A stretch of DNA of 64,000 bases from Spirulina sp. (GCA_044070495.1 JBIPSI010000017.1:67094-131093); one strand, 5' to 3'; shown: positions 1-64,000, counted from the stretch's first letter. Notes: generated by a model from the sequence alone, not told the origin. Made by a program: numbers and translations.

Positions 1-905
1 AACTGTCGTTTTTGGCCACGGGGGGCATAGTGGCTCTGCTGCTGGCCGCCGCCACCGCCCTAGGGCTGGAGATGCAGGACAACCTGGTGAAGACAGCCCG
101 AGAGGCGCGGCAGTTGTTTGACCTCCCCCTGCTGGGGGTAATTCCGCTGCACCGAGTCGGGGGGCGCGGCTTTGGCGGCAGCCGCTCCCAGGCCAGTGTT
201 GAGCTAATCGTGCGGGATCTGCCCGGTTCCCCGATCTCGGAGTCCTATCGGATGCTCCAGGCCAACCTGGCCTTCCTCAACTCAGACCGGGCGGTGAAGA
301 CGGTGGTAGTCACCAGTTCCATGGTGGGGGAAGGCAAGTCGGTGGTGTCGGCCAATCTGGCCATGGCCAGGGCGCAGCAGGGACGGCGGGTGCTGTTGAT
401 TGATGCGGATATGCGCTGCCCACGCCAGCACCAACTCTGGGGCCTGGTCAACGACCGAGGTCTCAGCAACCTGCTGGCGGAACGCTGGGAGTTGTCAGCG
501 GTGGTCAAACCCCTGACCGACCATTTAGACCTGCTGACCGCTGGCGTCATTCCCCCCAACCCGACCGCTCTGCTCGATTCCCAGCGCATGGCCACGGTCT
601 TGGCCCAGGTGGCGGCGGACTACGATTTTGTGGTGTTGGATACTCCGGCCCTGAATGTGGCGGCGGATGTGCATATTTTGGGACGCCTCTCCCAGGGCAT
701 TGTGCTGGTGACCCGACCCGGCGTGCTGGATGTGGGTAGCGCCCAGGTGGCGAAGGAGCGCCTGGCCCAGTTTGGGGCGCTGGTGCTGGGGCAGGTGATT
801 AACGGCGTCGTGCCCGACCACGAACCCGACAGCTACTACTACTTTGCCGGGGCCTATACCGAACGGCAGGGGGCCGACCCAGCCCCAGCCCGCGTAACCG
901 CCTAG
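1..905 (+). CDS. Polysaccharide co-polymerase / BY-kinase (Wzc/CpsD-CapB family), 5'-truncated by window edge
   Basis: SPISESYRML, Walker A GEGKS, LLIDADMR, FVVLDTP and a C-terminal Tyr cluster (SYYYF). Confidence 0.92.
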   Translation, partial: LSFLATGGIVALLLAAATALGLEMQDNLVKTAREARQLFDLPLLGVIPLHRVGGRGFGGSRSQASVELIVRDLPGSPISESYRMLQANLAFLNSDRAVKTVVVTSSMVGEGKSVVSANLAMARAQQGRRVLLIDADMRCPRQHQLWGLVNDRGLSNLLAERWELSAVVKPLTDHLDLLTAGVIPPNPTALLDSQRMATVLAQVAADYDFVVLDTPALNVAADVHILGRLSQGIVLVTRPGVLDVGSAQVAKERLAQFGALVLGQVINGVVPDHEPDSYYYFAGAYTERQGADPAPARVTA

Positions 906-1025
906 GCCCTAGGGTTGTCTAGGCATTGGGGGACTAGGTATTGGGGGACTAGGACTTGGTGCGGGCAAGTTTAAGCCCGAGGAATGGGTCTGGTTTGTTG
1001 TTGGCGCTTCATCGGTATCCAGCCT

Positions 1026-2393
1026 ATGTTTGAGAAATGGCTCCGGTTTAATCCTCTGATTCATCGTCAGTTTCAGGGTCAGCCCGATCCAGAACTGACC
1101 CAGATTCTTCACAATACGGGCTGGCTGTTTTCGGGCAAGGTGTTGCGCCTGGGCATCAGCCTGCTGGTAAGCACCTGGATAGCCCGCTACCTGCGCCCGG
1201 AGGGGTTTGGCCAGTTGCAGTATGCCCTGGTGTTTGCCAGCTTTTTTGACCCCCTGTCTACGGTCAAAATGGGGCAGGTGGTCACCCGTGATCTGGTTCA
1301 GCGCCCGGAGGCCAGCGCCACCATTTTGGGTACCGCCTTTGTGCTTCAACTGGCTGGGGGCACCCTGGCGGCGGGGCTGTGTGTGCTGGGGGTACTGTGG
1401 CTGGCCCCCCAGGAACCGCTGATTCAACTGCTGGTGGCCATTACCGCCCTAAAGTTTATCTTTAACTCGCTCCAGCCCATCGAAAACTGGTTTGAAGCCA
1501 GGGTGGCCTCGAAGTATGTGGTGCTGGCCGAACACAGCGTGTTTTTTCTGATTGTGCTGCTGCGCTGTGGACTAGTGCTGTGGCAGGCCACGGTGGTGGC
1601 CTTTGCCATCGCCATCGTGCTGGAATCTAGCCTCTATGCCCTGGGGCTGGCCGTTTGCTACACCCGCCAGCGGCAGTCGATTTGGGCGTGGCGCACCAGT
1701 GGGCCACACCTCGCCTATCTGCTGCGGGAGGCTTGGCCCTTGGTGTTGTCCTCAACGGCGGTGGTGATCTATCTCAATGTCGATCAAATGATGCTAGGGC
1801 ACCTGATCGGCAAACAGGCGGTGGGCATCTACGCCAGTGCGGCCAACCTGTCGGAGGCAACGGCATTTTTGCCCGTCATTGTGGGGTCCTCTCTGTATCC
1901 TCGCATTATCCAATCTCGACAACTAGAGACCGCTACCTACCAACGACGACTCCAGCAATTTTATGACCTCAATACCCTGATGGCCTACGGGTTAATGGTG
2001 ATCCTGGTTCCCTTGGCAGGGCTTCTGATCAGGCAACTCTATGGGGTGGACTATGTCGCCGCGATTCCCATTCTAATGGTGCACCTTTTTAGCACGGTGT
2101 TCACCTTTCTGGGCATTGCCCAAAGCAAATGGATTGTTACGGAGGGGCTACAAAAATTCAATTTTTATGCCCGACTGGTGGGTCTGATTTCCAATATTGG
2201 CCTGAACTTCTTGCTTATTCCTTACTTTGGCGGCATGGGGGCGGCCCTGGCCACCCTGATCTCCTACGCCCTAGGGGGATATCTCTTCTTCTGGCTAACG
2301 CCCCCCACCCGAGGCAATGCCTGGCTGATGACCAAGGCCCTGGCCCTGCCCCTGCGATTGCCACGAGTGCTAAAAGCCCTCAACCAGCCGTGA
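1026..2393 (+). CDS. Wzx-type flippase
   Basis: Multi-TM protein with NTGWLF..K, ARYLRPEGFG, DQMMLG..VGIYA and FGGMGAALAT motifs; ATG at 1026 preferred over 984. Confidence 0.9.
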   Translation: MFEKWLRFNPLIHRQFQGQPDPELTQILHNTGWLFSGKVLRLGISLLVSTWIARYLRPEGFGQLQYALVFASFFDPLSTVKMGQVVTRDLVQRPEASATILGTAFVLQLAGGTLAAGLCVLGVLWLAPQEPLIQLLVAITALKFIFNSLQPIENWFEARVASKYVVLAEHSVFFLIVLLRCGLVLWQATVVAFAIAIVLESSLYALGLAVCYTRQRQSIWAWRTSGPHLAYLLREAWPLVLSSTAVVIYLNVDQMMLGHLIGKQAVGIYASAANLSEATAFLPVIVGSSLYPRIIQSRQLETATYQRRLQQFYDLNTLMAYGLMVILVPLAGLLIRQLYGVDYVAAIPILMVHLFSTVFTFLGIAQSKWIVTEGLQKFNFYARLVGLISNIGLNFLLIPYFGGMGAALATLISYALGGYLFFWLTPPTRGNAWLMTKALALPLRLPRVLKALNQP

Positions 2394-2458
2394 AAGGCAG
2401 AAAGGGCGAGGACTCCTAGGGCCTTGGGTTAGCCCATGTATCCACTGGCCTATGGACT

Positions 2459-2499
2459 AATTCCAGTCAATTCCAGTCAATTCCAGTCAATGTTAGTCA
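2459..2499. repeat. 10-bp tandem repeat (AATTCCAGTC)x3 plus a degenerate copy
   Basis: Seen directly in the intergenic sequence. Confidence 0.85.
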
Positions 2500-2525
2500 A
2501 TTTCGATGGAACTTAAGCGGCAACC

Positions 2526-3791
2526 ATGGATGTGATCTTCGTTATTTTTCAAACGGGTAGCCAAGCCAATGGCGGGGTGGAAAGTATCACCCAGGTGATT
2601 GAGCACTGCCGTTCCCTGCGGCCCCAGATCGTTACCCAGATGGAAACCGTCGTAAACCAGCGTTGGCGGCAGGCGGGGGCTGAGGTCGCCCTGTGGCCAC
2701 TGCCCTACCGATTGGGCGCGAGCCTCTGGCAAGGGCAATTCTGGGCCTGGGGGCAACGGCTTTGGTCTTTGGCCCAGACCAACGGACGCATGTTTCGACG
2801 GGTGAGGCAATCCGCCGTTCGCGTTGTCCATTGCAATGATCCCGCCGCCTTCTGGCACACGGCCCTAGGGGCCAAACTGGCCGGGGCCGCTGTCCTGTTC
2901 AACATTCGAGACACCAAGGCCCGCGATGAAACCTACGGATGGAAATGGACTATCGCCTGCTGGCTAAGCGATGCCCTGCTGGTGCTCTCCCAGGAGATGC
3001 GCCAATCCCTCATGAACGCCCTACCGGCGGCCCGTCGCCAGGAGGCCAAGCTCCACGCCATCTACAGCATTGTGGATACGACCGCCCTGGCACCGCCAAC
3101 AGCCGTTACCCGACAACAACTGCGAGGGCAACTGGGCATTCCTGCCGACGCCTTTGCGGTGGGCTATGTCGCCACCCTCAACCCCAAAAAGGCACAGTTG
3201 GCCCTGATCGAGCAGGCCATTCCCGCCCTGCATCGAGCGATTCCCAATCTGCACCTTTATCTGGTGGGCGACTGCGCCCCCGACAACCCCTACGCCCAGG
3301 CCTGTGTCACCGCCGTTCAGACCTTAGGCCTGGAATCGGTGGTGACGCTGACGGGCTATACCCCGGCGGTGGCCGACTGGTACCCAGCGCTGGATTTGGT
3401 GATTGTGGCTTCCCGCCAGGAGGGCTTAGCCCGCTGCATGATCGAAAGCCTGGCCTGCGGCACCCCCGTCGTCTCCTTTGCGGTGTGCTCGGCGGGGGAA
3501 ATTTTGCTGGGCCACCACTGTGGGCGGGTGGTGCCAGAGGGCGACTATGAAGCGCTCAATCGGGCCATCATCGACCTCTCTAGCCAGCCAAGCCTACGCG
3601 AAGACCTGGGAAAGAATGGCGTTGATGCCGTGCAACACCTGTTTCGGGCCGAGACCATTGCGCTCCAGTACGAAGCGCTTTACGCCGCCCTCGCGACCCG
3701 TTCGCCTATCCATCTGCCCTCCGCCCAGGCCCCGGACACCGAGCCCCTGGCCCCAGCCATCGTGTCCGGCATGTCTACCCCCAACCCCTAG
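2526..3791 (+). CDS. Glycosyltransferase family 4
   Basis: GT-B motif SRQEGLARCMIESLACGTPVV (EX7E). Confidence 0.9.
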   Translation: MDVIFVIFQTGSQANGGVESITQVIEHCRSLRPQIVTQMETVVNQRWRQAGAEVALWPLPYRLGASLWQGQFWAWGQRLWSLAQTNGRMFRRVRQSAVRVVHCNDPAAFWHTALGAKLAGAAVLFNIRDTKARDETYGWKWTIACWLSDALLVLSQEMRQSLMNALPAARRQEAKLHAIYSIVDTTALAPPTAVTRQQLRGQLGIPADAFAVGYVATLNPKKAQLALIEQAIPALHRAIPNLHLYLVGDCAPDNPYAQACVTAVQTLGLESVVTLTGYTPAVADWYPALDLVIVASRQEGLARCMIESLACGTPVVSFAVCSAGEILLGHHCGRVVPEGDYEALNRAIIDLSSQPSLREDLGKNGVDAVQHLFRAETIALQYEALYAALATRSPIHLPSAQAPDTEPLAPAIVSGMSTPNP

Positions 3792-3876
3792 CCCATCTTT
3801 TGCTGTGAGTACTTTTTCTTCCCCCGTTTCCCCTCGATCTAGGGTCGCTACGCTGGCTCTCTCCCCCTTTGTGGCC

Positions 3877-5277
3877 ATGGCCCCTTGGCATCGGGCTGTT
3901 TTGGTGGCCCTGGTCACCCTGGCCCTGGCAGCGGTAGGGTGGCAGCAGCAGATCGCCCCCGTCCCTATCCAGGGAATGGCCTGGGTGTTTTTGGCCCTGG
4001 TCTTAAATGGGGTGCTGCTGCTGCTGCCGATCCTGTTCTATCGGCCCACCTTTGGCTGGTTTCATCCCCTGGTGTTTGCCCTGTTCTTTGCCCTGCTGGG
4101 TCACCTCCGCCGATGGGATGTCTACGTGGGCGGGCTTCAGTGGCACGCCGCCCTACCCGGCTGGAGTGCCGATCACCTGACGGCCCTCGTGCTGAAGGAT
4201 CTGCTGTTGCAGGCGGCGGGAACGGCGGCGCTGTACGCGGGCTATCTCCTGGGGCCAACCCTGGGGTCGCTGCCCATCACCTTTCGGATGCCCGCCCACC
4301 TCGCCCGTAAAACCGTTGTCACCGTGGCCGCCGCCGCTGGCATTTTCGCCGTCTATGTGCAGGGTCGTGGCGGGTTGATTAGCCACATGCTTTCCTGGGG
4401 GCAGGGCCGCAATGAGGCCCTGGCGGGGGCCTTTTACTGGCAGTTTTTGATTCAGTTGGGCCTGCTGGCCTGCCTTTGCTGGCTCACCCTAGATCGCCGA
4501 TCCACGGCCAACCCGGTGTTTTGGAGCTGCACCCTGGCCTCGCTGACGATGATCTTTTTAACGGGGGGATCGCGATCCGCCGTCATCTATGTCATGGTGA
4601 TGGGCCTACTGGCCTGGCTGCTGCGGGAGCAAAAGATCGATGGGGTCAAAATTGTGGCCATTGCCCTGATTGGCCTCTTCGTCCTGGGTACCCTGGGCAC
4701 CCTGCGCAACAGCACCTTCAACGGCACCATCGACTGGGCCAGCCTGTGGGGTCGTTCCACCGCCAGCACCACCGCAGAAACCTCAACCCTCAACACCAGC
4801 CTGACCGAAATTTCCCAGCGCAGCAGCGTCTATGCCGGGGTATTTCCCATCCTGGGCCTAGTGCCCACCCAGGTCGATTACCTACAAGGCAGTTCCTACC
4901 TTGCGGCCCTCACCCTGCCCGTGCCCCGCGCCCTGTGGCCCAACAAACCCGGCCTGATCGCTGGGATGGTGGGCCAAACCTTCTTCAACAGTGCCGTGGG
5001 GATGCCCCCTGGGCCCGTTGGCGAGGCCTACTGGAATTTGGGCCTGCCTGGGGTGCTGCTGGTGTTTACGCTGTTTGGGGCGTTTCAAAAGCTGCTGGCG
5101 GAAACCTATCGCCGCTGTCAGCCTCAGACCGGGGCCATTGTGCCCTACGTCATCACCCTGTTTTTGTTTTCGGAACCCACCGGGCTAGCCTTCATTGCCT
5201 GGCTAATGATGCTGGTGCCCACCCTGGGATGGCTCGTCGCCACGGGGGCGGTGGAATGGCGATCCGCGCCAGGCTAA
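3877..5277 (+). CDS. Wzy-like polysaccharide polymerase
   Basis: About 10 TM segments, GGSRS motif, PVPRALWPNKP and GEAYWNLGLPGV periplasmic-loop motifs; ATG at 3877 within the 3478 ORF. Confidence 0.8.
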   Translation: MAPWHRAVLVALVTLALAAVGWQQQIAPVPIQGMAWVFLALVLNGVLLLLPILFYRPTFGWFHPLVFALFFALLGHLRRWDVYVGGLQWHAALPGWSADHLTALVLKDLLLQAAGTAALYAGYLLGPTLGSLPITFRMPAHLARKTVVTVAAAAGIFAVYVQGRGGLISHMLSWGQGRNEALAGAFYWQFLIQLGLLACLCWLTLDRRSTANPVFWSCTLASLTMIFLTGGSRSAVIYVMVMGLLAWLLREQKIDGVKIVAIALIGLFVLGTLGTLRNSTFNGTIDWASLWGRSTASTTAETSTLNTSLTEISQRSSVYAGVFPILGLVPTQVDYLQGSSYLAALTLPVPRALWPNKPGLIAGMVGQTFFNSAVGMPPGPVGEAYWNLGLPGVLLVFTLFGAFQKLLAETYRRCQPQTGAIVPYVITLFLFSEPTGLAFIAWLMMLVPTLGWLVATGAVEWRSAPG

Positions 5278-5321
5278 TCCCCCTAGAACCGTTCCATGAC
5301 CAGACTTTCATCGTCGAACGT

Positions 5322-5362
5322 CCATGGCCAAACGGCCATAGCCAAACGTCTATGGCCAAACG
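5322..5362. repeat. 14-bp tandem repeat (CCATGGCCAAACGG-like)x3
   Basis: ccatggccaaacgg ccatagccaaacgt ctatggccaaacg. Confidence 0.7.
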
Positions 5363-5436
5363 ATTAACGGTACAACCACTCCGTCAGTTTGGGCCTGTCC
5401 TATCCCCCTCTTAAATACCTCTAGAAACACCATCCT

Positions 5437-6516
5437 ATGAAACACATTCTTGTTACCGGAGTTGCCGGATTTATTGGCTTTTTCGTCGCCCAGCGTCTGC
5501 TGCGAGACGGCCATCGCGTCTATGGCATCGACAACCTCAACGGCTACTACGATGTTCGCCTAAAACGAGACCGGTTAGCTCGCCTGTGCAGTCACACCAA
5601 CCTTCACTTTGAAAAGCTTGATTTAGCCGATAGACAGGCAGTTTTAGATCGGTTTGAGCACCAGCACTTTGATGCCGTTATTCACCTGGCGGCCCAGGCG
5701 GGGGTACGATTTTCCCTGGAGGAACCCTTCACCTACTGCGACAGCAACCTAACCGGATTTTTGAGTATTTTAGAAGGCTGTCGTCACTACCCGGTCGAAC
5801 ACCTAATTTTTGCTTCCTCTAGCTCCGTCTATGGAGCCAACCAAAAGGTACCCTTCTCGGTAGCGGATCGGGTAGACTGCCCCATTTCCCTCTATGCCGC
5901 GACTAAAAAGGCCAATGAATTAATGGCCCATGCCTATAGCCATCTGTACCAAATCCCCGCCACCGGACTGCGATTTTTTACGGTGTATGGCCCCTGGGGT
6001 AGGCCGGATATGGCTTACTTCAAATTCGCTGATGCCATTGCCCAAGGACGACCCATCCAGGTGTTTAACCATGGCCACATGCGTCGAGATTTTACCTACG
6101 TTGACGATGTTGTTGAGGCCATCCTTCGACTTCTAGATCGCCCTCCGCTGGCCTCCCCCTTAGCAACCTCCCCATCCCCAGGGATGCCCTTAGCCACCGC
6201 CTCATTTTCAACAGAGCCATTACCAGAGGCTTCCACGCTTCCCAGGGTTCCCTACAAGATCTACAACATCGGCAATCACAGACCCGTTGAGCTGCTGTAT
6301 TTGATTGAATTAATTGAGGCAGCCATGGGACAATCCGCCGTCAAAGTTATGCTGCCCATGCAGCCCGGCGATGTACCGATTACCTATGCCGATGTCGAGG
6401 ATTTGATGGTGGATACTGGGTTCCAGCCCCAGACTACTATTGAAGACGGCATTGCTCAGTTTATGGCCTGGTACAAAGATCGCTACTGCAACTATTCCCT
6501 GGAGCAGGTAGCGTAA
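5437..6516 (+). CDS. NAD-dependent epimerase (UDP-glucuronate 4-epimerase type)
   Basis: GVAGFIG, HLAAQAGVR, YAATK, RFFTVYGPWGRPDMA, MQPGDV. Confidence 0.93.
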   Translation: MKHILVTGVAGFIGFFVAQRLLRDGHRVYGIDNLNGYYDVRLKRDRLARLCSHTNLHFEKLDLADRQAVLDRFEHQHFDAVIHLAAQAGVRFSLEEPFTYCDSNLTGFLSILEGCRHYPVEHLIFASSSSVYGANQKVPFSVADRVDCPISLYAATKKANELMAHAYSHLYQIPATGLRFFTVYGPWGRPDMAYFKFADAIAQGRPIQVFNHGHMRRDFTYVDDVVEAILRLLDRPPLASPLATSPSPGMPLATASFSTEPLPEASTLPRVPYKIYNIGNHRPVELLYLIELIEAAMGQSAVKVMLPMQPGDVPITYADVEDLMVDTGFQPQTTIEDGIAQFMAWYKDRYCNYSLEQVA

Positions 6517-6696
6517 CAAAAAACAGGTGAAATCGATTTTAATCCTCTTTAATCCTCTGTCTAATGCTGGCAGAGTGGCAATACGCAATCCCTAATTTGG
6601 CCGCACAATAAACACAGCTTTTGGCTAAGGGAGAGGCTTTAATCCTAACGTCGCTCCGGCCTCTCCCGTTTTTTTGATAATATTCTCCTTTGAGCT

Positions 6697-7953
6697 ATGG
6701 GTATGCTGCCGTCCTTGCAGAGTGGTTCCGTTGATCACCGTTTTCCTCATCCCCAAATCGAAGATTACCAGGTAAAATCTGCCCAGAAATCTACTCGCAT
6801 TAAAGTGCTTTTTTTCACCGCCTCCTTAGGGAATGGGGGAGCTGAAATGCATCTTTTGCGAGTGGTGAATGCCCTGGATCGGGTTGGGTTTTCGCCCTTG
6901 GTGGCGGTGGCCCAACCGGGGGGCACCTACGAGGCCGCTCTAGCAGAGGATGTCCCCGTTTACAGCCTTAATCCGGCGGGGATTGGCTCTAGCACCATGC
7001 GCATGGTGCGGGCGGTGCGGCCCCTGCGTCAGCTCATTCAGGCCCATCGGCCCGACCTCGTCTGCTCGGTGATGGACCACGCCAACCTGGCGGCAATTCT
7101 CGCCTGTCGCGGCCTGCCCCAGCGGCCCCGGTTGGTGGTCTGCACCCAAAATTCGCCCCTGGCCCAGTATGGTCGCCCCTGGCATCCCCTGGATCGGCTG
7201 GTACTGGCGGGGATGGCGCGGTTGTACCCCCAGGCGGATCGCATTGTAGCCCTGTCTGAGGGGGTGGCCGCCGAAGTGCAAAGCCTAGTGAATCGGCCCC
7301 GGACATCGCCTGCGCCCCCCATTGAGGTAATCTACAACGCCGGAGTGGATGCCGCCGTGAAGCGGGGGGGGCGGGAGGGCCTGATGCTGCGCCAGGGGCA
7401 GACACCCCGGTTGCCGCTGTTGGTCGCCTGTGGGCGGCTACATCCCCAAAAGGGCTACCCCTACCTGCTGGAGGCCCTGGCCCGGGTGCGCCAAACCCTG
7501 CCGGTGCAGCTGTGGATTGTGGGGGAGGGGCCGCTGCGTCCTGTCCTGGAGCGCCAAATTCAGCGCCTAGGGTTGACCAACGCCGTGCAACTGCTGGGAT
7601 TTCGGGCCAACCCTTATCAATACATGGCGGCGGCGGATCTGTTTGTGCTGCCTTCCCTGTACGAAGGGTTTGGCAATGTGATTGTGGAGGCCATGGCCTG
7701 CGGTACGCCAGTGCTGGCCACCGATTGCCCCCACGGCCCCGCCGAAATTTTGGAACAGGGTAAACACGGTCTGCTGGTGCCCCCGGCCAATGCCGAGGCC
7801 CTGGCCCAGGGGATTCTCTCGCTGCTGCAAAATCCGGCCCTGCGAGAGCAGTATGGGCGGTGTGGACTGACGCGATCCCTAGATTTCCAGGCCGATGCCA
7901 TTGCCGGGCACTACGCCACGATGTTTAACGCTGTGCTGGCGGCACCCCACTAG
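6697..7953 (+). CDS. Glycosyltransferase family 4
   Basis: GGAE, GRLHPQKG, SLYEGFGNVIVEAMACGTPV, DCPHGPAEIL. Confidence 0.92.
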   Translation: MGMLPSLQSGSVDHRFPHPQIEDYQVKSAQKSTRIKVLFFTASLGNGGAEMHLLRVVNALDRVGFSPLVAVAQPGGTYEAALAEDVPVYSLNPAGIGSSTMRMVRAVRPLRQLIQAHRPDLVCSVMDHANLAAILACRGLPQRPRLVVCTQNSPLAQYGRPWHPLDRLVLAGMARLYPQADRIVALSEGVAAEVQSLVNRPRTSPAPPIEVIYNAGVDAAVKRGGREGLMLRQGQTPRLPLLVACGRLHPQKGYPYLLEALARVRQTLPVQLWIVGEGPLRPVLERQIQRLGLTNAVQLLGFRANPYQYMAAADLFVLPSLYEGFGNVIVEAMACGTPVLATDCPHGPAEILEQGKHGLLVPPANAEALAQGILSLLQNPALREQYGRCGLTRSLDFQADAIAGHYATMFNAVLAAPH

Positions 7954-8004
7954 TGGGTACAGACAGCACAGCAGGATCTAATCCAATACGACGGGATCTG
8001 ATTT

Positions 8005-9945
8005 ATGTGCGGAATTTGCGGCAGTATCGGCCATCCCCCCGACCGAGATCGGTTAGCCAGGGCAATGGATCGCCTAGCCCATCGAGGGCCGGATCAAGCG
8101 GGCAGCGTTCTGAATCGTCAGTTGATTTTGGGGCATCGACGGCTGGCCATTCTGGACTTGTCTGACCAGGGGCGACAACCGATGACCAACGAAGATCAAA
8201 CCCTGTGGCTGGTATTCAACGGAGAAATCTACAACTTTGAGGAACTGCGCGCCCTCCTTGCCCCCCATCACCACTTTCAATCCACTACCGATTCGGAGGT
8301 GCTGGTTCACGGCTACGAACAGTGGGGCATCGATGGTCTGCTGCAACGGCTGCGCGGCATGTACGCCTTTGCCCTGTGGGATGACACTACCGCGACGCTG
8401 CACCTCGTCCGCGACCCCCTGGGCAAAAAGCCGCTCTACTATACCACCCTAGGCGGGGGGCTAACCTTTGCCTCCACTCTGCCCGCCCTTTTGGAACTAT
8501 TGGGCCAAACCCCGGCGATCTCGTCTACGGCGATTCTCAACTACCTCACCTACCTCTGTGTTCCGGCTCCCCAGAGCCTATTTGAGGGCATCTATAAACT
8601 TCCCCCGGCCCATCGGCTGGAGTTTTCTTCCCAGCGGGCTCCCCGTCTGGTGCGCTACTGGCAGCCCGATTTTACCCGCCCAGAACAGCGCTCCCCAGAG
8701 GAGTGGATCGAGCGCATCGACGCCACTCTCACCGCCGCCGTTCAAGATCGTCTGGTGGCCGATGTGCCCGTGGGGGCTTTCCTCAGCGGCGGTGTCGATT
8801 CTAGCCTAGTGGTCGCCTGCATGGCCCATCTGAGCCCTCGTCCAGTGCAGACTATCTCCGTGGGCTTTGCGGAACAGGCCTTTAACGAACTGCCCCATGC
8901 CCGACGGGTAGCCCAGGTCTGTGGCACCCAGCATCAGGAGTACATTCTGCATCCCGATGCCGCCGCCGTCTTGCCGGATCTGGTTTTTCAGTATGGTGAA
9001 CCCTTCGCCGATCACTCCGCCTTGCCCACCTACTACGCCGCCAAAGCCGCTGGCCAGCAGGTCAAGGTGGTGCTGACGGGAGACGGCGGCGACGAACTCT
9101 TTGCGGGCTATCGCCATCTGCCTGCCCTGCGGATGGCCCACCTGTTGCACCACCTGCCCCAGGGCTTAAAATCCACCGCTGCCGCCGGACTGGCCCATCT
9201 GGAACGGCGGGGGCACCGAAGGGCACGATCCTGGCGCTGGCTGGCGGCCTTTGCCCAGGGGCCACAGGGCACCTACAGCTTCGACCCCGTAGGCAGCCGC
9301 ACCTGGCGACCCTACCGCCAGGCTCTCCTCGGCCCAGCCCTGCGGTCGGTGCCCGATCCGGGCGATCAGCTCTACCAAACCCTGTGGGAGGAATCGCCCC
9401 TGAAGGACTGGGTGAGTCGGGCGATGGCCATTGATCTCGTCACCCTGCTCCCCGATGGGATGCTGACCAAGGTGGATGTGGCCACCATGGCCCACGGATT
9501 AGAGGCCAGATCGCCCCTGCTCGATCTGCGGCTGGTGGAACTGGCCAGCAAAATTCCCGCTGGTCAACAGCGCCAAGGTTGGCAAAGCAAATTTTTGCTG
9601 AAACAGTTGGCGAGAAAATATTTTCCGGAGGGCTTGCTGAATCGCCCCAAACAGGGCTTTTCCCTGCCCACTTCGGACTGGTTGCGGGGAGACATGGGGC
9701 CACTTCTAGAGTCGGTTTTGCTATCTCCCCAGGCCCAGGCCCGCCAGTATTTTTGCCCGGAGGTTGTGGCCCACTGCATTGCCGCCCATCGCCAAGGAAA
9801 AGCCGATCATGGCCAGCGGTTGTGGTCGTTATTGCTGCTAGAACTCTGGTTCCAAATGTTTATCGATAAAACCCTAGCTCCCGGAGATCGATTAGTCAAT
9901 TTCAACCAAGACTTTGCCGTTGCAGATCTAATGACCAGTCCCTAG
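8005..9945 (+). CDS. asnB: Asparagine synthase-like glutamine amidotransferase (polysaccharide-cluster type)
   Basis: N-terminal MCGICG, HRGPD, HRRLAILD, FLSGGVDSS, GDGGDELFAGY, RPKQGF. Confidence 0.93.
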   Translation: MCGICGSIGHPPDRDRLARAMDRLAHRGPDQAGSVLNRQLILGHRRLAILDLSDQGRQPMTNEDQTLWLVFNGEIYNFEELRALLAPHHHFQSTTDSEVLVHGYEQWGIDGLLQRLRGMYAFALWDDTTATLHLVRDPLGKKPLYYTTLGGGLTFASTLPALLELLGQTPAISSTAILNYLTYLCVPAPQSLFEGIYKLPPAHRLEFSSQRAPRLVRYWQPDFTRPEQRSPEEWIERIDATLTAAVQDRLVADVPVGAFLSGGVDSSLVVACMAHLSPRPVQTISVGFAEQAFNELPHARRVAQVCGTQHQEYILHPDAAAVLPDLVFQYGEPFADHSALPTYYAAKAAGQQVKVVLTGDGGDELFAGYRHLPALRMAHLLHHLPQGLKSTAAAGLAHLERRGHRRARSWRWLAAFAQGPQGTYSFDPVGSRTWRPYRQALLGPALRSVPDPGDQLYQTLWEESPLKDWVSRAMAIDLVTLLPDGMLTKVDVATMAHGLEARSPLLDLRLVELASKIPAGQQRQGWQSKFLLKQLARKYFPEGLLNRPKQGFSLPTSDWLRGDMGPLLESVLLSPQAQARQYFCPEVVAHCIAAHRQGKADHGQRLWSLLLLELWFQMFIDKTLAPGDRLVNFNQDFAVADLMTSP

Positions 9946-9947
9946 CA

Positions 9948-10004
9948 TCCTGAACTTCTGACTTCCTGAACTTCTAGTGTCCTGAACTTCTGATTTCCTG
10001 ATTC
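9948..10004. repeat. 16-bp tandem repeat (TCCTGAACTTCTGAYT)x3-4
   Basis: Seen directly after the asnB stop. Confidence 0.8.
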
Positions 10005-10149
10005 TTTGATAGCGAATTTAACTTGAATGAGGTACACCGTGAAGATCCCCCCATCCCCCCTTAGTAAGGGGGGTACAAGATGACTCTACTACAGATAGGA
10101 ACTGGGGAATCTGAACCCCCAAGATCTGGTTGTTTGCCCCATCTCCAAA

Positions 10150-10181
10150 GTAGGTTGGGTGCAGCAAAGCGGAACCCAACC
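10150..10181 (+). repeat. GTAG-type REP palindrome
   Basis: GTAG GTTGGGT GCAGCAAAGCGGA ACCCAAC. Confidence 0.65.
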
Positions 10182-10292
10182 CACGGGAGATCAATGCTTT
10201 TCTTTGAGTGATGTTCTTAATGGCTGATGTTCTGAATTGCCAATTTTCCGTCAAGCTTTTCATCCAATTTCCCATTCACTAATTTATGTCCT

Positions 10293-11594
10293 ATGTCAGC
10301 GATTAATGCTTACCCAATCCAAACGGCAAAGATCGAACCGTCTTGCCCCAAACCTCTAAAAGTGCTGTATTACATTGCCTACTACCAGCGCATGGCGGGG
10401 GCCAATCGTAGCTTGTTTGAGTTGATCACCCACCTGCCGCCGTCGATTACGCCCCTGGTGGTAGTGGCTGGGGAGGGACGCGCTGCGGAGGCCTATCGTC
10501 AGGCGGGTATTGCCGTGGAGGTATTGCCACCGGGGCCTAACCTCAGCCAGTTTGGCAAGGCCATGCTGACCTGGTCGCGTCTGAAGCAGGCCCAGGTGGC
10601 GCTGACAGAACTGTTGCCCTATACCCTGCAATGCCTCGCCCTAATGCGCGATTGGCAGCCCGACCTTGTGCATGTGAATGGGGGCCGAGGGGCGTTGATG
10701 ATTGGCGCGGCGGCGCGGCTGAGGCGTTGCCCTTTGGTGGGCCATATGCGCGGACAGTTGCCCTTTGGCGGCATTTCCCACTGGTATTTTGAGCAGGTGT
10801 CGAGCCGCATTGTTACCGTCTGCGACGCCATTCAGCAAGACTTGACCCCCACGGGACGGGCGAAGGCCATCACCATCTACAACGGCATTCAAACCCTGCC
10901 CCCAGCCGGACAGCCTAGCCCCTGGCTGCGGGCTTTGAAGGCGCAGGGCACCCTGATTGTGGCCTGTTTTGCCTCGGTGGTGCCCTTCAAGGGATACCAC
11001 CATCTCCTCGAGGCGGTGGCTGAACTGAATCGACGGGGGTGGGCCGAGTCGTTGGTGGTGCTTTGCATTGGCGATCTTGAAGCCGAATATCAAGACTATG
11101 CCGATTTTCTGATGCACAGGCAGCAAGCCCTGGGGTTGCACAACGTTACGTTTACGGGCTGGCAGTCGAACCCGTTTGCCTTTTACCAGGTGGCGGATAT
11201 TGAGGTGCTGCCCTCGGTGAGCCGAGAGGTGCTGGACTATGGCGGCCAACCCGTCGAGGTGGCGGGCAACGAGGGCTTTCCCCGCACCCACCTAGAGGCG
11301 ATGACCTTTGGCCTGCCGATTGTGGCCACCGACATTGCTGGCGTACGAGAACAGGTAGAGGACGGGGTGAATGGCTGGGTGGTGCCGCCGGGAGATGCCC
11401 TGGCCCTGGCCGATGCCCTAGAACGGCTGCTAGCGGATGGCGAGTTGCGATCCCGCCTGGGGCAGGCCGGACGGGATCGGGTACGGCGCAAATTTTCTAC
11501 CCAGGCCCACGTGGCCGCTATGGTGCAGGTCTATCAATCGCTGGTTGGGGAAGAGACACTACCGGAGGCTACAGCCCATGGGCAATTGGCTTAG
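10293..11594 (+). CDS. Glycosyltransferase family 4
   Basis: GANRSL, NEGFPRTHLEAMTFGLPIVATDIAGVRE. Confidence 0.92.
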   Translation: MSAINAYPIQTAKIEPSCPKPLKVLYYIAYYQRMAGANRSLFELITHLPPSITPLVVVAGEGRAAEAYRQAGIAVEVLPPGPNLSQFGKAMLTWSRLKQAQVALTELLPYTLQCLALMRDWQPDLVHVNGGRGALMIGAAARLRRCPLVGHMRGQLPFGGISHWYFEQVSSRIVTVCDAIQQDLTPTGRAKAITIYNGIQTLPPAGQPSPWLRALKAQGTLIVACFASVVPFKGYHHLLEAVAELNRRGWAESLVVLCIGDLEAEYQDYADFLMHRQQALGLHNVTFTGWQSNPFAFYQVADIEVLPSVSREVLDYGGQPVEVAGNEGFPRTHLEAMTFGLPIVATDIAGVREQVEDGVNGWVVPPGDALALADALERLLADGELRSRLGQAGRDRVRRKFSTQAHVAAMVQVYQSLVGEETLPEATAHGQLA

Positions 11595-13113
11595 GAGGAT
11601 CAGCCATCGCCCCTGGCGATGGGGCCTCGTGACCCTAGGGTTGGTGGTTTTGCTAGGGCTGTGGCCTCGGGCCAACCCAGCCCTAGAACCGCAGATGATC
11701 CGTCTTTGGTCGCGGTCAGACGGTGCCCCGATCGCCTACTATGCCGTGGGAGATGAGTTTTTGACGGCGGCCTTTCAGCTGCTGGACGACTACTGGATCG
11801 ACCTACGCGACCACAGCCCCAACCTGCTGCGGGGCCACCTCGATCACTACCTCCCCCCCGAACTGCAAGCCCTCCACTACGAGCCTGCCGATGATTTGAT
11901 GGCGGATTTTGCCGACCGCTTCTTTGCCGCCCGCCATCCCCAGACCGGCCTAATTCCCTACGCCTACGATGTTCCCATTCCGGGCGATCCACACAATCCG
12001 GCGGAGGCCCACCTCACCTCCGACCACAAGCAGCCGGTAGGCCTGATCGCCAGGGCGGTGGAGTTTTGCCGCTGGTTTCCCCAAGATCAGACGTTGCAGC
12101 AGAATTGTGTGGATTTGGCCCACCGCACCATGGCCTATTTTGATGTACCCGCCGACCCCCAACCCAATGGCCTATGGGGCTGGGTCGATGTCGGCGATAC
12201 CCAGGCCCGCAGTTCCCTCACCCTCACCCAAGACTACGGAGACGTAGCCCTAGCCATGGCCCAGATCTCCCAGTGGACGGGCGATTCCACCTACGCCCAG
12301 TGGGCCGATGAAAAGGTGAGATTTGTCTGGCAGCAGCGGATGACACCGGATCTCCCCCTCTTGCAGGAACAGTTTGTGCTGGATCGCGCCCTGGAACGCC
12401 CCGACGAACCCTCCAGCGATACGGACACCCTCTACTTTGTACGGCAGTTGTTCGATCTGGCTGAACGGACGGGCCAGACCACCTACCGCGACTGGGCCTT
12501 GGCGGTCACCGATCTCTGGGTTGAGCAAGCCTGGAATGAGTCGTGGGGGCACTTTGTCCGCAAGCTGAGCCCCGACGGCACCCCGGCGGTGGACACCCTC
12601 TACGGCGACGGCAAATACAACACCCTAGCCATCCTAGAGCAGGCCTACGTCGCCACGGGCAAAACCGCCTACCTAGAACGGTTGCGACGGGCCTGGAAAA
12701 ACTTGGCAGCCATGGGGCAGGGGGGGCTGGCACCGGAGGCCATCCAACGGGGCCAAGGGAACCCAGCGGAGGAGCTAGATGCCCAGCAAACCTTCTTTTT
12801 GGAGATTTTGGTGGATACCTACAACGCCAGCGGCGATCCGCGTTTTCTCGCCGATGCCGAAGCCCTAGGCCATGCCATTCTGCAACGGGGGGAATCGGTG
12901 ATGCGGCTCGAAAGCGGCCAGGCGGGCCAAGCCTTCCTCAAATTGGCCCTAGCCCGACAGCCCGTCGAACGGGTCAGCCTCTCCCTAGCCCAGCCCAACA
13001 CCCCTATCCCCATTACCCAGGCGGGAAAGACCGTAGGCCAACTGGTGCCGCCCACTGAAGAGGTCGTAATCTACCTGGCCGGAGATGGCTACGGCCTGGG
13101 CGATCACCTGTGA
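11578..13113 (+). CDS. Membrane-anchored/exported protein, probable (alpha/alpha)6-barrel glycosidase or epimerase fold
   Basis: N-terminal basic + hydrophobic segment; repeated helix hairpins (xTGDxxYxxWA, xTGxxxYRDWA, ATGKTAYLE, ASGDPRFLADAE); overlaps the upstream GT stop. Confidence 0.6.
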   Translation: MGNWLRRISHRPWRWGLVTLGLVVLLGLWPRANPALEPQMIRLWSRSDGAPIAYYAVGDEFLTAAFQLLDDYWIDLRDHSPNLLRGHLDHYLPPELQALHYEPADDLMADFADRFFAARHPQTGLIPYAYDVPIPGDPHNPAEAHLTSDHKQPVGLIARAVEFCRWFPQDQTLQQNCVDLAHRTMAYFDVPADPQPNGLWGWVDVGDTQARSSLTLTQDYGDVALAMAQISQWTGDSTYAQWADEKVRFVWQQRMTPDLPLLQEQFVLDRALERPDEPSSDTDTLYFVRQLFDLAERTGQTTYRDWALAVTDLWVEQAWNESWGHFVRKLSPDGTPAVDTLYGDGKYNTLAILEQAYVATGKTAYLERLRRAWKNLAAMGQGGLAPEAIQRGQGNPAEELDAQQTFFLEILVDTYNASGDPRFLADAEALGHAILQRGESVMRLESGQAGQAFLKLALARQPVERVSLSLAQPNTPIPITQAGKTVGQLVPPTEEVVIYLAGDGYGLGDHL

Positions 13114-13197
13114 TACTCAACCGGATTGAGGATGACAATCCGTAGGGGCGCGGTTTCCTCGCCAGCTCATAGCAGAACCCAGCCGAATTGAGGATAA

Positions 13198-13298
13198 TAA
13201 GGCGTTTGAAAAGGGTTGCCTCAGATGCGATTGGTCGCTAAATCGGGGTCAATTTACGGGATTTTTGACGGTTGAGGCTGACCTCATCGGAATAACCT
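13198..13298. mobile_element. Degenerate copy of the MITE at 20752-20882, right TIR missing
   Basis: About 100 bp closely similar to 20752-20851 (GGCGTTTGAAA..GGTTGCCTCA..TGCGATTGGTCGCTAAATCGG..GAGGCTGACCTCATCGG). Confidence 0.8.
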
Positions 13299-13381
13299 TT
13301 GATGTATTGAAGACGATCCTGGGATTGGGCCTGCGCCCCCTATAGTGAAGGGCAGTGATCGACCCGAACCATGTTTTGCCC

Positions 13382-14668
13382 ATGACTCCTGCCTCTGATA
13401 CTCAAACATCCCCTCCCAAATCTCCCATCGGGCCACGTTTGATGGAACTGGCGCAACTGTTTTTAAAGCTGGGAGCCTTTGGATTTGGTGGCCCCCAGGC
13501 CCACATCGCCATGATCCACGATGAGGCGGTGGTGCGGCGGGGCTGGCTGAGCGAAGAGCAATTTTTAGAGGGGGTGGCCATCTGCGAAATGCTGCCGGGG
13601 CCAGCCTCCACCCAAACCGGGATTTACACGGGCTACGTGCGGGCGGGGTTGCTGGGAGCCTTGGTGGCGGGCACCAGTTTTATCTTTCCGGCCTTTAGCA
13701 TCATGGTGGTGCTGTCCTGGGCCTATTTTCGGTTTCAGGGGGTGCCCCAAATTGATCATCTCTTCTTCGGCATTTCCCCGGTGGTCATTGCCATCATCCT
13801 GGCCTTTAGCTGGAAACTCAGCAAGAAATCGATTAAGGACAAAACTGGGGTAGCCATTGCCCTGGGGGCGTTTCTGCTGGCCTGGGGGCTGAAAATTAAC
13901 GTGCTTCTGCTCTTTTTGTTGGCGGGCGTTGTCGGTCTGCTGGTCTATCGTCCCCCTGCTACACCGCCAGGAGCGGATTCTTCGACGGTGTCACCTTCGG
14001 GAAGGCCCAATCCCGCCTGGTTAGCGCCCCTGTGGCCCGTGGGTCAATCCCTACCGCGTTTATTGGCCCAGATTTCCAGCGAACCCTTAGCGGTCTCTAG
14101 TTTTTGGGGACTAGAGCGGATTCAGACCTACGCTTGGCCCCTAGCGTCGTTTTTCGTCAAGGTGGGGGCGTTTATCTTTGGCGGCGGGCTGGTGATCATT
14201 CCCCTGCTAGAGTCCTCGGTGGTGGATGACTTTCAATGGATGACCCGCAGCGAATTTTTAGATGGAGTCGCCCTTGGCGAACTCACCCCCGGCCCCGTGG
14301 TAATCACCGCCGCCTTTGTGGGCTACAAGGTGGCCGGATTTCTGGGGGCTTTAGTAGCCACCGTGGCGATTTTTCTGCCCTCCTTTGGCTTCATTGGGTT
14401 GGCCTCACCCTTCTTGCTGCGGCTGCGCCAAAATCCCAGGGTCAAGTGCTTTTTGAGGGGGGTGTTGCCAGCGGTGTTGGGGGCTATCCTTGCCGCCACC
14501 CTGCCCTTGGCCCAAGCCGCTTTAACTCAGGAGACTTGGCCCCTTACCCTCGTGGCCATCAGCTTGAGCCTAGCAGCCTTGGTGGCTTTGGTACGGTTTA
14601 GGCGACCCACCTGGCAACTGGTACCCATGGGTGCTTTAGCAGGATTGGCCGTAGGGGCATTATCGTAG
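13382..14668 (+). CDS. chrA: Chromate efflux transporter (CHR family, long bidomain)
   Basis: Two homologous halves: FLKLGAFGFGGP..LPGP and FVKVGAFIFGGG..TPGP. Confidence 0.92.
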   Translation: MTPASDTQTSPPKSPIGPRLMELAQLFLKLGAFGFGGPQAHIAMIHDEAVVRRGWLSEEQFLEGVAICEMLPGPASTQTGIYTGYVRAGLLGALVAGTSFIFPAFSIMVVLSWAYFRFQGVPQIDHLFFGISPVVIAIILAFSWKLSKKSIKDKTGVAIALGAFLLAWGLKINVLLLFLLAGVVGLLVYRPPATPPGADSSTVSPSGRPNPAWLAPLWPVGQSLPRLLAQISSEPLAVSSFWGLERIQTYAWPLASFFVKVGAFIFGGGLVIIPLLESSVVDDFQWMTRSEFLDGVALGELTPGPVVITAAFVGYKVAGFLGALVATVAIFLPSFGFIGLASPFLLRLRQNPRVKCFLRGVLPAVLGAILAATLPLAQAALTQETWPLTLVAISLSLAALVALVRFRRPTWQLVPMGALAGLAVGALS

Positions 14669-14687
14669 GGGCGAGGTCTCCTCGCCC
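14665..14687 (+). repeat. GTAG-type REP palindrome overlapping the chrA stop
   Basis: GTAG GGGCGAGG TCT CCTCGCCC. Confidence 0.75.
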
Positions 14688-14734
14688 GTTGATACCGGGG
14701 GCAAACCCTCCAGATTCAGGGCGAGAACCGATCC

Positions 14735-15127
14735 CTAGCCTTCGACCTGATCCTTATATTCTGCCGCCGACATCGCGTCATCCAGATCCTCTAGGTTTTC
14801 AACCTTCACCTTAATCAGCCAGCCATCGCCGTAGGGGTCATCGCCAATTTGCTCCGGGGCGTCGATCAGGGCATCGTTGCGCTCTAGCACCTCACCATCC
14901 ACGGGAGACTTCAGTTCCTCCACCGCCTTCACAGACTCGACATTGCCAAAGCGCTCTCCCTTTTCCACCGAATCGCCAGTATCAGGAAGTTCTAAAAAGA
15001 CAATGTCGCCAAGCTGATCAATCGCGAAGGCGGTGATGCCCACGGTGACGATATTTTCCTCTTCATCAACCCGCGCATACTCGTGGGTGTCTAGATATTT
15101 CAGGTCTTCAGGATATTCAAACGCCAT
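14735..15127 (-). CDS. gcvH: Glycine cleavage system protein H
   Basis: [25 protein letters not shown] lipoyl-lysine motif, DPYGDGW; GGAGG SD. Confidence 0.97.
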
Positions 15128-15285
15128 GGCCTCACCTCCCCCAAAACACGGTCAATTAACGGTATAGACAGGTACCTGTGTGCAAGTTTGCCACGATAAC
15201 GCCCCTTTGGAACAGCAATTTTTCGCCCCTGCTTCCCGCCATCCCCCACCGCATCCCCTACCCCCCTCCCTCCCGACCCCAACCC

Positions 15286-15326
15286 CCAATAACCAATAAC
15301 CAACAACCAGTAACCAACAACCAACC
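15286..15326. repeat. Heptamer STRR-type tandem repeat (CCAAYAA)n
   Basis: ccaataa ccaataa ccaacaa ccagtaa ccaacaa ccaacc. Confidence 0.8.
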
Positions 15327-15416
15327 CAGATCAAAAACTGGCCTTCCCCCCCCAGCGATTTTGGCGCTTGTGTCTACAATGGGGCATGTCCTTTTGTGTC
15401 AGGCATTGCCCCTGCC

Positions 15417-17699
15417 ATGACGAACCCAAATTCTACCCCTCCCCCCAATCCCCCACCCGCGCCGCCGCGCACCCTGCTGAAGACTGTAACCCAGGCGTTT
15501 CAGGCGGTTCAGGCTAAGGTGGATTTTGGCAAGCTGTCGGTGAAGCCCGGTTCCCGTGCGGCCTCGCTGGAGGTGGTGGTGGACGGACGGCCCACCGTTT
15601 ATCCCTTGCTAGGGGAGCACTATGTGATGGGGCGCAGTTCTGCCCAGTGCGACATTGTGGCGGCGAGCCCGATTGTCAGCCAGGTACACGCCACTCTAAC
15701 GCGGGATGTGAACCGTCCGGGGCAACCCTTTGTGCTGAAGGATCGCAACTCCACCAACGGCATCTATCGCGGCAAAAAGCGCCTCAGCCGAGTGGTGATG
15801 AACCACGGCGATGTGTATACCCTAGGCCCAGGGGAACTGGCCGATGCGGTAACGATTCGCTACCTCGACCCGCCGCCCTGGTATGTGAAAACCGCCCGCT
15901 ACGGGCTTTATGGCTTTACGGGAATTTCTCTGGCGGTGGGGCTGTGGATTGTGGGGATTGAATGGCCCAAAATCCCCATGAATCCGCTGCCGGATTCGGT
16001 ACAGGGGCCAGTCATGATCTACGCCGAGGAGGATGGGGTACAGGTGCCCCTGCGGGAACAGCGCAACCAGGCCCACCGCGAACTCCAGAGGATGTCGGAT
16101 TTCTCCCCCTACCTGCCCGATGCCCTGATTGCCTCGGAGGATACCCGCTACTACTGGCACCTAGGGGTTGACCCGCTGGGGATTTTGCGGGCGGTGGTAG
16201 TGAATGTGCAGGGGGGTGGCATTCGTCAGGGGGGCAGCACCATCACCCAGCAGCTCGCCCGCAGCATCTACCGAGAATACGTGGGCACCGAGGATTCTGC
16301 TGGCCGCAAGATTCGCGAGGCGATTGTGGCCCTTAAGCTGGAGACCTTCTACAGCAAGAACAAGCTGCTGCTGACTTACATGAACCGGGTCTACCTGGGG
16401 GAAAACCTCTACGGCTTTGAGGATGCGGCCCAGTTTTACTTCGACAAATCCGCCCAGGATTTGACACTCTCGGAAGCGGCGACCCTGGTGGGCATTCTGC
16501 CGGGGCCAAACGCCTTTAACCCCGTTACCAACTACGATGCGGCGGTGTTCTACCGGGATCGCGTCCTAGAACGCATGGTGGCCCTGGGCATGGTCAGCCA
16601 GGAGGAAGGCCGTCGGGCGCGGCGTTCCCGCATTGAAATTAGCCCCGAAGCCACCCGCCAACTGCAAAGCACCCGCGCCCCCTACTTCTATAGCTACATT
16701 TTTCAGGAGCTAGAGACCGTCCTGGGGGAGTCTCTGGCGCGGGAGGGTAACTTTTTGGTGCAAACGGGCCTCGATCTCGATCTCCAGAAGGCCGCCGAAA
16801 ACGCCCTCACCGAAGACGTGTCTACCCGTGGCGCGTCCCTTGGCTATTCCCAAGGTGCGGTGGTGACGGTGGATACCCCCTCCGGAGAAATTCGGGCCAT
16901 GGTGGGCGGGGTAGATTTTGGCCAAAGCCAGTTTAATCGGGCCTCCCAAGCCCTGCGCCAACCTGGGTCCACCTTTAAACTGTTTGCCTACGGAGCCGCC
17001 CTAGAGCAGGGCATTCCCCCCAGCCGCACCTTCTCCTGCGAATCCATGAACTGGAATGGCCAGCGGTTTGCGGGCTGTCGGGCTGGGTCGGCCCCCATGG
17101 ATATGTATCGGGGCATGGCGCTATCGGAAAACGTGGTGGCCCTGCGTATCGCTAGGGAGGCTGGCCTCGGCAACGTCATCGACAATGCCCAACGACTAGG
17201 GATTACCTCTAACCTGCGGGCCACCCCAGGGTTGACATTAGGGGAAAGCGAAGTGACCCCCCTGGAAATAACCGGATCCTTTGCGGCGGTGGCCAACAAT
17301 GGCCTATGGAACCGTCCCCACGGCATCGTGCGCGTCCTCGATAGCAGCGACTGCACCGATCCCAACACGCCTTCTACCTGCCGCGTCGTCTACGAATTTG
17401 GCCAAGCCGGAGATGCGGATCGCCCCGCCGTTGACCCCGCCATTGCCAATACCCTGGTCGGTTTACTCCAGGGTGTGGTGCAGGGGGGCACGGGCCGCAA
17501 CGCCTTTTTGGGCCTGGGGGAACACGGCAAAACCGGAACCACCGACGACAACCGCGACCTCTGGTATGTGGGCACCCTCCCCAGCTACGGCCTCACCACG
17601 GGCATTTGGCTCGGCAATGACGACAACACCCCCACCAATGGCAGCAGTGGCCAAGCCGCCGCCGTTTGGGGCAACTACATGCGCCAAGTCGTGAGGTAA
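15417..17699 (+). CDS. Class A penicillin-binding protein with N-terminal FHA domain
   Basis: FHA motifs (GR..CDI, VSQVHA, STNG); transglycosylase EDTRYYWH and GGSTITQQL; transpeptidase STFK, SEN, KTG. Confidence 0.92.
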   Translation: MTNPNSTPPPNPPPAPPRTLLKTVTQAFQAVQAKVDFGKLSVKPGSRAASLEVVVDGRPTVYPLLGEHYVMGRSSAQCDIVAASPIVSQVHATLTRDVNRPGQPFVLKDRNSTNGIYRGKKRLSRVVMNHGDVYTLGPGELADAVTIRYLDPPPWYVKTARYGLYGFTGISLAVGLWIVGIEWPKIPMNPLPDSVQGPVMIYAEEDGVQVPLREQRNQAHRELQRMSDFSPYLPDALIASEDTRYYWHLGVDPLGILRAVVVNVQGGGIRQGGSTITQQLARSIYREYVGTEDSAGRKIREAIVALKLETFYSKNKLLLTYMNRVYLGENLYGFEDAAQFYFDKSAQDLTLSEAATLVGILPGPNAFNPVTNYDAAVFYRDRVLERMVALGMVSQEEGRRARRSRIEISPEATRQLQSTRAPYFYSYIFQELETVLGESLAREGNFLVQTGLDLDLQKAAENALTEDVSTRGASLGYSQGAVVTVDTPSGEIRAMVGGVDFGQSQFNRASQALRQPGSTFKLFAYGAALEQGIPPSRTFSCESMNWNGQRFAGCRAGSAPMDMYRGMALSENVVALRIAREAGLGNVIDNAQRLGITSNLRATPGLTLGESEVTPLEITGSFAAVANNGLWNRPHGIVRVLDSSDCTDPNTPSTCRVVYEFGQAGDADRPAVDPAIANTLVGLLQGVVQGGTGRNAFLGLGEHGKTGTTDDNRDLWYVGTLPSYGLTTGIWLGNDDNTPTNGSSGQAAAVWGNYMRQVVR

Positions 17700-17711
17700 T
17701 CTCACCTCAAC

Positions 17712-17839
17712 CTGGTTGACTGACAAAAGATTCTGCACCGGGCGAGGAAACCTCGCCCCTACGGTGTTTGGATAGTAGGGGGCAGGTTCCCTGACCCTTT
17801 AACGGATCTGGTTTCTAGCGAGTTTTGTCCGTCAATCAG
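17712..17839. mobile_element. 128-bp MITE-like element with 17-bp TIRs enclosing two back-to-back REPs
   Basis: CTGGTTGACTGACAAAA ... TTTTGTCCGTCAATCAG (15/17 complementary); REPs at 17740-17762 and 17775-17797. Confidence 0.65.
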
Positions 17840-17871
17840 CCAATCGACTTATCCCCATCAACCGCAAAACC

Positions 17872-18072
17872 CTAATCGTCTGGAAATTGCCAGCAGGCGA
17901 TGTGCTCAACCCGACGGCTCCCACAGGCACAAATCGCCTCATCGGAGGAATCCATCCAGGTGGCATCGCAGTCGCGGCAATGGCAGAGCACATTGTTTAA
18001 ATTGGCCTGGGATAGACCAAATCGCCAGCGCTCTAGTTCTTCAGGGGTGAAATGGGATGGGGTATCGGCCAT
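17872..18072 (-). CDS. Small hypothetical Cys-rich (zinc-ribbon-like) protein
   Basis: 66 aa with CHCRDC...CACGS..CWQFPDD. Confidence 0.7.
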   Translation of the reverse strand: MADTPSHFTPEELERWRFGLSQANLNNVLCHCRDCDATWMDSSDEAICACGSRRVEHIACWQFPDD

Positions 18073-18192
18073 GGGGGAAATGAACTTGATAGGCTGAATT
18101 GCCTGGGTAAAACGCGACAACATTCAGGTTAACCCTGAAACTCCCAAGGTAATAGGTGGGAGGCCCTAAGCGCTTTACCCAAACAATAGGGT

Positions 18193-18843
18193 TTACAGTT
18201 CTTCGGCGACAGAGTTCAGGCCCACAATATCTTCATAGGCAGCGGCCAGAACACAGGTCGATAGAGGAATAGTAACTAAAGCCCCAATGCCAAGCAAAAT
18301 AAAGCCAGCCAACACTAAAAAACTGAGAAGGATGGCCAATCCAAAAAACGACCACCAGCGCTTGGTGATGAGTTTTCGACTAGTTTCCATGGCCGACCAG
18401 AATTCCATGTTTTTGTCAATCACGAAAAGTGGAGCAAACATATAGGAAGTGGCCAGATAGATTCCAGGTAGAATCAAAGCAATCATCCCTAATGCAATGA
18501 GAATGGTTGATACAAGTGAGGTGAGGAACAGCGGCAGGAACTTTTTAAAGCCGTTGAAGAAGTCGCTGAAATTTTTAGGGCGATTGCGGGCAATCTGAAA
18601 GGCTACGATATAGAAGCCTGCACCTAAAATAGGGGAAATAATGTTGAAAATTAGGCTGCCGATAGGAGCTTCACCTTCACCTCCTCCTATCGCACTAAAG
18701 GCACCCGCAATTACACCGAAGATAAGGGTGTAGAGGATAAATCCCCAGGCATAGGACTTAAAGATTTCCCAACCTCGTCCAAAGTAATCGCCAATCTTAA
18801 CTTCATAGTCGCGGCTGAGTAGATCAGCACTAAAACTGCTCAT
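18193..18843 (-). CDS. Integral membrane protein (DUF975-like)
   Basis: About 5 TM segments, LPGIY..Y.F...ID...FWSAMETSR pattern; GGGGAG SD. Confidence 0.75.
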   Translation of the reverse strand: MSSFSADLLSRDYEVKIGDYFGRGWEIFKSYAWGFILYTLIFGVIAGAFSAIGGGEGEAPIGSLIFNIISPILGAGFYIVAFQIARNRPKNFSDFFNGFKKFLPLFLTSLVSTILIALGMIALILPGIYLATSYMFAPLFVIDKNMEFWSAMETSRKLITKRWWSFFGLAILLSFLVLAGFILLGIGALVTIPLSTCVLAAAYEDIVGLNSVAEEL

Positions 18844-19185
18844 GGGTTGACTCCCCAATAATGATAGACGTTGCCTACAGCCTATCGGCAACCCAGGAAT
18901 TAGCGCGAAAGTATTGGGAAAAATTTATCTTGTTGAGCCTGCTCCTGCATTCTGTCTACAGCAACTCCCAAATCGCTACAGCTAATCCTATCGAAGCGGA
19001 TCCATTAAATCCCTGGATAATCAATCTCATTCAGGGTTCACAGCTTACAGAGCGAACGGAAAGAGGCTATCCATGGCGTGCTGCATCCCACAGGCCGAAT
19101 TGATGGAAAGGGGAGCCGAGGTACTTATAATGAGGGTTTGTGAATTCCACCGTTTGCTCAAACCCTACCCTTGCCACTGTCAACC

Positions 19186-20742
19186 ATGTCCTCCGACGCT
19201 ACCCGTTCTGGCCAAAGCGCCTCCAGCCTAGAAGAAATCCGTGCCGCCCGTCTGCAAAAGGTGGAAGACCTGAAGCAGGTAGGTCAGAATCCCTTTGCCT
19301 ATCGTTGGGATGTCACCCACCAGACCGCCCAGCTTCAGGAAAAATATGCCGACTTGGCCGCTGGGGAAGAGGTGGCGGATACGGTTTCCATTGCCGGACG
19401 GATTTTGGCGCGGCGGGTGTTTGGCAAACTGGCCTTCTTTGGCTTGCAGGACGAGTCGGGCACAATTCAGCTTTATTTAGAGAAAGCCACCATTCAGGAG
19501 CAAATGGGGGCTGAGGATGAGAAGGCCTTTGATCATTTAAAGCAGCTTACGGACGTAGGCGACATTATCGGCGTGACGGGCACCATCAAGCGCACGGACA
19601 AGGGCGAGCTATCGGTGAAAGTGCAGCGCTACGCCATGCTCACCAAGGCGCTGTTGCCCCTGCCCGACAAATGGCACGGGTTGACCGATGTGGCCAAACG
19701 CTACCGTCAGCGCTATGTGGATTTAATTGTGAACCCCACCGTGCGCGATACCTTCCGCAAGCGGGCGCTGATTACCACCGGGATTCGCCGCTATTTGGAA
19801 GACCGGGGCTTTTTGGAAATCGAAACCCCGGTACTGCAAAGCGAGGCGGGGGGAGCCGAGGCGCGGCCCTTCATCACTTACCACAACACGTTGGATATGG
19901 AGTTGTATCTCCGCATCGCCACGGAACTGCACCTGAAGCGCTTGGTGGTGGGTGGCTTTGAAAAGGTGTTTGAAATTGGCCGCATCTTCCGCAATGAGGG
20001 CGTTTCCACCCGCCACAACCCCGAATTTACCAGCGTGGAATTCTACCAAGCCTACGCCGACTACCACGACTTTATGGATCTCACCGAGGACTTGGTGGCG
20101 ACCCTGGCTAAGGACATTTTGGGGACAACTCAAATTACCTATCAAGGGGTGGATATTGACCTGACGCCCCCCTGGAAGCGGATTTCCATGCACGATCTCG
20201 TCAAAGAGCACACGGGTATGGATTTCCATACCTTCACAACCCTGGAGGAGGCCAAGGCGGCGGTGAAATCCCTCAACCTGCACGGGGTGGAGGATTGCGA
20301 CTCCATCGGCAAACTGCTGAACGAGGTGTTTGAGCAAAAAATCGAAGAAACCCTGATTCAGCCCACATTTTTGATCGACCATCCCGTGGAAATTTCGCCC
20401 CTCTCCAAGCCCCACCGCAGCAAGCCGGGAGTGGTGGAACGGTTCGAGCTATTTGTGGCCGGACGGGAAACCGCCAACGGCTTCTCGGAGTTGACCGACC
20501 CCATCGACCAACGCCATCGCTTTGAGCTGCAAGCTGCTCGCAAGGCCGCCGGAGACGTAGAAGCCACCGGGGTAGACGAGGACTTCCTCACCGCCCTAGA
20601 ACACGGTATGCCCCCCACCTGCGGCGAAGGCATCGGCATCGACCGCCTGGTGATGCTGCTCACCGACAGCGCCAGTATCCGCGACGTGATTGCCTTCCCC
20701 CTACTGAAGCCAGAAAAGCGCGAGGAATCGGAGACAGAGTAA
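19186..20742 (+). CDS. lysS: Lysine--tRNA ligase (class II)
   Basis: [41 protein letters not shown]. Confidence 0.98.
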
Positions 20743-20751
20743 GCGGGCTTA

Positions 20752-20882
20752 GAGGGCGTTTGAAAGGGGTTGCCTCAAGTGCGATTGGTCGCTAAATCGG
20801 TGCAAATCTAAGGGATTTTTGACGACTGAGGCTGACCTCATCGGTATAACTTGGGACACGCTTCGGCTTTTCAAACGTCCTC
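20752..20882. mobile_element. 131-bp MITE with TIRs GAGGRCGTTTGAAA and TTA target duplication (IS5/IS1031-type ends)
   Basis: TTA|GAGGGCGTTTGAAA ... TTTCAAACGTCCTC|TTA; second copy at about 13198. Confidence 0.85.
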
Positions 20883-21136
20883 TTAGGGATGCAAAGCTGA
20901 TCGGATGGGGTTAGCCAAGCAGGATTTGGCGTTACGGCAACCCGAAGTTTTGGCAGGACAGGATCATGCGCCCATGCAGAGATGCGGATCTATACCTTCC
21001 TGCGAAGGCTAACCCCCGACGGTAGACCAAGGATCAAGGGAAACAAGGAAATTCACCGATGCCCGCCCTCCCTTCCAATCCTCTTGAGAGGATTTTGGCT
21101 TTGAGTCAAGGACTTCTAGTCCTTGGCTTGGATGGC

Positions 21137-21721
21137 CTAAGGTTCTGAGGAGTAGCCGCTGGCGTATTTATCCCACCAGCGGTTCAGCGGATAGTACAGA
21201 GCGGGGGCCCACAGGCTGCTAAGGATGGCTGAACTGAGGGCGATGCGCTGATGGTACAGCCAAATTTTGGGCAAGGACGGATAGAGGGAATCCGTAGAGA
21301 CCAGTTGGTTGAAGCTAATTTGCAGGGCCAGTACGGTTTCGGCAATCACCGCCATGGCAAAGACGATCAGCGCAATGGACACGATATCTTCCTGGAGGTA
21401 GCGCTGTTTTTGAAGCCGAGCGGTGAGCACGCCAACCACAATTAAGCTGAGGGTATGGGTCGGATGGGGAGCCGTCATAGCATCCTGGAGCAAGCCCAAC
21501 ACAAGACCCGCCATCGCCCCCTGCCAAGCGGTGCGCTTAACGCTCCAGGCCACCACCCAAATCAGCAGCCAGTGGGGAGCCACCCCCAGCAGTTCAATCC
21601 CTGGAATCCGACCGGGCAACAGCAATAGGCAGACCAACACCGAGGCCACGGTCACCACCGCATTGAGAAACCAGTCCTGTCGGTAGAAGGGGCGCTTACG
21701 GCGGCCAATCAAGGGTGTCAT
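21137..21721 (-). CDS. mreD: Rod shape-determining protein MreD
   Basis: Hydrophobic protein with PHWLLIWVVAWSVKR; third gene of the mreBCD operon. Confidence 0.92.
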   Translation of the reverse strand: MTPLIGRRKRPFYRQDWFLNAVVTVASVLVCLLLLPGRIPGIELLGVAPHWLLIWVVAWSVKRTAWQGAMAGLVLGLLQDAMTAPHPTHTLSLIVVGVLTARLQKQRYLQEDIVSIALIVFAMAVIAETVLALQISFNQLVSTDSLYPSLPKIWLYHQRIALSSAILSSLWAPALYYPLNRWWDKYASGYSSEP

Positions 21722-22518
21722 GGGGTTCCCCCAGGGGTTTCCTCTAGGTTGGGAAGGGTGGGTTCATCCACGGACTCCAGCGGCTCGAAGGGTTGAATAA
21801 CGGCCCACTCCAGAATCGGCAGGGGGGAAGAGAGCTGAATTGTGGCCTCTGGAGCCGGACTTTTGGTTAGGTCGATGGACTCCACCCGCCCGATGGGCAC
21901 ATCCCTAGGGAATAGACGGCTGTAGGAGGAGGTCACAATCACATCCCCAGCCTTTACATCGGGGTTTTTCTCAAAGAACTCCATCACCACGCGGTTGTTG
22001 GACTGCCCCCGCACCACGCCCATCACGCGGCTACGGCTGACCTTAGCCCCCACCCGACTGGTTGGATCGCTAATCAGCAACACCTTGGAGGTGCTAGGAG
22101 AAACGGTTACCACCCGACCGACGATGCCCCCCGGCCCGGTCACAATATAACCGGGAGCCACGCCCTGGCGACTGCCTCGGTTCAGGATCAGATGCTGCCA
22201 CCAGTGATCGGCAGCGCGACCAATTACGGCGGCACGGATTCCGGGTTGGGTCAGGGTTACCTCGTAATTCTCCAGTTCTCGCAGGGCGCGGTTTTGGCTT
22301 TCAAGCTCCACAATGCGCTGTTGCAGTTCGAGAATATAGCTATTCTCAATCTCCTGCTCGTAATTTAGGCCGGGTTGCAAAGGCCGAGTCAGCCAGTGGT
22401 AGGCTTCGTAGAGGGCAGCGCCTTCCGTGGCCCGCATTAACCAGGCCGAAGAAAGGGCTAGGGTGATAATCCCGGCCTTGAGGGCATGGCGAGTCCACCA
22501 GCGGCGTAGGGCAAACAT
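21718..22518 (-). CDS. mreC: Rod shape-determining protein MreC
   Basis: TM + coiled coil + GIVGRV..SKVLLISD; operon context. Confidence 0.95.
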   Translation of the reverse strand: MFALRRWWTRHALKAGIITLALSSAWLMRATEGAALYEAYHWLTRPLQPGLNYEQEIENSYILELQQRIVELESQNRALRELENYEVTLTQPGIRAAVIGRAADHWWQHLILNRGSRQGVAPGYIVTGPGGIVGRVVTVSPSTSKVLLISDPTSRVGAKVSRSRVMGVVRGQSNNRVVMEFFEKNPDVKAGDVIVTSSYSRLFPRDVPIGRVESIDLTKSPAPEATIQLSSPLPILEWAVIQPFEPLESVDEPTLPNLEETPGGTP

Positions 22519-22550
22519 AGGGTTCTGGGTGAATAGAGCAGGGCAGGCAC

Positions 22551-23585
22551 TTACAGGCTAGAACGCCCGCTAAAGACCCGTCCCATCTGGCTGAAGTTTT
22601 CGAGTACGCGTCCGGTACCCAACACCACGCAGCTCAGGGGATCGGCAGCCACATGCACCACAATGCCCGTCTCGTGGCTGATTAGGGTATCTAGCCCCTT
22701 CAGTAGGGCACCGCCGCCCGCCAGCATGATGCCGCGATCAATGATATCCGCCGCCAGTTCAGGAGGAGTCCGCTCTAGCGTGCGCTTCACGGCTTCGATG
22801 ATCACTGAAAGAGGCTCGGCCATGCTTTCGCGAATTTCCGCACTCTTAACCGTGACGGTGCGGGGCAGACCCGACAGCAGGTGCAGCCCTCGAACGTCCA
22901 TGGCGATCTCGTTGTCGTTGGGGCTGGGGTAGGCCGAACCGATGGTAATTTTGATTTCCTCGGCGGTGCGTTCCCCCACCACAAGGTTGTGCACTTTCTT
23001 CATGTAGCTGGAGATCGATTCGCTGAGTTCATCCCCAGCCACCCGCACCGACTCGCTTAGCACGGTGCCTTGCAAGCTCAGAACGGCTACCTCGGTGGTG
23101 CCGCCGCCGATGTCTACAATCATGTTGCCGGTGGGTTCTGCCACGGGCAAACCTGCCCCAATGGCCGCCGCTACGGGTTCGTCAATTAAATAGACGGTGC
23201 GTGCCCCCGCCTGCTGGGCCGCATCCATCACCGCCCGCCGTTCCACGCCCGTTACACCGCTGGGAATGCCAATCACAATCCGGGGAGACACCAGCGTCCG
23301 ACCCTCATGCACCTGGCGAATGAAGTGCTTGAGCATGAGTTCGGCGGTGTCAAAGTCGGCAATTACGCCATCGCGCAGGGGACGCAGGGCCATTACGTTA
23401 CCGGGGGTACGGCCCAGCATCCGCTTAGCTTCTTCCCCCACGGCCAGGGGCTTTTTCTCAGTTTGGTCAATTGCCACCACAGAGGGCTCTTGGAGGACAA
23501 CCCCTTTGCCAGATACATATACCAGGGTGTTGGCCGTGCCAAGGTCAATCCCCATATCACGCGAAAATCTGTCGAAGATAGCCAC
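22551..23585 (-). CDS. mreB: Rod shape-determining protein MreB
   Basis: [38 protein letters not shown] start inferred. Confidence 0.98.
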
Positions 23586-23905
23586 AGGCAATCTGTCCCC
23601 AAGCTAGATAAAACAACGAACCAACTCAGATCCGATGTGGATTCTATTACGTTTCGTATCAACCCGTCTAGTCAAGGGATTGTTATTACTCGGAGAAAAA
23701 GCGGGTTGCTGGCCCCCAATCCTAGGCCCCGCGCCATCATTAGCCCTCTGGTTCAACTCCCAGAAATATCAGAGATGGCCCAGCCCGATCTCCCCCGTAG
23801 ATCCCCCGTCTCTTTGTAGATTGGCCAGCGTTTAGATGGGCCAGAGACCTGACAGCACCGAAACTTTGGCCTACAATGCGGGTTGCCGCTGTTGGTGATA
23901 GTGCA

Positions 23906-24265
23906 ATGAGCGTAAATGTGGTGACGCTGGTGGGCCGAGTCGGAGGCGATCCAGACGTGAAATACTTTGAGTCGGGCAGTGTGAAGTGTAGTCTAACCCT
24001 AGCCGTCCGGCGACGCTCTAGCCGAGACGATCAGCCTGACTGGTTCAATCTCGAACTGTGGGGTAAAACGGCTGAGGTGGCCGCAAACTATGTCCGAAAG
24101 GGTAGTCTCATTGGGGTTACCGGATCCCTTAAGTTTGACCATTGGCAGGATCGAACCACTGGGGCTAACCGATCTAAGCCAATTATTAAAGTGGACCGAA
24201 TGGATTTATTAGGTTCCCGCCGCGACAATGAAGCCCCCATGGGCTACAGCAACGATGAGTTTTAA
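23906..24265 (+). CDS. ssb: Single-stranded DNA-binding protein
   Basis: NVVTLVGRVGGDP, WGKTAEVAANYVRKGS, acidic C-terminus DEF. Confidence 0.95.
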   Translation: MSVNVVTLVGRVGGDPDVKYFESGSVKCSLTLAVRRRSSRDDQPDWFNLELWGKTAEVAANYVRKGSLIGVTGSLKFDHWQDRTTGANRSKPIIKVDRMDLLGSRRDNEAPMGYSNDEF

Positions 24266-25182
24266 TTACGGTGGTTGTTGGCAAAACTAATGCGGGTACC
24301 TGCCCAGTTGAGCTTGTTGCGTAGGGTGCCGTAGTAGGAATAGTCTTGGCGCAGAATAATGAACTGGGCCATGGTGTCGGCCATGCGCACATCCACCCGC
24401 TGCCCTGGCCAGATGGCTGTCCCCAGCACCCCATCCGTCCACAGTTTAGTGCTGAGATCTGGATCGGCCAGGGGCCAAACGCTGACCACGGAACCCGGGG
24501 GCAGCACAATCGGACGGCTCGATAGACTGAGCGGACAGATGGGCGTCACCACCAGGGCATCCATGCCAGGATGAATGATCGGGCCACCCGCCGCAACGGT
24601 GTAGCCCGTGGATCCGGTGGGGGTGCTAATGAGTAGGCCGTCGCCTTGGTATTGGTCTACCACTTCGCCATCAATTTCCATCTCCAGGATGGAGGTGATC
24701 ATGCGGTCGGGGGAGGCGGGTTTGACGGCCATTTCGTTCAAGGCCAGAAATCGATCACTCATGGGTTCCAGATTGGTGCGATTACCCTGGAAAATTTGAG
24801 CTTGCAGCATCATACGTCGCTGCACCGCAAACCGATCCTCCAGCAGCCGCTGCCAAACGGCCTCGGTATCGTCCATGTGCTCGGAGGTTTCGGTTAAAAA
24901 ACCCAGGTGCCCACCAATGTTGACGGCCAAAATCGGAATATTTTCGGCGGCCAAATTGCGGGCGGCGGTGAGGGCGGTGCCGTCGCCCCCAAACACAATG
25001 GCCAAGTCAATGGGCTGGCTCACGGAGGCTAGAAAGACGGGATAGGGGTTGTCCTTTGGCCCACTAGGCCCACGCAACACCTTGCTCCCCAAAGCCTCTA
25101 GCTCGCGAGCGCACTTTTCGGCCCACTGCTGGCTGAGGCGATTTCCGGCCTTATGGACAATAATGACTTGATTGAGTTGCAC
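24262..25182 (-). CDS. NAD(+) kinase
   Basis: GGDGT, LNE, DGLLISTPTGSTGY; GTG start inferred. Confidence 0.95.
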   Translation of the reverse strand: MQLNQVIIVHKAGNRLSQQWAEKCARELEALGSKVLRGPSGPKDNPYPVFLASVSQPIDLAIVFGGDGTALTAARNLAAENIPILAVNIGGHLGFLTETSEHMDDTEAVWQRLLEDRFAVQRRMMLQAQIFQGNRTNLEPMSDRFLALNEMAVKPASPDRMITSILEMEIDGEVVDQYQGDGLLISTPTGSTGYTVAAGGPIIHPGMDALVVTPICPLSLSSRPIVLPPGSVVSVWPLADPDLSTKLWTDGVLGTAIWPGQRVDVRMADTMAQFIILRQDYSYYGTLRNKLNWAGTRISFANNHRN

Positions 25183-25428
25183 GGCCCGGTGCCCACCCCA
25201 GCGCAAAATCTATCCCATCTTAAACGCAATGGCGGCAGGAATTGGTTTCCCACCGCCACAGGTTCTACGAGTTATCCATCCCTGCGAAACAGCCTAGATC
25301 TTGACATCACAGACTGATCCGTAAACGGGTAATGCTGAAGACCTCGTTGCCCAGATGGCTCACAGGGCAAGCCTCCTAGAAAGCGTGCTAGCCTTAGCAT
25401 CTTAGGGTAGAACTCACCAAAGTTGGGA

Positions 25429-25734
25429 CTACCACTTGAGCAGATTAAACTGCTCCATGTCAATGGTGTCGCGGTTGCGGTAGATGGAAAGCACAATGGC
25501 CAAGCCCACAGCGGCTTCGGCAGCGGCAATGCTAATCACAAACACCGCAAACACCTGTCCATTAATACCCACTGGATCCAAGTAGTTGGAGAAGGCCATC
25601 AGGTTCAGGTTGACCGCGTTCAGCATCAATTCAATGGACATCAAAACGCGAATCACGTTGCGACTGGTCACAAGACCATATACCCCAATGCAAAATAGGG
25701 CGGCTGCGACAAGGAGGAAATACTCAAGTTGCAT
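25429..25734 (-). CDS. ndhE: NDH-1 subunit E (NuoK)
   Basis: [25 protein letters not shown]. Confidence 0.97.
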
Positions 25735-25869
25735 GGCTGACTAGGGTGAAAAACTGGGCAACAAGCTTCAATGAAACAATAACGTTGAGCCATCCTACGG
25801 ACTCACGGATATTTTGCTGGGAGACAGTCCTCTAGGGTGGACATCGCCCACCATCAAGACTCAGTAGCG

Positions 25870-26490
25870 CTAACGATCCCCATCACCGGACACTACCGGG
25901 GCCGAAGACACTAGCTCCCGGCGACGCTCTGGCAATTGCAATGCCTCAGATTCTGGCTCACCGGGAACCGTATCAGGGATAAACTCGCGCCGTGCCAGCA
26001 CAATCGCCCCAATCAAGGCAATGAGCAGGAGCACCGAGGCGAGTTCAAAGGGCAAGAGATAGTCGGTGAAAAAATGTTTGCCAATTTCCACAATCGCCTG
26101 TTCCCCGGCGGGCTGCTCGGAGGAAATGGCCCAGGGGGTATTGATCACCGATACCGTCAGCAGGGCAAACAAACCCGCGCAAACGCCCCCCGTAGCCACC
26201 TTGCTAATCCAGGCCTGCCGGACAGGTAGGAAGGGCTGTCGCTTGTTGACCAACATAATCCCGAACAAAATTAGGACGTTAACGGCCCCCACGTATACCA
26301 GCACTTGGGCGGCGGCTACAAAGCCCGCATTGAGCAGAATGTACATGCCCGCCATGCTAATGAATACCCCACCCAAAAGAAAGGCGGAGTACACAATGTT
26401 CTCTAATAACACCACTCCGAGGGCGCTACCCAGCACCATCAACGTCAGGATGCCAAAGGCAACCAGTTGAACCCCTTCTGCTAACGTCAC
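25870..26490 (-). CDS. ndhG: NDH-1 subunit G (NuoJ)
   Basis: NIVYSAFLL, AQVLVYVGAVNVL, LLPFELAS. Confidence 0.97.
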   Translation of the reverse strand: MTLAEGVQLVAFGILTLMVLGSALGVVLLENIVYSAFLLGGVFISMAGMYILLNAGFVAAAQVLVYVGAVNVLILFGIMLVNKRQPFLPVRQAWISKVATGGVCAGLFALLTVSVINTPWAISSEQPAGEQAIVEIGKHFFTDYLLPFELASVLLLIALIGAIVLARREFIPDTVPGEPESEALQLPERRRELVSSAPVVSGDGDR

Positions 26491-26573
26491 AGGCCTTTTA
26501 CTCCTAGAAAACACCGATTGGGTTAGCCCCGTGGAGCCTCCCCGCTATTGAACCATACTTGACCGCAAGCCGC

Positions 26574-27167
26574 CTAGGGCTTGGCGTCGGCGGATTCCTC
26601 CAGAATCTCCTGGGGAAGTTTGCCTGCTCGCCGCGAATTGGGGGGCAGATCGTGGGGTTCCATCACCCCTTTGGGTAGGTAGGCCAGTTCCCGCAGTGGC
26701 GTCACCATGGGATCCTGAGTCACTTTGTAGGGAAGGCGACCGAGGGCCACGTTGTCGTAGTTGAGTTCGTGGCGGTCGTAGGTGGCCATTTCGTACTCTT
26801 CGGTCATGGAGAGGCAGTTGGTGGGGCAATATTCCACACAGTTGCCGCAAAAAATGCACACCCCAAAGTCGATACTGTAGTGCTTGAGATTTTTCTTCTT
26901 GGTGGCTTTGTCAAAGTCCCAATCCACCACGGGCAGGTTGATGGGGCAAACCCGTACGCACACTTCACAGGCGATGCACTTATCAAACTCGAAGTGAATT
27001 CGGCCTCGAAAGCGTTCGGAGGGAATCAGCTTTTCGTAGGGGTATTGCACCGTAATCGGACGACGCTTCATGTGGTCGAAGGTGACGGACAACCCCTGGC
27101 CAATATACTTAGCCGCCTGAAAGCTTTCCTTCGCGTAGTCGCCAACCTGTTTGAGAAAACCCAGCAT
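26574..27167 (-). CDS. ndhI: NDH-1 subunit I
   Basis: Two CxxCxxCxxxCP 4Fe-4S motifs; QYPYEK..SERFRG. Confidence 0.98.
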
Positions 27168-27292
27168 GGAAAAACCTCCAGCGTTTGAACATGTTTGATC
27201 AGTTGAGCGTCTTGCCGGACGGGTGAAATCTGTCAACTCCGCCTTGACCATATCAACGGCAAATCCCTAGACCGCCGTCCTCAGCCCCGCAT

Positions 27293-28411
27293 CTAGCCCC
27301 CAAAGGCAACGGGGAAAGCCAGCTTTAACCCTGCCGTCAGTAGCAGGTTAACGAGGGACACCGGGAGTAGAAACTTCCACCCGAAATCTAGCAGTTGGTC
27401 AATCCGCACGCGGGGCACCGTCCAGCGCAGCAGAATGGCTAAAAAGACCAGGGCATAAGCCTTAAATAGCGTCATCATGATGCCAATGGAGGCGGCAATC
27501 ACCTGAAACCAGGGGGTGGTTTCGCTAACGCCGATCACATCGGCAATCCAGGTAACAGAGACCGGAAACTCCCAGCCCCCCAGGTACAGAATGGACACAA
27601 TCAGGGCAGACAGCACCAAGTTGACGTAGGAGCCGACGTAGAACAGGCCAAACTTCATCCCGGTATATTCCGTTTGGTAGCCTGCCACCAGTTCTTCCTC
27701 CGCCTCAGGGAGGTCAAAGGGAAGGCGCTCACATTCCGCTAGGGCTGCAATCCAGAAAATCAAGAATCCGGCTGGTTGCCGCCAAATGTTCCAGCCCAGG
27801 ATGCCGTAGCCCGACTGCTGGTTGACAATATCTATGGTACTAAGGCTGTTGGACATTAAGACCACCGCCAGCACCGCCAGCGCCATTGGAATTTCGTAGC
27901 TGATGGATTGAGCCGCCGCCCGCAACCCCCCCAGCAAGGAGTACTTATTGTTGGAGGAGTAGCCCGCCATCAGCAACCCAATCGGGGCGATACTGGACAG
28001 GGCAATCCAGAGAAAAATACCGACACCGATGTCGGTAATCACCATATTTTGGCCAAAGGGCACGATGAGATAGGACAAAAAGACCGGAATCACGACAATG
28101 GCTGGCCCTAGGGTAAACAGGATAGGGTCGGCCTTGGCGGGGGTGATGTCTTCTTTGAACAGGAGCTTGATGCCGTCGGCGGCGGCTTGGAGGGTGCCCA
28201 GAGGCCCCACATATTCTGGGCCGATGCGCTGCTGGGCGGCGGCGGAGATTTTCCGCTCTAGCCACACCGTCACGAAAATGCTGACGGTAGCCCCCACTAA
28301 GATCACCACCATGGGCAGCGGCAGCCAGAGGGTTTTGGCCACGCTGATCGGTAGTCCTAATTCGGTGAGCAACTCTACAAAGCTGCCCTGTAGGTCGATT
28401 CCTTGAGTCAT
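27293..28411 (-). CDS. ndhA: NDH-1 subunit A (NuoH)
   Basis: [33 protein letters not shown]. Confidence 0.98.
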
Positions 28412-28855
28412 GTCTTCGCCCTTTGCCGCGTCATCATTCACCATAACCCAAGTCCGTCAGTCAAATACGGAGCGTTGGGTGAAGATCCCCCAGGGATCCC
28501 AGCCTAGATAGCACGTCTCCTGGAAAGACCGTGCAAAAAAGCTGAGATTAGCTGCTACGCCAATGCCCTAGGCCAAGAATTTTCCTAAAATTTTACCCGT
28601 TCTCCCTAGCAAACTTCGCGATTTTTCGGGTTTCTTTTCGACAGATCGTTCAGGATTTCTTGGATGACCGAACAGTGAACCCAATATCCCAATCGATCCT
28701 TAGCTAACCCAGCCCAGTCCTGTCGCGAACGAGGGCGATCCCAAGGAAGCGCTCCCGGTCTACTCCTGCTCCGCCATGCCCTGACCCTTTGGGATAAAAT
28801 AAAACCTCTTGAGATCGGCCAGTCAGGCTAATCTTTGTTCCCATTGAGTAAGGCT

Positions 28856-30277
28856 ATGAGCAAGGGCACCCTGTTTGATAAGGTTTGGGATCTGCATACT
28901 GTGGGTACGTTGCCATCGGGTCAAACCCAACTCTTTATTGGGCTTCACCTGGTTCATGAGGTGACCAGTCCCCAAGCCTTCGCCATGCTGCGGGAGCGTC
29001 ATCTGCCTGTGATGTATCCCCAGCGCACGGTGGCCACGGTGGATCATATTGTTCCCACCCAAGATCAGGCTCGTCCCTTTGCCGACCCCCTGGCCGAGTC
29101 CATGATGCAGGCCCTGGAGCAAAACTGCAAAGACTTTGGCATTCGTTTCCATAACATCGGTTCCGGTCGTCAGGGCATCGTCCACGTCATTGCGCCCGAA
29201 CAGGGGCTGACCCAGCCGGGGATGACCATTGCCTGCGGTGACAGCCACACCTCCACCCACGGAGCCTTTGGATCTATTGCCTTTGGCATTGGCACCAGCC
29301 AAGTGCGCGATGTGCTGGCCTCCCAAACCCTCGCCCTAGGGAAGCTGAAGGTGCGGCGCATTGAGGTGAATGGTGCGTTGCCAGAGGGGGTTTACGCCAA
29401 GGATGTCATTCTCCACATCATCCGTAAGCTAGGGGTGAAGGGTGGCGTGGGCTATGCCTACGAATTTGCGGGCACCACCCTAGACCGGATGGATATGGAA
29501 GGGCGGATGACCATTTGCAACATGGCCATCGAAGGCGGGGCACGCTGTGGCTACGTGAACCCCGATCAAACCACCTACGATTATTTGAAGGGTCGAGAGT
29601 TTGCGCCCCAAGGGGAAGCCTGGGATCAGGCCGTCACCTGGTGGCATAGCCTCCGCAGCGATGCCGATGCGGTCTACGACGATGTGGTGGTGTTTGAGGC
29701 CGCCGCCATTGCCCCCACCGTCACCTGGGGCATCACCCCCGGACAAGGTATCGGCATCGACGAACCCCTGCCCACGGTGGATAGCTTCGGCGAAGGGGAT
29801 CGGGTGCTGGCGGAAGAAGCCTTTGCTTATATGGATCTCGCCCCCGGTCAGCCACTTCAGGGCACTCCTATCGATGTCTGCTTCATTGGCAGTTGCACCA
29901 ATGGCCGCATCAGTGACCTGCGGGAAGCCGCCAAGGTGGTGCAGGGGCACACCGTTGCCGAGGGGGTCAAAGCCTTTGTGGTACCTGGTTCCGAGCAGGT
30001 GAAGCGTCAGGCCGAAGCCGAAGGACTGGATGCCATCTTCACCGCCGCTGGCCTAGAGTGGCGGGAAGCGGGCTGTTCCATGTGTCTGGCCATGAATCCA
30101 GATAAGCTTCAGGGCCGACAGATCAGCGCCTCGTCCTCCAACCGTAATTTTAAGGGACGCCAAGGTTCGGCCTCTGGACGCACTCTGCTGATGAGTCCGG
30201 CTATGGTCGCTGCCGCCGCCATTAACGGCAAAGTCGTTGATGTGCGCGATTACCTACCCAGCGATCCATCGCGTTAG
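28856..30277 (+). CDS. leuC: 3-isopropylmalate dehydratase large subunit
   Basis: [38 protein letters not shown]. Confidence 0.97.
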
Positions 30278-30556
30278 CCCCCCCACAGTCAACAGTTGCC
30301 CCCCGCAATCACCCCTGATTAGACAGCAGCGGTCGGGAGTCGGCGGCGTTTTAGCCCATAGTAGACAATCACCAGGGAAACGTTGCTGCTTTTGGGAACC
30401 GCGTCTGAGTGGGTACGCTTTCCGAGTAGTATGGGACAATGCCCAAAATCAAGTTGTCTTAGCACCGGGGCTAGCTGTCCTCCAGATTCAAATGGGATCG
30501 CTAGGTGGTAAGGTTTTTTGTTGTGAATAAACTTCCAGGAGAGGCGTAGGAGTCCT

Positions 30557-30796
30557 ATGAGCGCAGAGGTTCTTGATAAGGTTCAGAAAATCGTCAGCGA
30601 ACAGCTTGGCGTCGATGAGGCCGAAGTGAAGCCTGAAGCTAGCTTTGCCAACGATCTGGGCGCAGATTCCTTGGATACCGTTGAGCTAGTCATGGCTCTG
30701 GAAGAGGAGTTCGGCATCGAAATTCCCGACGAAGCCGCTGAGGGCATCGCTACGGTTCAAGATGCGGTGAATTTCATCGTCGAGAAAGCCGCCTAG
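30557..30796 (+). CDS. acpP: Acyl carrier protein
   Basis: [20 protein letters not shown]. Confidence 0.98.
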
Positions 30797-30945
30797 GACT
30801 ATGGCTTTGAGTTCTTGGGCATGGATCTAGGCCAGCGATGGCAGGCCATCTCAAGGGAAACCTCATTCAAAACGTCATCGAATCTAGCCTCCGCTGGGTG
30901 CTAGCCCTGCGTGGGGCTTGATTCTATTTTTCATCAATTTTGGTC

Positions 30946-32199
30946 ATGGCTCACTCTGAATTAAAGCGCGTTGTTGTCACTGGCATGGATGCCATTACCC
31001 CCATTGGCAATAGTCTGGCGGACTATTGGGAGGGGCTGAAGGCAGGGCGGAGCGGCATTGCTCGGATCACCCATTTTGACCCGTCTAACCATGCCTCCCA
31101 AATTGCTGGGGAAGTGAAGAACTTTGACCCCACGGACTTTCTGGATAAGAAAGACGCTAAGCGGATGGATCGCTTCTCCCAGTTTGCGGTGATCGCCAGC
31201 CAACGCGCCCTTCAGCATTCCGGCCTGCAAATTACTGATCTGAATGCTGAGCAGGTGGGTACCTGCATCGGGTCGGGCATCGGTGGCCTCAAGGTGCTGG
31301 AAGATCAGCAGGAGATCTACCTCACCCGTGGGCCTAGCCGCTGTAGCCCCTTCATGATTCCGATGATGATTGCCAACATGGCCGCTGGGCTAACGGCAAT
31401 TCACACCGGGGCCAAGGGGCCAAGCACCTGTACGGTGACGGCCTGTGCGGCAGGTTCTAACGCCATTGGCGATGCCTTCCGGCTGATTCAAACGGGCTAT
31501 GTGCAGGCGATGATCTGCGGGGGTACCGAAGCCGCTGTGACGCCCTTGGGGGTAGCGGGTTTTGCTTCGGCCCGTGCCCTGTCTACCCGAAACGATGATC
31601 CCACCCGCGCCAGCCGTCCCTTTGATAAAGACCGCGATGGCTTTGTCATCGGCGAAGGTTGCGGCATTTTGATTTTGGAAGAACTGGAGCACGCCCTCAG
31701 CCGAGGGGCCACCATCTACGCCGAAATGGTGGGCTACGGCATGACCTGCGATGCCTACCACATGACGGCTCCCGTTCCTGGTGGCGAAGGAGCGGCCCGC
31801 TGCATTCGCATGGCCCTCAAGGATGCGGGTCTGACGCCGGATCAAATTAGCTACATCAACGCCCACGGCACCAGCACTGGAGCCAACGACCCCACGGAAA
31901 CCCAGGCCATCAAAACCGCCCTGGGGGAAGCGGCTTACAAAGTGGCTGTCAGCTCTACCAAGTCCATGACCGGGCACTTGCTGGGCGGTTCCGGCGGCAT
32001 TGAGGCGGTGGCGACCTGCTTGGCCATGGCCAACGATGTGGCTCCCCCCACCGCGAATTTGGATAACCCCGATCCTGACTGCGACCTGGACTATGTGCCC
32101 CATCAAAGTCGGCCCATGCCCATTGAGGTGGCGCTGTCCAACTCCTTTGGCTTTGGAGGACACAATGTTACCCTAGCTTTCCGGAAGTACCGTAGCTAG
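30946..32199 (+). CDS. fabF: Beta-ketoacyl-ACP synthase II
   Basis: TACAAG, NAHGTST, KSMTGHLLG, NSFGFGGHN. Confidence 0.98.
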   Translation: MAHSELKRVVVTGMDAITPIGNSLADYWEGLKAGRSGIARITHFDPSNHASQIAGEVKNFDPTDFLDKKDAKRMDRFSQFAVIASQRALQHSGLQITDLNAEQVGTCIGSGIGGLKVLEDQQEIYLTRGPSRCSPFMIPMMIANMAAGLTAIHTGAKGPSTCTVTACAAGSNAIGDAFRLIQTGYVQAMICGGTEAAVTPLGVAGFASARALSTRNDDPTRASRPFDKDRDGFVIGEGCGILILEELEHALSRGATIYAEMVGYGMTCDAYHMTAPVPGGEGAARCIRMALKDAGLTPDQISYINAHGTSTGANDPTETQAIKTALGEAAYKVAVSSTKSMTGHLLGGSGGIEAVATCLAMANDVAPPTANLDNPDPDCDLDYVPHQSRPMPIEVALSNSFGFGGHNVTLAFRKYRS

Positions 32200-32462
32200 A
32201 GTTACAAATTGATAGGTATAATGACCTAGAGATCCAGGATTTGACCTTTCCCTAGGTCATGCCCATCCGGTGCCACGGTGGTAAAGGTGTTGACAATTGC
32301 CCGGTTGAACGGTCTGCTGAAGGCGGGGGCAATTGTTGGAAGCCTTGAGGAATCAAGGTTTTTCATTGTGTTTGTCTGTGCTGCTTGGTCAGCGTTTGGT
32401 TCGTTGATTCTCTGGTTCATCGTCCGCTGCTCCGAATAACCCGTCGTTAAACTGTTGAAACT

Positions 32463-34469
32463 ATGGCTGTTGCAACCCAATCCCTAGAAGAACTCTGTAT
32501 TAATTCCATTCGCTTTTTGGCGATTGATGCCGTGGAAAAGGCGAAGTCTGGCCACCCCGGTCTACCCATGGGGGCGGCTCCCATGGCCTACGTGCTGTGG
32601 GACAAGTTCATGCGGTTCAACCCCAAGAACCCCCAGTGGTTCAACCGAGATCGCTTTGTGCTGTCGGCGGGCCACGGCTGCATGTTGCAATACGCCTTGC
32701 TCTACCTAACGGGCTACGACAGCGTCACCCTGGACGACATCAAACAGTTCCGCCAGTGGGGCGCTCGCACCCCCGGTCACCCCGAAAACTTTGAAACCCC
32801 CGGTGTGGAAGTGACCACTGGCCCCCTCGGTCAGGGCATCGCCAATGCCGTCGGTTTGGCCATGGCCGAGGCTCACCTCGCCGCCAAGTTCAACAAGCCC
32901 GACACCACCCTGGTAGACCACTACACCTACGTCATCCTGGGCGACGGCTGCAACATGGAAGGGGTGTCTGGGGAAGCCTGCTCCCTGGCGGGTCACCTGG
33001 GCTTGGGCAAACTGATCGCCCTCTACGACGACAACCACATCTCCATCGACGGCTCCACCGACATCGCCTTTACCGAAGATGTAGCCAAGCGGTTTGAAGC
33101 CTACGGCTGGCACGTTCAGCATGTTGAAAACGGCAACACCGACCTAGAGGCCATTGCCAAGGCCATCGAAGCCGCCAAGGCCGTGACGGATCGTCCCTCC
33201 ATGATCAAAGTCACCACCACCATCGGCTACGGTTCCCCCAACAAGCAAGACACCGCTGGTGTCCACGGTGCCGCCCTGGGTGCCGACGAAATCAAGCTCA
33301 CCCGCGAAAACCTGGGCTGGAGCTACGGCGATTTTGAAATTCCCGAAGACGCCCTCAACCACATGCGGAAAGCCGTCGAACGTGGGGCCACCCTGCAAGC
33401 CGAGTGGGAAGCTACCCTAGTAGCCTACCGCACCAAATATGCTGCCGAAGCCGCCGAGTTTGAGCGGATGCTCTCTGGCCAACTGCCCGAAGGCTGGGCT
33501 AATAGCCTGCCCACCTACACCCCGGCAGACAAGGCCCTGGCCACCCGGAAAAACTCCGAGATGACCTTGAACGCCCTGGCTCCCGCTCTGCCCGAACTGA
33601 TTGGCGGTTCCGCCGACCTCACCCACTCCAACCTGACGGAGCTGAAGGTTTCCGGCAACTTCCAAAAGGGCGCTTACGAAAATCGCAACCTGCGCTTCGG
33701 CGTTCGGGAACACGGCATGGGCGCGATCTGCAACGGCATCGCCTTGCACAACTCTGGCCTGATTCCCTACTGTGCCACCTTCCTGGTGTTTGCCGACTAC
33801 ATGCGGGCAGCGATTCGCCTTTCCGCCCTGTCCCAGGCTGGGGTGATCTACGTGATGACCCACGATTCCATCGGCTTGGGCGAAGACGGCCCCACCCACC
33901 AGCCCGTGGAAACCATCGCCTCCCTGCGGGCCATCCCCAACCTGCTGGTGATTCGCCCCGCCGACGGCACCGAAACCTCCGGTGCTTACAAGGTGGCCGT
34001 AGAGCACCGCAAGACCCCCACGCTGATGGCCTTTAGTCGTCAAAACCTGCCCAACCTGCCCGGTGCCTCCATCGAGGGTGTGGCCAAGGGAGCCTACGTG
34101 GTGGATGACTGCGACGGTACCCCCGACCTAATTCTGATCGGCACGGGCAGCGAAGTGAGCCTCTGTGTGGATGCCGCCAAGGAACTGCGGGCCGCTGGTA
34201 CTAAAGTGCGCGTGGTTTCCATGCCCTGCTGGGAACTGTTCGATGCCCAGGATGCCGCCTACCAAGAATCCGTGCTGCCCAAGGCCGTCACCAAGCGCCT
34301 TGCCGTGGAAGCCGGAATTACCATGGGCTGGTGCCGCTACGTGGGTGCCGAAGGTGATGTCATCGGTGTGGATCGCTTTGGGGCCTCCGCCCCCGGTGGC
34401 CTGGTGATGGAGAAGTTTGGCTTCACCGTGGAAAACGTTGTCAGCCGTGCCAAGGCTCTGCTGGGCTAG
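32463..34469 (+). CDS. tkt: Transketolase
   Basis: [22 protein letters not shown] motif, GEDGPTHQP. Confidence 0.98.
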
Positions 34470-34495
34470 GTTGGCCCCATTTAGTCTGGGCGCAG

Positions 34496-34588
34496 CCCTC
34501 ACCCCCAACCCCTCTCCCAGGAGGAGAGGGGAGCCGGAAATGGCTTTCAGAGTCTGTCTCCCCAAGGAAGAGGGATTTAGGGTGAGGG
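34496..34588. repeat. CCCTCTCCC/GGGAGAGGG-type palindromic dispersed repeat
   Basis: CCCTCACCCC..CCCTCTCC..GGAGAGGGG...GGGTGAGGG; related copy at 47205-47291. Confidence 0.75.
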
Positions 34589-34630
34589 TTGGATCGTGGC
34601 AAAAGAGCTTGTTTGTGATCTACTGAAGCT

Positions 34631-34668
34631 AAAAAACAGCCTAGGAGTAAAACTTCTAGGCTGTTTTT
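34631..34668. terminator. Bidirectional intrinsic terminator between tkt and sigD
   Basis: AAAAAACAGCCTAGGAG TAAAA CTTCTAGGCTGTTTTT. Confidence 0.85.
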
Positions 34669-34742
34669 GTTAATGATGTCACCGTTTTATATCGGATCTT
34701 GGTTGACCTACGTCCAGTGTGGATGGGCGGTGGAACCTTACT

Positions 34743-35699
34743 CTAGCTAGCAAGGTATTCACGGATATCGGACTGGCGTTTGCGTAGCTTGGTCAGGGCT
34801 TCCCGTTCAATTTGGCGTACCCGTTCACGGCTAATGGAAAGGCGATCTCCAATCTTAGCTAGGGTCATGGTTTGGCCATCGGCTAGACCAAAGCGTAGGG
34901 AAAGCACCTCTCGCTGTTGGGGAGTAAGTTCGCCCATCAAGCGCTCTAGGTCTTGACGCAGGGAGGTTTGAGCGGCAAACTCTTCGGGGGAGGGGCCATC
35001 ATCCTCTAGCAGTTCAACCAGTTCGGTGTCCTGGTTGTCCCCGACCTTAAGATCGAGGGAAAGCGGTTGACGAGCCTTTTCCAGATAGTCCCTGACCTGT
35101 TTGGTGGTGAGGTCGCACTCCGCCGCTAGTTCAGCCACGGTGGCGGCTCGGCCATGCTTTTGGGCGAGCTGGCGCTGGGCTTTCTTGAGCTTATTGAGCT
35201 TTTCGGTAATGTGAATGGGCAGGCGAATGGTGCGGCTTTTCTCAGCAATGGCGCGGGTGATGGCTTGGCGAATCCACCAGTAGGCGTAGGTGGAAAAGCG
35301 ATAGCCCTTGGTAGGGTCAAATTTTTCTACCCCCCGCTGCATACCAATAGTGCCCTCCTGGATCAAGTCCAGCAGATCAACGTTGCGCTTGATATACTTC
35401 TTGGCCACAGAAACCACCAGACGCAGGTTGGCTTCCACCATTTTGCGCTTGGCCATTTCGCCGTCCCGGATGGTGCGCTTCAGATCCGCTAGGGAAAGCG
35501 AAGCTGCTTCCGCCCATTCTTCCAAGCTTAAGACCTGTCCAGTCGCTTCCTCTAAGTCCCGCCTTTGGGCTTCTAGTAAAGACAGGCGCTGCACCTGCTT
35601 ACCCAGGACAATCTCTTCCTCGTGGGTAAGAAGGGGAACCCGACCGATTTCCTTCAGATAAGTACGCACCAAGTCGGTGGAATTCTGCAACGTCTTCAT
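34743..35699 (-). CDS. sigD: Group 2 RNA polymerase sigma factor (SigD/RpoD3 type)
   Basis: [66 protein letters not shown]1 motif upstream. Confidence 0.85.
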
Positions 35700-36008
35700 G
35701 GCAGGAGAGACCTAAACGGTAAGGAGGAGTTTGAGTGGCCCTTAGGCCAAAGCTGGCTAGGCAAAAATGAGCCAAAGCAAGAAACCCTAAATTTGGGAGA
35801 AAGGAACCCTAGCCCTAGGGCGAACTGAAAAAGTAGGCGCTGGCTATTCCTCGGTGGGGTTGGAAAAACCGATGGAGTAGCAAAACCGACGCTTGAGTCA
35901 ATCACCAGCAGAACCGCATCAGTGGAAATAGTCCTAATTCAACAGACCTAAAATCACCCTCTGGGGAAGCCGGGGGAGTGCTGAACCCAGGGCAGCCCCA
36001 TGACACCC

Positions 36009-36140
36009 TTAGGGACGGCGGTTATCGACCGGGATGGGGATGGGAACTTCTTGATGGGTGACCTCAGGTTTGCGGTTGAGGACTAAGTAGGCCGCACCGC
36101 AGGCAATTAGAGCACCGTAAATTAACGTTTGAATATCCAT
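36009..36140 (-). CDS. 43-aa single-TM small protein (not in ORF track)
   Basis: MDIQTLIYGALIACGAAYLVLNRKPEVTHQEVPIPIPVDNRRP*, translated by hand; hydrophobic helix then PIPIPV; promoter-like motif just upstream. Confidence 0.65.
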   Translation of the reverse strand: MDIQTLIYGALIACGAAYLVLNRKPEVTHQEVPIPIPVDNRRP

Positions 36141-36162
36141 GGCATCAACAACCTGAATCTTT

Positions 36163-36180
36163 TATGTAAACAAGTGTAAC
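36163..36180 (-). promoter_or_regulatory. HLR1 (RpaB-binding) direct repeat overlapping a -10-like TACACT
   Basis: Minus strand GTTACACT-TG-TTTACATA versus consensus (G/T)TTACAWW-N2-(G/T)TTACAWW, one mismatch. Confidence 0.7.
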
Positions 36181-36495
36181 ATTTATGAAAGGAAGGGGGA
36201 ATAGTCATTCCTACTCAATTCGGATCTTTGCTGTTGCCCGAATGGTTTGCAGAATATAGCGTTTGGGATGGGTGGACTGCATCCCTTGCGACATATTTTT
36301 TGTGGTAAACCCAAAAATAATCTTAAGCTTTCGCGAGAATATTAACGATTATTACGGTTTTCTTCGCTATCCACCCAATTCCATGAGTCGCCACTCTCAT
36401 CGAACCTACCTCTCCATTGTGGTTGCAGGGCTGGCTATCGGACTCTATCGGTGGGGAGATCCCCATGGTAAAGGTTTGGAGGGCTAGGCAGAGGG

Positions 36496-39400
36496 CTAAA
36501 CGGAGAGGACGATTTGAGACCCCTGGGCTGTCTTGGTGATATCGAGGCGGGTAGGAAATGCCTCCCGCAGATGGGGAATATGGGTGACCGCTAGGATGCA
36601 GGCAAAGTCGTCGGCGATGGCGTTGATGGCGGCGATGAGATGGTCGCACCCCTGGGGATCTTGACTGCCAAACCCCTCATCCACGATCAGCAGTTGCAGG
36701 GCCAACCCCGACCGCTGGGCTAGAATTCGCGCTAGGGCAAGCCGCAGGGCAAAGTTAATCCGAAAAGACTCGCCGCCGGAGTAGGTTTCGTAGGGGCGGG
36801 TGCCCTGGGCATCGGCAATCAGAATGTCGAGGGTCTCAATGCGTTTATCTTGGCGACCTTTGCTGGCCCGTTGGGTGACAAACCGCAGGTGGAGTTGGTG
36901 GTGGCTGAGTCGCCCCAGGATGTGGTTGGCCTCCGCCTCTAGCTGGGGGAGAACATGTTCAATCATCAGCGCCTGAATGCCCTTGCGGCCAAAGGCGAGG
37001 GCCAATTCTTGGTAGACCCGTTGGCGCTGGCGAGTGGCGGCCAAAACCTGCCGCTGTTGGTGGATCTGTTGTTGAAGGGCATCGTGGTGCCGTCGGGCTT
37101 GGGCCACAGCGCCGATTTGGGCCAGGATCTGATCTCGCCGCCGCCGCAGGTGGGTCAGGCGTTGGCCCAGGTTCTCTAGATTCCCTGGATCCTCCCCCTG
37201 GACAGAGAGGTTGGTCTGGAGGTTCTCAATCTTTGCGGTAAGGGTAGTGAGGGTTTGCTGCTGTTCCTGCTGCTGGCGATGCAAATCGGCCCAGCGCCGC
37301 TCTAGCCCAGGATAACGCTGGCGGGCCAGTTCCAAATCCCGCTGCCGACTGCGCCATGCTTGGGCTTTCCCCAGGGCAAGGCGCACCTGTTGATACTGGG
37401 CTAGGTCTGCCTGGAGAGGGTGCAAACGGGTCTGGAGGGCCTGTATTTCCTGGGCCATTGGCCCCTGATCTAGATCGGCCTGCTGGGTTTCTAGCTCGGC
37501 TAGGGTGTGCTCCAGGTGGCGCTGTTGTTCCCGCAGACGGCGCTGGCGATCTTGGGCCTGGGTGAGGTCGTGCTGTTTGAGATCGGCCCAGCGCAGGCGG
37601 TTCACCTGTCCCCGTGCGAGGGCGTGATCCCGTTCGTCGTAGGCGAGTTGGCGCAGGGTGTGATCAATCTGGCGTAGTTCGGCCTGAAGGTCGGGGGCAT
37701 AGTCGCATGCCTGGAGGGTGCGCTGAAGCTGGGCACAATCCGATTCCAAGGTTCGCAGGCGTTGCTGCACCGAAAGGTGAGAGGCGCGCTGGGCATCGAT
37801 CTGGCCCTGGCGATGGAGCACGGGGCCATAGAGGGCCAATTCTGCTTCCACCGCCCGATACTCCTGCCGCAACACCTGAATTTCGCGCTCCGAGGCGGCC
37901 AACTGCTCCCGAATCACCCAAATCTGATCCTGTAAGTCCTGCTGCTGCCGTCGATGACGGTCGATGACCACGGATCGGTGGCGGCGGTCTAGGGAGTGGT
38001 CGCAGAGGGGACAGAGGGCGTCGGGCTGGTCTAGCATCGAAAGCTTCTGGCCAATTTCGGCCATCTGGGTTTCGCAGTCCCGTTGTTTGGCCTGGAGGGT
38101 AGCCACAAAGCTGCGCCGTTCTAGCCCTTTATCCCGCACCTGCTCTTGGTACGCCTGCCGTTGGGCGAGATAGCTCAGGGTTTGCTCCACCGCCTGGGCC
38201 GACACCTCCAGGGGCAGGTGTTGAGCCTGCTGCTGGCGCAACTGATCTAGGGCGACTTGGGCTTCCTCCAGACGGGTTTGTAGGCGGGTTTCCTGGCGCT
38301 GAAGCTGGGCTTGAAGGTGCTGTTGACGCTGCCGCAATGGCCCCACCTGAAGCTGCAACGCATCCAAATGCTTTAGCCGCGCCTTAGCCACCGCCAACTG
38401 ATCGCAGGCCGCCTTAACATTGTCAGTTTGGTCGAGGGTTTCGGCCAGTTCGTGGCGCTGGGCCAGCACCGCTTCTAGCTGGCTCTGGGCCTTCTGCTGC
38501 TTGGCTTGAATCGATTGGGCCTGAGCCTGATAGTCCCGTGTTAGGGTTTCCAACTGATGTTGCCAAGTCTGGGCATCTTGGAGCCGCTGACTGAGATCGT
38601 GATCGTCCCGTTCTAGGGCCTGTAGGGTGATCAGACCAGCGGTAATGGCAGACTCCGAAGCGAGGTGCTGTTGACACTGTTGAATGTCCGTGGCTGCTGT
38701 GGCCAGGGCCGCCTGGGTTTGTTGATGCAGCGCCAGCAATTGCTCCCGCTGCTGCTCGTAGAGTTGCCGCTGTTCCTGGTATTCCCGGCGGCCCTGTTCT
38801 AGGGTTTGGAGGTGCCGGATCTGGGCCTGGGTCTCGGCGATGTCTTGATCCACTGCCTGAAGATCGGCCTCTAATTGGGGCTGGGTCTGTAGAGTTGCGT
38901 CATCCCGGGCCAGGGTGGAGGCCAACTCGTCTAGGTGCTGGGTGCGTAGGGCCACATCCGCCTTGGCTTGGCGGGCCTGTTCCCGCGCCCGTTCGGCCAA
39001 GAGGTCGTAACGGTCGAGCTTGAGCAATCGGGCTAGCACCGCCTTGCGTTCGCTGGGGCGCTTCAGCATAAAGGCGTCGGCCCCGCCCTGACGCAGGTAA
39101 GCACTACTAATAAAGGTGTCGTAGTCTAGCTTGAGGTGGTGGCAGATGAGCTGCTGGGTAGCCCGAATGCTCCGCTGGGTCAAGACTCGATAGCCCTTCT
39201 CCGTCTTCACCTGAAACTCTAGCCCAGCCCCCTGCTGGCGATGGCGGCTGCGAATGACGCGATAGTGATGATCCTCCAGTTGAAACACAAAGGCCACCCT
39301 AGCCTCTAGGGCTCCTTGGTGGACGATATCGTCGTCGGTGGCGACCCGACTTTGCCCCCATAGAGCCCAACCAATCGCCTCTAGGAGGGAAGACTTACCG

Positions 39401-39504
39401 GCTCCGTTTGGCCCTGCAATACAAGCCACATGCAGACCGCTAAAATCTAAGCTAGCCTCACGGTAGCTCAGAAAATTCTTCAGCGTAATGTGCTTGGGAA
39501 TCAT
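36496..39504 (-). CDS. sbcC: SbcC/Rad50-type SMC-family ATPase
   Basis: Walker A GPNGAGKS, long coiled coil, zinc hook CPLC, YSGGE signature, VDEGFGSQD. Confidence 0.93.
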   Translation of the reverse strand: MIPKHITLKNFLSYREASLDFSGLHVACIAGPNGAGKSSLLEAIGWALWGQSRVATDDDIVHQGALEARVAFVFQLEDHHYRVIRSRHRQQGAGLEFQVKTEKGYRVLTQRSIRATQQLICHHLKLDYDTFISSAYLRQGGADAFMLKRPSERKAVLARLLKLDRYDLLAERAREQARQAKADVALRTQHLDELASTLARDDATLQTQPQLEADLQAVDQDIAETQAQIRHLQTLEQGRREYQEQRQLYEQQREQLLALHQQTQAALATAATDIQQCQQHLASESAITAGLITLQALERDDHDLSQRLQDAQTWQHQLETLTRDYQAQAQSIQAKQQKAQSQLEAVLAQRHELAETLDQTDNVKAACDQLAVAKARLKHLDALQLQVGPLRQRQQHLQAQLQRQETRLQTRLEEAQVALDQLRQQQAQHLPLEVSAQAVEQTLSYLAQRQAYQEQVRDKGLERRSFVATLQAKQRDCETQMAEIGQKLSMLDQPDALCPLCDHSLDRRHRSVVIDRHRRQQQDLQDQIWVIREQLAASEREIQVLRQEYRAVEAELALYGPVLHRQGQIDAQRASHLSVQQRLRTLESDCAQLQRTLQACDYAPDLQAELRQIDHTLRQLAYDERDHALARGQVNRLRWADLKQHDLTQAQDRQRRLREQQRHLEHTLAELETQQADLDQGPMAQEIQALQTRLHPLQADLAQYQQVRLALGKAQAWRSRQRDLELARQRYPGLERRWADLHRQQQEQQQTLTTLTAKIENLQTNLSVQGEDPGNLENLGQRLTHLRRRRDQILAQIGAVAQARRHHDALQQQIHQQRQVLAATRQRQRVYQELALAFGRKGIQALMIEHVLPQLEAEANHILGRLSHHQLHLRFVTQRASKGRQDKRIETLDILIADAQGTRPYETYSGGESFRINFALRLALARILAQRSGLALQLLIVDEGFGSQDPQGCDHLIAAINAIADDFACILAVTHIPHLREAFPTRLDITKTAQGSQIVLSV

Positions 39505-39878
39505 GGATACAAAAGCACCACTCATCCAAGTGTACAGTACGTTAGAACTTGAAGTACATTCGCTCTGGAAGGACGACTAATCCCAGGGATAGTGGGGCTG
39601 AGAAAGGTGAGGCTGAGAAGCCTAGGAGAGTCTGCCGCCTTGGTCGAATGGAGAGGCCTCATGGGTTGGTTTGCCATAATGTCGAGGACTTTACCGTCCC
39701 TGAGCTGCCGTGTTTACCGTGCAAACGCATACAATACAAACACAGCGTCTATGTCCGGCCTGCCATCAAGCCAGACGACGGATAACCTTCGTCCGCTTCC
39801 TGTGAGACGATGGATTTCGATGGTTCCCAAGCCCTCAATGCCGCCCCTCACGCCAACCCAGACCGTTACGAGTTGCCC

Positions 39879-40643
39879 GTGCTGCAAAAACTCAAACAAG
39901 ACCTCAAAAATGACTTAATTGCCGGATTGCTGGTGGTGATTCCCCTAGCCACCACTATTTGGCTCACCATCACCATTGCCAACTGGGTGGTTCGCCTGCT
40001 AACCCGTTTCCCAAAGCAGTTCGCCCCCTTCGATGGGCTCAATCCCCTCCTGGTAGACCTGATCAACCTCAGCATTGGCTTTGCCGTGCCCCTGTCCGCC
40101 ATTCTGCTGATTGGACTCATGGCGCGGAACATTGCCGGACGCTGGCTGCTGGATTTGGGTGAGCGCATTGTGCAGTCGATCCCTTTGGCGGGGTCGGTGT
40201 ATAAAACCCTGCAACAGCTCTTGCAGACGGTATTTCAAGATTCTAAAACGCGGTTTCGGCGGGTGGTGCTGGTGGAATATCCCCGCAAGGGCATTTGGGC
40301 GATTGCCTTTGTCACCGGGGCGATGACCGCCACCAACGCCCCCGCCCCCAAAATGCTGAGCGTGTTTGTGCCCACCACCCCCAACCCCACCAGTGGCTGG
40401 TATGCCGTGGTGCCCGAAACCGACGTGATTAATCTGGCCATTTCCATTGAAGAAGCCTTTAAGGTGTTGCTTTCCGGCGGCATTGTTGGCCCCAACCTGG
40501 CGGCGGCAGTGCCCCCAGAGCGGATTCAGCCCCTCAATAACCAGACCCTAACCCCAGAGGCCTCTTCCATATCCCTGGGCCAGGGTAATCAAAATTTGGC
40601 CGAGGCCGAGCAACTCTCCGTCTTGCCCCTAGACGAAGCTTGA
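39879..40643 (+). CDS. DUF502 family membrane protein
   Basis: LIAGLLVVIP, VVLVEYPRKG, VFVPTTPNPTSGW; GTG start inferred (ORF open from 39810). Confidence 0.88.
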   Translation: MLQKLKQDLKNDLIAGLLVVIPLATTIWLTITIANWVVRLLTRFPKQFAPFDGLNPLLVDLINLSIGFAVPLSAILLIGLMARNIAGRWLLDLGERIVQSIPLAGSVYKTLQQLLQTVFQDSKTRFRRVVLVEYPRKGIWAIAFVTGAMTATNAPAPKMLSVFVPTTPNPTSGWYAVVPETDVINLAISIEEAFKVLLSGGIVGPNLAAAVPPERIQPLNNQTLTPEASSISLGQGNQNLAEAEQLSVLPLDEA

Positions 40644-40747
40644 TAAGATAGCAAAGCGATATCCCAAGCAGATGGGCTGCCGTGGGGACTTCTCGGTGAC
40701 AGGGTCGCTTTGGTCTGGGATAAATTTTTATTTGGGAGGTACCTGCG

Positions 40748-41401
40748 ATGCAGGCTCGTCGTATGGCTCGCGAATTGGCATTGTTGGGCCTCAGCCAGTT
40801 GCCCGAAAAACCGAAAAAACTCCAAGAGCTTGACCTAGAGGCCATGCTGCAAGCGGCGGTGAAGACCCTCGCCGCCGAGGCCAAGGACGCCCTCGAAACC
40901 GCCTCCGACGAACTGAAGCGGGGCAGCCAGCGCCTCATGGATACGGAATTGGTGGCCACCGATCTAGAGAGCAGCCGCGCCATGGTGGGCGATGCCATTG
41001 ACCTCACGCAAACCGCCATTAACCGCTTGGCCCATGCGGTGGAAATGCCCGAATTTCTCCAAATGACCAACCAAAAAGAGGTGCGGGCCTTTGCCCTAGA
41101 ACTGCTGACCAACACTGCCAAATATCGAGCCGACGTAGATGAGGTGCTGGAATCGGCCATGGTGGCGTGGCAGCTTAAGCGCCTCGCCCGCATTGATCGC
41201 GACATTCTACGCATTGCCGTGGTGGAGATGGACTACCTCGGCACCCCCGACCGAGTGGCTATCAACGAAGCGGTGGAAATGGCCAAGCGCTACAGCGGCG
41301 AAGAAGGGTTCCGGTTCATCAACGGCGTTCTAAAACGGGTGGTGGATCGTCACACGGGTGGGGCCTCCAGCGAACCGGAGAGTCCTTCCGCTGAAGCCTA
41401 A
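40748..41401 (+). CDS. nusB: Transcription antitermination factor NusB
   Basis: RRMARELAL, RIDRDILR, AINEAVEMAKRY, FINGVL. Confidence 0.96.
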   Translation: MQARRMARELALLGLSQLPEKPKKLQELDLEAMLQAAVKTLAAEAKDALETASDELKRGSQRLMDTELVATDLESSRAMVGDAIDLTQTAINRLAHAVEMPEFLQMTNQKEVRAFALELLTNTAKYRADVDEVLESAMVAWQLKRLARIDRDILRIAVVEMDYLGTPDRVAINEAVEMAKRYSGEEGFRFINGVLKRVVDRHTGGASSEPESPSAEA

Positions 41402-41647
41402 AACCAATACTCGATGGGGATGGGCCTAATTTAGTGCCGAAACGCCCAGCCATGGCTGAGTTTTAGCCTGAGACTGCCGATTCCCAAATCCGGCTAACGG
41501 TAGGGACGAAGTCTCCTTGGCCATACCCAGATGGCCAAGTGTAACAGCAGGTTACTCGTGGGGGTGGGGTGATCGTTTATCCGGAGGATTGCGGAATACT
41601 GACAACGAAGCCTACACCTTTGCCCCCGCAAACTTGGGTTTTGCCCT

Positions 41648-43120
41648 ATGGATTGTCACCGTGCCGCACCCGCTGTGTTTAAGCATCGGCCCCACCTTCG
41701 CCGCGAACGCTTTCAAGACCTCCGTGCCCCCCGTCGGCTGCGCCTGCGGGATGCCCTGACCTGGTCTAGCCAGCGAGGACTGATGCTGATGGCGGGGGAT
41801 ATCCTTGCCCTGGCCTTGTCTTGGCACTTGGCGCGGTCGTTGAATCAGCTATTTTCGCCCATTCCGCCGCAGTTGGTGTGGTGGACGTGGCTGGGGTTGC
41901 CCAGCCTGTTTTGGGTGATGATCGCCTGCACCCTGGCGCTGTTTACCTCGGCAGGATTGTACCGATCCACCCACCACATCAAAAACTACCTCCAGGCGGG
42001 CAAACTGGTGAGCGCCATCTACCTAGCCTCCCTGGTGGTGATGTATTTCTACGACCCCAAGCTAGACCTGCCCCGATCTCTATTTTTCTCCGCTTGGATC
42101 AGCAGCGTTGGCTTTGTAGTGATAGCCCGTGTTGTGATGACCCTGGCCCTGCGACCGCTAGAAAGGCTGCACACCCCGGCCCGGGTCTTCCTGATTGCTC
42201 CGGCCCAGCGGCTGAAGCGGTTAGCGGATATTTTGGATCAGCGGGCCAAGGTGCCTGTGATTGGGGCCGCCCTGGCGTCTACGGCAAACTCAAACACCAC
42301 CTACCAGGCCATTCTGGCCTCCAAGGCCACCCTGGTACTGGCGGAAAGCATTCCCTCCGCCGACCTCGCCTCAGAACTGTATTGGAAACTGCGGCGGGCG
42401 GGCATTTCCATGCAGCTTCTCCCCACCAGCCGAGACATGCTGTACCGCCGAGGCCAGCCCGAAACCGTGGCTGGATTGCCCACCCTGCGCCTCGATGCGC
42501 CTCTAGTGGGCGGTTGGGATTACCGCGTCAAGCGCTGGATGGACTACCTGGGGGCGGGACTGGGCCTGTTGCTGTTGGCCCCCGTGTTCTTCGCCATTGC
42601 TGTGGCCATTCGCCTAGACTCTCCTGGCCCTATATTCTTCCGTCAGGAACGGGTGGGACTCCACGGCAAGCTGTTCCAGGTTTGGAAGTTCCGCACCATG
42701 GCCGCCGATGCCCCCCAGCGCCAAGCCCAGCTTGAACAACAAAACGAAACCGCTGACGGCATTCTATTTAAGGTGAAGCACGACCCCAGGGTAACGCGGG
42801 TGGGATCCCTGCTGCGACGCACCAGCCTAGACGAACTACCTCAGTTGTTCAACGTTCTCTGCGGCCAAATGAGCCTGGTTGGCCCCCGACCTCTACCCGT
42901 GCGCGATGTGGCCAAATTTGACGGTTGGCACAACATCCGTCATCAAGTCTTACCGGGGGTGACTGGGCTGTGGCAGATTTCGGGCCGCTCCGACATTGAC
43001 ACCTTCGACGATGTCGCCCGCCTCGACCTCCACTACATCGACAACTGGTCGCTTAACCTCGACCTAGCCATCCTGGCGGAAACCGTCGGTATTGTCTTCC
43101 TTGGCAAAGGGGCCTACTGA
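41648..43120 (+). CDS. Undecaprenyl-phosphate sugar phosphotransferase (WcaJ/CpsE family)
   Basis: KFRTM, DPRVTRVG, SLDELPQLFNVL.GQMSLVGPRP, PGVTGLWQ, DLHYIDNWS. Confidence 0.93.
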   Translation: MDCHRAAPAVFKHRPHLRRERFQDLRAPRRLRLRDALTWSSQRGLMLMAGDILALALSWHLARSLNQLFSPIPPQLVWWTWLGLPSLFWVMIACTLALFTSAGLYRSTHHIKNYLQAGKLVSAIYLASLVVMYFYDPKLDLPRSLFFSAWISSVGFVVIARVVMTLALRPLERLHTPARVFLIAPAQRLKRLADILDQRAKVPVIGAALASTANSNTTYQAILASKATLVLAESIPSADLASELYWKLRRAGISMQLLPTSRDMLYRRGQPETVAGLPTLRLDAPLVGGWDYRVKRWMDYLGAGLGLLLLAPVFFAIAVAIRLDSPGPIFFRQERVGLHGKLFQVWKFRTMAADAPQRQAQLEQQNETADGILFKVKHDPRVTRVGSLLRRTSLDELPQLFNVLCGQMSLVGPRPLPVRDVAKFDGWHNIRHQVLPGVTGLWQISGRSDIDTFDDVARLDLHYIDNWSLNLDLAILAETVGIVFLGKGAY

Positions 43121-43211
43121 GTCGAGTTGATCACACTCGCCCAGTTCTGTCTATTCTGATCTAACCAAGCTGGATCTAACCAAGCTGGCCCAGTCCACCG
43201 ATCAACCCTGC

Positions 43212-43346
43212 TTAAGCCAGGGCTTGGGGGCCTTCGGTAGCGCTCACTTCCTGGGCAGAGCGCTCTAACATCGTGGCACGGCGCTGTTGCTGTTGTTGGC
43301 GGGTGCGGACGACAAGGCGACGGGCAGCATCTTGGGTGAAATTCAT
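43212..43346 (-). CDS. 44-aa GifA/IF7-like glutamine synthetase inactivating factor (not in ORF track)
   Basis: MNFTQDAARRLVVRTRQQQQQRRATMLERSAQEVSATEGPQALA*; resembles the IF7 core (AR.L..R......R...ML.R.A.E); AGGAG SD. Confidence 0.7.
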   Translation of the reverse strand: MNFTQDAARRLVVRTRQQQQQRRATMLERSAQEVSATEGPQALA

Positions 43347-43363
43347 AGTGATCTCCTAAAAAC

Positions 43364-43379
43364 TGTGCTCAAAGTTACA
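43364..43379. promoter_or_regulatory. NtcA-like site downstream of a -10 box, in a repressor position
   Basis: TGTG-N8-TACA (one mismatch to TGTA-N8-TACA); minus-strand TACAAT at 43395-43390. Confidence 0.55.
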
Positions 43380-43586
43380 GAATGACCCTATTGTAACCTG
43401 AGTTCGGGGTAAGCCGATGGAGGAAGGGCGAGGTCAAGCTTGAGAAAAGGCTGCTTGGTCTGATGGCGGTAGGCAATCAAGCCACAGACACCATGGACTA
43501 TCAAGTTGACGGGACTGCGATGCCTAGCTAACCGTACCCTACGGAGTCTTCCATTTCAGTCGCCCCACCGACTCAGGGGAGACAGA

Positions 43587-43916
43587 TTAAAGGATGCCGC
43601 TGACTAGCCATTGCCATCCCCAAAAAACGGCCATCCCACCAGCGATGGTAATCAACAGGTTGGGTTGAATCAGGGCCAGGGCTAAACAGGCCCCAGCCCC
43701 AATGAGACGAGCATTTTGCCAGCCTAGGGCCAAGCGGTCTCCATCGGGGAACAACACCGCTGGCACGACGATGGCCGTGAGCACCACCGGGGGCACGTAG
43801 GCCAAGGCCTTCACCCAGGGGGGAGGAAGCAGAATGCGCCCGCTAAAGGCCAGCAAGCTATAGCGAATGGCAAAGGTGAGTACGGCCATGGCCCCCACCA
43901 AAAGCCAATCGTTCAT
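43587..43916 (-). CDS. AzlD-family branched-chain amino acid exporter small subunit
   Basis: TFAIRY, LAYVPPVVLTAIVVP; adjacent to AzlC. Confidence 0.88.
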   Translation of the reverse strand: MNDWLLVGAMAVLTFAIRYSLLAFSGRILLPPPWVKALAYVPPVVLTAIVVPAVLFPDGDRLALGWQNARLIGAGACLALALIQPNLLITIAGGMAVFWGWQWLVSGIL

Positions 43917-43945
43917 GGCCCTACCTCCATGCCCTACCTCCATCG

Positions 43946-44647
43946 TTATCGAGACTTGCCTGGGTACACCTCAAGGCTAAACCCGGTTGCCACCCCAGCC
44001 ACGGCGGCGACCATCAACCCCAACTTGTGGGGCAAGCCGTTGGCAAACACAGCCACCAGCCCCGCGACCCCAATCGCCCCTACCATCGGCCAGCTTTTGG
44101 CGTAGGGGGTAATCATACCGATAAAGGTGGCGACCATGGCAAAATCCAGCCCCCAGGCGGCGGCATTGGGCATCAGTTGCCCCAGGGTGAGGCCCAGCAG
44201 GGTGCAGCCAACCCAGTTGAAGTACATCGTTAGCCCTGCCCCTAGGTAATACCAGTGTTTGTAAGGGCTGGGGTCGGGTTGGGCGTAGCGGCGAATGGCG
44301 ACGGCAAAGGCTTCATCGGTTAAAAGAAAGGCGATGATCCTTTGCCAGCGCGGAGAGAGCGACTGCACGTAGGGCAACAAACTGGCCGCATAGAGGAGAT
44401 GGCGCAGGTTGACCACCAGGGTTGTCAGCACAATTAGCGGTAGGGTGCTGCCCGCCGTCAACAGACCCAGGGCAATGAATTGCGACGACCCGGCAAACAC
44501 AAAGGCCGACATGCCCAGGGTGGCGCTAAAGGAAAGGCCACTGCCCTGGGCTAGGGTGCCAAAAATCAGGCCAAAGGGGATGGCTCCCACCACTAGGGGC
44601 AGAATATCGCGCGCCCCAGCCAACGCCTCTGTCTGGGGGGATGGCAT
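43946..44647 (-). CDS. AzlC-family permease
   Basis: MSAFVFAGSSQF, VNLRHLLY, LTDEAFA, GLDFAM. Confidence 0.92.
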   Translation of the reverse strand: MPSPQTEALAGARDILPLVVGAIPFGLIFGTLAQGSGLSFSATLGMSAFVFAGSSQFIALGLLTAGSTLPLIVLTTLVVNLRHLLYAASLLPYVQSLSPRWQRIIAFLLTDEAFAVAIRRYAQPDPSPYKHWYYLGAGLTMYFNWVGCTLLGLTLGQLMPNAAAWGLDFAMVATFIGMITPYAKSWPMVGAIGVAGLVAVFANGLPHKLGLMVAAVAGVATGFSLEVYPGKSR

Positions 44648-44745
44648 CGTCCCAAGGGTAGGTTGTGCCAACGGAAATCTCCTCTATCGCGGATGACTTC
44701 CCCTATTTTGAGTTAGAAGAGAGAGGAGGTATCCGAGATTTTCCC

Positions 44746-45942
44746 ATGACAGACGCTCCCCGAAACATTTGCATTCTTGGTGGCGGCTTTGGCGGCCTGT
44801 ATACGGCGCTGCGGCTGAGCCAACTGCCCTGGGAGGACAACCCACCCACCATTACTCTGGTGGATCATCGGGATCGCTTTTTGTTTTTGCCGCTACTCTA
44901 CGAACTGGTGACGGGGGAACTGGAAACCTGGGAAGTTGCCCCTCCCTACGAAGAACTGCTGGCCGGTACCCAAATTCGCTTTCGGCAGGCGGAGGTAACG
45001 GGCATTGACTTGGCCCAAAAGCAGGTCAGCCTCAGTCAAGGATCGCCCTTGAATTACGACTACCTCGTCCTCGCCCTGGGGGGCACCACGCCCATGGACA
45101 TGGCCCCCGGTGTGGCGGAGCACGCCCTCGCCTTTCGCACCCTGCAAGACGCCTATCAGTTAAAGGAACGGCTGCGGATTTTGCAGGCTTCTGAGGCCGA
45201 AAAGATCCGCGTGGCGGTGGTGGGCGGCGGCTATAGCGGTGTGGAAGTGGCCTGCAAGGTGGCCGAACACCTGGGGGAACGGGGCCGAGTGCGCCTGGTG
45301 GAACGCACGGATATGATTTTGCGGGCCTCCCCAGAGCACAACCGCCAGGTAGCCCAAAAGGTGCTCTCCGACCTAGGCGTGTGGGTGGATTTAGAAACCG
45401 CCGTAGACAACGTCACCGCCGATACCATCAGCCTCACCTTCCGTGACCAAACCGATATTCTGCCCGTGGATGTGGTGCTGTGGACCGTGGGCACCCGCGT
45501 TAACGACATCGTCGCCCACCTGCCCCTGAAGCACAACGAACGGCAGCAAGTCGTCGTGCAGCCCACCTTAGAAGCGGTGGATCACCCCGGCATCTACGCC
45601 CTAGGCGATTTGGCCGACTGCCGCGATGCCGAGGGCCAACAAATGCCCACCACCGCCCAAGTCGCTCTGCAACAAGCCGACTTTGTGGGCTGGAACATCT
45701 GGGCTGCGATGACGGATCGGCCTCAACTGCCCTTCCGCTACCGCCACCTGGGAGAGATGATCACCCTCGGCACCCACCGCGCCACCCTTACCGGGCTAGG
45801 CATTGAACTAGAGGGCGAACTGGCCCATGTGGCCCGCCGACTGGCCTACCTCTACCGCATGCCCACCCTCTCCCACCAAATCCGAGTCGGGCTAAACTGG
45901 ATGACCCAACCCCTCCGGGACGTACTGTCCTCAATTTCGTGA
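44746..45942 (+). CDS. Type II NAD(P)H:quinone oxidoreductase (NdbB-like)
   Basis: GGGFGG, FLFLPLLYE, GGGYSGVE, ALGD, TAQVALQQ. Confidence 0.85.
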   Translation: MTDAPRNICILGGGFGGLYTALRLSQLPWEDNPPTITLVDHRDRFLFLPLLYELVTGELETWEVAPPYEELLAGTQIRFRQAEVTGIDLAQKQVSLSQGSPLNYDYLVLALGGTTPMDMAPGVAEHALAFRTLQDAYQLKERLRILQASEAEKIRVAVVGGGYSGVEVACKVAEHLGERGRVRLVERTDMILRASPEHNRQVAQKVLSDLGVWVDLETAVDNVTADTISLTFRDQTDILPVDVVLWTVGTRVNDIVAHLPLKHNERQQVVVQPTLEAVDHPGIYALGDLADCRDAEGQQMPTTAQVALQQADFVGWNIWAAMTDRPQLPFRYRHLGEMITLGTHRATLTGLGIELEGELAHVARRLAYLYRMPTLSHQIRVGLNWMTQPLRDVLSSIS

Positions 45943-46012
45943 CCGTGATCCCGACCGTCCTAGCGTGACTGTCATCCTGTAGCCGTGATCCCGTGACCGT
46001 GATCCCGTGACC
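45938..46012. repeat. Degenerate tandem repeat (CGTGACCGTGATCC-like)
   Basis: Seen directly after the oxidoreductase stop. Confidence 0.65.
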
Positions 46013-46073
46013 CTATGGCCGTCATCCTGCGACGCTTATCCCATAACTTCCCTACTGTGACGATCCTCCAGCC

Positions 46074-46727
46074 ATGACCTACACCCCTCTGCCCCAAGTC
46101 ATTTTTCTCGACGCCGTTGGCACCCTCTTTGGGGTGGCGGGTAGTGTAGGAGATATTTACACCGACATCGCCCAGCGCCACGGGGTTACTGCCGATCCCC
46201 AGGTACTCAATCAAGCCTTTTTCCGTACCTTCAGCGCCGCCCCAGAAATGGCCTTCCCCGGCTGCGACCCCACCACCATTCCCCAGCGGGAATACCAGTG
46301 GTGGCGGGTGCTGGCCCAACAAACCTTCAGCAGCGCCGGGGTAATTGACCAATTCGTCGATTTCGATAGCTTCTTTGCCGACCTCTATGCCCACTTTGCC
46401 ACCGCCGCCCCCTGGAAGGTCTACCCCGATGTGCCCGTGGCCCTGCAACGCTGGCAGCGGCGCGGCATTGAGCTCGGCATTATTTCCAATTTTGATTCCC
46501 GTTTATATCGTGTCCTAGAAGCCTTGCACCTGGCCGATTTTTTTCAGTCCGTCACCATTTCCTCCGAAGTCGGAGCGGCCAAACCAAGCTCGCAAATCTT
46601 TGAGATGGCCCTGCAAAAACATCGCTGCGACCCGTCCCAAGCCTGGCACCTCGGCGACAGCGAAGAGGATGACTTCCATGGTGCCAAGGCCGCTGGCCTC
46701 TGGGGCGTTTGGCTACAGCGACCCTAG
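46074..46727 (+). CDS. HAD-IA family hydrolase
   Basis: DAVGTL, ISNFD, KP, GDS..DD..GA. Confidence 0.9.
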   Translation: MTYTPLPQVIFLDAVGTLFGVAGSVGDIYTDIAQRHGVTADPQVLNQAFFRTFSAAPEMAFPGCDPTTIPQREYQWWRVLAQQTFSSAGVIDQFVDFDSFFADLYAHFATAAPWKVYPDVPVALQRWQRRGIELGIISNFDSRLYRVLEALHLADFFQSVTISSEVGAAKPSSQIFEMALQKHRCDPSQAWHLGDSEEDDFHGAKAAGLWGVWLQRP

Positions 46728-46891
46728 GCAAACTCAGCACCCCCCAGAACCTCCACGAGACAGGCCCCCTAATGCCGTGAGGTAACATACCCTACAGGCA
46801 TTGAGGGAATATTCCCATCGCAAGCTATAGCCCTATGGGCTACTCTGAAATAAATTTCAAATAAAAAACACCTTTCGATGTCTGAAACCTA

Positions 46892-46963
<72 letters not shown>

Positions 46964-46973
46964 AAAACGTGGA

Positions 46974-47055
46974 TGGGCCGGGCTGGATTCGAACCAGCGT
47001 AGGCGTAGCCAGCGGATTTACAGTCCGCCCCCATTAACCACTCGGGCACCGACCC
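46974..47055 (-). tRNA. tRNA-Tyr(GTA)
   Basis: GGGTCGGTGCCCGAGTGGTTAATGGGGGCGGACTGTAAATCCGC...GGTTCGAATCCAGCCCGGCCCA with long variable arm. Confidence 0.97.
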
Positions 47056-47172
47056 GCCCTATCCACGGTTATACATCCTAGCATGGAAGATGACGGGTCT
47101 TTAGCAACGGGTGAGAGAATTTTGAGTATTTTTTTGGAATTTACCTAGGACATGGCTCTGGATAGGGTTTTA

Positions 47173-47334
47173 GAGTAGTCCAATTAATAAATCATCCAGG
47201 CTGGCCCTCGTCCCCCAACCCCTTCTCCCTAGGGAGAAGGGGAGCCGGATTCAGAACCCCTCTCCCTGAGGGAGAGGGGCAGGGGTGAGGGCGGATGGTT
47301 ATGACAAGTGGATAGTTATTTCCATGGAGTACTC
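47173..47334. mobile_element. 162-bp MITE-like element with TTA duplication, carrying a CCCTCTCCC-type repeat
   Basis: TTA|GAGTAGTCCA..AATAAATCATCCA ... TGGATAGTTATT..TGGAGTACTC|TTA. Confidence 0.7.
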
Positions 47335-47394
47335 TTAGCGGATCATTCTGACCCCATTCCCCTTGCGATCTGGGGTTCCCCTTGCGGTTAGGGG

Positions 47395-47793
47395 CTAGCC
47401 GCGCACCAGCCAGTGCAGCACCCAGCCCCCCACCAAACCGAGGCCCCCGTAGCGCACCGCCTGCCAGAAGGGCTCCTGCAACTGCCGCCAGCTCAGCAGA
47501 TGACTGGCTAGGCTGATCTCAAACTCGTCTACGGCCTGCTGAAGTTGGTTGAGTTCCGCTTGGGCCTCGGCCCGCTGGGTTTCCGCTTGGTCGGGAGACT
47601 CGACGATGCTTTGAAGCTGTCGAATATTGCTGATCCCCGTTTTTAGGTGGTGGATCCGGGCTTCGAGGTGGTCGGCTTGGGTGCCGAGATCGCCCAGGGT
47701 GGGGGATGGTTCCGAGGATGGCGGCTCTAGGGCTCCGCGTTGGGAATGGGGCCAGGGGCCAGGTTGATACCGTTGCCGATAACCGAACTTCAT
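47395..47793 (-). CDS. Hypothetical coiled-coil protein with C-terminal TM
   Basis: Coiled coil then FWQAVRYGGLGLVGGW tail. Confidence 0.7.
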   Translation of the reverse strand: MKFGYRQRYQPGPWPHSQRGALEPPSSEPSPTLGDLGTQADHLEARIHHLKTGISNIRQLQSIVESPDQAETQRAEAQAELNQLQQAVDEFEISLASHLLSWRQLQEPFWQAVRYGGLGLVGGWVLHWLVRG

Positions 47794-47846
47794 CGTGCAC
47801 AATGGGAAAAAGGTCTACCTTAGTTAACCCCATTGGCTGAACCCCT

Positions 47847-48197
47847 ATGACGTTTTCGAGCACGGCTAAGGCTACGCAGGCTCCCCAGACCCCAGCGGCG
47901 ATAGCGGCGTTGTCCGATCTAGAACTGGCTCAGGTGCTTGCCCAGCGATTGGCCATCAAACCCAACGACTGGCACCGACTGAATCGAAACCGCCAGGTGC
48001 GAGCCCAGGAGCAGTTGGCGGCGGCTCTCGTTTATCTGCTCAGTCAGCAACCCGACGAAGCCACGCCCAGGGTTGAGCAGGCCCTTGGGTGGCTGAACCG
48101 CAGCGTGACGGCCCCACCCTGCCCTACCCATGGTGCAGCAAAAGCCAAGCCCAAAACCCTGGATTCAGGGGAGCCCGCGCATGGGGAGTCAGCCTAG
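47847..48197 (+). CDS. Conserved cyanobacterial hypothetical protein (DUF6439-like)
   Basis: DWHRL..NR..RA.EQLAAAL and PPCPTHG motifs. Confidence 0.7.
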   Translation: MTFSSTAKATQAPQTPAAIAALSDLELAQVLAQRLAIKPNDWHRLNRNRQVRAQEQLAAALVYLLSQQPDEATPRVEQALGWLNRSVTAPPCPTHGAAKAKPKTLDSGEPAHGESA

Positions 48198-48236
48198 GGC
48201 CGCCCAAACTGCCGCCGACCGGCCTAGATTGGGGTT

Positions 48237-49796
48237 TTAGCTCAGCTTAGTAAGGAACTTGAGCAGGCCTTGGGTGCGGGGGGTGAGCAGGGTGCGGCGG
48301 TAGGCGTCGGCGGCTTTTTTGATCGCCTCGGCCTGGGTGGGGTAGGGGTGGATGACGCCGCTGATTGCGCTGAGGCCCTGCCCGGTGGTGATGGCGAGGG
48401 TGAGTTCGCTGATCATTTCTCCGGCGTGGCGGGCGACGATGGTGGCCCCCAGAATTTGGTCGGAACCTTGTTTGTGGAGAATTTTCACAAAGCCCTCGGT
48501 TTCGCCATCGGCCAAGGCCCGATCTACGCTGGAGAAGGGAATTTTGATGGTGTCGTAGGCGATGCCCTGCCGCTGGGCTTCGTGGGCATAGAGGCCGACG
48601 TGGGCGATTTCGGGGTCGGTGTAGGTCACCCAGGGCATTACCAGGCTGCTGAGCTTGCTGCGACCGAGGCCAAAGGGGGCAAACAGGGCGTTTTTAATGA
48701 CGATCCGGGCGGCGGCATCGGCGGCGTGGGTAAACTTCCAGTCCATACAAATGTCGCCAGCGGCAAAGATGCGCGGGTTGCTGGTTTGCAGATAGTCGTT
48801 GACGATTACCCCCCGGCGGGCATCATACTCGACCCCCACCGCCTCCAAGTTGAGGCCCTCCACATTGGGCACCCGCCCCGCCCCGATCAGAATGTCGTCT
48901 ACTTCGATGGATTGGGCCTCTGCCGAAGTTCCCTTTGGACGGTAGTAAAGGCGCTTACCCGTTGGGGTAGCTTCGACCCGATCCAACTCCACATCCAGTA
49001 GCAGGTTGATGGCTTCTTGGCGGAACCGTTGTTGGACGATCTCCGCCGCCTCGGCCTCTTCTCGGTTGAGCAGGTGGCTGTGGTGGTGCAACAGGCTGAC
49101 CTGGCTACCCAAACGGTGGAAAGCCTGGGCCAGTTCGCAGCCGATGGGGCCACCGCCAATCACCGCTAGGCGCGGGGGCAGTTCGGTGAGGGAAAACACC
49201 GTTTCGTTGGTCAAAAATCCGGCCTCGGCCAGTCCTGGTACCGAGGGCCGATGGGCACGGGCTCCGGTGGCAATCACCGCTTTTTTGAAGGGCAGCCGCT
49301 GATCGCCCACCTGAATGGTTTCCCCATCCACAAACCGAGCGGATCCTAGAAATACGTCGATGCCCAGTTTGCTGAACCGCTCCACGGAATCGTGGTGGCT
49401 GATGCCCGCCCGAATTTGGCGCATCCGCTCCATCACCGCCGCAAAATCCACCTGCACCGACTCCGGCGGCTGAATGCCAAAGGGCGCGGCCTCCCGCATG
49501 TCCGCCACCACCCGCGACGACCGAATCACGCACTTAGAGGGCACACAGCCCACGTTCAAACAATCGCCCCCCATCAGGCTTTTTTCGATCAGGGCCACCT
49601 TTAGGCCCAAGCCTAAACCCGCCGCCCCCGCCGCCACCACCAGGCCAGCGGTACCCGCTCCAATCACCACCAGGTCGTAGCGGGGGGCTGGAGTAGGGTT
49701 CGCCCAATGGGCGGGATGGACGGCATCGCGCAGGGTTTGGTTATACCGATCCAACGGCAGCAGGGCGGGTTCGATATCAAAGGAATGGGCAGTCAT
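48237..49796 (-). CDS. Pyridine nucleotide-disulfide oxidoreductase ('mercuric reductase'-like)
   Basis: GAGTAG, GGDCLNVGCVPSK, GGGPIG, HPYPTQAE; no C-terminal Cys-Cys. Confidence 0.88.
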   Translation of the reverse strand: MTAHSFDIEPALLPLDRYNQTLRDAVHPAHWANPTPAPRYDLVVIGAGTAGLVVAAGAAGLGLGLKVALIEKSLMGGDCLNVGCVPSKCVIRSSRVVADMREAAPFGIQPPESVQVDFAAVMERMRQIRAGISHHDSVERFSKLGIDVFLGSARFVDGETIQVGDQRLPFKKAVIATGARAHRPSVPGLAEAGFLTNETVFSLTELPPRLAVIGGGPIGCELAQAFHRLGSQVSLLHHHSHLLNREEAEAAEIVQQRFRQEAINLLLDVELDRVEATPTGKRLYYRPKGTSAEAQSIEVDDILIGAGRVPNVEGLNLEAVGVEYDARRGVIVNDYLQTSNPRIFAAGDICMDWKFTHAADAAARIVIKNALFAPFGLGRSKLSSLVMPWVTYTDPEIAHVGLYAHEAQRQGIAYDTIKIPFSSVDRALADGETEGFVKILHKQGSDQILGATIVARHAGEMISELTLAITTGQGLSAISGVIHPYPTQAEAIKKAADAYRRTLLTPRTQGLLKFLTKLS

Positions 49797-49930
49797 AACA
49801 ACACGCTAGTAGTAAAGATCAACAGCCTCGTAGGGTGGGCACCGCCCACCATGCCAACAACATTTAGCCGACAACACTCACCTCGTCGCCCTAGGTCTAA
49901 CCCTATCCCACAGCCTTGCGACAGTCGTCC

Positions 49931-50749
49931 TCATGGCATCTCATCCCCAGCAGAAACGGGTGGCACCGTTTGCTGCAAGACCCGGTTGGCATAGCGGCTG
50001 ATCATCACCGTCACCGCAGCGGTGGCCAACAGCCCCACCCCATGCAGCCCCATCTGCAACCCCTGGGCCGAAGCCGACATGGGATGGGCGGTTTCGAGGG
50101 TGGCCACATCGCCAATTAGCGCCCCCAGGTAAACGTAGAGCACCGTACCCGGCAGCATTCCCAGGGAACCAATCAGGTAGTGGGGCAGCGAGACACGGGT
50201 GACCCCGTAGGCATAGTTCAGCAAATTAAAGGGCAGCAGGGGCGACAGGCGGGTCAGGAACACCAGCTTAGCCCCCGACTGCATCACCGCCGCATCCAAA
50301 ATTTGGAAATGACGATGGCGACGCAACCGCCGACATACCGCCCCCTTCGCCCAGTAACGACCGATGGCAAAGGCGAGGGTTGCCCCCAACAGGGCCGCCA
50401 CCGTGGCATAGACCGACCCCCAAACCACACCGTAGATCGCCCCGCCGCTGAGGGTCAGCAAGGCCCCTGGCAGCAGCAATACCGTGGCCAGGTTGTAGAT
50501 CACCACATAGCCAATCACCCCCATCATGCCCTGGGCCTGAATCCAGACTAGAACGCTACACAGGGCGCGGCAGATCAGGGCTGGACGTAGCCCCAAACCC
50601 ATCAGCAGGGCCAATCCCAGGCCCAGGCCGACATACAGCCAGAATCGGTTAGATTTCGGGGTCTTTGGGGTCAATTCTGGAATAGATTTCGGGGTGGATT
50701 CGGGGTTGGATTGCGGGGATGACCTAACCACAGCGTCCGATGCCTCCAA
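49931..50749 (-). CDS. TVP38/TMEM64 (DedA-like) membrane protein
   Basis: LPGALLTL.GG, RLSPLLPFNLLNYAYG, GMLPGT. Confidence 0.9.
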   Translation of the reverse strand: MEASDAVVRSSPQSNPESTPKSIPELTPKTPKSNRFWLYVGLGLGLALLMGLGLRPALICRALCSVLVWIQAQGMMGVIGYVVIYNLATVLLLPGALLTLSGGAIYGVVWGSVYATVAALLGATLAFAIGRYWAKGAVCRRLRRHRHFQILDAAVMQSGAKLVFLTRLSPLLPFNLLNYAYGVTRVSLPHYLIGSLGMLPGTVLYVYLGALIGDVATLETAHPMSASAQGLQMGLHGVGLLATAAVTVMISRYANRVLQQTVPPVSAGDEMP

Positions 50750-50820
50750 TGCTGTCCCTACCGTAGCTAGCTTCCCTGAGAATGGGCTGAGATCCAGCGG
50801 AAAAATTCCCTAGCCACAGT

Positions 50821-51420
50821 CTCAGGACAGGGACAAAAGTTGAAGCACCTGGTCGAACTCGGCAGACCCTAGGGCCAGATCGCAGCAGGTACGGCGAAGA
50901 AAGTCACAACCGTAGCGGAAAAGACACTTGGCCCTGCGGCCATGGGATTTGATGGCGATGGGGTGATGCTGATGGTGCCAGAGTCCGGTGAGCATGGCCC
51001 AGCAAAGGACCCATTCGTGCGGTCGAGACTCAATGTCCAGGGTTGAGGTATCTGGCTTCAACTCACCATCGACCGGGCAATATCATCGAAATCCACCGGA
51101 AACTCCCGCAAAAACTGGGTCAGACGCTTGTAGCTCGACTCCGGTTTTGCCCGATTGGCAAACACCGATGACAGCTTATCTAGGTTCACCGTCTCCACCC
51201 GGAATAGGGCCACCAGAAACAGGGCTAGAAACGTCAGACGGGCACCATGCCAGGGTAGATGAGGGCACAGGGCCGCTTGAAGTCGGTTAATCTGAGTCAT
51301 GGGGATGGCCTAGCTAAGGTTGTGCTTAATCTCTAGCTCACCTCCCTCTTCCTCAGTCTGTCAACCCCTCCACAGGGAAGGCTTTCAGCCCCTCACCCCA
51401 AGTTTTGTCCCTGTACCGTG
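50821..51420 (-). mobile_element. Internally deleted IS4-family element (~600 bp) with both TIRs
   Basis: Ends CTCAGGACAGGGACAAAA and TTTTGTCCCTGTACCGTG share a perfect 12-bp core; encloses transposase fragments. Confidence 0.75.
50822..51300 (-). pseudogene. IS4-family transposase remnant: N- and C-terminal fragments, DDE core deleted
   Basis: N-term WHGARLTFL..VNL..A..ESSYKRL (51058-51300) and C-term IKSHGRRAKCLFRYG (50822-51061) lie in different frames. Confidence 0.8.
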
Positions 51421-51608
51421 TTTCCAGTCGTATATACATTTCGACATGTTGAGCAGCATTCAGAGCAAAACCTTTGTTCAAGGATAGCCTGCTCAACAAG
51501 CTTCGTCCTATTGCTCCGATGAATCGTAGAATTGATCGACTCAGCTTTCCTTAGATGATTACACCTCAAAAAGTGTCCTCAAGGAGAGCCAAACCGACAG
51601 CAACCGCT

Positions 51609-51695
51609 GGCTAACGTTCCCAACCAGCGGCGGCAGATAACCCCGAACTCAGCATCAGCAGCTTTCGTCCGTCCGCTGCGTTGGGGGTGTTAGAC
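51609..51695 (-). other. attC recombination site (87 bp)
   Basis: Minus strand: R'' GTCTAAC..CCCAAC[G]CAGC GG[A]CGG ... CCGCC GCTGGTTGGG AAC GTTAGCC R'; two extrahelical bases. Confidence 0.85.
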
Positions 51696-51846
51696 CGTGC
51701 TTCCGCGACAAATTCACAACTTTTCTGCCACTCTCAGCTTGTTGCTTTTGCAAATCAGCAAAAAGTGCTTTTAAATTATGGTTGAATGACCGTGAATAAT
51801 CTTCACGGATTCTGTGAATTTCTTCCACAATGGCATCTTGATACAT
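51655..51846 (-). CDS. Small protein downstream of a PIN gene (putative antitoxin); C-terminus reads into attC
   Basis: MYQDAIVEEIHRIRE..FNHNLKALFADLQK; starts 2 nt after the PIN stop. Confidence 0.7.
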   Translation of the reverse strand: MYQDAIVEEIHRIREDYSRSFNHNLKALFADLQKQQAESGRKVVNLSRKHGLTPPTQRTDESC

Positions 51847-51848
51847 AG

Positions 51849-52322
51849 TTAATCTCCAAGCAGTTCATAGGGTGTACAAAGAATCGGCAACTCATACCCA
51901 GAATCGAAACTGATCTCTGCCAATTTCTTCTGAATTTGAGCATTAGCTATATGCTTGCAGTTCCATGTGAGCAAATAATCCATCCCATGAATTGTTGCGG
52001 CTGCGATGTGAACAGCGTCAACGTCGGCTTTTGCATGAAGACTGCTACGTTCCAGAAATTGCTCTGCTAAGTTAAGGACGGACTGATTCAGTTCGAGCAA
52101 TTCAAAATCACGAATAATTTCGAGTCGTTGGGCTGCGATTTGAGCATCCCCTAGGGAAGTTTCCTTCACGACTGCTTGGGAGGAGTAGAGTTGAAAGTCA
52201 CTGCGGCGCGCATCCCACCACTCCCTCGTTATCTCAATATTGGCAGCCACAACAAGATCTCTGCTGGGTCGAGCAGTCAGGTAACCTAAAATACTGGTTT
52301 CGATGTAAACCGTTTCACTCAT
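51849..52322 (-). CDS. PIN-domain (VapC-like) protein
   Basis: VYIETSI, DAVHIAAA, DYLLTWNCKHIAN, ICTPYEL-type tail. Confidence 0.85.
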   Translation of the reverse strand: MSETVYIETSILGYLTARPSRDLVVAANIEITREWWDARRSDFQLYSSQAVVKETSLGDAQIAAQRLEIIRDFELLELNQSVLNLAEQFLERSSLHAKADVDAVHIAAATIHGMDYLLTWNCKHIANAQIQKKLAEISFDSGYELPILCTPYELLGD

Positions 52323-52354
52323 GCAAAAGATAGGCGGCAACTTTTTCTATTTTA

Positions 52355-52395
52355 ATTCACACGGTTGCTCGTCCGACTCAGAGGCTATGTTAGCT
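52355..52395 (-). other. Truncated attC (left half only)
   Basis: Minus strand: AGCTAAC ATAGC CTCTGAGT CGG[A]CG...; R'' AGCTAAC is the complement of GTTAGCT at the start of this cassette; no matching L'/R' seen. Confidence 0.6.
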
Positions 52396-52440
52396 TACGT
52401 CCGCTACCCGCGAGAGGGATTGCTTAGTATTGGCTAAAGC

Positions 52441-52476
52441 TGTAGGTTAGGTTTCGTGCGCTCAACCCAATCTACA
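52441..52476. repeat. GTAG-type REP-like palindrome inside a cassette
   Basis: TGTAGGTTAGGTT TCGTGCGCTC AACCCAATCTACA. Confidence 0.6.
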
Positions 52477-52542
52477 AGATCAGCTGTCGCACTGTGAGCT
52501 ATCCAGGCTAAACTCGCTTCTGTTTCTCACGCCACCAAGCAA

Positions 52543-52773
52543 TCATTCTATGTACGCCTGAGCACCGACGGCAATTAACCCCATTTTCAGGTCTTCCGCT
52601 TCGTCGCGAGAACAACCGGCTTTTATCACAACGGCTTTGCCGGCATCACAACTTTCCACCAGAGCTTTCGACTCGCTCAAAGAATTCCCTAAGCGCTCCT
52701 TAACAAACTTAATTACCGCCAACTTCTCGTTGCCAATATCTGCCAACTTTACAACATAAGAATCTTGGGTCAT
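52543..52773 (-). CDS. Stand-alone ribosomal protein L7/L12 C-terminal-domain protein (76 aa)
   Basis: VVKLADIGNEKLAVIKFVKERLGNSLSESKALVES...VIKAGCSRDEAEDLKMGLIAVGA parallels the bL12 CTD (K..VIK.VR...GL.L.EAK.LVE...K..AE..K..L...GA); AAGGAG SD. Confidence 0.8.
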   Translation of the reverse strand: MTQDSYVVKLADIGNEKLAVIKFVKERLGNSLSESKALVESCDAGKAVVIKAGCSRDEAEDLKMGLIAVGAQAYIE

Positions 52774-53027
52774 ACGAAATCTCCTTAAATAGTAATCAGC
52801 ATCGTAGCAACTTTTGCACTCCGTAGGGCAGGTTTCCTTATTTCCCACTCTCCTGGTTGCTTTCAGCAACACCGATTACCCCTTGCTACTGCCCTTACCG
52901 TCAACCTTCCGGTTGCTTTCGCCACCACAACTGAAGCTGCAACCACTGCCTAAACAGACCATTTCCTGGGCATTTTCGGACTGACCCAAAATCTCACAAA
53001 ACGAGTGCAATGATTTTGTGTGGAGCC

Positions 53028-53112
53028 AGCTAACTTGAAGCTGAGCGGCGGCCAATATTTTTGCATCAACACCTAGATTATTTATGCTGTCCGCTCCTAC
53101 GTAGGGTTAGGC
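53028..53112 (-). other. attC recombination site (85 bp)
   Basis: Minus strand: GCCTAAC CCTAC GTAGGAGC GG[A]CAGC ... GCCGCC GCTCAGC TTCAA GTTAGCT. Confidence 0.82.
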
Positions 53113-53226
53113 GGCAAAGCCAAGAGCATGGTTCCTCTCAGGGCTATGTTAGGTTTCCATCGATCGCTTCCAGGAATTCCTGGGCTATGATCTGGCGTGC
53201 CCGACACCGTAAAATGTTAAGCCCAT

Positions 53227-53979
53227 TTACCAATTTTCGTCGTAAGTTATATCAACCTTTAAAGTGTCTAGAAGGTCTAGATATTCTTTCCCCTCAGGCG
53301 TAACTGAGAAAGCCTCAGCCAAATCTTTCTTATCTACCAACCTTAACTCCTCAAAGAAATCTCTGATACTAGACTTCCTCTTAAGGAAGCGAACCGCATA
53401 AAGATGTCTCATCTCTTTTTCAAGATAGTCAATCCATTCACTACTAACCCAATAAGGTATATTTTCATCTTCGCATTTCTTTAACCCTCTTAAATGTTTT
53501 GCCTCAAATTGATCAAGCAAACCCCGAAGAGCTAATTTCAGCCCTAAGTCATGTTGTTTTTGCAAATGGGCAATTTCTTTTTGTTGCTTGTCCAGAATTT
53601 CAAGCTGCTTTTGCTGAAATGAATCGATTTCCTCCTGCTGCTTATCTTGTATATTCTCTAGATTTTTAAATTTTGCCGCTATCTTTGTACCGTCAATAGT
53701 AAAATCCTCTAGCTTCTCAAGAATCCCTGAATTAAAGAATAAGACAATAGCAAGAACTATAATTTCTGTATTATCAATTCTATTGACCTTAAATTTACTA
53801 TTTTCAGGAAGAACCATGACAGCAAGCAAGTAGAAAATACCTAACATGGTGACAGTTTTAGACAGCCACCAGCTCATTGATCTCTTACTATTTTGAGGAT
53901 TAATCACAATCTGACTTGATGGATTTACATAAGATGAGTTAGTGAGTTTTTCATGTTGGCTTTTCTCTTGTTCTGACAT
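53227..53979 (-). CDS. AT-rich hypothetical protein: 2 TM + coiled coil + possible C-terminal winged helix
   Basis: 250-aa ORF, strongly AT-rich relative to the flanks, filling one cassette. Confidence 0.8.
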   Translation of the reverse strand: MSEQEKSQHEKLTNSSYVNPSSQIVINPQNSKRSMSWWLSKTVTMLGIFYLLAVMVLPENSKFKVNRIDNTEIIVLAIVLFFNSGILEKLEDFTIDGTKIAAKFKNLENIQDKQQEEIDSFQQKQLEILDKQQKEIAHLQKQHDLGLKLALRGLLDQFEAKHLRGLKKCEDENIPYWVSSEWIDYLEKEMRHLYAVRFLKRKSSIRDFFEELRLVDKKDLAEAFSVTPEGKEYLDLLDTLKVDITYDENW

Positions 53980-54083
53980 GGCTATTGTTCTTCCTATTCA
54001 AAAAATATTTTTCAAAAGAGAACTATATTCAAACATGCAAGAATTAAGATTCAGTGAGCAGCTCTTACTCGGAGTTTTTTTCG

Positions 54084-54171
54084 GCCTAACGTTCCGCTTT
54101 ACCCGCCGTAGATAACCTCTCGATTCAAGGGAATAACCTCGCGGCGGTCGGGTGCAAGCGGGTTGTTATGC
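54084..54171 (-). other. attC recombination site (88 bp)
   Basis: Minus strand: GCATAAC AACCC GCTT[G]CAC CCG[A]CCG ... CGGCGG GTAAAGC GGAAC GTTAGGC; the upstream gene's TAA lies inside R''. Confidence 0.88.
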
Positions 54172-54411
54172 TGGCGGCAACTGGTCATACGACTCTGGCT
54201 CAACATCAGCGACTTTGGCTAACACAGCCTCATATTTTGCTCGATCACCCCGGCTGGCGCGCTCCTGCAAATACCCTTCGGTCGTTAATGCTGAAATTTT
54301 CTCGGCAACTGCTAGGGCGATAAACTGGTCGAGCGAAACCCCGTCCTGCGCTGCAAGGCTCTGCAAGCTTTTATATAAAGAGTCGGGTAGCTGGATGCTT
54401 AACGTGCTCAT
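54166..54411 (-). CDS. HicB-like / ribbon-helix-helix antitoxin
   Basis: LSIQLPDSLYKSL..LA..DGVSLDQFIALAVAEK; ATGA overlap with the PIN gene. Confidence 0.85.
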   Translation of the reverse strand: MSTLSIQLPDSLYKSLQSLAAQDGVSLDQFIALAVAEKISALTTEGYLQERASRGDRAKYEAVLAKVADVEPESYDQLPPA

Positions 54412-54836
54412 GATAGTCCTCCAATAGACTCCAGGAAACTGGCCGGGGTAACGGCACTAACCCCAAATCGCTCAATGCCTGCAAAATCGCGGATATTGTA
54501 TGTCACTACGCTATCACACCCCGCTTTAACCGCTAGTTCTAGCACCATGTCATCCTTTGGGTCGGGCAAGAAAGGTCGCCAAAGGAAGAAAATCTGATGA
54601 TGGGTCGCAACAGCGCAGTGAAAATCCAAGAAATCCTGTACATCTGAGTCATTAATCGCTAGATTCGGCAGTTCCCGCAATAAAACCTCTTCATACTCCA
54701 GAACTAGCGGTACAGAAAGATTGATCTTAAACCGCTCGCTGCCAACTAGCCCTAGTAGACGAAAAGCACTCCCGTTTCTAGAACGTAGCCCAGCAATAAC
54801 GACATTGGTGTCGATCACAATTTGGGGGATGGGCAT
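54408..54836 (-). CDS. PIN-family toxin
   Basis: IVIDTNVVIAG, LEYEEVL, DPKDDMVLELA, VTYNIRDF. Confidence 0.9.
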   Translation of the reverse strand: MPIPQIVIDTNVVIAGLRSRNGSAFRLLGLVGSERFKINLSVPLVLEYEEVLLRELPNLAINDSDVQDFLDFHCAVATHHQIFFLWRPFLPDPKDDMVLELAVKAGCDSVVTYNIRDFAGIERFGVSAVTPASFLESIGGLS

Positions 54837-54958
54837 TGGCGGCAGCACCGAGGCGTTTATTGGTAACCCACCAATGTTACCGCCTACCCAGATCCTTGCC
54901 GAGGTAGTTTTTTATACAAGGCATCTTTACTTGGATTGCCCCCGCCACAGAATAGTCG

Positions 54959-55043
54959 GCATAATGACGAAGTTGAGCCGCGAACGCCGCTTAGCCAGCG
55001 TCGTCGGGCTAACGCGTTCGTCGGCTCCAACGAAGAGTTGGTG
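54959..55043 (-). other. attC recombination site (85 bp), R' core ATT instead of GTT
   Basis: Minus strand: CACCAAC TCTTC GTTG[G]AGC CG[A]CGAACGC ... GCGTTCGCG GCTCAAC TTCGTC ATTATGC. Confidence 0.85.
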
Positions 55044-55091
55044 TGCCTGGTAAGTGGACTTAGTGTTCCCAACCAGTAACATTTCTACCAG

Positions 55092-55252
55092 GCAGAACAA
55101 CTACTTGTTAGAGGGAAACTTTCTGCCTAACATCCTTATACGGGATCTTAGGTGGAAATCTGTCAGCCTAAATACCCCTGTGGGGATCTTAGGTGGAAAA
55201 AATCAGCCTAAGCGCCGAATATGGGATCTTAGGTAGAAAAAATCATCATAAA
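55092..55252. repeat. Four 25-26 bp quasi-palindromes with 15-bp spacers (candidate attI-like platform)
   Basis: Units at 55107-55131, 55147-55172, 55188-55212 and 55228-55252 (STTAGRKRGAAA..TCWGCCTAA); the repeat is seen directly, its function is inferred. Confidence 0.75.
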
Positions 55253-55431
55253 TATCCGGCAGCAGAGGTGCCCTGCAATTTAAAGATCCTTTATGTTCGG
55301 TGCACACTTACGGATGGATGCATTGCTTTCTCAGTCATGGCAAAGAGTTGGCCATGGGGAACGTCAGCGGCAACCACGGCTAATAAATCTAGGGTATCTA
55401 GGTGAAAAATTCGGCTGTTTGCACACGACGT

Positions 55432-57201
55432 CTATGGATTTTCTCCCGACTGCCGCTGCACCCATTGGGTCACCCCTTCGGCTAGGGTTTCGGCCAGTTG
55501 GGCTTGGGCTTGGGGGTCGGTAATCCATTCAAACTCGGTGGGGTTAATCATAAAGCCCAGTTCCAGCAGCACCGAGGGGGCCACGTGGGGGCGGGTGAGG
55601 GCGAGGTTGTTCCAAAACACGCCGTAGGAGGGGCGATCTAGCTCGGTGACGAGGTGGTCGTGGAGGAATTGGGCCAGATCGTGGGCCTGGGCATGGAACC
55701 AAAAGGCTCCGATGCCAGCGGTATTGAGGGCATCGCCGCTGTCGGGCAGGGCGTTGTAGTGGATGCTGAGGGCGAGGGTGGGCTGGTCTCGGTTGATTTG
55801 GGCGGCGCGGTCGTTGGGGCCGCTGGCGGTGTCGTCGGTGCGGGTCATAATCACGGTGGCCCCCCGCCGTTCTAGGGCCGCTTGCAGGAGGAGGGATACC
55901 TCCAAATTGACGGTCTTTTCGGGGATGCCGTTGGGGCCGCGTGCCCCCAGTTCGTCGCCGCCGTGGCCGGGGTCAATCAAAATGGTGGTGCCCTGGAGGG
56001 GCAGATTACCGAGGGCAGGGGGATGTTTGAGGGCGAGGATCAGGGTGGTGCCTTCGTAGCGCAGTTGGTAGCCCCACTGCTGGTTGGTGGCGAAGTGGAA
56101 GGTGTATTCTGCTTGGTTGGGCAGGATCGGTCGCCAGTCGAGCCGCTGAATTAGCCCATCGTTGCCGACGAAGATGGTGTCGGTTTGGGGGGTGGTGTTG
56201 TGCAGGGTGAGGGTGAAGGTCTCCCCGGTTTGGTAGACACTGACGGGAACGGGCACCTGCAAGGGGAAGGAGACCTCCGTCCAGTCGCCCACTCGGCGGG
56301 AGGTAACGCCCCGAATCAGGGATTGGGGCGGGGCGGCACCGGGGATGAGTTGGGTTTCTGCCGCACGAATCCAGCCGCCATAGTCGAGCCGTAGCCAGTC
56401 GCCCTCGCGTCCAGTAATTTGGGCGCGGGTGCCCTGGGGCAGGGGCGTGAGGCGGGAATAGTCGGTGCTGGGGCCAGTGCGGGCGACTCCGGCGGCGGCG
56501 ATCACTTCGGCAACTTCAATTTGATTCGGCGCGAGGAGGATGACCTGACCGGGGGCGCTGGCGGTTTCCGTACGGCCCTGGTAAACCATGCGATAGGCGG
56601 GTTGACCCAGATTGCCCGTCCGATCCGTCGTCATACAACCCTGGTAAACCGTAGGGCCATCCAAGGCCATGGGATTGTTTTGATCAACCAAGACCGCTGC
56701 ATTGCTGGGCAGTTGGCTGGTCGTCTGAGGTAACAGCGTCAGGGATTGGTTCGCCAATTGGGCTGTCACCGTTGCCGATGCGGGGACAATGGCTGACAGA
56801 CAGATCAACTCATCGGGCTGGCGCGTCACATCCACCCTGGGCCAGAGGGAATCCACAACAAACCCCGGTGGATCGGGCAGGGTGGGGCCGCTGGGTAGCC
56901 GGGTAATGGTGAGGTCTAGGGTTTGGCCCCCTTGGGTTAGCGTGAATTGGTTGGGGCCAAGTTCCAGGGGCAGGCTGGGGGCAAAATGTCCGGCGGGGCT
57001 GCGGTCGGCAATGGGGACGCCGTTGATCAGCACAGGCTGGCTGGGGTCGGCGGTGCCAATGAAGAAAATCTGCGCCGCCGTGGTTTGGTGATCGGCGGGG
57101 GGATACACCACCTGTAAGGACGACTGCGCCAGGGCCACCTCTGCCATGCCAACCCCTGCCACCATACCCAGCGTTGTCGCCCATGTCCAAGCCACTGCCA
57201 T
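55432..57201 (-). CDS. N-acetylmuramoyl-L-alanine amidase with SH3-like domain
   Basis: Signal peptide, RTGPSTDYSRLTPL, IDPGHGG, SIHYNA, SVLLELGF. Confidence 0.92.
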   Translation of the reverse strand: MAVAWTWATTLGMVAGVGMAEVALAQSSLQVVYPPADHQTTAAQIFFIGTADPSQPVLINGVPIADRSPAGHFAPSLPLELGPNQFTLTQGGQTLDLTITRLPSGPTLPDPPGFVVDSLWPRVDVTRQPDELICLSAIVPASATVTAQLANQSLTLLPQTTSQLPSNAAVLVDQNNPMALDGPTVYQGCMTTDRTGNLGQPAYRMVYQGRTETASAPGQVILLAPNQIEVAEVIAAAGVARTGPSTDYSRLTPLPQGTRAQITGREGDWLRLDYGGWIRAAETQLIPGAAPPQSLIRGVTSRRVGDWTEVSFPLQVPVPVSVYQTGETFTLTLHNTTPQTDTIFVGNDGLIQRLDWRPILPNQAEYTFHFATNQQWGYQLRYEGTTLILALKHPPALGNLPLQGTTILIDPGHGGDELGARGPNGIPEKTVNLEVSLLLQAALERRGATVIMTRTDDTASGPNDRAAQINRDQPTLALSIHYNALPDSGDALNTAGIGAFWFHAQAHDLAQFLHDHLVTELDRPSYGVFWNNLALTRPHVAPSVLLELGFMINPTEFEWITDPQAQAQLAETLAEGVTQWVQRQSGENP

Positions 57202-57246
57202 ACCTGTTTTCCTTGCTACGTTGCTAGTCTACGTCCGCTGAATGAC

Positions 57247-58581
57247 CTAAGCTAGGGGATCGCCTTCTGTGGGTCGATGACGCTTGAGAATCACCATCGC
57301 TGGCCCCACCACGGGATTGCGGGCTACTATCACGCCGTCAGGGTCTCGCAGTTGCAGGGTGGCAAAGGCTAGCCCCTGAGCTTGGCTATAGATATCCTGG
57401 GCGATACGGTCTTGGGATTCGGCCCCTAGTCCATACCAATCCTGACTCACGTTGACCGCTAACACCTGCTGGGGCAAATTCACCTCCACCGACTGAATCA
57501 GCCCCACGGCATAGGAACGGCTAATTTTACTCACCCGCTCCTGAATGTCGGCAATTAGGGTTTGTTCGGGGGAAGGCTCTAGCGCTTCCGTCGGCGTTTC
57601 GGTAGCAATGGCTGGGACAGACTCGCCACTGTTTCTCGAAAGGATGGCCGAAGTCCCTGCTTTGTCGTCGCCTTGGGATAGGGCGGGGCCAGGGATTTCC
57701 GGATTCTCAACTGCCACCTTAGGAGATGTTCCTTTGCTTCCCAGGGGATTCCACAGCACCAACCAGAGAATCAACACCCCCAGGGCGATGGCCGTCATCA
57801 GTTCATCACTGAGGTTGCGTTGCCAGGTTCTCGGCAACCAAGACCGCACCTGACGCAGAACCTTTCGCCAAATCGTCGCCCCATCCGCCAGCACAATCAT
57901 CAGTTGATCAATCACGCCTAATTCCTTGGGTTGGTAGGGAACCTCGCTCGGCTCCCAATCGTCATAGGGGAGAACTGTGCGACCGGGTTTTTCCGCTTCC
58001 CGGCGCGGCCTAGAGCCAGCATCCAGCACCGAGGGATCTGGCTCGCCCTCTTCTTCCGTCCCAGCCCAAGAGGCCGCCGCTGGCTTAGTATCCCTAGGCC
58101 GATCTGCTGTCATCGCCGCTGGTTCGGCTTCATCCAGTTCCGTCCACACCTCCGCCGCTTGGACTGGGAAAACTGGGGCTTCTGAGGTTGGCGCTTCAGC
58201 GGACGTTTCTGTAAATGCTTCCGTCACCGATGGTTCCACAGTCAACGGGTCTATTGCTGACTCAGGATCTAGTGCTGACGTTTCTTGGAATGCTTCCGTC
58301 ACCGATGATTCCACGTCCAACGGGTCTCTTTCTAGGGCAGGATCCATTGCTGCCGTAGAATCCATTGCCGACGCAGGATCCGTACCTGAAGCCATCACGC
58401 CCTCCACCACGGCATTCATCTCAGAATCGAGGGCCGCTGGTTCTGGGAAAGCGTCGGTTTGGCCAACCTCACCTAAGGACTCCGCCTCTGAAAGTTCCTC
58501 TGGCGAGGTGACCATCTCAGCATCGGGGATGGCTGGAATCTCTTGGGGAAAATCGGGATTGTGGGCATCGTGGGAATTCAT
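57247..58581 (-). CDS. Hypothetical single-TM protein with long acidic disordered N-terminus
   Basis: 444-aa ORF; internal repeat DPLxVExSVTEAFxETSA x2; C-terminal ARNPVVGPAMVIL. Confidence 0.8.
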   Translation of the reverse strand: MNSHDAHNPDFPQEIPAIPDAEMVTSPEELSEAESLGEVGQTDAFPEPAALDSEMNAVVEGVMASGTDPASAMDSTAAMDPALERDPLDVESSVTEAFQETSALDPESAIDPLTVEPSVTEAFTETSAEAPTSEAPVFPVQAAEVWTELDEAEPAAMTADRPRDTKPAAASWAGTEEEGEPDPSVLDAGSRPRREAEKPGRTVLPYDDWEPSEVPYQPKELGVIDQLMIVLADGATIWRKVLRQVRSWLPRTWQRNLSDELMTAIALGVLILWLVLWNPLGSKGTSPKVAVENPEIPGPALSQGDDKAGTSAILSRNSGESVPAIATETPTEALEPSPEQTLIADIQERVSKISRSYAVGLIQSVEVNLPQQVLAVNVSQDWYGLGAESQDRIAQDIYSQAQGLAFATLQLRDPDGVIVARNPVVGPAMVILKRHRPTEGDPLA

Positions 58582-58764
58582 AGGGCAACCCGCCTACCAA
58601 ATCTTCGTTCACCTCTGCCCACCATAAACCAGATCGCCCGCCATCATCGTTGCGATAGCTGCGGATCTCGTTGCTTAGCCCAACCTAGCCCAGGGATCCT
58701 GCCTTCCTTCGAGATAGGATAGGGACTCTGCCCCCATCCTGACATTCTTATTCTTGACGCGACG

Positions 58765-58956
58765 ATGGCCGAAACCATTCCCCTGCTCTGGTTGCCGATG
58801 TTTTTGCATTGCCTGATTGGCCTTGTAGCGGCCCAGGTAGCCTTTCGTAAGGGGTACGACTTAGGGATTTGGTTGCTATGGGGCATCGTGGGAGGCACAC
58901 CGGCTCTGATTGATGCCCTGCGGCGGCCTCGGTGTGGCGCGATAGATTCACGATGA
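58765..58956 (+). CDS. Small membrane protein
   Basis: 63 aa with two hydrophobic segments around RKGY; ATGA overlap with the MFS gene. Confidence 0.65.
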   Translation: MAETIPLLWLPMFLHCLIGLVAAQVAFRKGYDLGIWLLWGIVGGTPALIDALRRPRCGAIDSR

Positions 58957-60212
58957 TCAGGACTCTAGAGGCCGGATGGCGGCGGTTTGTGGCCTGGTTG
59001 CCAGTGTTGCATCCCCAGGTGTGGTGGCTGGCGGCGGGGCGGTTGCTCTCCCAGGTGGGGATTGGCTTCACCCTGTTCTATGCGCCGATTTTCTTTGTCA
59101 ATCAGGTGGGGCTATCGGCCACCCAGGTGGGCATTGGGCTGGGGTTGGGTTCGGTTTTGGGCATTGCGGGCCGCATTTTGGGCGGGTCGATGGTGGATTC
59201 GCCACGCTGGGGTCGGCGTCCGGTGTTGCTGGGGTCAACGTTGATTTCGGCGGTGGCGGATGGGGTGTTGGTGTTGGCCCAGGGGTTTCCGGTCTTTTTG
59301 CTGGGCAATGGTCTGATGGGCTTTGGGGTAGGGCTGTATTGGCCCGCCACCGAAACCGTTGCCGCCGACCTCACGCCGCCGGAGCAGCGCAACGAAGCCT
59401 ACGCCATCGTGCGCTTGGCGGATAATTTGGGCCTAGGGGCCGGAGTGGTGCTAGGGGGGCTGCTGATTTCCCTCACCGGGCAGTATCGCGCCCTATTTGT
59501 GATTGATGGCCTCACGTTTTTGCTGTTTTTCGGGCTGATCTACGTCGTCATTGCCGAAACTCGCCCCCCCGGCCCCGCCCAAACCAGCTTCTTCCAGGGC
59601 TGGGGCCAAGCCCTGCGGGACGGCAACCTAATGATCTATTCCCTGGTGAATGTGCTGCTGACGGGCTACCTCTCCCAGGTGCAGAGTACCCTGCCCGTGT
59701 ACCTCAACCGCTTTGCCACTGGCGCAACGGAGCAAGGACTTTCGACCTCGGCCCTGGGGGTGCTGTTTACGGGCCATGTGGCCCTGGCCACCCTCTGCCA
59801 ATTGCCCATGGCCCGCTGGCTGCGGCGGTTTCCTTCGGCCCAGGGGTTGATGCTGTCTTGTTTATTCTGGGGAATAGGATTTAGCTTGGTATGGCTGGCG
59901 GGGGTGGGGGCGCTACCCATGTTGTGGTCTGGACTAGCCCTAACACTGATGGCCCTGGGTATGGTGGCCTATACGCCCATTGGGTCAGCCCTGGTAGCCG
60001 CCATTGCCCCCGATGCCCTGCGGGGGGTTTATCTATCCGTGAATTCCATGGGCTGGGCCTTTGGGTACCTGATTGGCCCACCCCTGGGCGGTTGGGCAAT
60101 TGATCAGGGCGTTCCCATTGCCCACAGCTATTGGTTGTTCCTGGTGGCTTCGGTGCTGCCCGCTCTGGGTATTTTGGTGATGCTCAATCAACGGCTGCGT
60201 CGGTTATCTTAG
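58953..60212 (+). CDS. MFS transporter
   Basis: About 12 TM, motif A G..VD...GRR, APDALRGVY. Confidence 0.92.
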   Translation: MIRTLEAGWRRFVAWLPVLHPQVWWLAAGRLLSQVGIGFTLFYAPIFFVNQVGLSATQVGIGLGLGSVLGIAGRILGGSMVDSPRWGRRPVLLGSTLISAVADGVLVLAQGFPVFLLGNGLMGFGVGLYWPATETVAADLTPPEQRNEAYAIVRLADNLGLGAGVVLGGLLISLTGQYRALFVIDGLTFLLFFGLIYVVIAETRPPGPAQTSFFQGWGQALRDGNLMIYSLVNVLLTGYLSQVQSTLPVYLNRFATGATEQGLSTSALGVLFTGHVALATLCQLPMARWLRRFPSAQGLMLSCLFWGIGFSLVWLAGVGALPMLWSGLALTLMALGMVAYTPIGSALVAAIAPDALRGVYLSVNSMGWAFGYLIGPPLGGWAIDQGVPIAHSYWLFLVASVLPALGILVMLNQRLRRLS

Positions 60213-60442
60213 TGGGCTGGTGCATTGCTGGGTTGGTGCATTGCTGGCGCGTTGACGCAGTCTCGCCTTGGCGTTATGCACCCTACGCAAAGCTGGGGCT
60301 GAGAGACATGCTTGGGACTGGGAGCATTACCCTAGTCCATGAACCCCGATATAAGCGGGTGAGGAGACTTCGCCCTGTGGTTGGATGGGGTGTAACGGGT
60401 TGGGCTTGGGGATACTCTTCGGATTGGGGATAATCCGTAGCA

Positions 60443-61678
60443 TCATGGCCTCCAGGCAACGGGAAAGGCGTACTCGTTGGCTTGGGTGAGGGGCGTTAAT
60501 TCGCTGCCGTCGGAACGGACGATGTAGAGTCCTTGGGTACCGAGGTCGTCGCCGAGGGGAATAGCGGTGAAGGCGATCCAGTCGCCCTGGGGTGACCACC
60601 AGCTTTCTGATACGGTCTGAAAGGGTTGGGGGGTGAGGGTGACAAAGGTTTGGTCGGCCAAGGCGAAGGTAAACATAGCCTGCTGTTCCCAGTGGTTGCC
60701 GGAGGAAAAGGCGAGGGTTTGGCTATCGGGCGACCAACTGAGAGCGTTGTAGAACCCTGGGCGGGTAAGCACCTGGCGTTCTCCGGTGGCAACCTCCAGC
60801 AGCACCACCACTTCCTGGTTGCTGAGGGGCGGGTTGGCGGGTTCGTAAAAGGCGAGGTAGCGTCCGTTGGGGCTCCACAGTAGGCGGCTACGGTAGATTT
60901 GAAAGTTGGCTTCGGGGGTGAGCAGGCGTTGTTCTCCCGTCAGCAGGTCGATCATCTGGATGCGCTGGAAGGGGTAGTTGCCTTCATGGAAAGCCAGCTT
61001 GGTGCCATCTGGCGACCACACTAGGGCACTACCAGCGGCGGCATAGGGGCCGGGGGTTTCGGTTAAACGTTGGGGAGTGGGGCTGACGGCACCGTTATTC
61101 TCGGCACCGTTACTAATGGAAGCCTTGTTAATAGAGGCATCCAAAGCGTAAATATGCTGATCGGCAACATAGGCAATTTGGCGGCCATCGGGGGAAACGG
61201 AGAGGGCGGCGGCATCAGGGGGCAGGGGCAGGGGCTGCGGCTGTCCGGTACCGTTTGCCAGGAAAACGGCCCACTGGCTTGGGCCATCGGGCATTGCGCA
61301 GCGTTCTTGAATGACTAAAGCCAAGGGTTGAACCTGCCACGCCACGTTAAGGTCTCGCCGGTGTGGGCATTGGCTAGTAAAGACGGTCTGGGCAGACTCA
61401 GGGCTGGGGTTCAGCCAAATCACCTGCCCATCACTGTTGACCACCGCAAGGGCATTTCCCTCGGGCGACCAAGCCAGGTCTTCAACCAAAGCCAGGTTGG
61501 CCTCTAACAGGGGCTGGCGCAACTGGTCAAGGCGCTGCTCAAACAGGCCATCTGGGGTCGCAAAGACCAGGCTGGCCAAGGACGGCGGTGAAGGGGTTGG
61601 CGTTTGTGCCCTAGCCGCAGGGGTAGCCCCTAGCCCTAGGGCCACGGCAACGGTGATAGCGAGGGGGCGTAATGCCAT
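60443..61678 (-). CDS. Exported TolB/PD40-like beta-propeller protein
   Basis: Signal peptide and repeated WSP(D/E/N/Q)G..LAF blades. Confidence 0.85.
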   Translation of the reverse strand: MALRPLAITVAVALGLGATPAARAQTPTPSPPSLASLVFATPDGLFEQRLDQLRQPLLEANLALVEDLAWSPEGNALAVVNSDGQVIWLNPSPESAQTVFTSQCPHRRDLNVAWQVQPLALVIQERCAMPDGPSQWAVFLANGTGQPQPLPLPPDAAALSVSPDGRQIAYVADQHIYALDASINKASISNGAENNGAVSPTPQRLTETPGPYAAAGSALVWSPDGTKLAFHEGNYPFQRIQMIDLLTGEQRLLTPEANFQIYRSRLLWSPNGRYLAFYEPANPPLSNQEVVVLLEVATGERQVLTRPGFYNALSWSPDSQTLAFSSGNHWEQQAMFTFALADQTFVTLTPQPFQTVSESWWSPQGDWIAFTAIPLGDDLGTQGLYIVRSDGSELTPLTQANEYAFPVAWRP

Positions 61679-61905
61679 AGACTGTCCTTAACCTGCCTAG
61701 ACTGCATCATAGCCGCTAGCACAACCGACAGATTTAGCGCTAGCAAAGTTTCCCAATTTCCATAGGATAGGGGGGATCGTTAACCTTAGCCATTCGTTTC
61801 CCAAGTCCTAGACTCGCCCGGTGTGGTTAAGAAGTTGTGTCTTGCGCTGCCCTCGAATCACGTTAATTTGAAGCACGTTAATCAGTTGCGTTCCCATCCT
61901 CTGCC

Positions 61906-62769
61906 ATGACCTTAATTGGCCTATTTTTCATTTTTCTAATCATTTCCTCCATCCAACCCGCCCTCCAGCGACGCATGGTGGAATCCCGTCGCCTCGCCGC
62001 CATCCGTGCCCTAGAACAACGGCGGGGCAGTCGTACCATTCTACTGATCCATCGGCAGGAGTCGGTGAGCCTGCTGGGCATTCCCATTTCCAAGTTCATC
62101 AATATCGAAGACTCGGAGCAAATCCTCAGGGCCATTCGCCTTACCCCCAGCAACGTGCCGATTGACTTAATTCTGCACACCCCCGGCGGGTTGGTGCTGG
62201 CTACCGAACAAATTGCCCGCGCCCTCATTCGCCACGAGGCCAAGGTGACAGTCTTCATTCCCCACTACGCCATGAGCGGCGGCACTATGCTGGCCATGGC
62301 CGCCGACGAAATCGTCATGGACGAAAATGCCGTACTGGGGCCGGTAGATCCGCAATTAGGGAATGTGGCCGCCGCCAGCGTGCTGAAGGTGCTGGAGGCC
62401 AAACCCCTCGATAAAATCGACGACCAAACCCTAATTACCGCCGATCTGGCCCGCAAGGCCATCAACCAAGTACAGCGGTTTGTGCGCACCCTACTAGAGG
62501 ACACCATCCCCCGCCAAAAGGTAGACCCCGCCAACATTGACAAAATCATCGACCGCCTCACCACGGGGCAAGTCACCCACGACTATCCTATTACCGTAGA
62601 AGAAGCCACCGACATGGGCCTCCCAGTCACCGTGGGTCTGCCGAGGGAAATCTACAATCTCATGGATCTCTACCCCCAGCCGATGATGGGCCGTCCCACG
62701 GTGCAATACATCCCCATGCCCTACCAAAGCCGTCCTACCCTGCCCACCAACCAAGGCCGGGGAGACTAG
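61906..62769 (+). CDS. SDH-family Clp-fold serine proteinase
   Basis: LILHTPGG, YAMSGGT, LGPVDPQ, THDYPI. Confidence 0.9.
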   Translation: MTLIGLFFIFLIISSIQPALQRRMVESRRLAAIRALEQRRGSRTILLIHRQESVSLLGIPISKFINIEDSEQILRAIRLTPSNVPIDLILHTPGGLVLATEQIARALIRHEAKVTVFIPHYAMSGGTMLAMAADEIVMDENAVLGPVDPQLGNVAAASVLKVLEAKPLDKIDDQTLITADLARKAINQVQRFVRTLLEDTIPRQKVDPANIDKIIDRLTTGQVTHDYPITVEEATDMGLPVTVGLPREIYNLMDLYPQPMMGRPTVQYIPMPYQSRPTLPTNQGRGD

Positions 62770-62773
62770 GGTG

Positions 62774-63412
62774 ATGGTGGTCGAGCTAATTGACCAACAG
62801 GTGATGGCATTTACGGCTATTGCCGCTGTCCTCGCCATTACCCCCGGTGCCGATACCATGCTGGTGATAAAAAACAGCGTGGGTCATGGGTCTAGGGGCG
62901 GGCAAGCCACCACCTTAGGCGTACTCAGCGGCACCTTATTCCATGCCTTGGTGTCAGCCCTCGGGTTGTCCGTTGTCCTAGCCCAGTCGGTTTCTCTGTT
63001 TCGGCTGGTTCAAACCCTGGGGGCAGCCTATTTGATTTGGCTGGGGGTACAATCCCTCCGTTCTGCCCATCCCCATAGTGGCCATGGCGTAGTTCCCCTA
63101 GACAGAACGCTAAGCCAATTTTTTCGGGAAGGATTGGTCAGCAACGTGCTTAACCCCAAGGTGGCGATTTTTTACATGGCTTTTTTGCCCCAATTCATCG
63201 ATTCCGGCGACCCAGTTTTGGTCAAATCCATCCTGTTAGCTACGATTCACAATGCCCTAAGCCTGTTTTGGCTAGGCGGCCTATCGCTAGCTATTGGTCA
63301 TGGCCAAGGTTGGATCCAGCGGTCGCAAGTGCAACATTGGCTGACGCGAATTTCTGGGATTTTCCTCGTTGGATTTGGCCTACGCCTAGCCCTAGATTCT
63401 TCATCTAAATAA
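62774..63412 (+). CDS. LysE/RhtB family translocator
   Basis: ITPGAD, GAAYLIWLG, NVLNPKVAIFY. Confidence 0.92.
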   Translation: MVVELIDQQVMAFTAIAAVLAITPGADTMLVIKNSVGHGSRGGQATTLGVLSGTLFHALVSALGLSVVLAQSVSLFRLVQTLGAAYLIWLGVQSLRSAHPHSGHGVVPLDRTLSQFFREGLVSNVLNPKVAIFYMAFLPQFIDSGDPVLVKSILLATIHNALSLFWLGGLSLAIGHGQGWIQRSQVQHWLTRISGIFLVGFGLRLALDSSSK

Positions 63413-63435
63413 ACTATCCAAGGAAAACAAGTCGC

Positions 63436-63468
63436 AAAAAGCGCCCCCCTTACGGAGAGCGCTCTTTT
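63436..63468 (-). terminator. Intrinsic terminator of psbA (possibly bidirectional)
   Basis: Minus strand: AGCGCTCTCC GTAA GGGGGGCGC TTTTT. Confidence 0.8.
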
Positions 63469-63513
63469 CCTAATCAACTATCGCTAGCTGACCCATGGAC
63501 TGGTCAATCAAGA

Positions 63514-64000
<487 letters not shown>

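Follow-up and report, generated by a model that had tools for sequence, protein, structure and literature searches.

The window analysed here, a 64,000-nucleotide stretch of DNA from Spirulina sp., carries an array of cassettes of the integron type with no recombinase nearby. How did these cassettes come to be there? A preliminary description of the locus allowed for an integrase that acted in trans or one that has since been lost. We conclude that positions 51421-55323 very probably constitute a chromosomal integron platform, with an attI, cassettes and a deleted intI. Comparison of sequences indicates that an attI-like region and five captured cassettes have been retained and that the platform's own recombinase gene is gone. 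Judged in this way, the array is a decayed chromosomal integron with an intI stub, and a CALIN by definition, as three strong attC sites are present and no intI is found on the 131-kb contig (C17). Decay of this kind is known and fairly common, and the locus is a new, well-delimited example of it in a filamentous cyanobacterium.

In the proposed layout, a 10-nt intI stub at 55323 is followed, downward, by an attI-like region with three 40-bp repeats and by a 136-nt mini-cassette. Beyond these would lie a PIN/RHH toxin-antitoxin cassette, a cassette for a 250-aa protein of unknown family, an L7/L12-domain cassette fused to a PIN-like/63-aa one, and the start of a sixth cassette that is cut by an IS4 element (Table 1). 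The attI-like region, the ORF-less mini-cassette and the IS4 cut at the far end had been overlooked in the preliminary description.

Table 1. Features of the array, from the intI stub to the distal repeat (window coordinates)
Feature	Coordinates	Strand	Particulars
intI stub	55314-55323	plus	ATGGATGCAT (start codon + 7 nt); alignment with C33:338 onward; similarity to intact intI stops here
attI-like region	55101-55313		homology to C33:118-282; crossover G55101|T55100 (minus strand GTTGTTC)
Cassette 0, ORF-less, 136 nt	54965-55100	minus	starts TTGTTC, ends A (junction A|TT); contains attC-like 54959-55043
attC-like site, marginal	54959-55043	minus	model R2 22.9 bits, E 0.003; model R1 10.2 bits, E 3.8
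Cassette 1, 875 nt	54090-54964	minus	PIN_3 toxin-like ORF 54408-54848; RHH antitoxin-like ORF 54166-54411; attC 54084-54171
attC	54084-54171	minus	R2 72.6 bits, E 6.2e-16; R'' GCATAAC, R' GTTAGGC
Cassette 2, 1056 nt	53034-54089	minus	250-aa ORF 53227-53979; attC 53028-53112
attC	53028-53112	minus	R2 36.2 bits, E 1.1e-6; R'' GCCTAAC, R' GTTAGCT
Cassette 3	52383-53033	minus	starts TTAGCT; ORF 52543-52872; attC reduced to R'' AGCTAAC (52389-52395) + ~6 nt
Cassette 4, 5' end missing	51615-52382	minus	PIN-like ORF 51849-52340; 63-aa ORF 51655-51846; attC 51609-51695
attC	51609-51695	minus	R2 81.5 bits, E 3.4e-18; R'' GTCTAAC, R' GTTAGCC
Further (sixth) cassette start, truncated	51421-51614	minus	TTAGCC...; follows last G|TT; cut by repeat beginning 51420
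IS4-family transposase remnant, multi-copy repeat ending array	50822-51420	minus	NF033591 27.3 bits (below cut-off) for 50822-51061

Recombination sites and cassette boundaries

The sites have the inverted R'' (..AAC) and R' (GTT..) cores, within the spacing of 55-140 nt expected of attC, and the paired L''/L' boxes. Their membership in the attC family is predicted by models built in this analysis, chiefly the covariance model R2, which was trained on 13 attC sites from other parts of the genome, with the window sites left out. The family has a structure of 18 pairs, with compensatory changes in 11; among the 14 L-box pairs, 11 covary. Paired cells make up 91.9% of the alignment versus 72.1% in shuffles, none of 500 shuffles attains the observed value, and sliding the partner lowers the fraction to 24-41%. 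The cores TAAC and GTTA vary little or not at all, and the sites are 85-88 nt long. Three of the four complete sites first described were recovered at their exact coordinates, and the fourth, within cassette 0, is marginal: its R' is ATTATGC rather than GTT, and its R'' (CACCAAC) agrees with the cassette start at five of seven positions.

Single-sequence folding of the bottom strand (the plus strand here), which had been proposed as a check, gave a divided result: 54950-55050 and 51600-51705 do better than shuffles (z -3.79 and -2.21, respectively), and 54075-54180 and 53020-53120 do not (z -0.57 and +0.60). Support for attC rests on covariation, not on folding energy. The unpaired positions of the consensus, described at first as extrahelical bases on a single arm, lie mainly on the R''-L'' arm (consensus columns 17, 20-21 and 25), with column 71 on the other. 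Read from the consensus, the bottom strand would have C and T as its bulged bases, where G and T are canonical. A search of Rfam with 50500-55600 turned up nothing at E up to 1. Further attC sites are scattered across many contigs of this genome (G000). A naive genome scan for AAC...GTT hairpins yielded 571 candidates, mostly spurious, and was abandoned.

When a circular cassette is inserted at (G/A)|TT by a tyrosine recombinase of the IntI type, its start is left complementary to its own R'' box. The complementarity already noticed for TTATGC/GCATAAC, TTAGGC/GCCTAAC and TTAGCT/AGCTAAC is exact, and the rule is obeyed in all three testable cassettes of the window and in seven of eight further ones (C4, the C33 end, G019 twice, C39 three times, and one of two on C23), for a total of 10/11. 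The boundaries drawn by homologues tell the same story. Of the 52 other genus genomes searched, 13 have homologues of cassette 1 of at least 600 nt (84-95% identical); similarity stops at 54964 in six genomes and at 54084-54087 in seven. Cassette 4 is matched in several of the 52, and in all five homologues fetched (87-92% identical) similarity is lost just after GTTA/GTTG, spanning 52381 to about 51612 in four. Between-genome similarity ends at the crossover points in the five fetched cassette 4 homologues and in several of the cassette 1 matches. Together, the attC model, the start/R'' rule and these boundaries uphold the original view of IntI-type cassettes joined at G|TT, and we regard entry of each cassette as a circle as shown, insofar as sequence can show it. 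Two smaller observations also hold: all cargo ORFs lie on the minus strand, and the TAA of ORF 54166-54411 falls inside R'' (54165-54171).

Contigs from metagenomes span cassettes 1 and 4 and depart from the window at 51609-51612 and 54962-54982. In public runs, the share of the sampled words that was found is at most 0.13, and every run is in the form of assembled contigs. Cassettes 2 and 3 have no cover in four public runs, which is uninformative either way.

The homologues of cassette 4 also set a breakpoint at about 52382. A half site had been proposed near 52355-52395; only its R'' and some 6 nt are present, the remainder being the 5' part of the next cassette. The possibility that 52355-52381 forms the L'' box of an attC cut short was rejected, as the homologues assign this segment to cassette 4. 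Judging from them, a deletion has joined cassettes 3 and 4.

The attI-like region and the missing integrase gene

The region at the head of the array is a predicted attI, recognised only by homology and boundary logic. Positions 55095-55258 share 85-88% identity with six other copies in the genome (C33:118-282, C60, C43, C4, C53 and C33:57100-56940). Three 40-bp direct repeats occupy 55114-55239 (period 40 × 3.1 copies in TRF), each holding GGGATCTTAGGT, at 55142, 55183 and 55223. The copy at C33:118-282, with 85% identity to the window sequence, ends 56 nt upstream of an intact intI and is one of two attI copies directly upstream of a full-length intI (at C33:338), the other being G005:C250:2640-2794 (intI at 2880-3821). 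Conservation among all copies breaks off at ...AAC|T, and the first cassettes of three out of three other platforms (C4, the C33 end and G019) follow the R'' rule from the attI crossover. The genome thus has about seven attI copies at different places, six of them without a full intI. The intI/cassette promoter region likely lies within 55101-55313. A sigma-70 consensus scan, which does not cover all cyanobacterial promoter types, found no match on the minus strand in 54965-55330, and a promoter/terminator scan gave two promoter-like sites versus 4.9 in shuffles, none of them on the cassette strand in attI.

No intI gene adjoins the array as it would in a complete integron; only the stub at 55314-55323 is present. 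The 64 kb had been said to hold no tyrosine recombinase, and this extends to contig C17, on which PF00589 and TIGR02249 match nowhere and tblastn with IntI finds nothing. Homology to the region upstream of the C33 intI covers 55101-55313 and extends into the gene's first 10 nt, so that the second of the two initial suggestions, loss of the integrase, can be seen directly at this locus; action in trans is possible.

Related genomes carry traces of the platform in this position. At the amidase locus, G019 has attI, an intI stub, two attC sites and cassettes differing from those of the window, and G005 retains intI codons 1-73. These comparisons show that three or more species of the genus have inherited the platform beside the amidase gene. 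The two relatives appear to share a truncation junction, from reading the sequences rather than from a formal alignment, and G000 looks like their outgroup, with that junction deleted. The flanks were originally given as an amidase and a TVP38 gene; to this must be added that the IS4 remnant, a repeat with several copies in G000, G019, G005 and G043, cuts the distal end, and that a 474-aa amidohydrolase gene present at the amidase locus in two relatives is missing here. On the amidase side, the suggested comparison of the amidase-TVP38 interval yielded the platform remnants and, in G019, other cassettes. The genes of 40000-51600 are dispersed in G019, G005 and G043, so the interval is not comparable as a unit, and the best matches to the TVP38 gene (64-69%) are in genomes other than the closest amidase relatives.

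Signs of decay at the array are the fusion of cassettes 3 and 4, the IS-cut distal end and the junction of the mini-cassette, A|TT instead of G|TT. This mini-cassette, cassette 0, folds as DNA at -31.3 kcal/mol (z -4.7). Copies at C25:2-139, C33:1-123 and C60:1-123 match it at 100% identity, and one in C43 at 92.6%. Because the identical copies stand beside three attI copies that diverge mutually by about 15%, and because a DNA search did not find the cassette in G019, G005 or G043, its distribution points to recent site-specific copying.

A possible integrase in trans and the alternatives

A genome-wide search of the kind first recommended found one full-length IntI gene, the sole one, at C33:338-1306 (TIGR02249, 466.7 bits vs a cut-off of 265). 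Its product aligns end to end with VchIntIA (PDB 2a3v; E 5e-93), without gaps over residues 190-240, the integron-specific extra segment between patches II and III, and the HxxRH and tyrosine-region motifs are conserved. Its nearest named relatives are from Leptolyngbya, Phormidesmis and Nodosilinea. Of 41 genomes searched, G000 among them and drawn from the genus and other cyanobacterial families, 21 have an IntI scoring above the family cut-off, and attC sites and attI copies are scattered in all five genus genomes sampled. The genus therefore seems as a rule to have small dispersed platforms instead of a single large array.

Since the genome encodes a full-length IntI, action in trans is possible, and mobilisation of the window cassettes by this route is plausible. 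We propose that the platform's own intI was deleted, that the C33 IntI may still excise and insert the window cassettes, and that the two toxin-antitoxin cassettes could help to protect the array from deletion. Whether the C33 enzyme in particular acts on this array we judge an even question. More tentatively, one intact IntI might serve all of the approximately seven scattered attI platforms, the integrase-less window included, and the 136-nt A|TT hairpin cassette, copied into the first position of at least three of them, would be the trace. If true, this would amount to natural trans-loading of an orphan attI and to the spread, inside a single genome, of an "empty" cassette that is selfish or regulatory.

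Other histories must be weighed against this one. The cassettes could be fossils, relics moved by no integrase and kept only by vertical descent and toxin-antitoxin addiction. The deletion of intI here, the decay signs noted above and the lack of a full intI at six of seven attI copies would suit such an array, which we think possible but doubtful, given an IntI with its motifs conserved and a mini-cassette that is identical beside attI copies only ~85% alike and is not found in G019, G005 and G043. The array could also be a bare CALIN with no platform sequence, its cassettes inserted at a secondary non-attI site or split off by rearrangement. The absence of intI from the 64 kb agrees with this, as does the statement in PMC4889954 that about half of CALIN elements are in replicons encoding IntI elsewhere. 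That view is contradicted by the presence, right beside the array, of an attI-like region and an intI stub; with two sister species holding the same platform at the amidase locus, and longer intI remnants in it, a bare CALIN is very improbable. It is scarcely credible that the locus is no integron, its palindromes being a dispersed cyanobacterial repeat of REP or MITE type between genes. The sites are spread over many contigs, and two of the four sites fold no better than shuffles, but a repeat family would not account for near-invariant AAC...GTT cores with covarying stems, the 10/11 agreement with the start/R'' rule, similarity that stops at G|TT, or linkage to intI and attI.

Comparison with known integrons, and the cargo

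The cyanobacterial setting of the decayed platform is not unusual, because integrons are already on record in this phylum (PMC4889954 and PMC8618304). The former (Cury et al. 2016) also describes CALIN with a neighbouring intI pseudogene, recognised there by coverage of >50% of the profile. Like them, the array bears two or more attC sites, no functional intI nearby, an adjacent intI remnant and an IntI elsewhere in the genome; unlike them, its remnant is only 10 nt long and its attI-like region is intact. Because this remnant is far below the pseudogene criterion, an automatic scan would class the array as a plain CALIN. An array so labelled can, therefore, retain a complete (predicted) attI.

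As PMC12444791 describes them, the chromosomal integrons of Xanthomonas resemble this one in their inherited platform at one locus, lineage-specific truncation or deletion of intI and cassettes that differ among species, but theirs is one platform downstream of ilvD, whereas here there are about seven attI copies and a single intact intI. The same source mentions ORF-less cassettes. Cassette 0 likewise has no ORF and little beyond a recombination site; it differs in its A|TT junction, in its identical copies placed first in several platforms and in having no promoter match on the cassette strand. With the sedentary chromosomal integron of Vibrio cholerae (PMC13108822), the genome shares IntI architecture, genome-homogeneous attC sites and toxin-antitoxin cassettes. 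Its arrays, of 1-5 cassettes each, are small and dispersed, in contrast to a single array of >100, and the intI adjacent to the array in the window is gone.

The cassettes carry ordinary cargo, namely two toxin-antitoxin pairs, an unknown protein and a protein with an L12 domain. Among the cassette proteins there was no match to a resistance or defence family, and PADLOC returned nothing for the six of them. The 250-aa ORF of cassette 2 has no Pfam, NCBIfam or PADLOC match, and this cassette has no DNA match among the 52 other genus genomes. The ORF of cassette 3 encodes a ribosomal L7/L12 C-terminal domain (Pfam Ribosomal_L12, 51.9 bits). The PIN match in cassette 4 is weak (18.3 bits, below the cut-off). 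In cassette 1, PIN_3 scores 70.2 bits in Pfam and the RHH families fall below their cut-offs; in G024, a homologue of this cassette sits amid attC matches, some 3 kb away from a full-length intI.

The attI-like region and the integrase gene

The preliminary description had taken this array for an integrase-less, CALIN-like element. No intI adjoins the array, and no tyrosine recombinase domain is found on the whole 131-kb contig, as that description had it for the 64-kb window, but an attI-like region and an intI stub were overlooked. The genome-wide IntI search proposed there found a sole integron integrase, intact, on contig C33 (338-1306). Its open frame of 323 aa matches TIGR02249 at 466.7 bits (cut-off 265), and its alignment with VchIntIA (2a3v) is full-length (E 5e-93). 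Window 54978-55258 is 91% identical to the 282 nt upstream of this gene, and the amidase gene ends 108 nt beyond the stub. Sequence comparison shows that the window's attI-like region is homologous to those next to intact intI genes, that the intI of the window platform was deleted, and that an intact IntI is encoded elsewhere in the genome. Thus, of the two routes offered earlier, an integrase acting in trans or one since lost, loss is borne out by the stub and the attI-like region; we infer that IntI(C33) may act on the array in trans. The three repeats of the region are putative accessory IntI-binding sites.

The attI-like region occurs seven times in the genome: in the window, at the starts of C33 (1-340) and C60 (1-700), and at C43:4095-4338, C4:183571-183756, C53:19247-19106 and C33:57100-56940. 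When aligned, all are alike on the cassette side as far as ...AAC and diverge beyond. They part at the G|TT crossover point of the cassette strand, which in the window falls at 55101|55100. Among the six further copies, only that at the C33 start adjoins a full intI, and decayed intI 5' ends lie beside those of C60, C43 and C53. On C60 the intI remnants cover residues 1-91 and 303-323; C28 has remnants at either end, and C23 has one as well. The attI-like repeats are also the break points of many contigs.

Recombination sites, cassettes and cargo

Covariance model R1 was derived by aligning the window's three best sites to three BLAST look-alikes from elsewhere in the genome; it found 12 further attC sites on other contigs. 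To avoid circularity, model R2 was built from 13 sites outside the window. Eleven of its 18 pairs have changes on both sides, and 91.9% of cells are paired, compared to 72.1% in shuffles (0 of 500 as high); sliding the partners lowers pairing to 24-41%. The attC sites are a structure-conserving family. Three of the four complete sites previously counted in the window have strong R2 scores, but the fourth is marginal (table); beyond these four, the next R2 matches have E > 0.3. Folding energy, proposed earlier as a check, sets apart two of the four and fails for the others (z -0.57 and +0.60). Rfam has no match at the attC region. Elsewhere in the genome, R2 detects 14 more sites of the same family. 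One identical site lies at three contig ends (C39, C23 and C33), and arrays have thus been split by the assembly.

Features of the array and related sites (window coordinates unless a contig is named)
Feature	Position	Strand	Details
intI stub ATGGATGCAT	55314-55323		first codons of intI; window alike to C33 up to here, then divergent
attI-like region	55101-55313		three 40-bp repeats, GGGATCTTAGGT in each
Mini-cassette (cassette 0)	55100 to 54965, 136 nt	minus	no ORF; start TTGTTC; last base A instead of G
attC-like site, marginal	54959-55043	minus	R2 22.9 bits, E 0.003
Cassette c1	54964 to 54090	minus	start TTATGC, own R'' GCATAAC
PIN_3 protein	54408-54848	minus	70.2 bits
RHH-like 81-aa protein	54166-54411	minus	below cut-offs
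attC	54084-54171	minus	R2 72.6 bits, E 6.2e-16
Cassette c2	54089 to 53034	minus	start TTAGGC, own R'' GCCTAAC
250-aa protein	53227-53979	minus	no family
attC	53028-53112	minus	R2 36.2 bits, E 1.1e-6
Cassette c3	from 53033	minus	start TTAGCT, own R'' AGCTAAC at 52395-52389
Ribosomal L7/L12 C-terminal domain protein	52543-52872	minus	51.9 bits
PIN-like 163-aa protein, weak	51849-52340	minus	18.3 bits, below cut-off; then 63-aa ORF
Cassette c4	end 51615	minus	R'' GTCTAAC, R' GTTAGCC
attC	51609-51695	minus	R2 81.5 bits, E 3.4e-18
Further cassette, start only	~190 nt after last G|TT		cut at 51420
14 further attC sites	C39:58-8958, C23:58-2230, C25:2438-2523, C33:59020-59103, C27:56455-56543, C8:74183-74268, C4:198567-198653, C26:74825-74911		R2, E 1e-7 or better

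The earlier observation that cassettes begin with the complement of their own R'' is exact for c1, c2 and c3, with a chance of about (1/64)^3 (three variable bases each, TTA/TAA being fixed). Seven of eight cassettes outside the window agree (C4, the end of C33, two in G019, three in C39 and one of two in C23). The stop codon noted inside an R'' is likewise there, and belongs to the RHH gene. The cassettes follow the G|TT boundary logic. Every family-matched ORF of at least 60 aa within 51655-54848 is on the minus strand, and PADLOC returned 0 matches among the array proteins. Toxin-antitoxin cassettes would stabilise the array.

The cassette 3 protein is essentially a stand-alone, integron-borne ribosomal L7/L12 C-terminal domain. 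The module of PIN-like protein and 63-aa ORF in cassette 4 has paralogues at C28:54356-54971 and C14:123693-124300 (78% and 67% nucleotide identity), with no attC detected at either locus.

The mini-cassette and the fused cassettes

The marginal site, first described as a complete attC-type site, is part of an ORF-less mini-cassette that folds at -31.3 kcal/mol (z -4.7). This element is 100% identical on C25 and at the starts of C33 and C60, and 92.6% identical on C43; the attI that adjoins it in the window shares only ~85% identity with those of C33 and C60. We read the abrupt change of identity at the two crossover points as site-specific copying. In other genomes of the genus, it is matched in G007 alone (82%), with no match in G019, G005 or G043. 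It also occurs without any difference (54962-55098) in a metagenome contig of an RNA library from an alkaline-sediment sample (public run X1, record 6), which departs into other sequence at 54962; the mini-cassette thus has a different neighbour there.

The half site reported at ~52355-52395 comprises only the cassette 3 R'' and ~6 nt. Four of five fetched cassette 4 homologues span window 52381 down to ~51612, and in all five similarity is gone directly after GTTA or GTTG. Four of the five extend upstream of the point matching 52381, whereas the window has merely that short remnant. A deletion has therefore taken most of the cassette 3 attC together with cassette 4's 5' end, and the two can now move only as a unit. 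The cassette distal to them was cut by a multi-copy IS4-family remnant.

Integrons of related genomes

Integrons are recorded in Cyanobacteria (PMC4889954 and PMC8618304), and CALIN elements, pseudogenes of intI and trans mobilisation are all established concepts (PMC4889954; PMC12444791). A phrase-level literature search for cyanobacterial integrons gave no occurrence among the papers listed, which does not prove that none is in print. Only two traits here are less usual: the attI platforms are scattered and multi-copy, and the mini-cassette recurs in identical form. IntI exceeds the family cut-off in 21 of 41 genomes searched, drawn from the genus (source genome included) and other cyanobacterial families. 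Named relatives of IntI(C33) are from Leptolyngbya sp. PCC 7375 (84%), Phormidesmis and Nodosilinea, and also Chloroflexota.

Amidase orthologues are present in 38 of 40 genus genomes. Beside that of G019 lies an amidohydrolase gene, together with a stub of intI covering residues 7-29 and an attI-like region that shares 87.6% identity with its window counterpart. Two attC sites are there as well; the cassettes are all unlike the window's. G005 retains intI codons 1-73 before its contig ends, and over the 16 kb past its amidase G043 shows neither attI nor intI nor attC. Where truncated intI runs into the amidohydrolase gene's 3' end, G005 and G019 seem to have the same junction. In both, this 474-aa amidohydrolase-like gene (compared locus L033:16932-18356) has the intI remnant on one side and the amidase on the other; it is absent altogether from the source genome (compared at window 55324-55431), and the same deletion thus probably removed it along with intI. 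The earlier proposal to compare the amidase-TVP38 interval among relatives founders on the TVP38 side, which has no synteny in G019, G005 or G043, the three closest.

All five sampled relatives carry scattered attC matches (8-21 per genome) and attI-like matches (1-7). The sister species G019 (98% complete) has 14 and 7, respectively. A search of its whole genome for IntI found nothing at E 1e-10 or below, and the species may possess platforms only, with no integrase at all.

Thirteen of the 52 other genomes of the genus hold a cassette 1 homologue that matches over 600 nt or more (84-95% identity). Similarity stops at 54964 in six genomes; for seven, the stop is at 54084-54087. The G024 homologue lies amid attC matches, ~3 kb from a full-length intI. 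Cassettes 2 and 3 have no DNA match among the 52, except one of 110 nt in G006 to the cassette 3 L7/L12 gene. As far as these alignments reach, similarity between genomes is shown to be cassette-wise. Outside the array, a ~170-nt stretch at 47160-47340 recurs dozens of times in G019, G005 and G043 at 75-95% identity and resembles a short dispersed repeat, perhaps of the MITE type.
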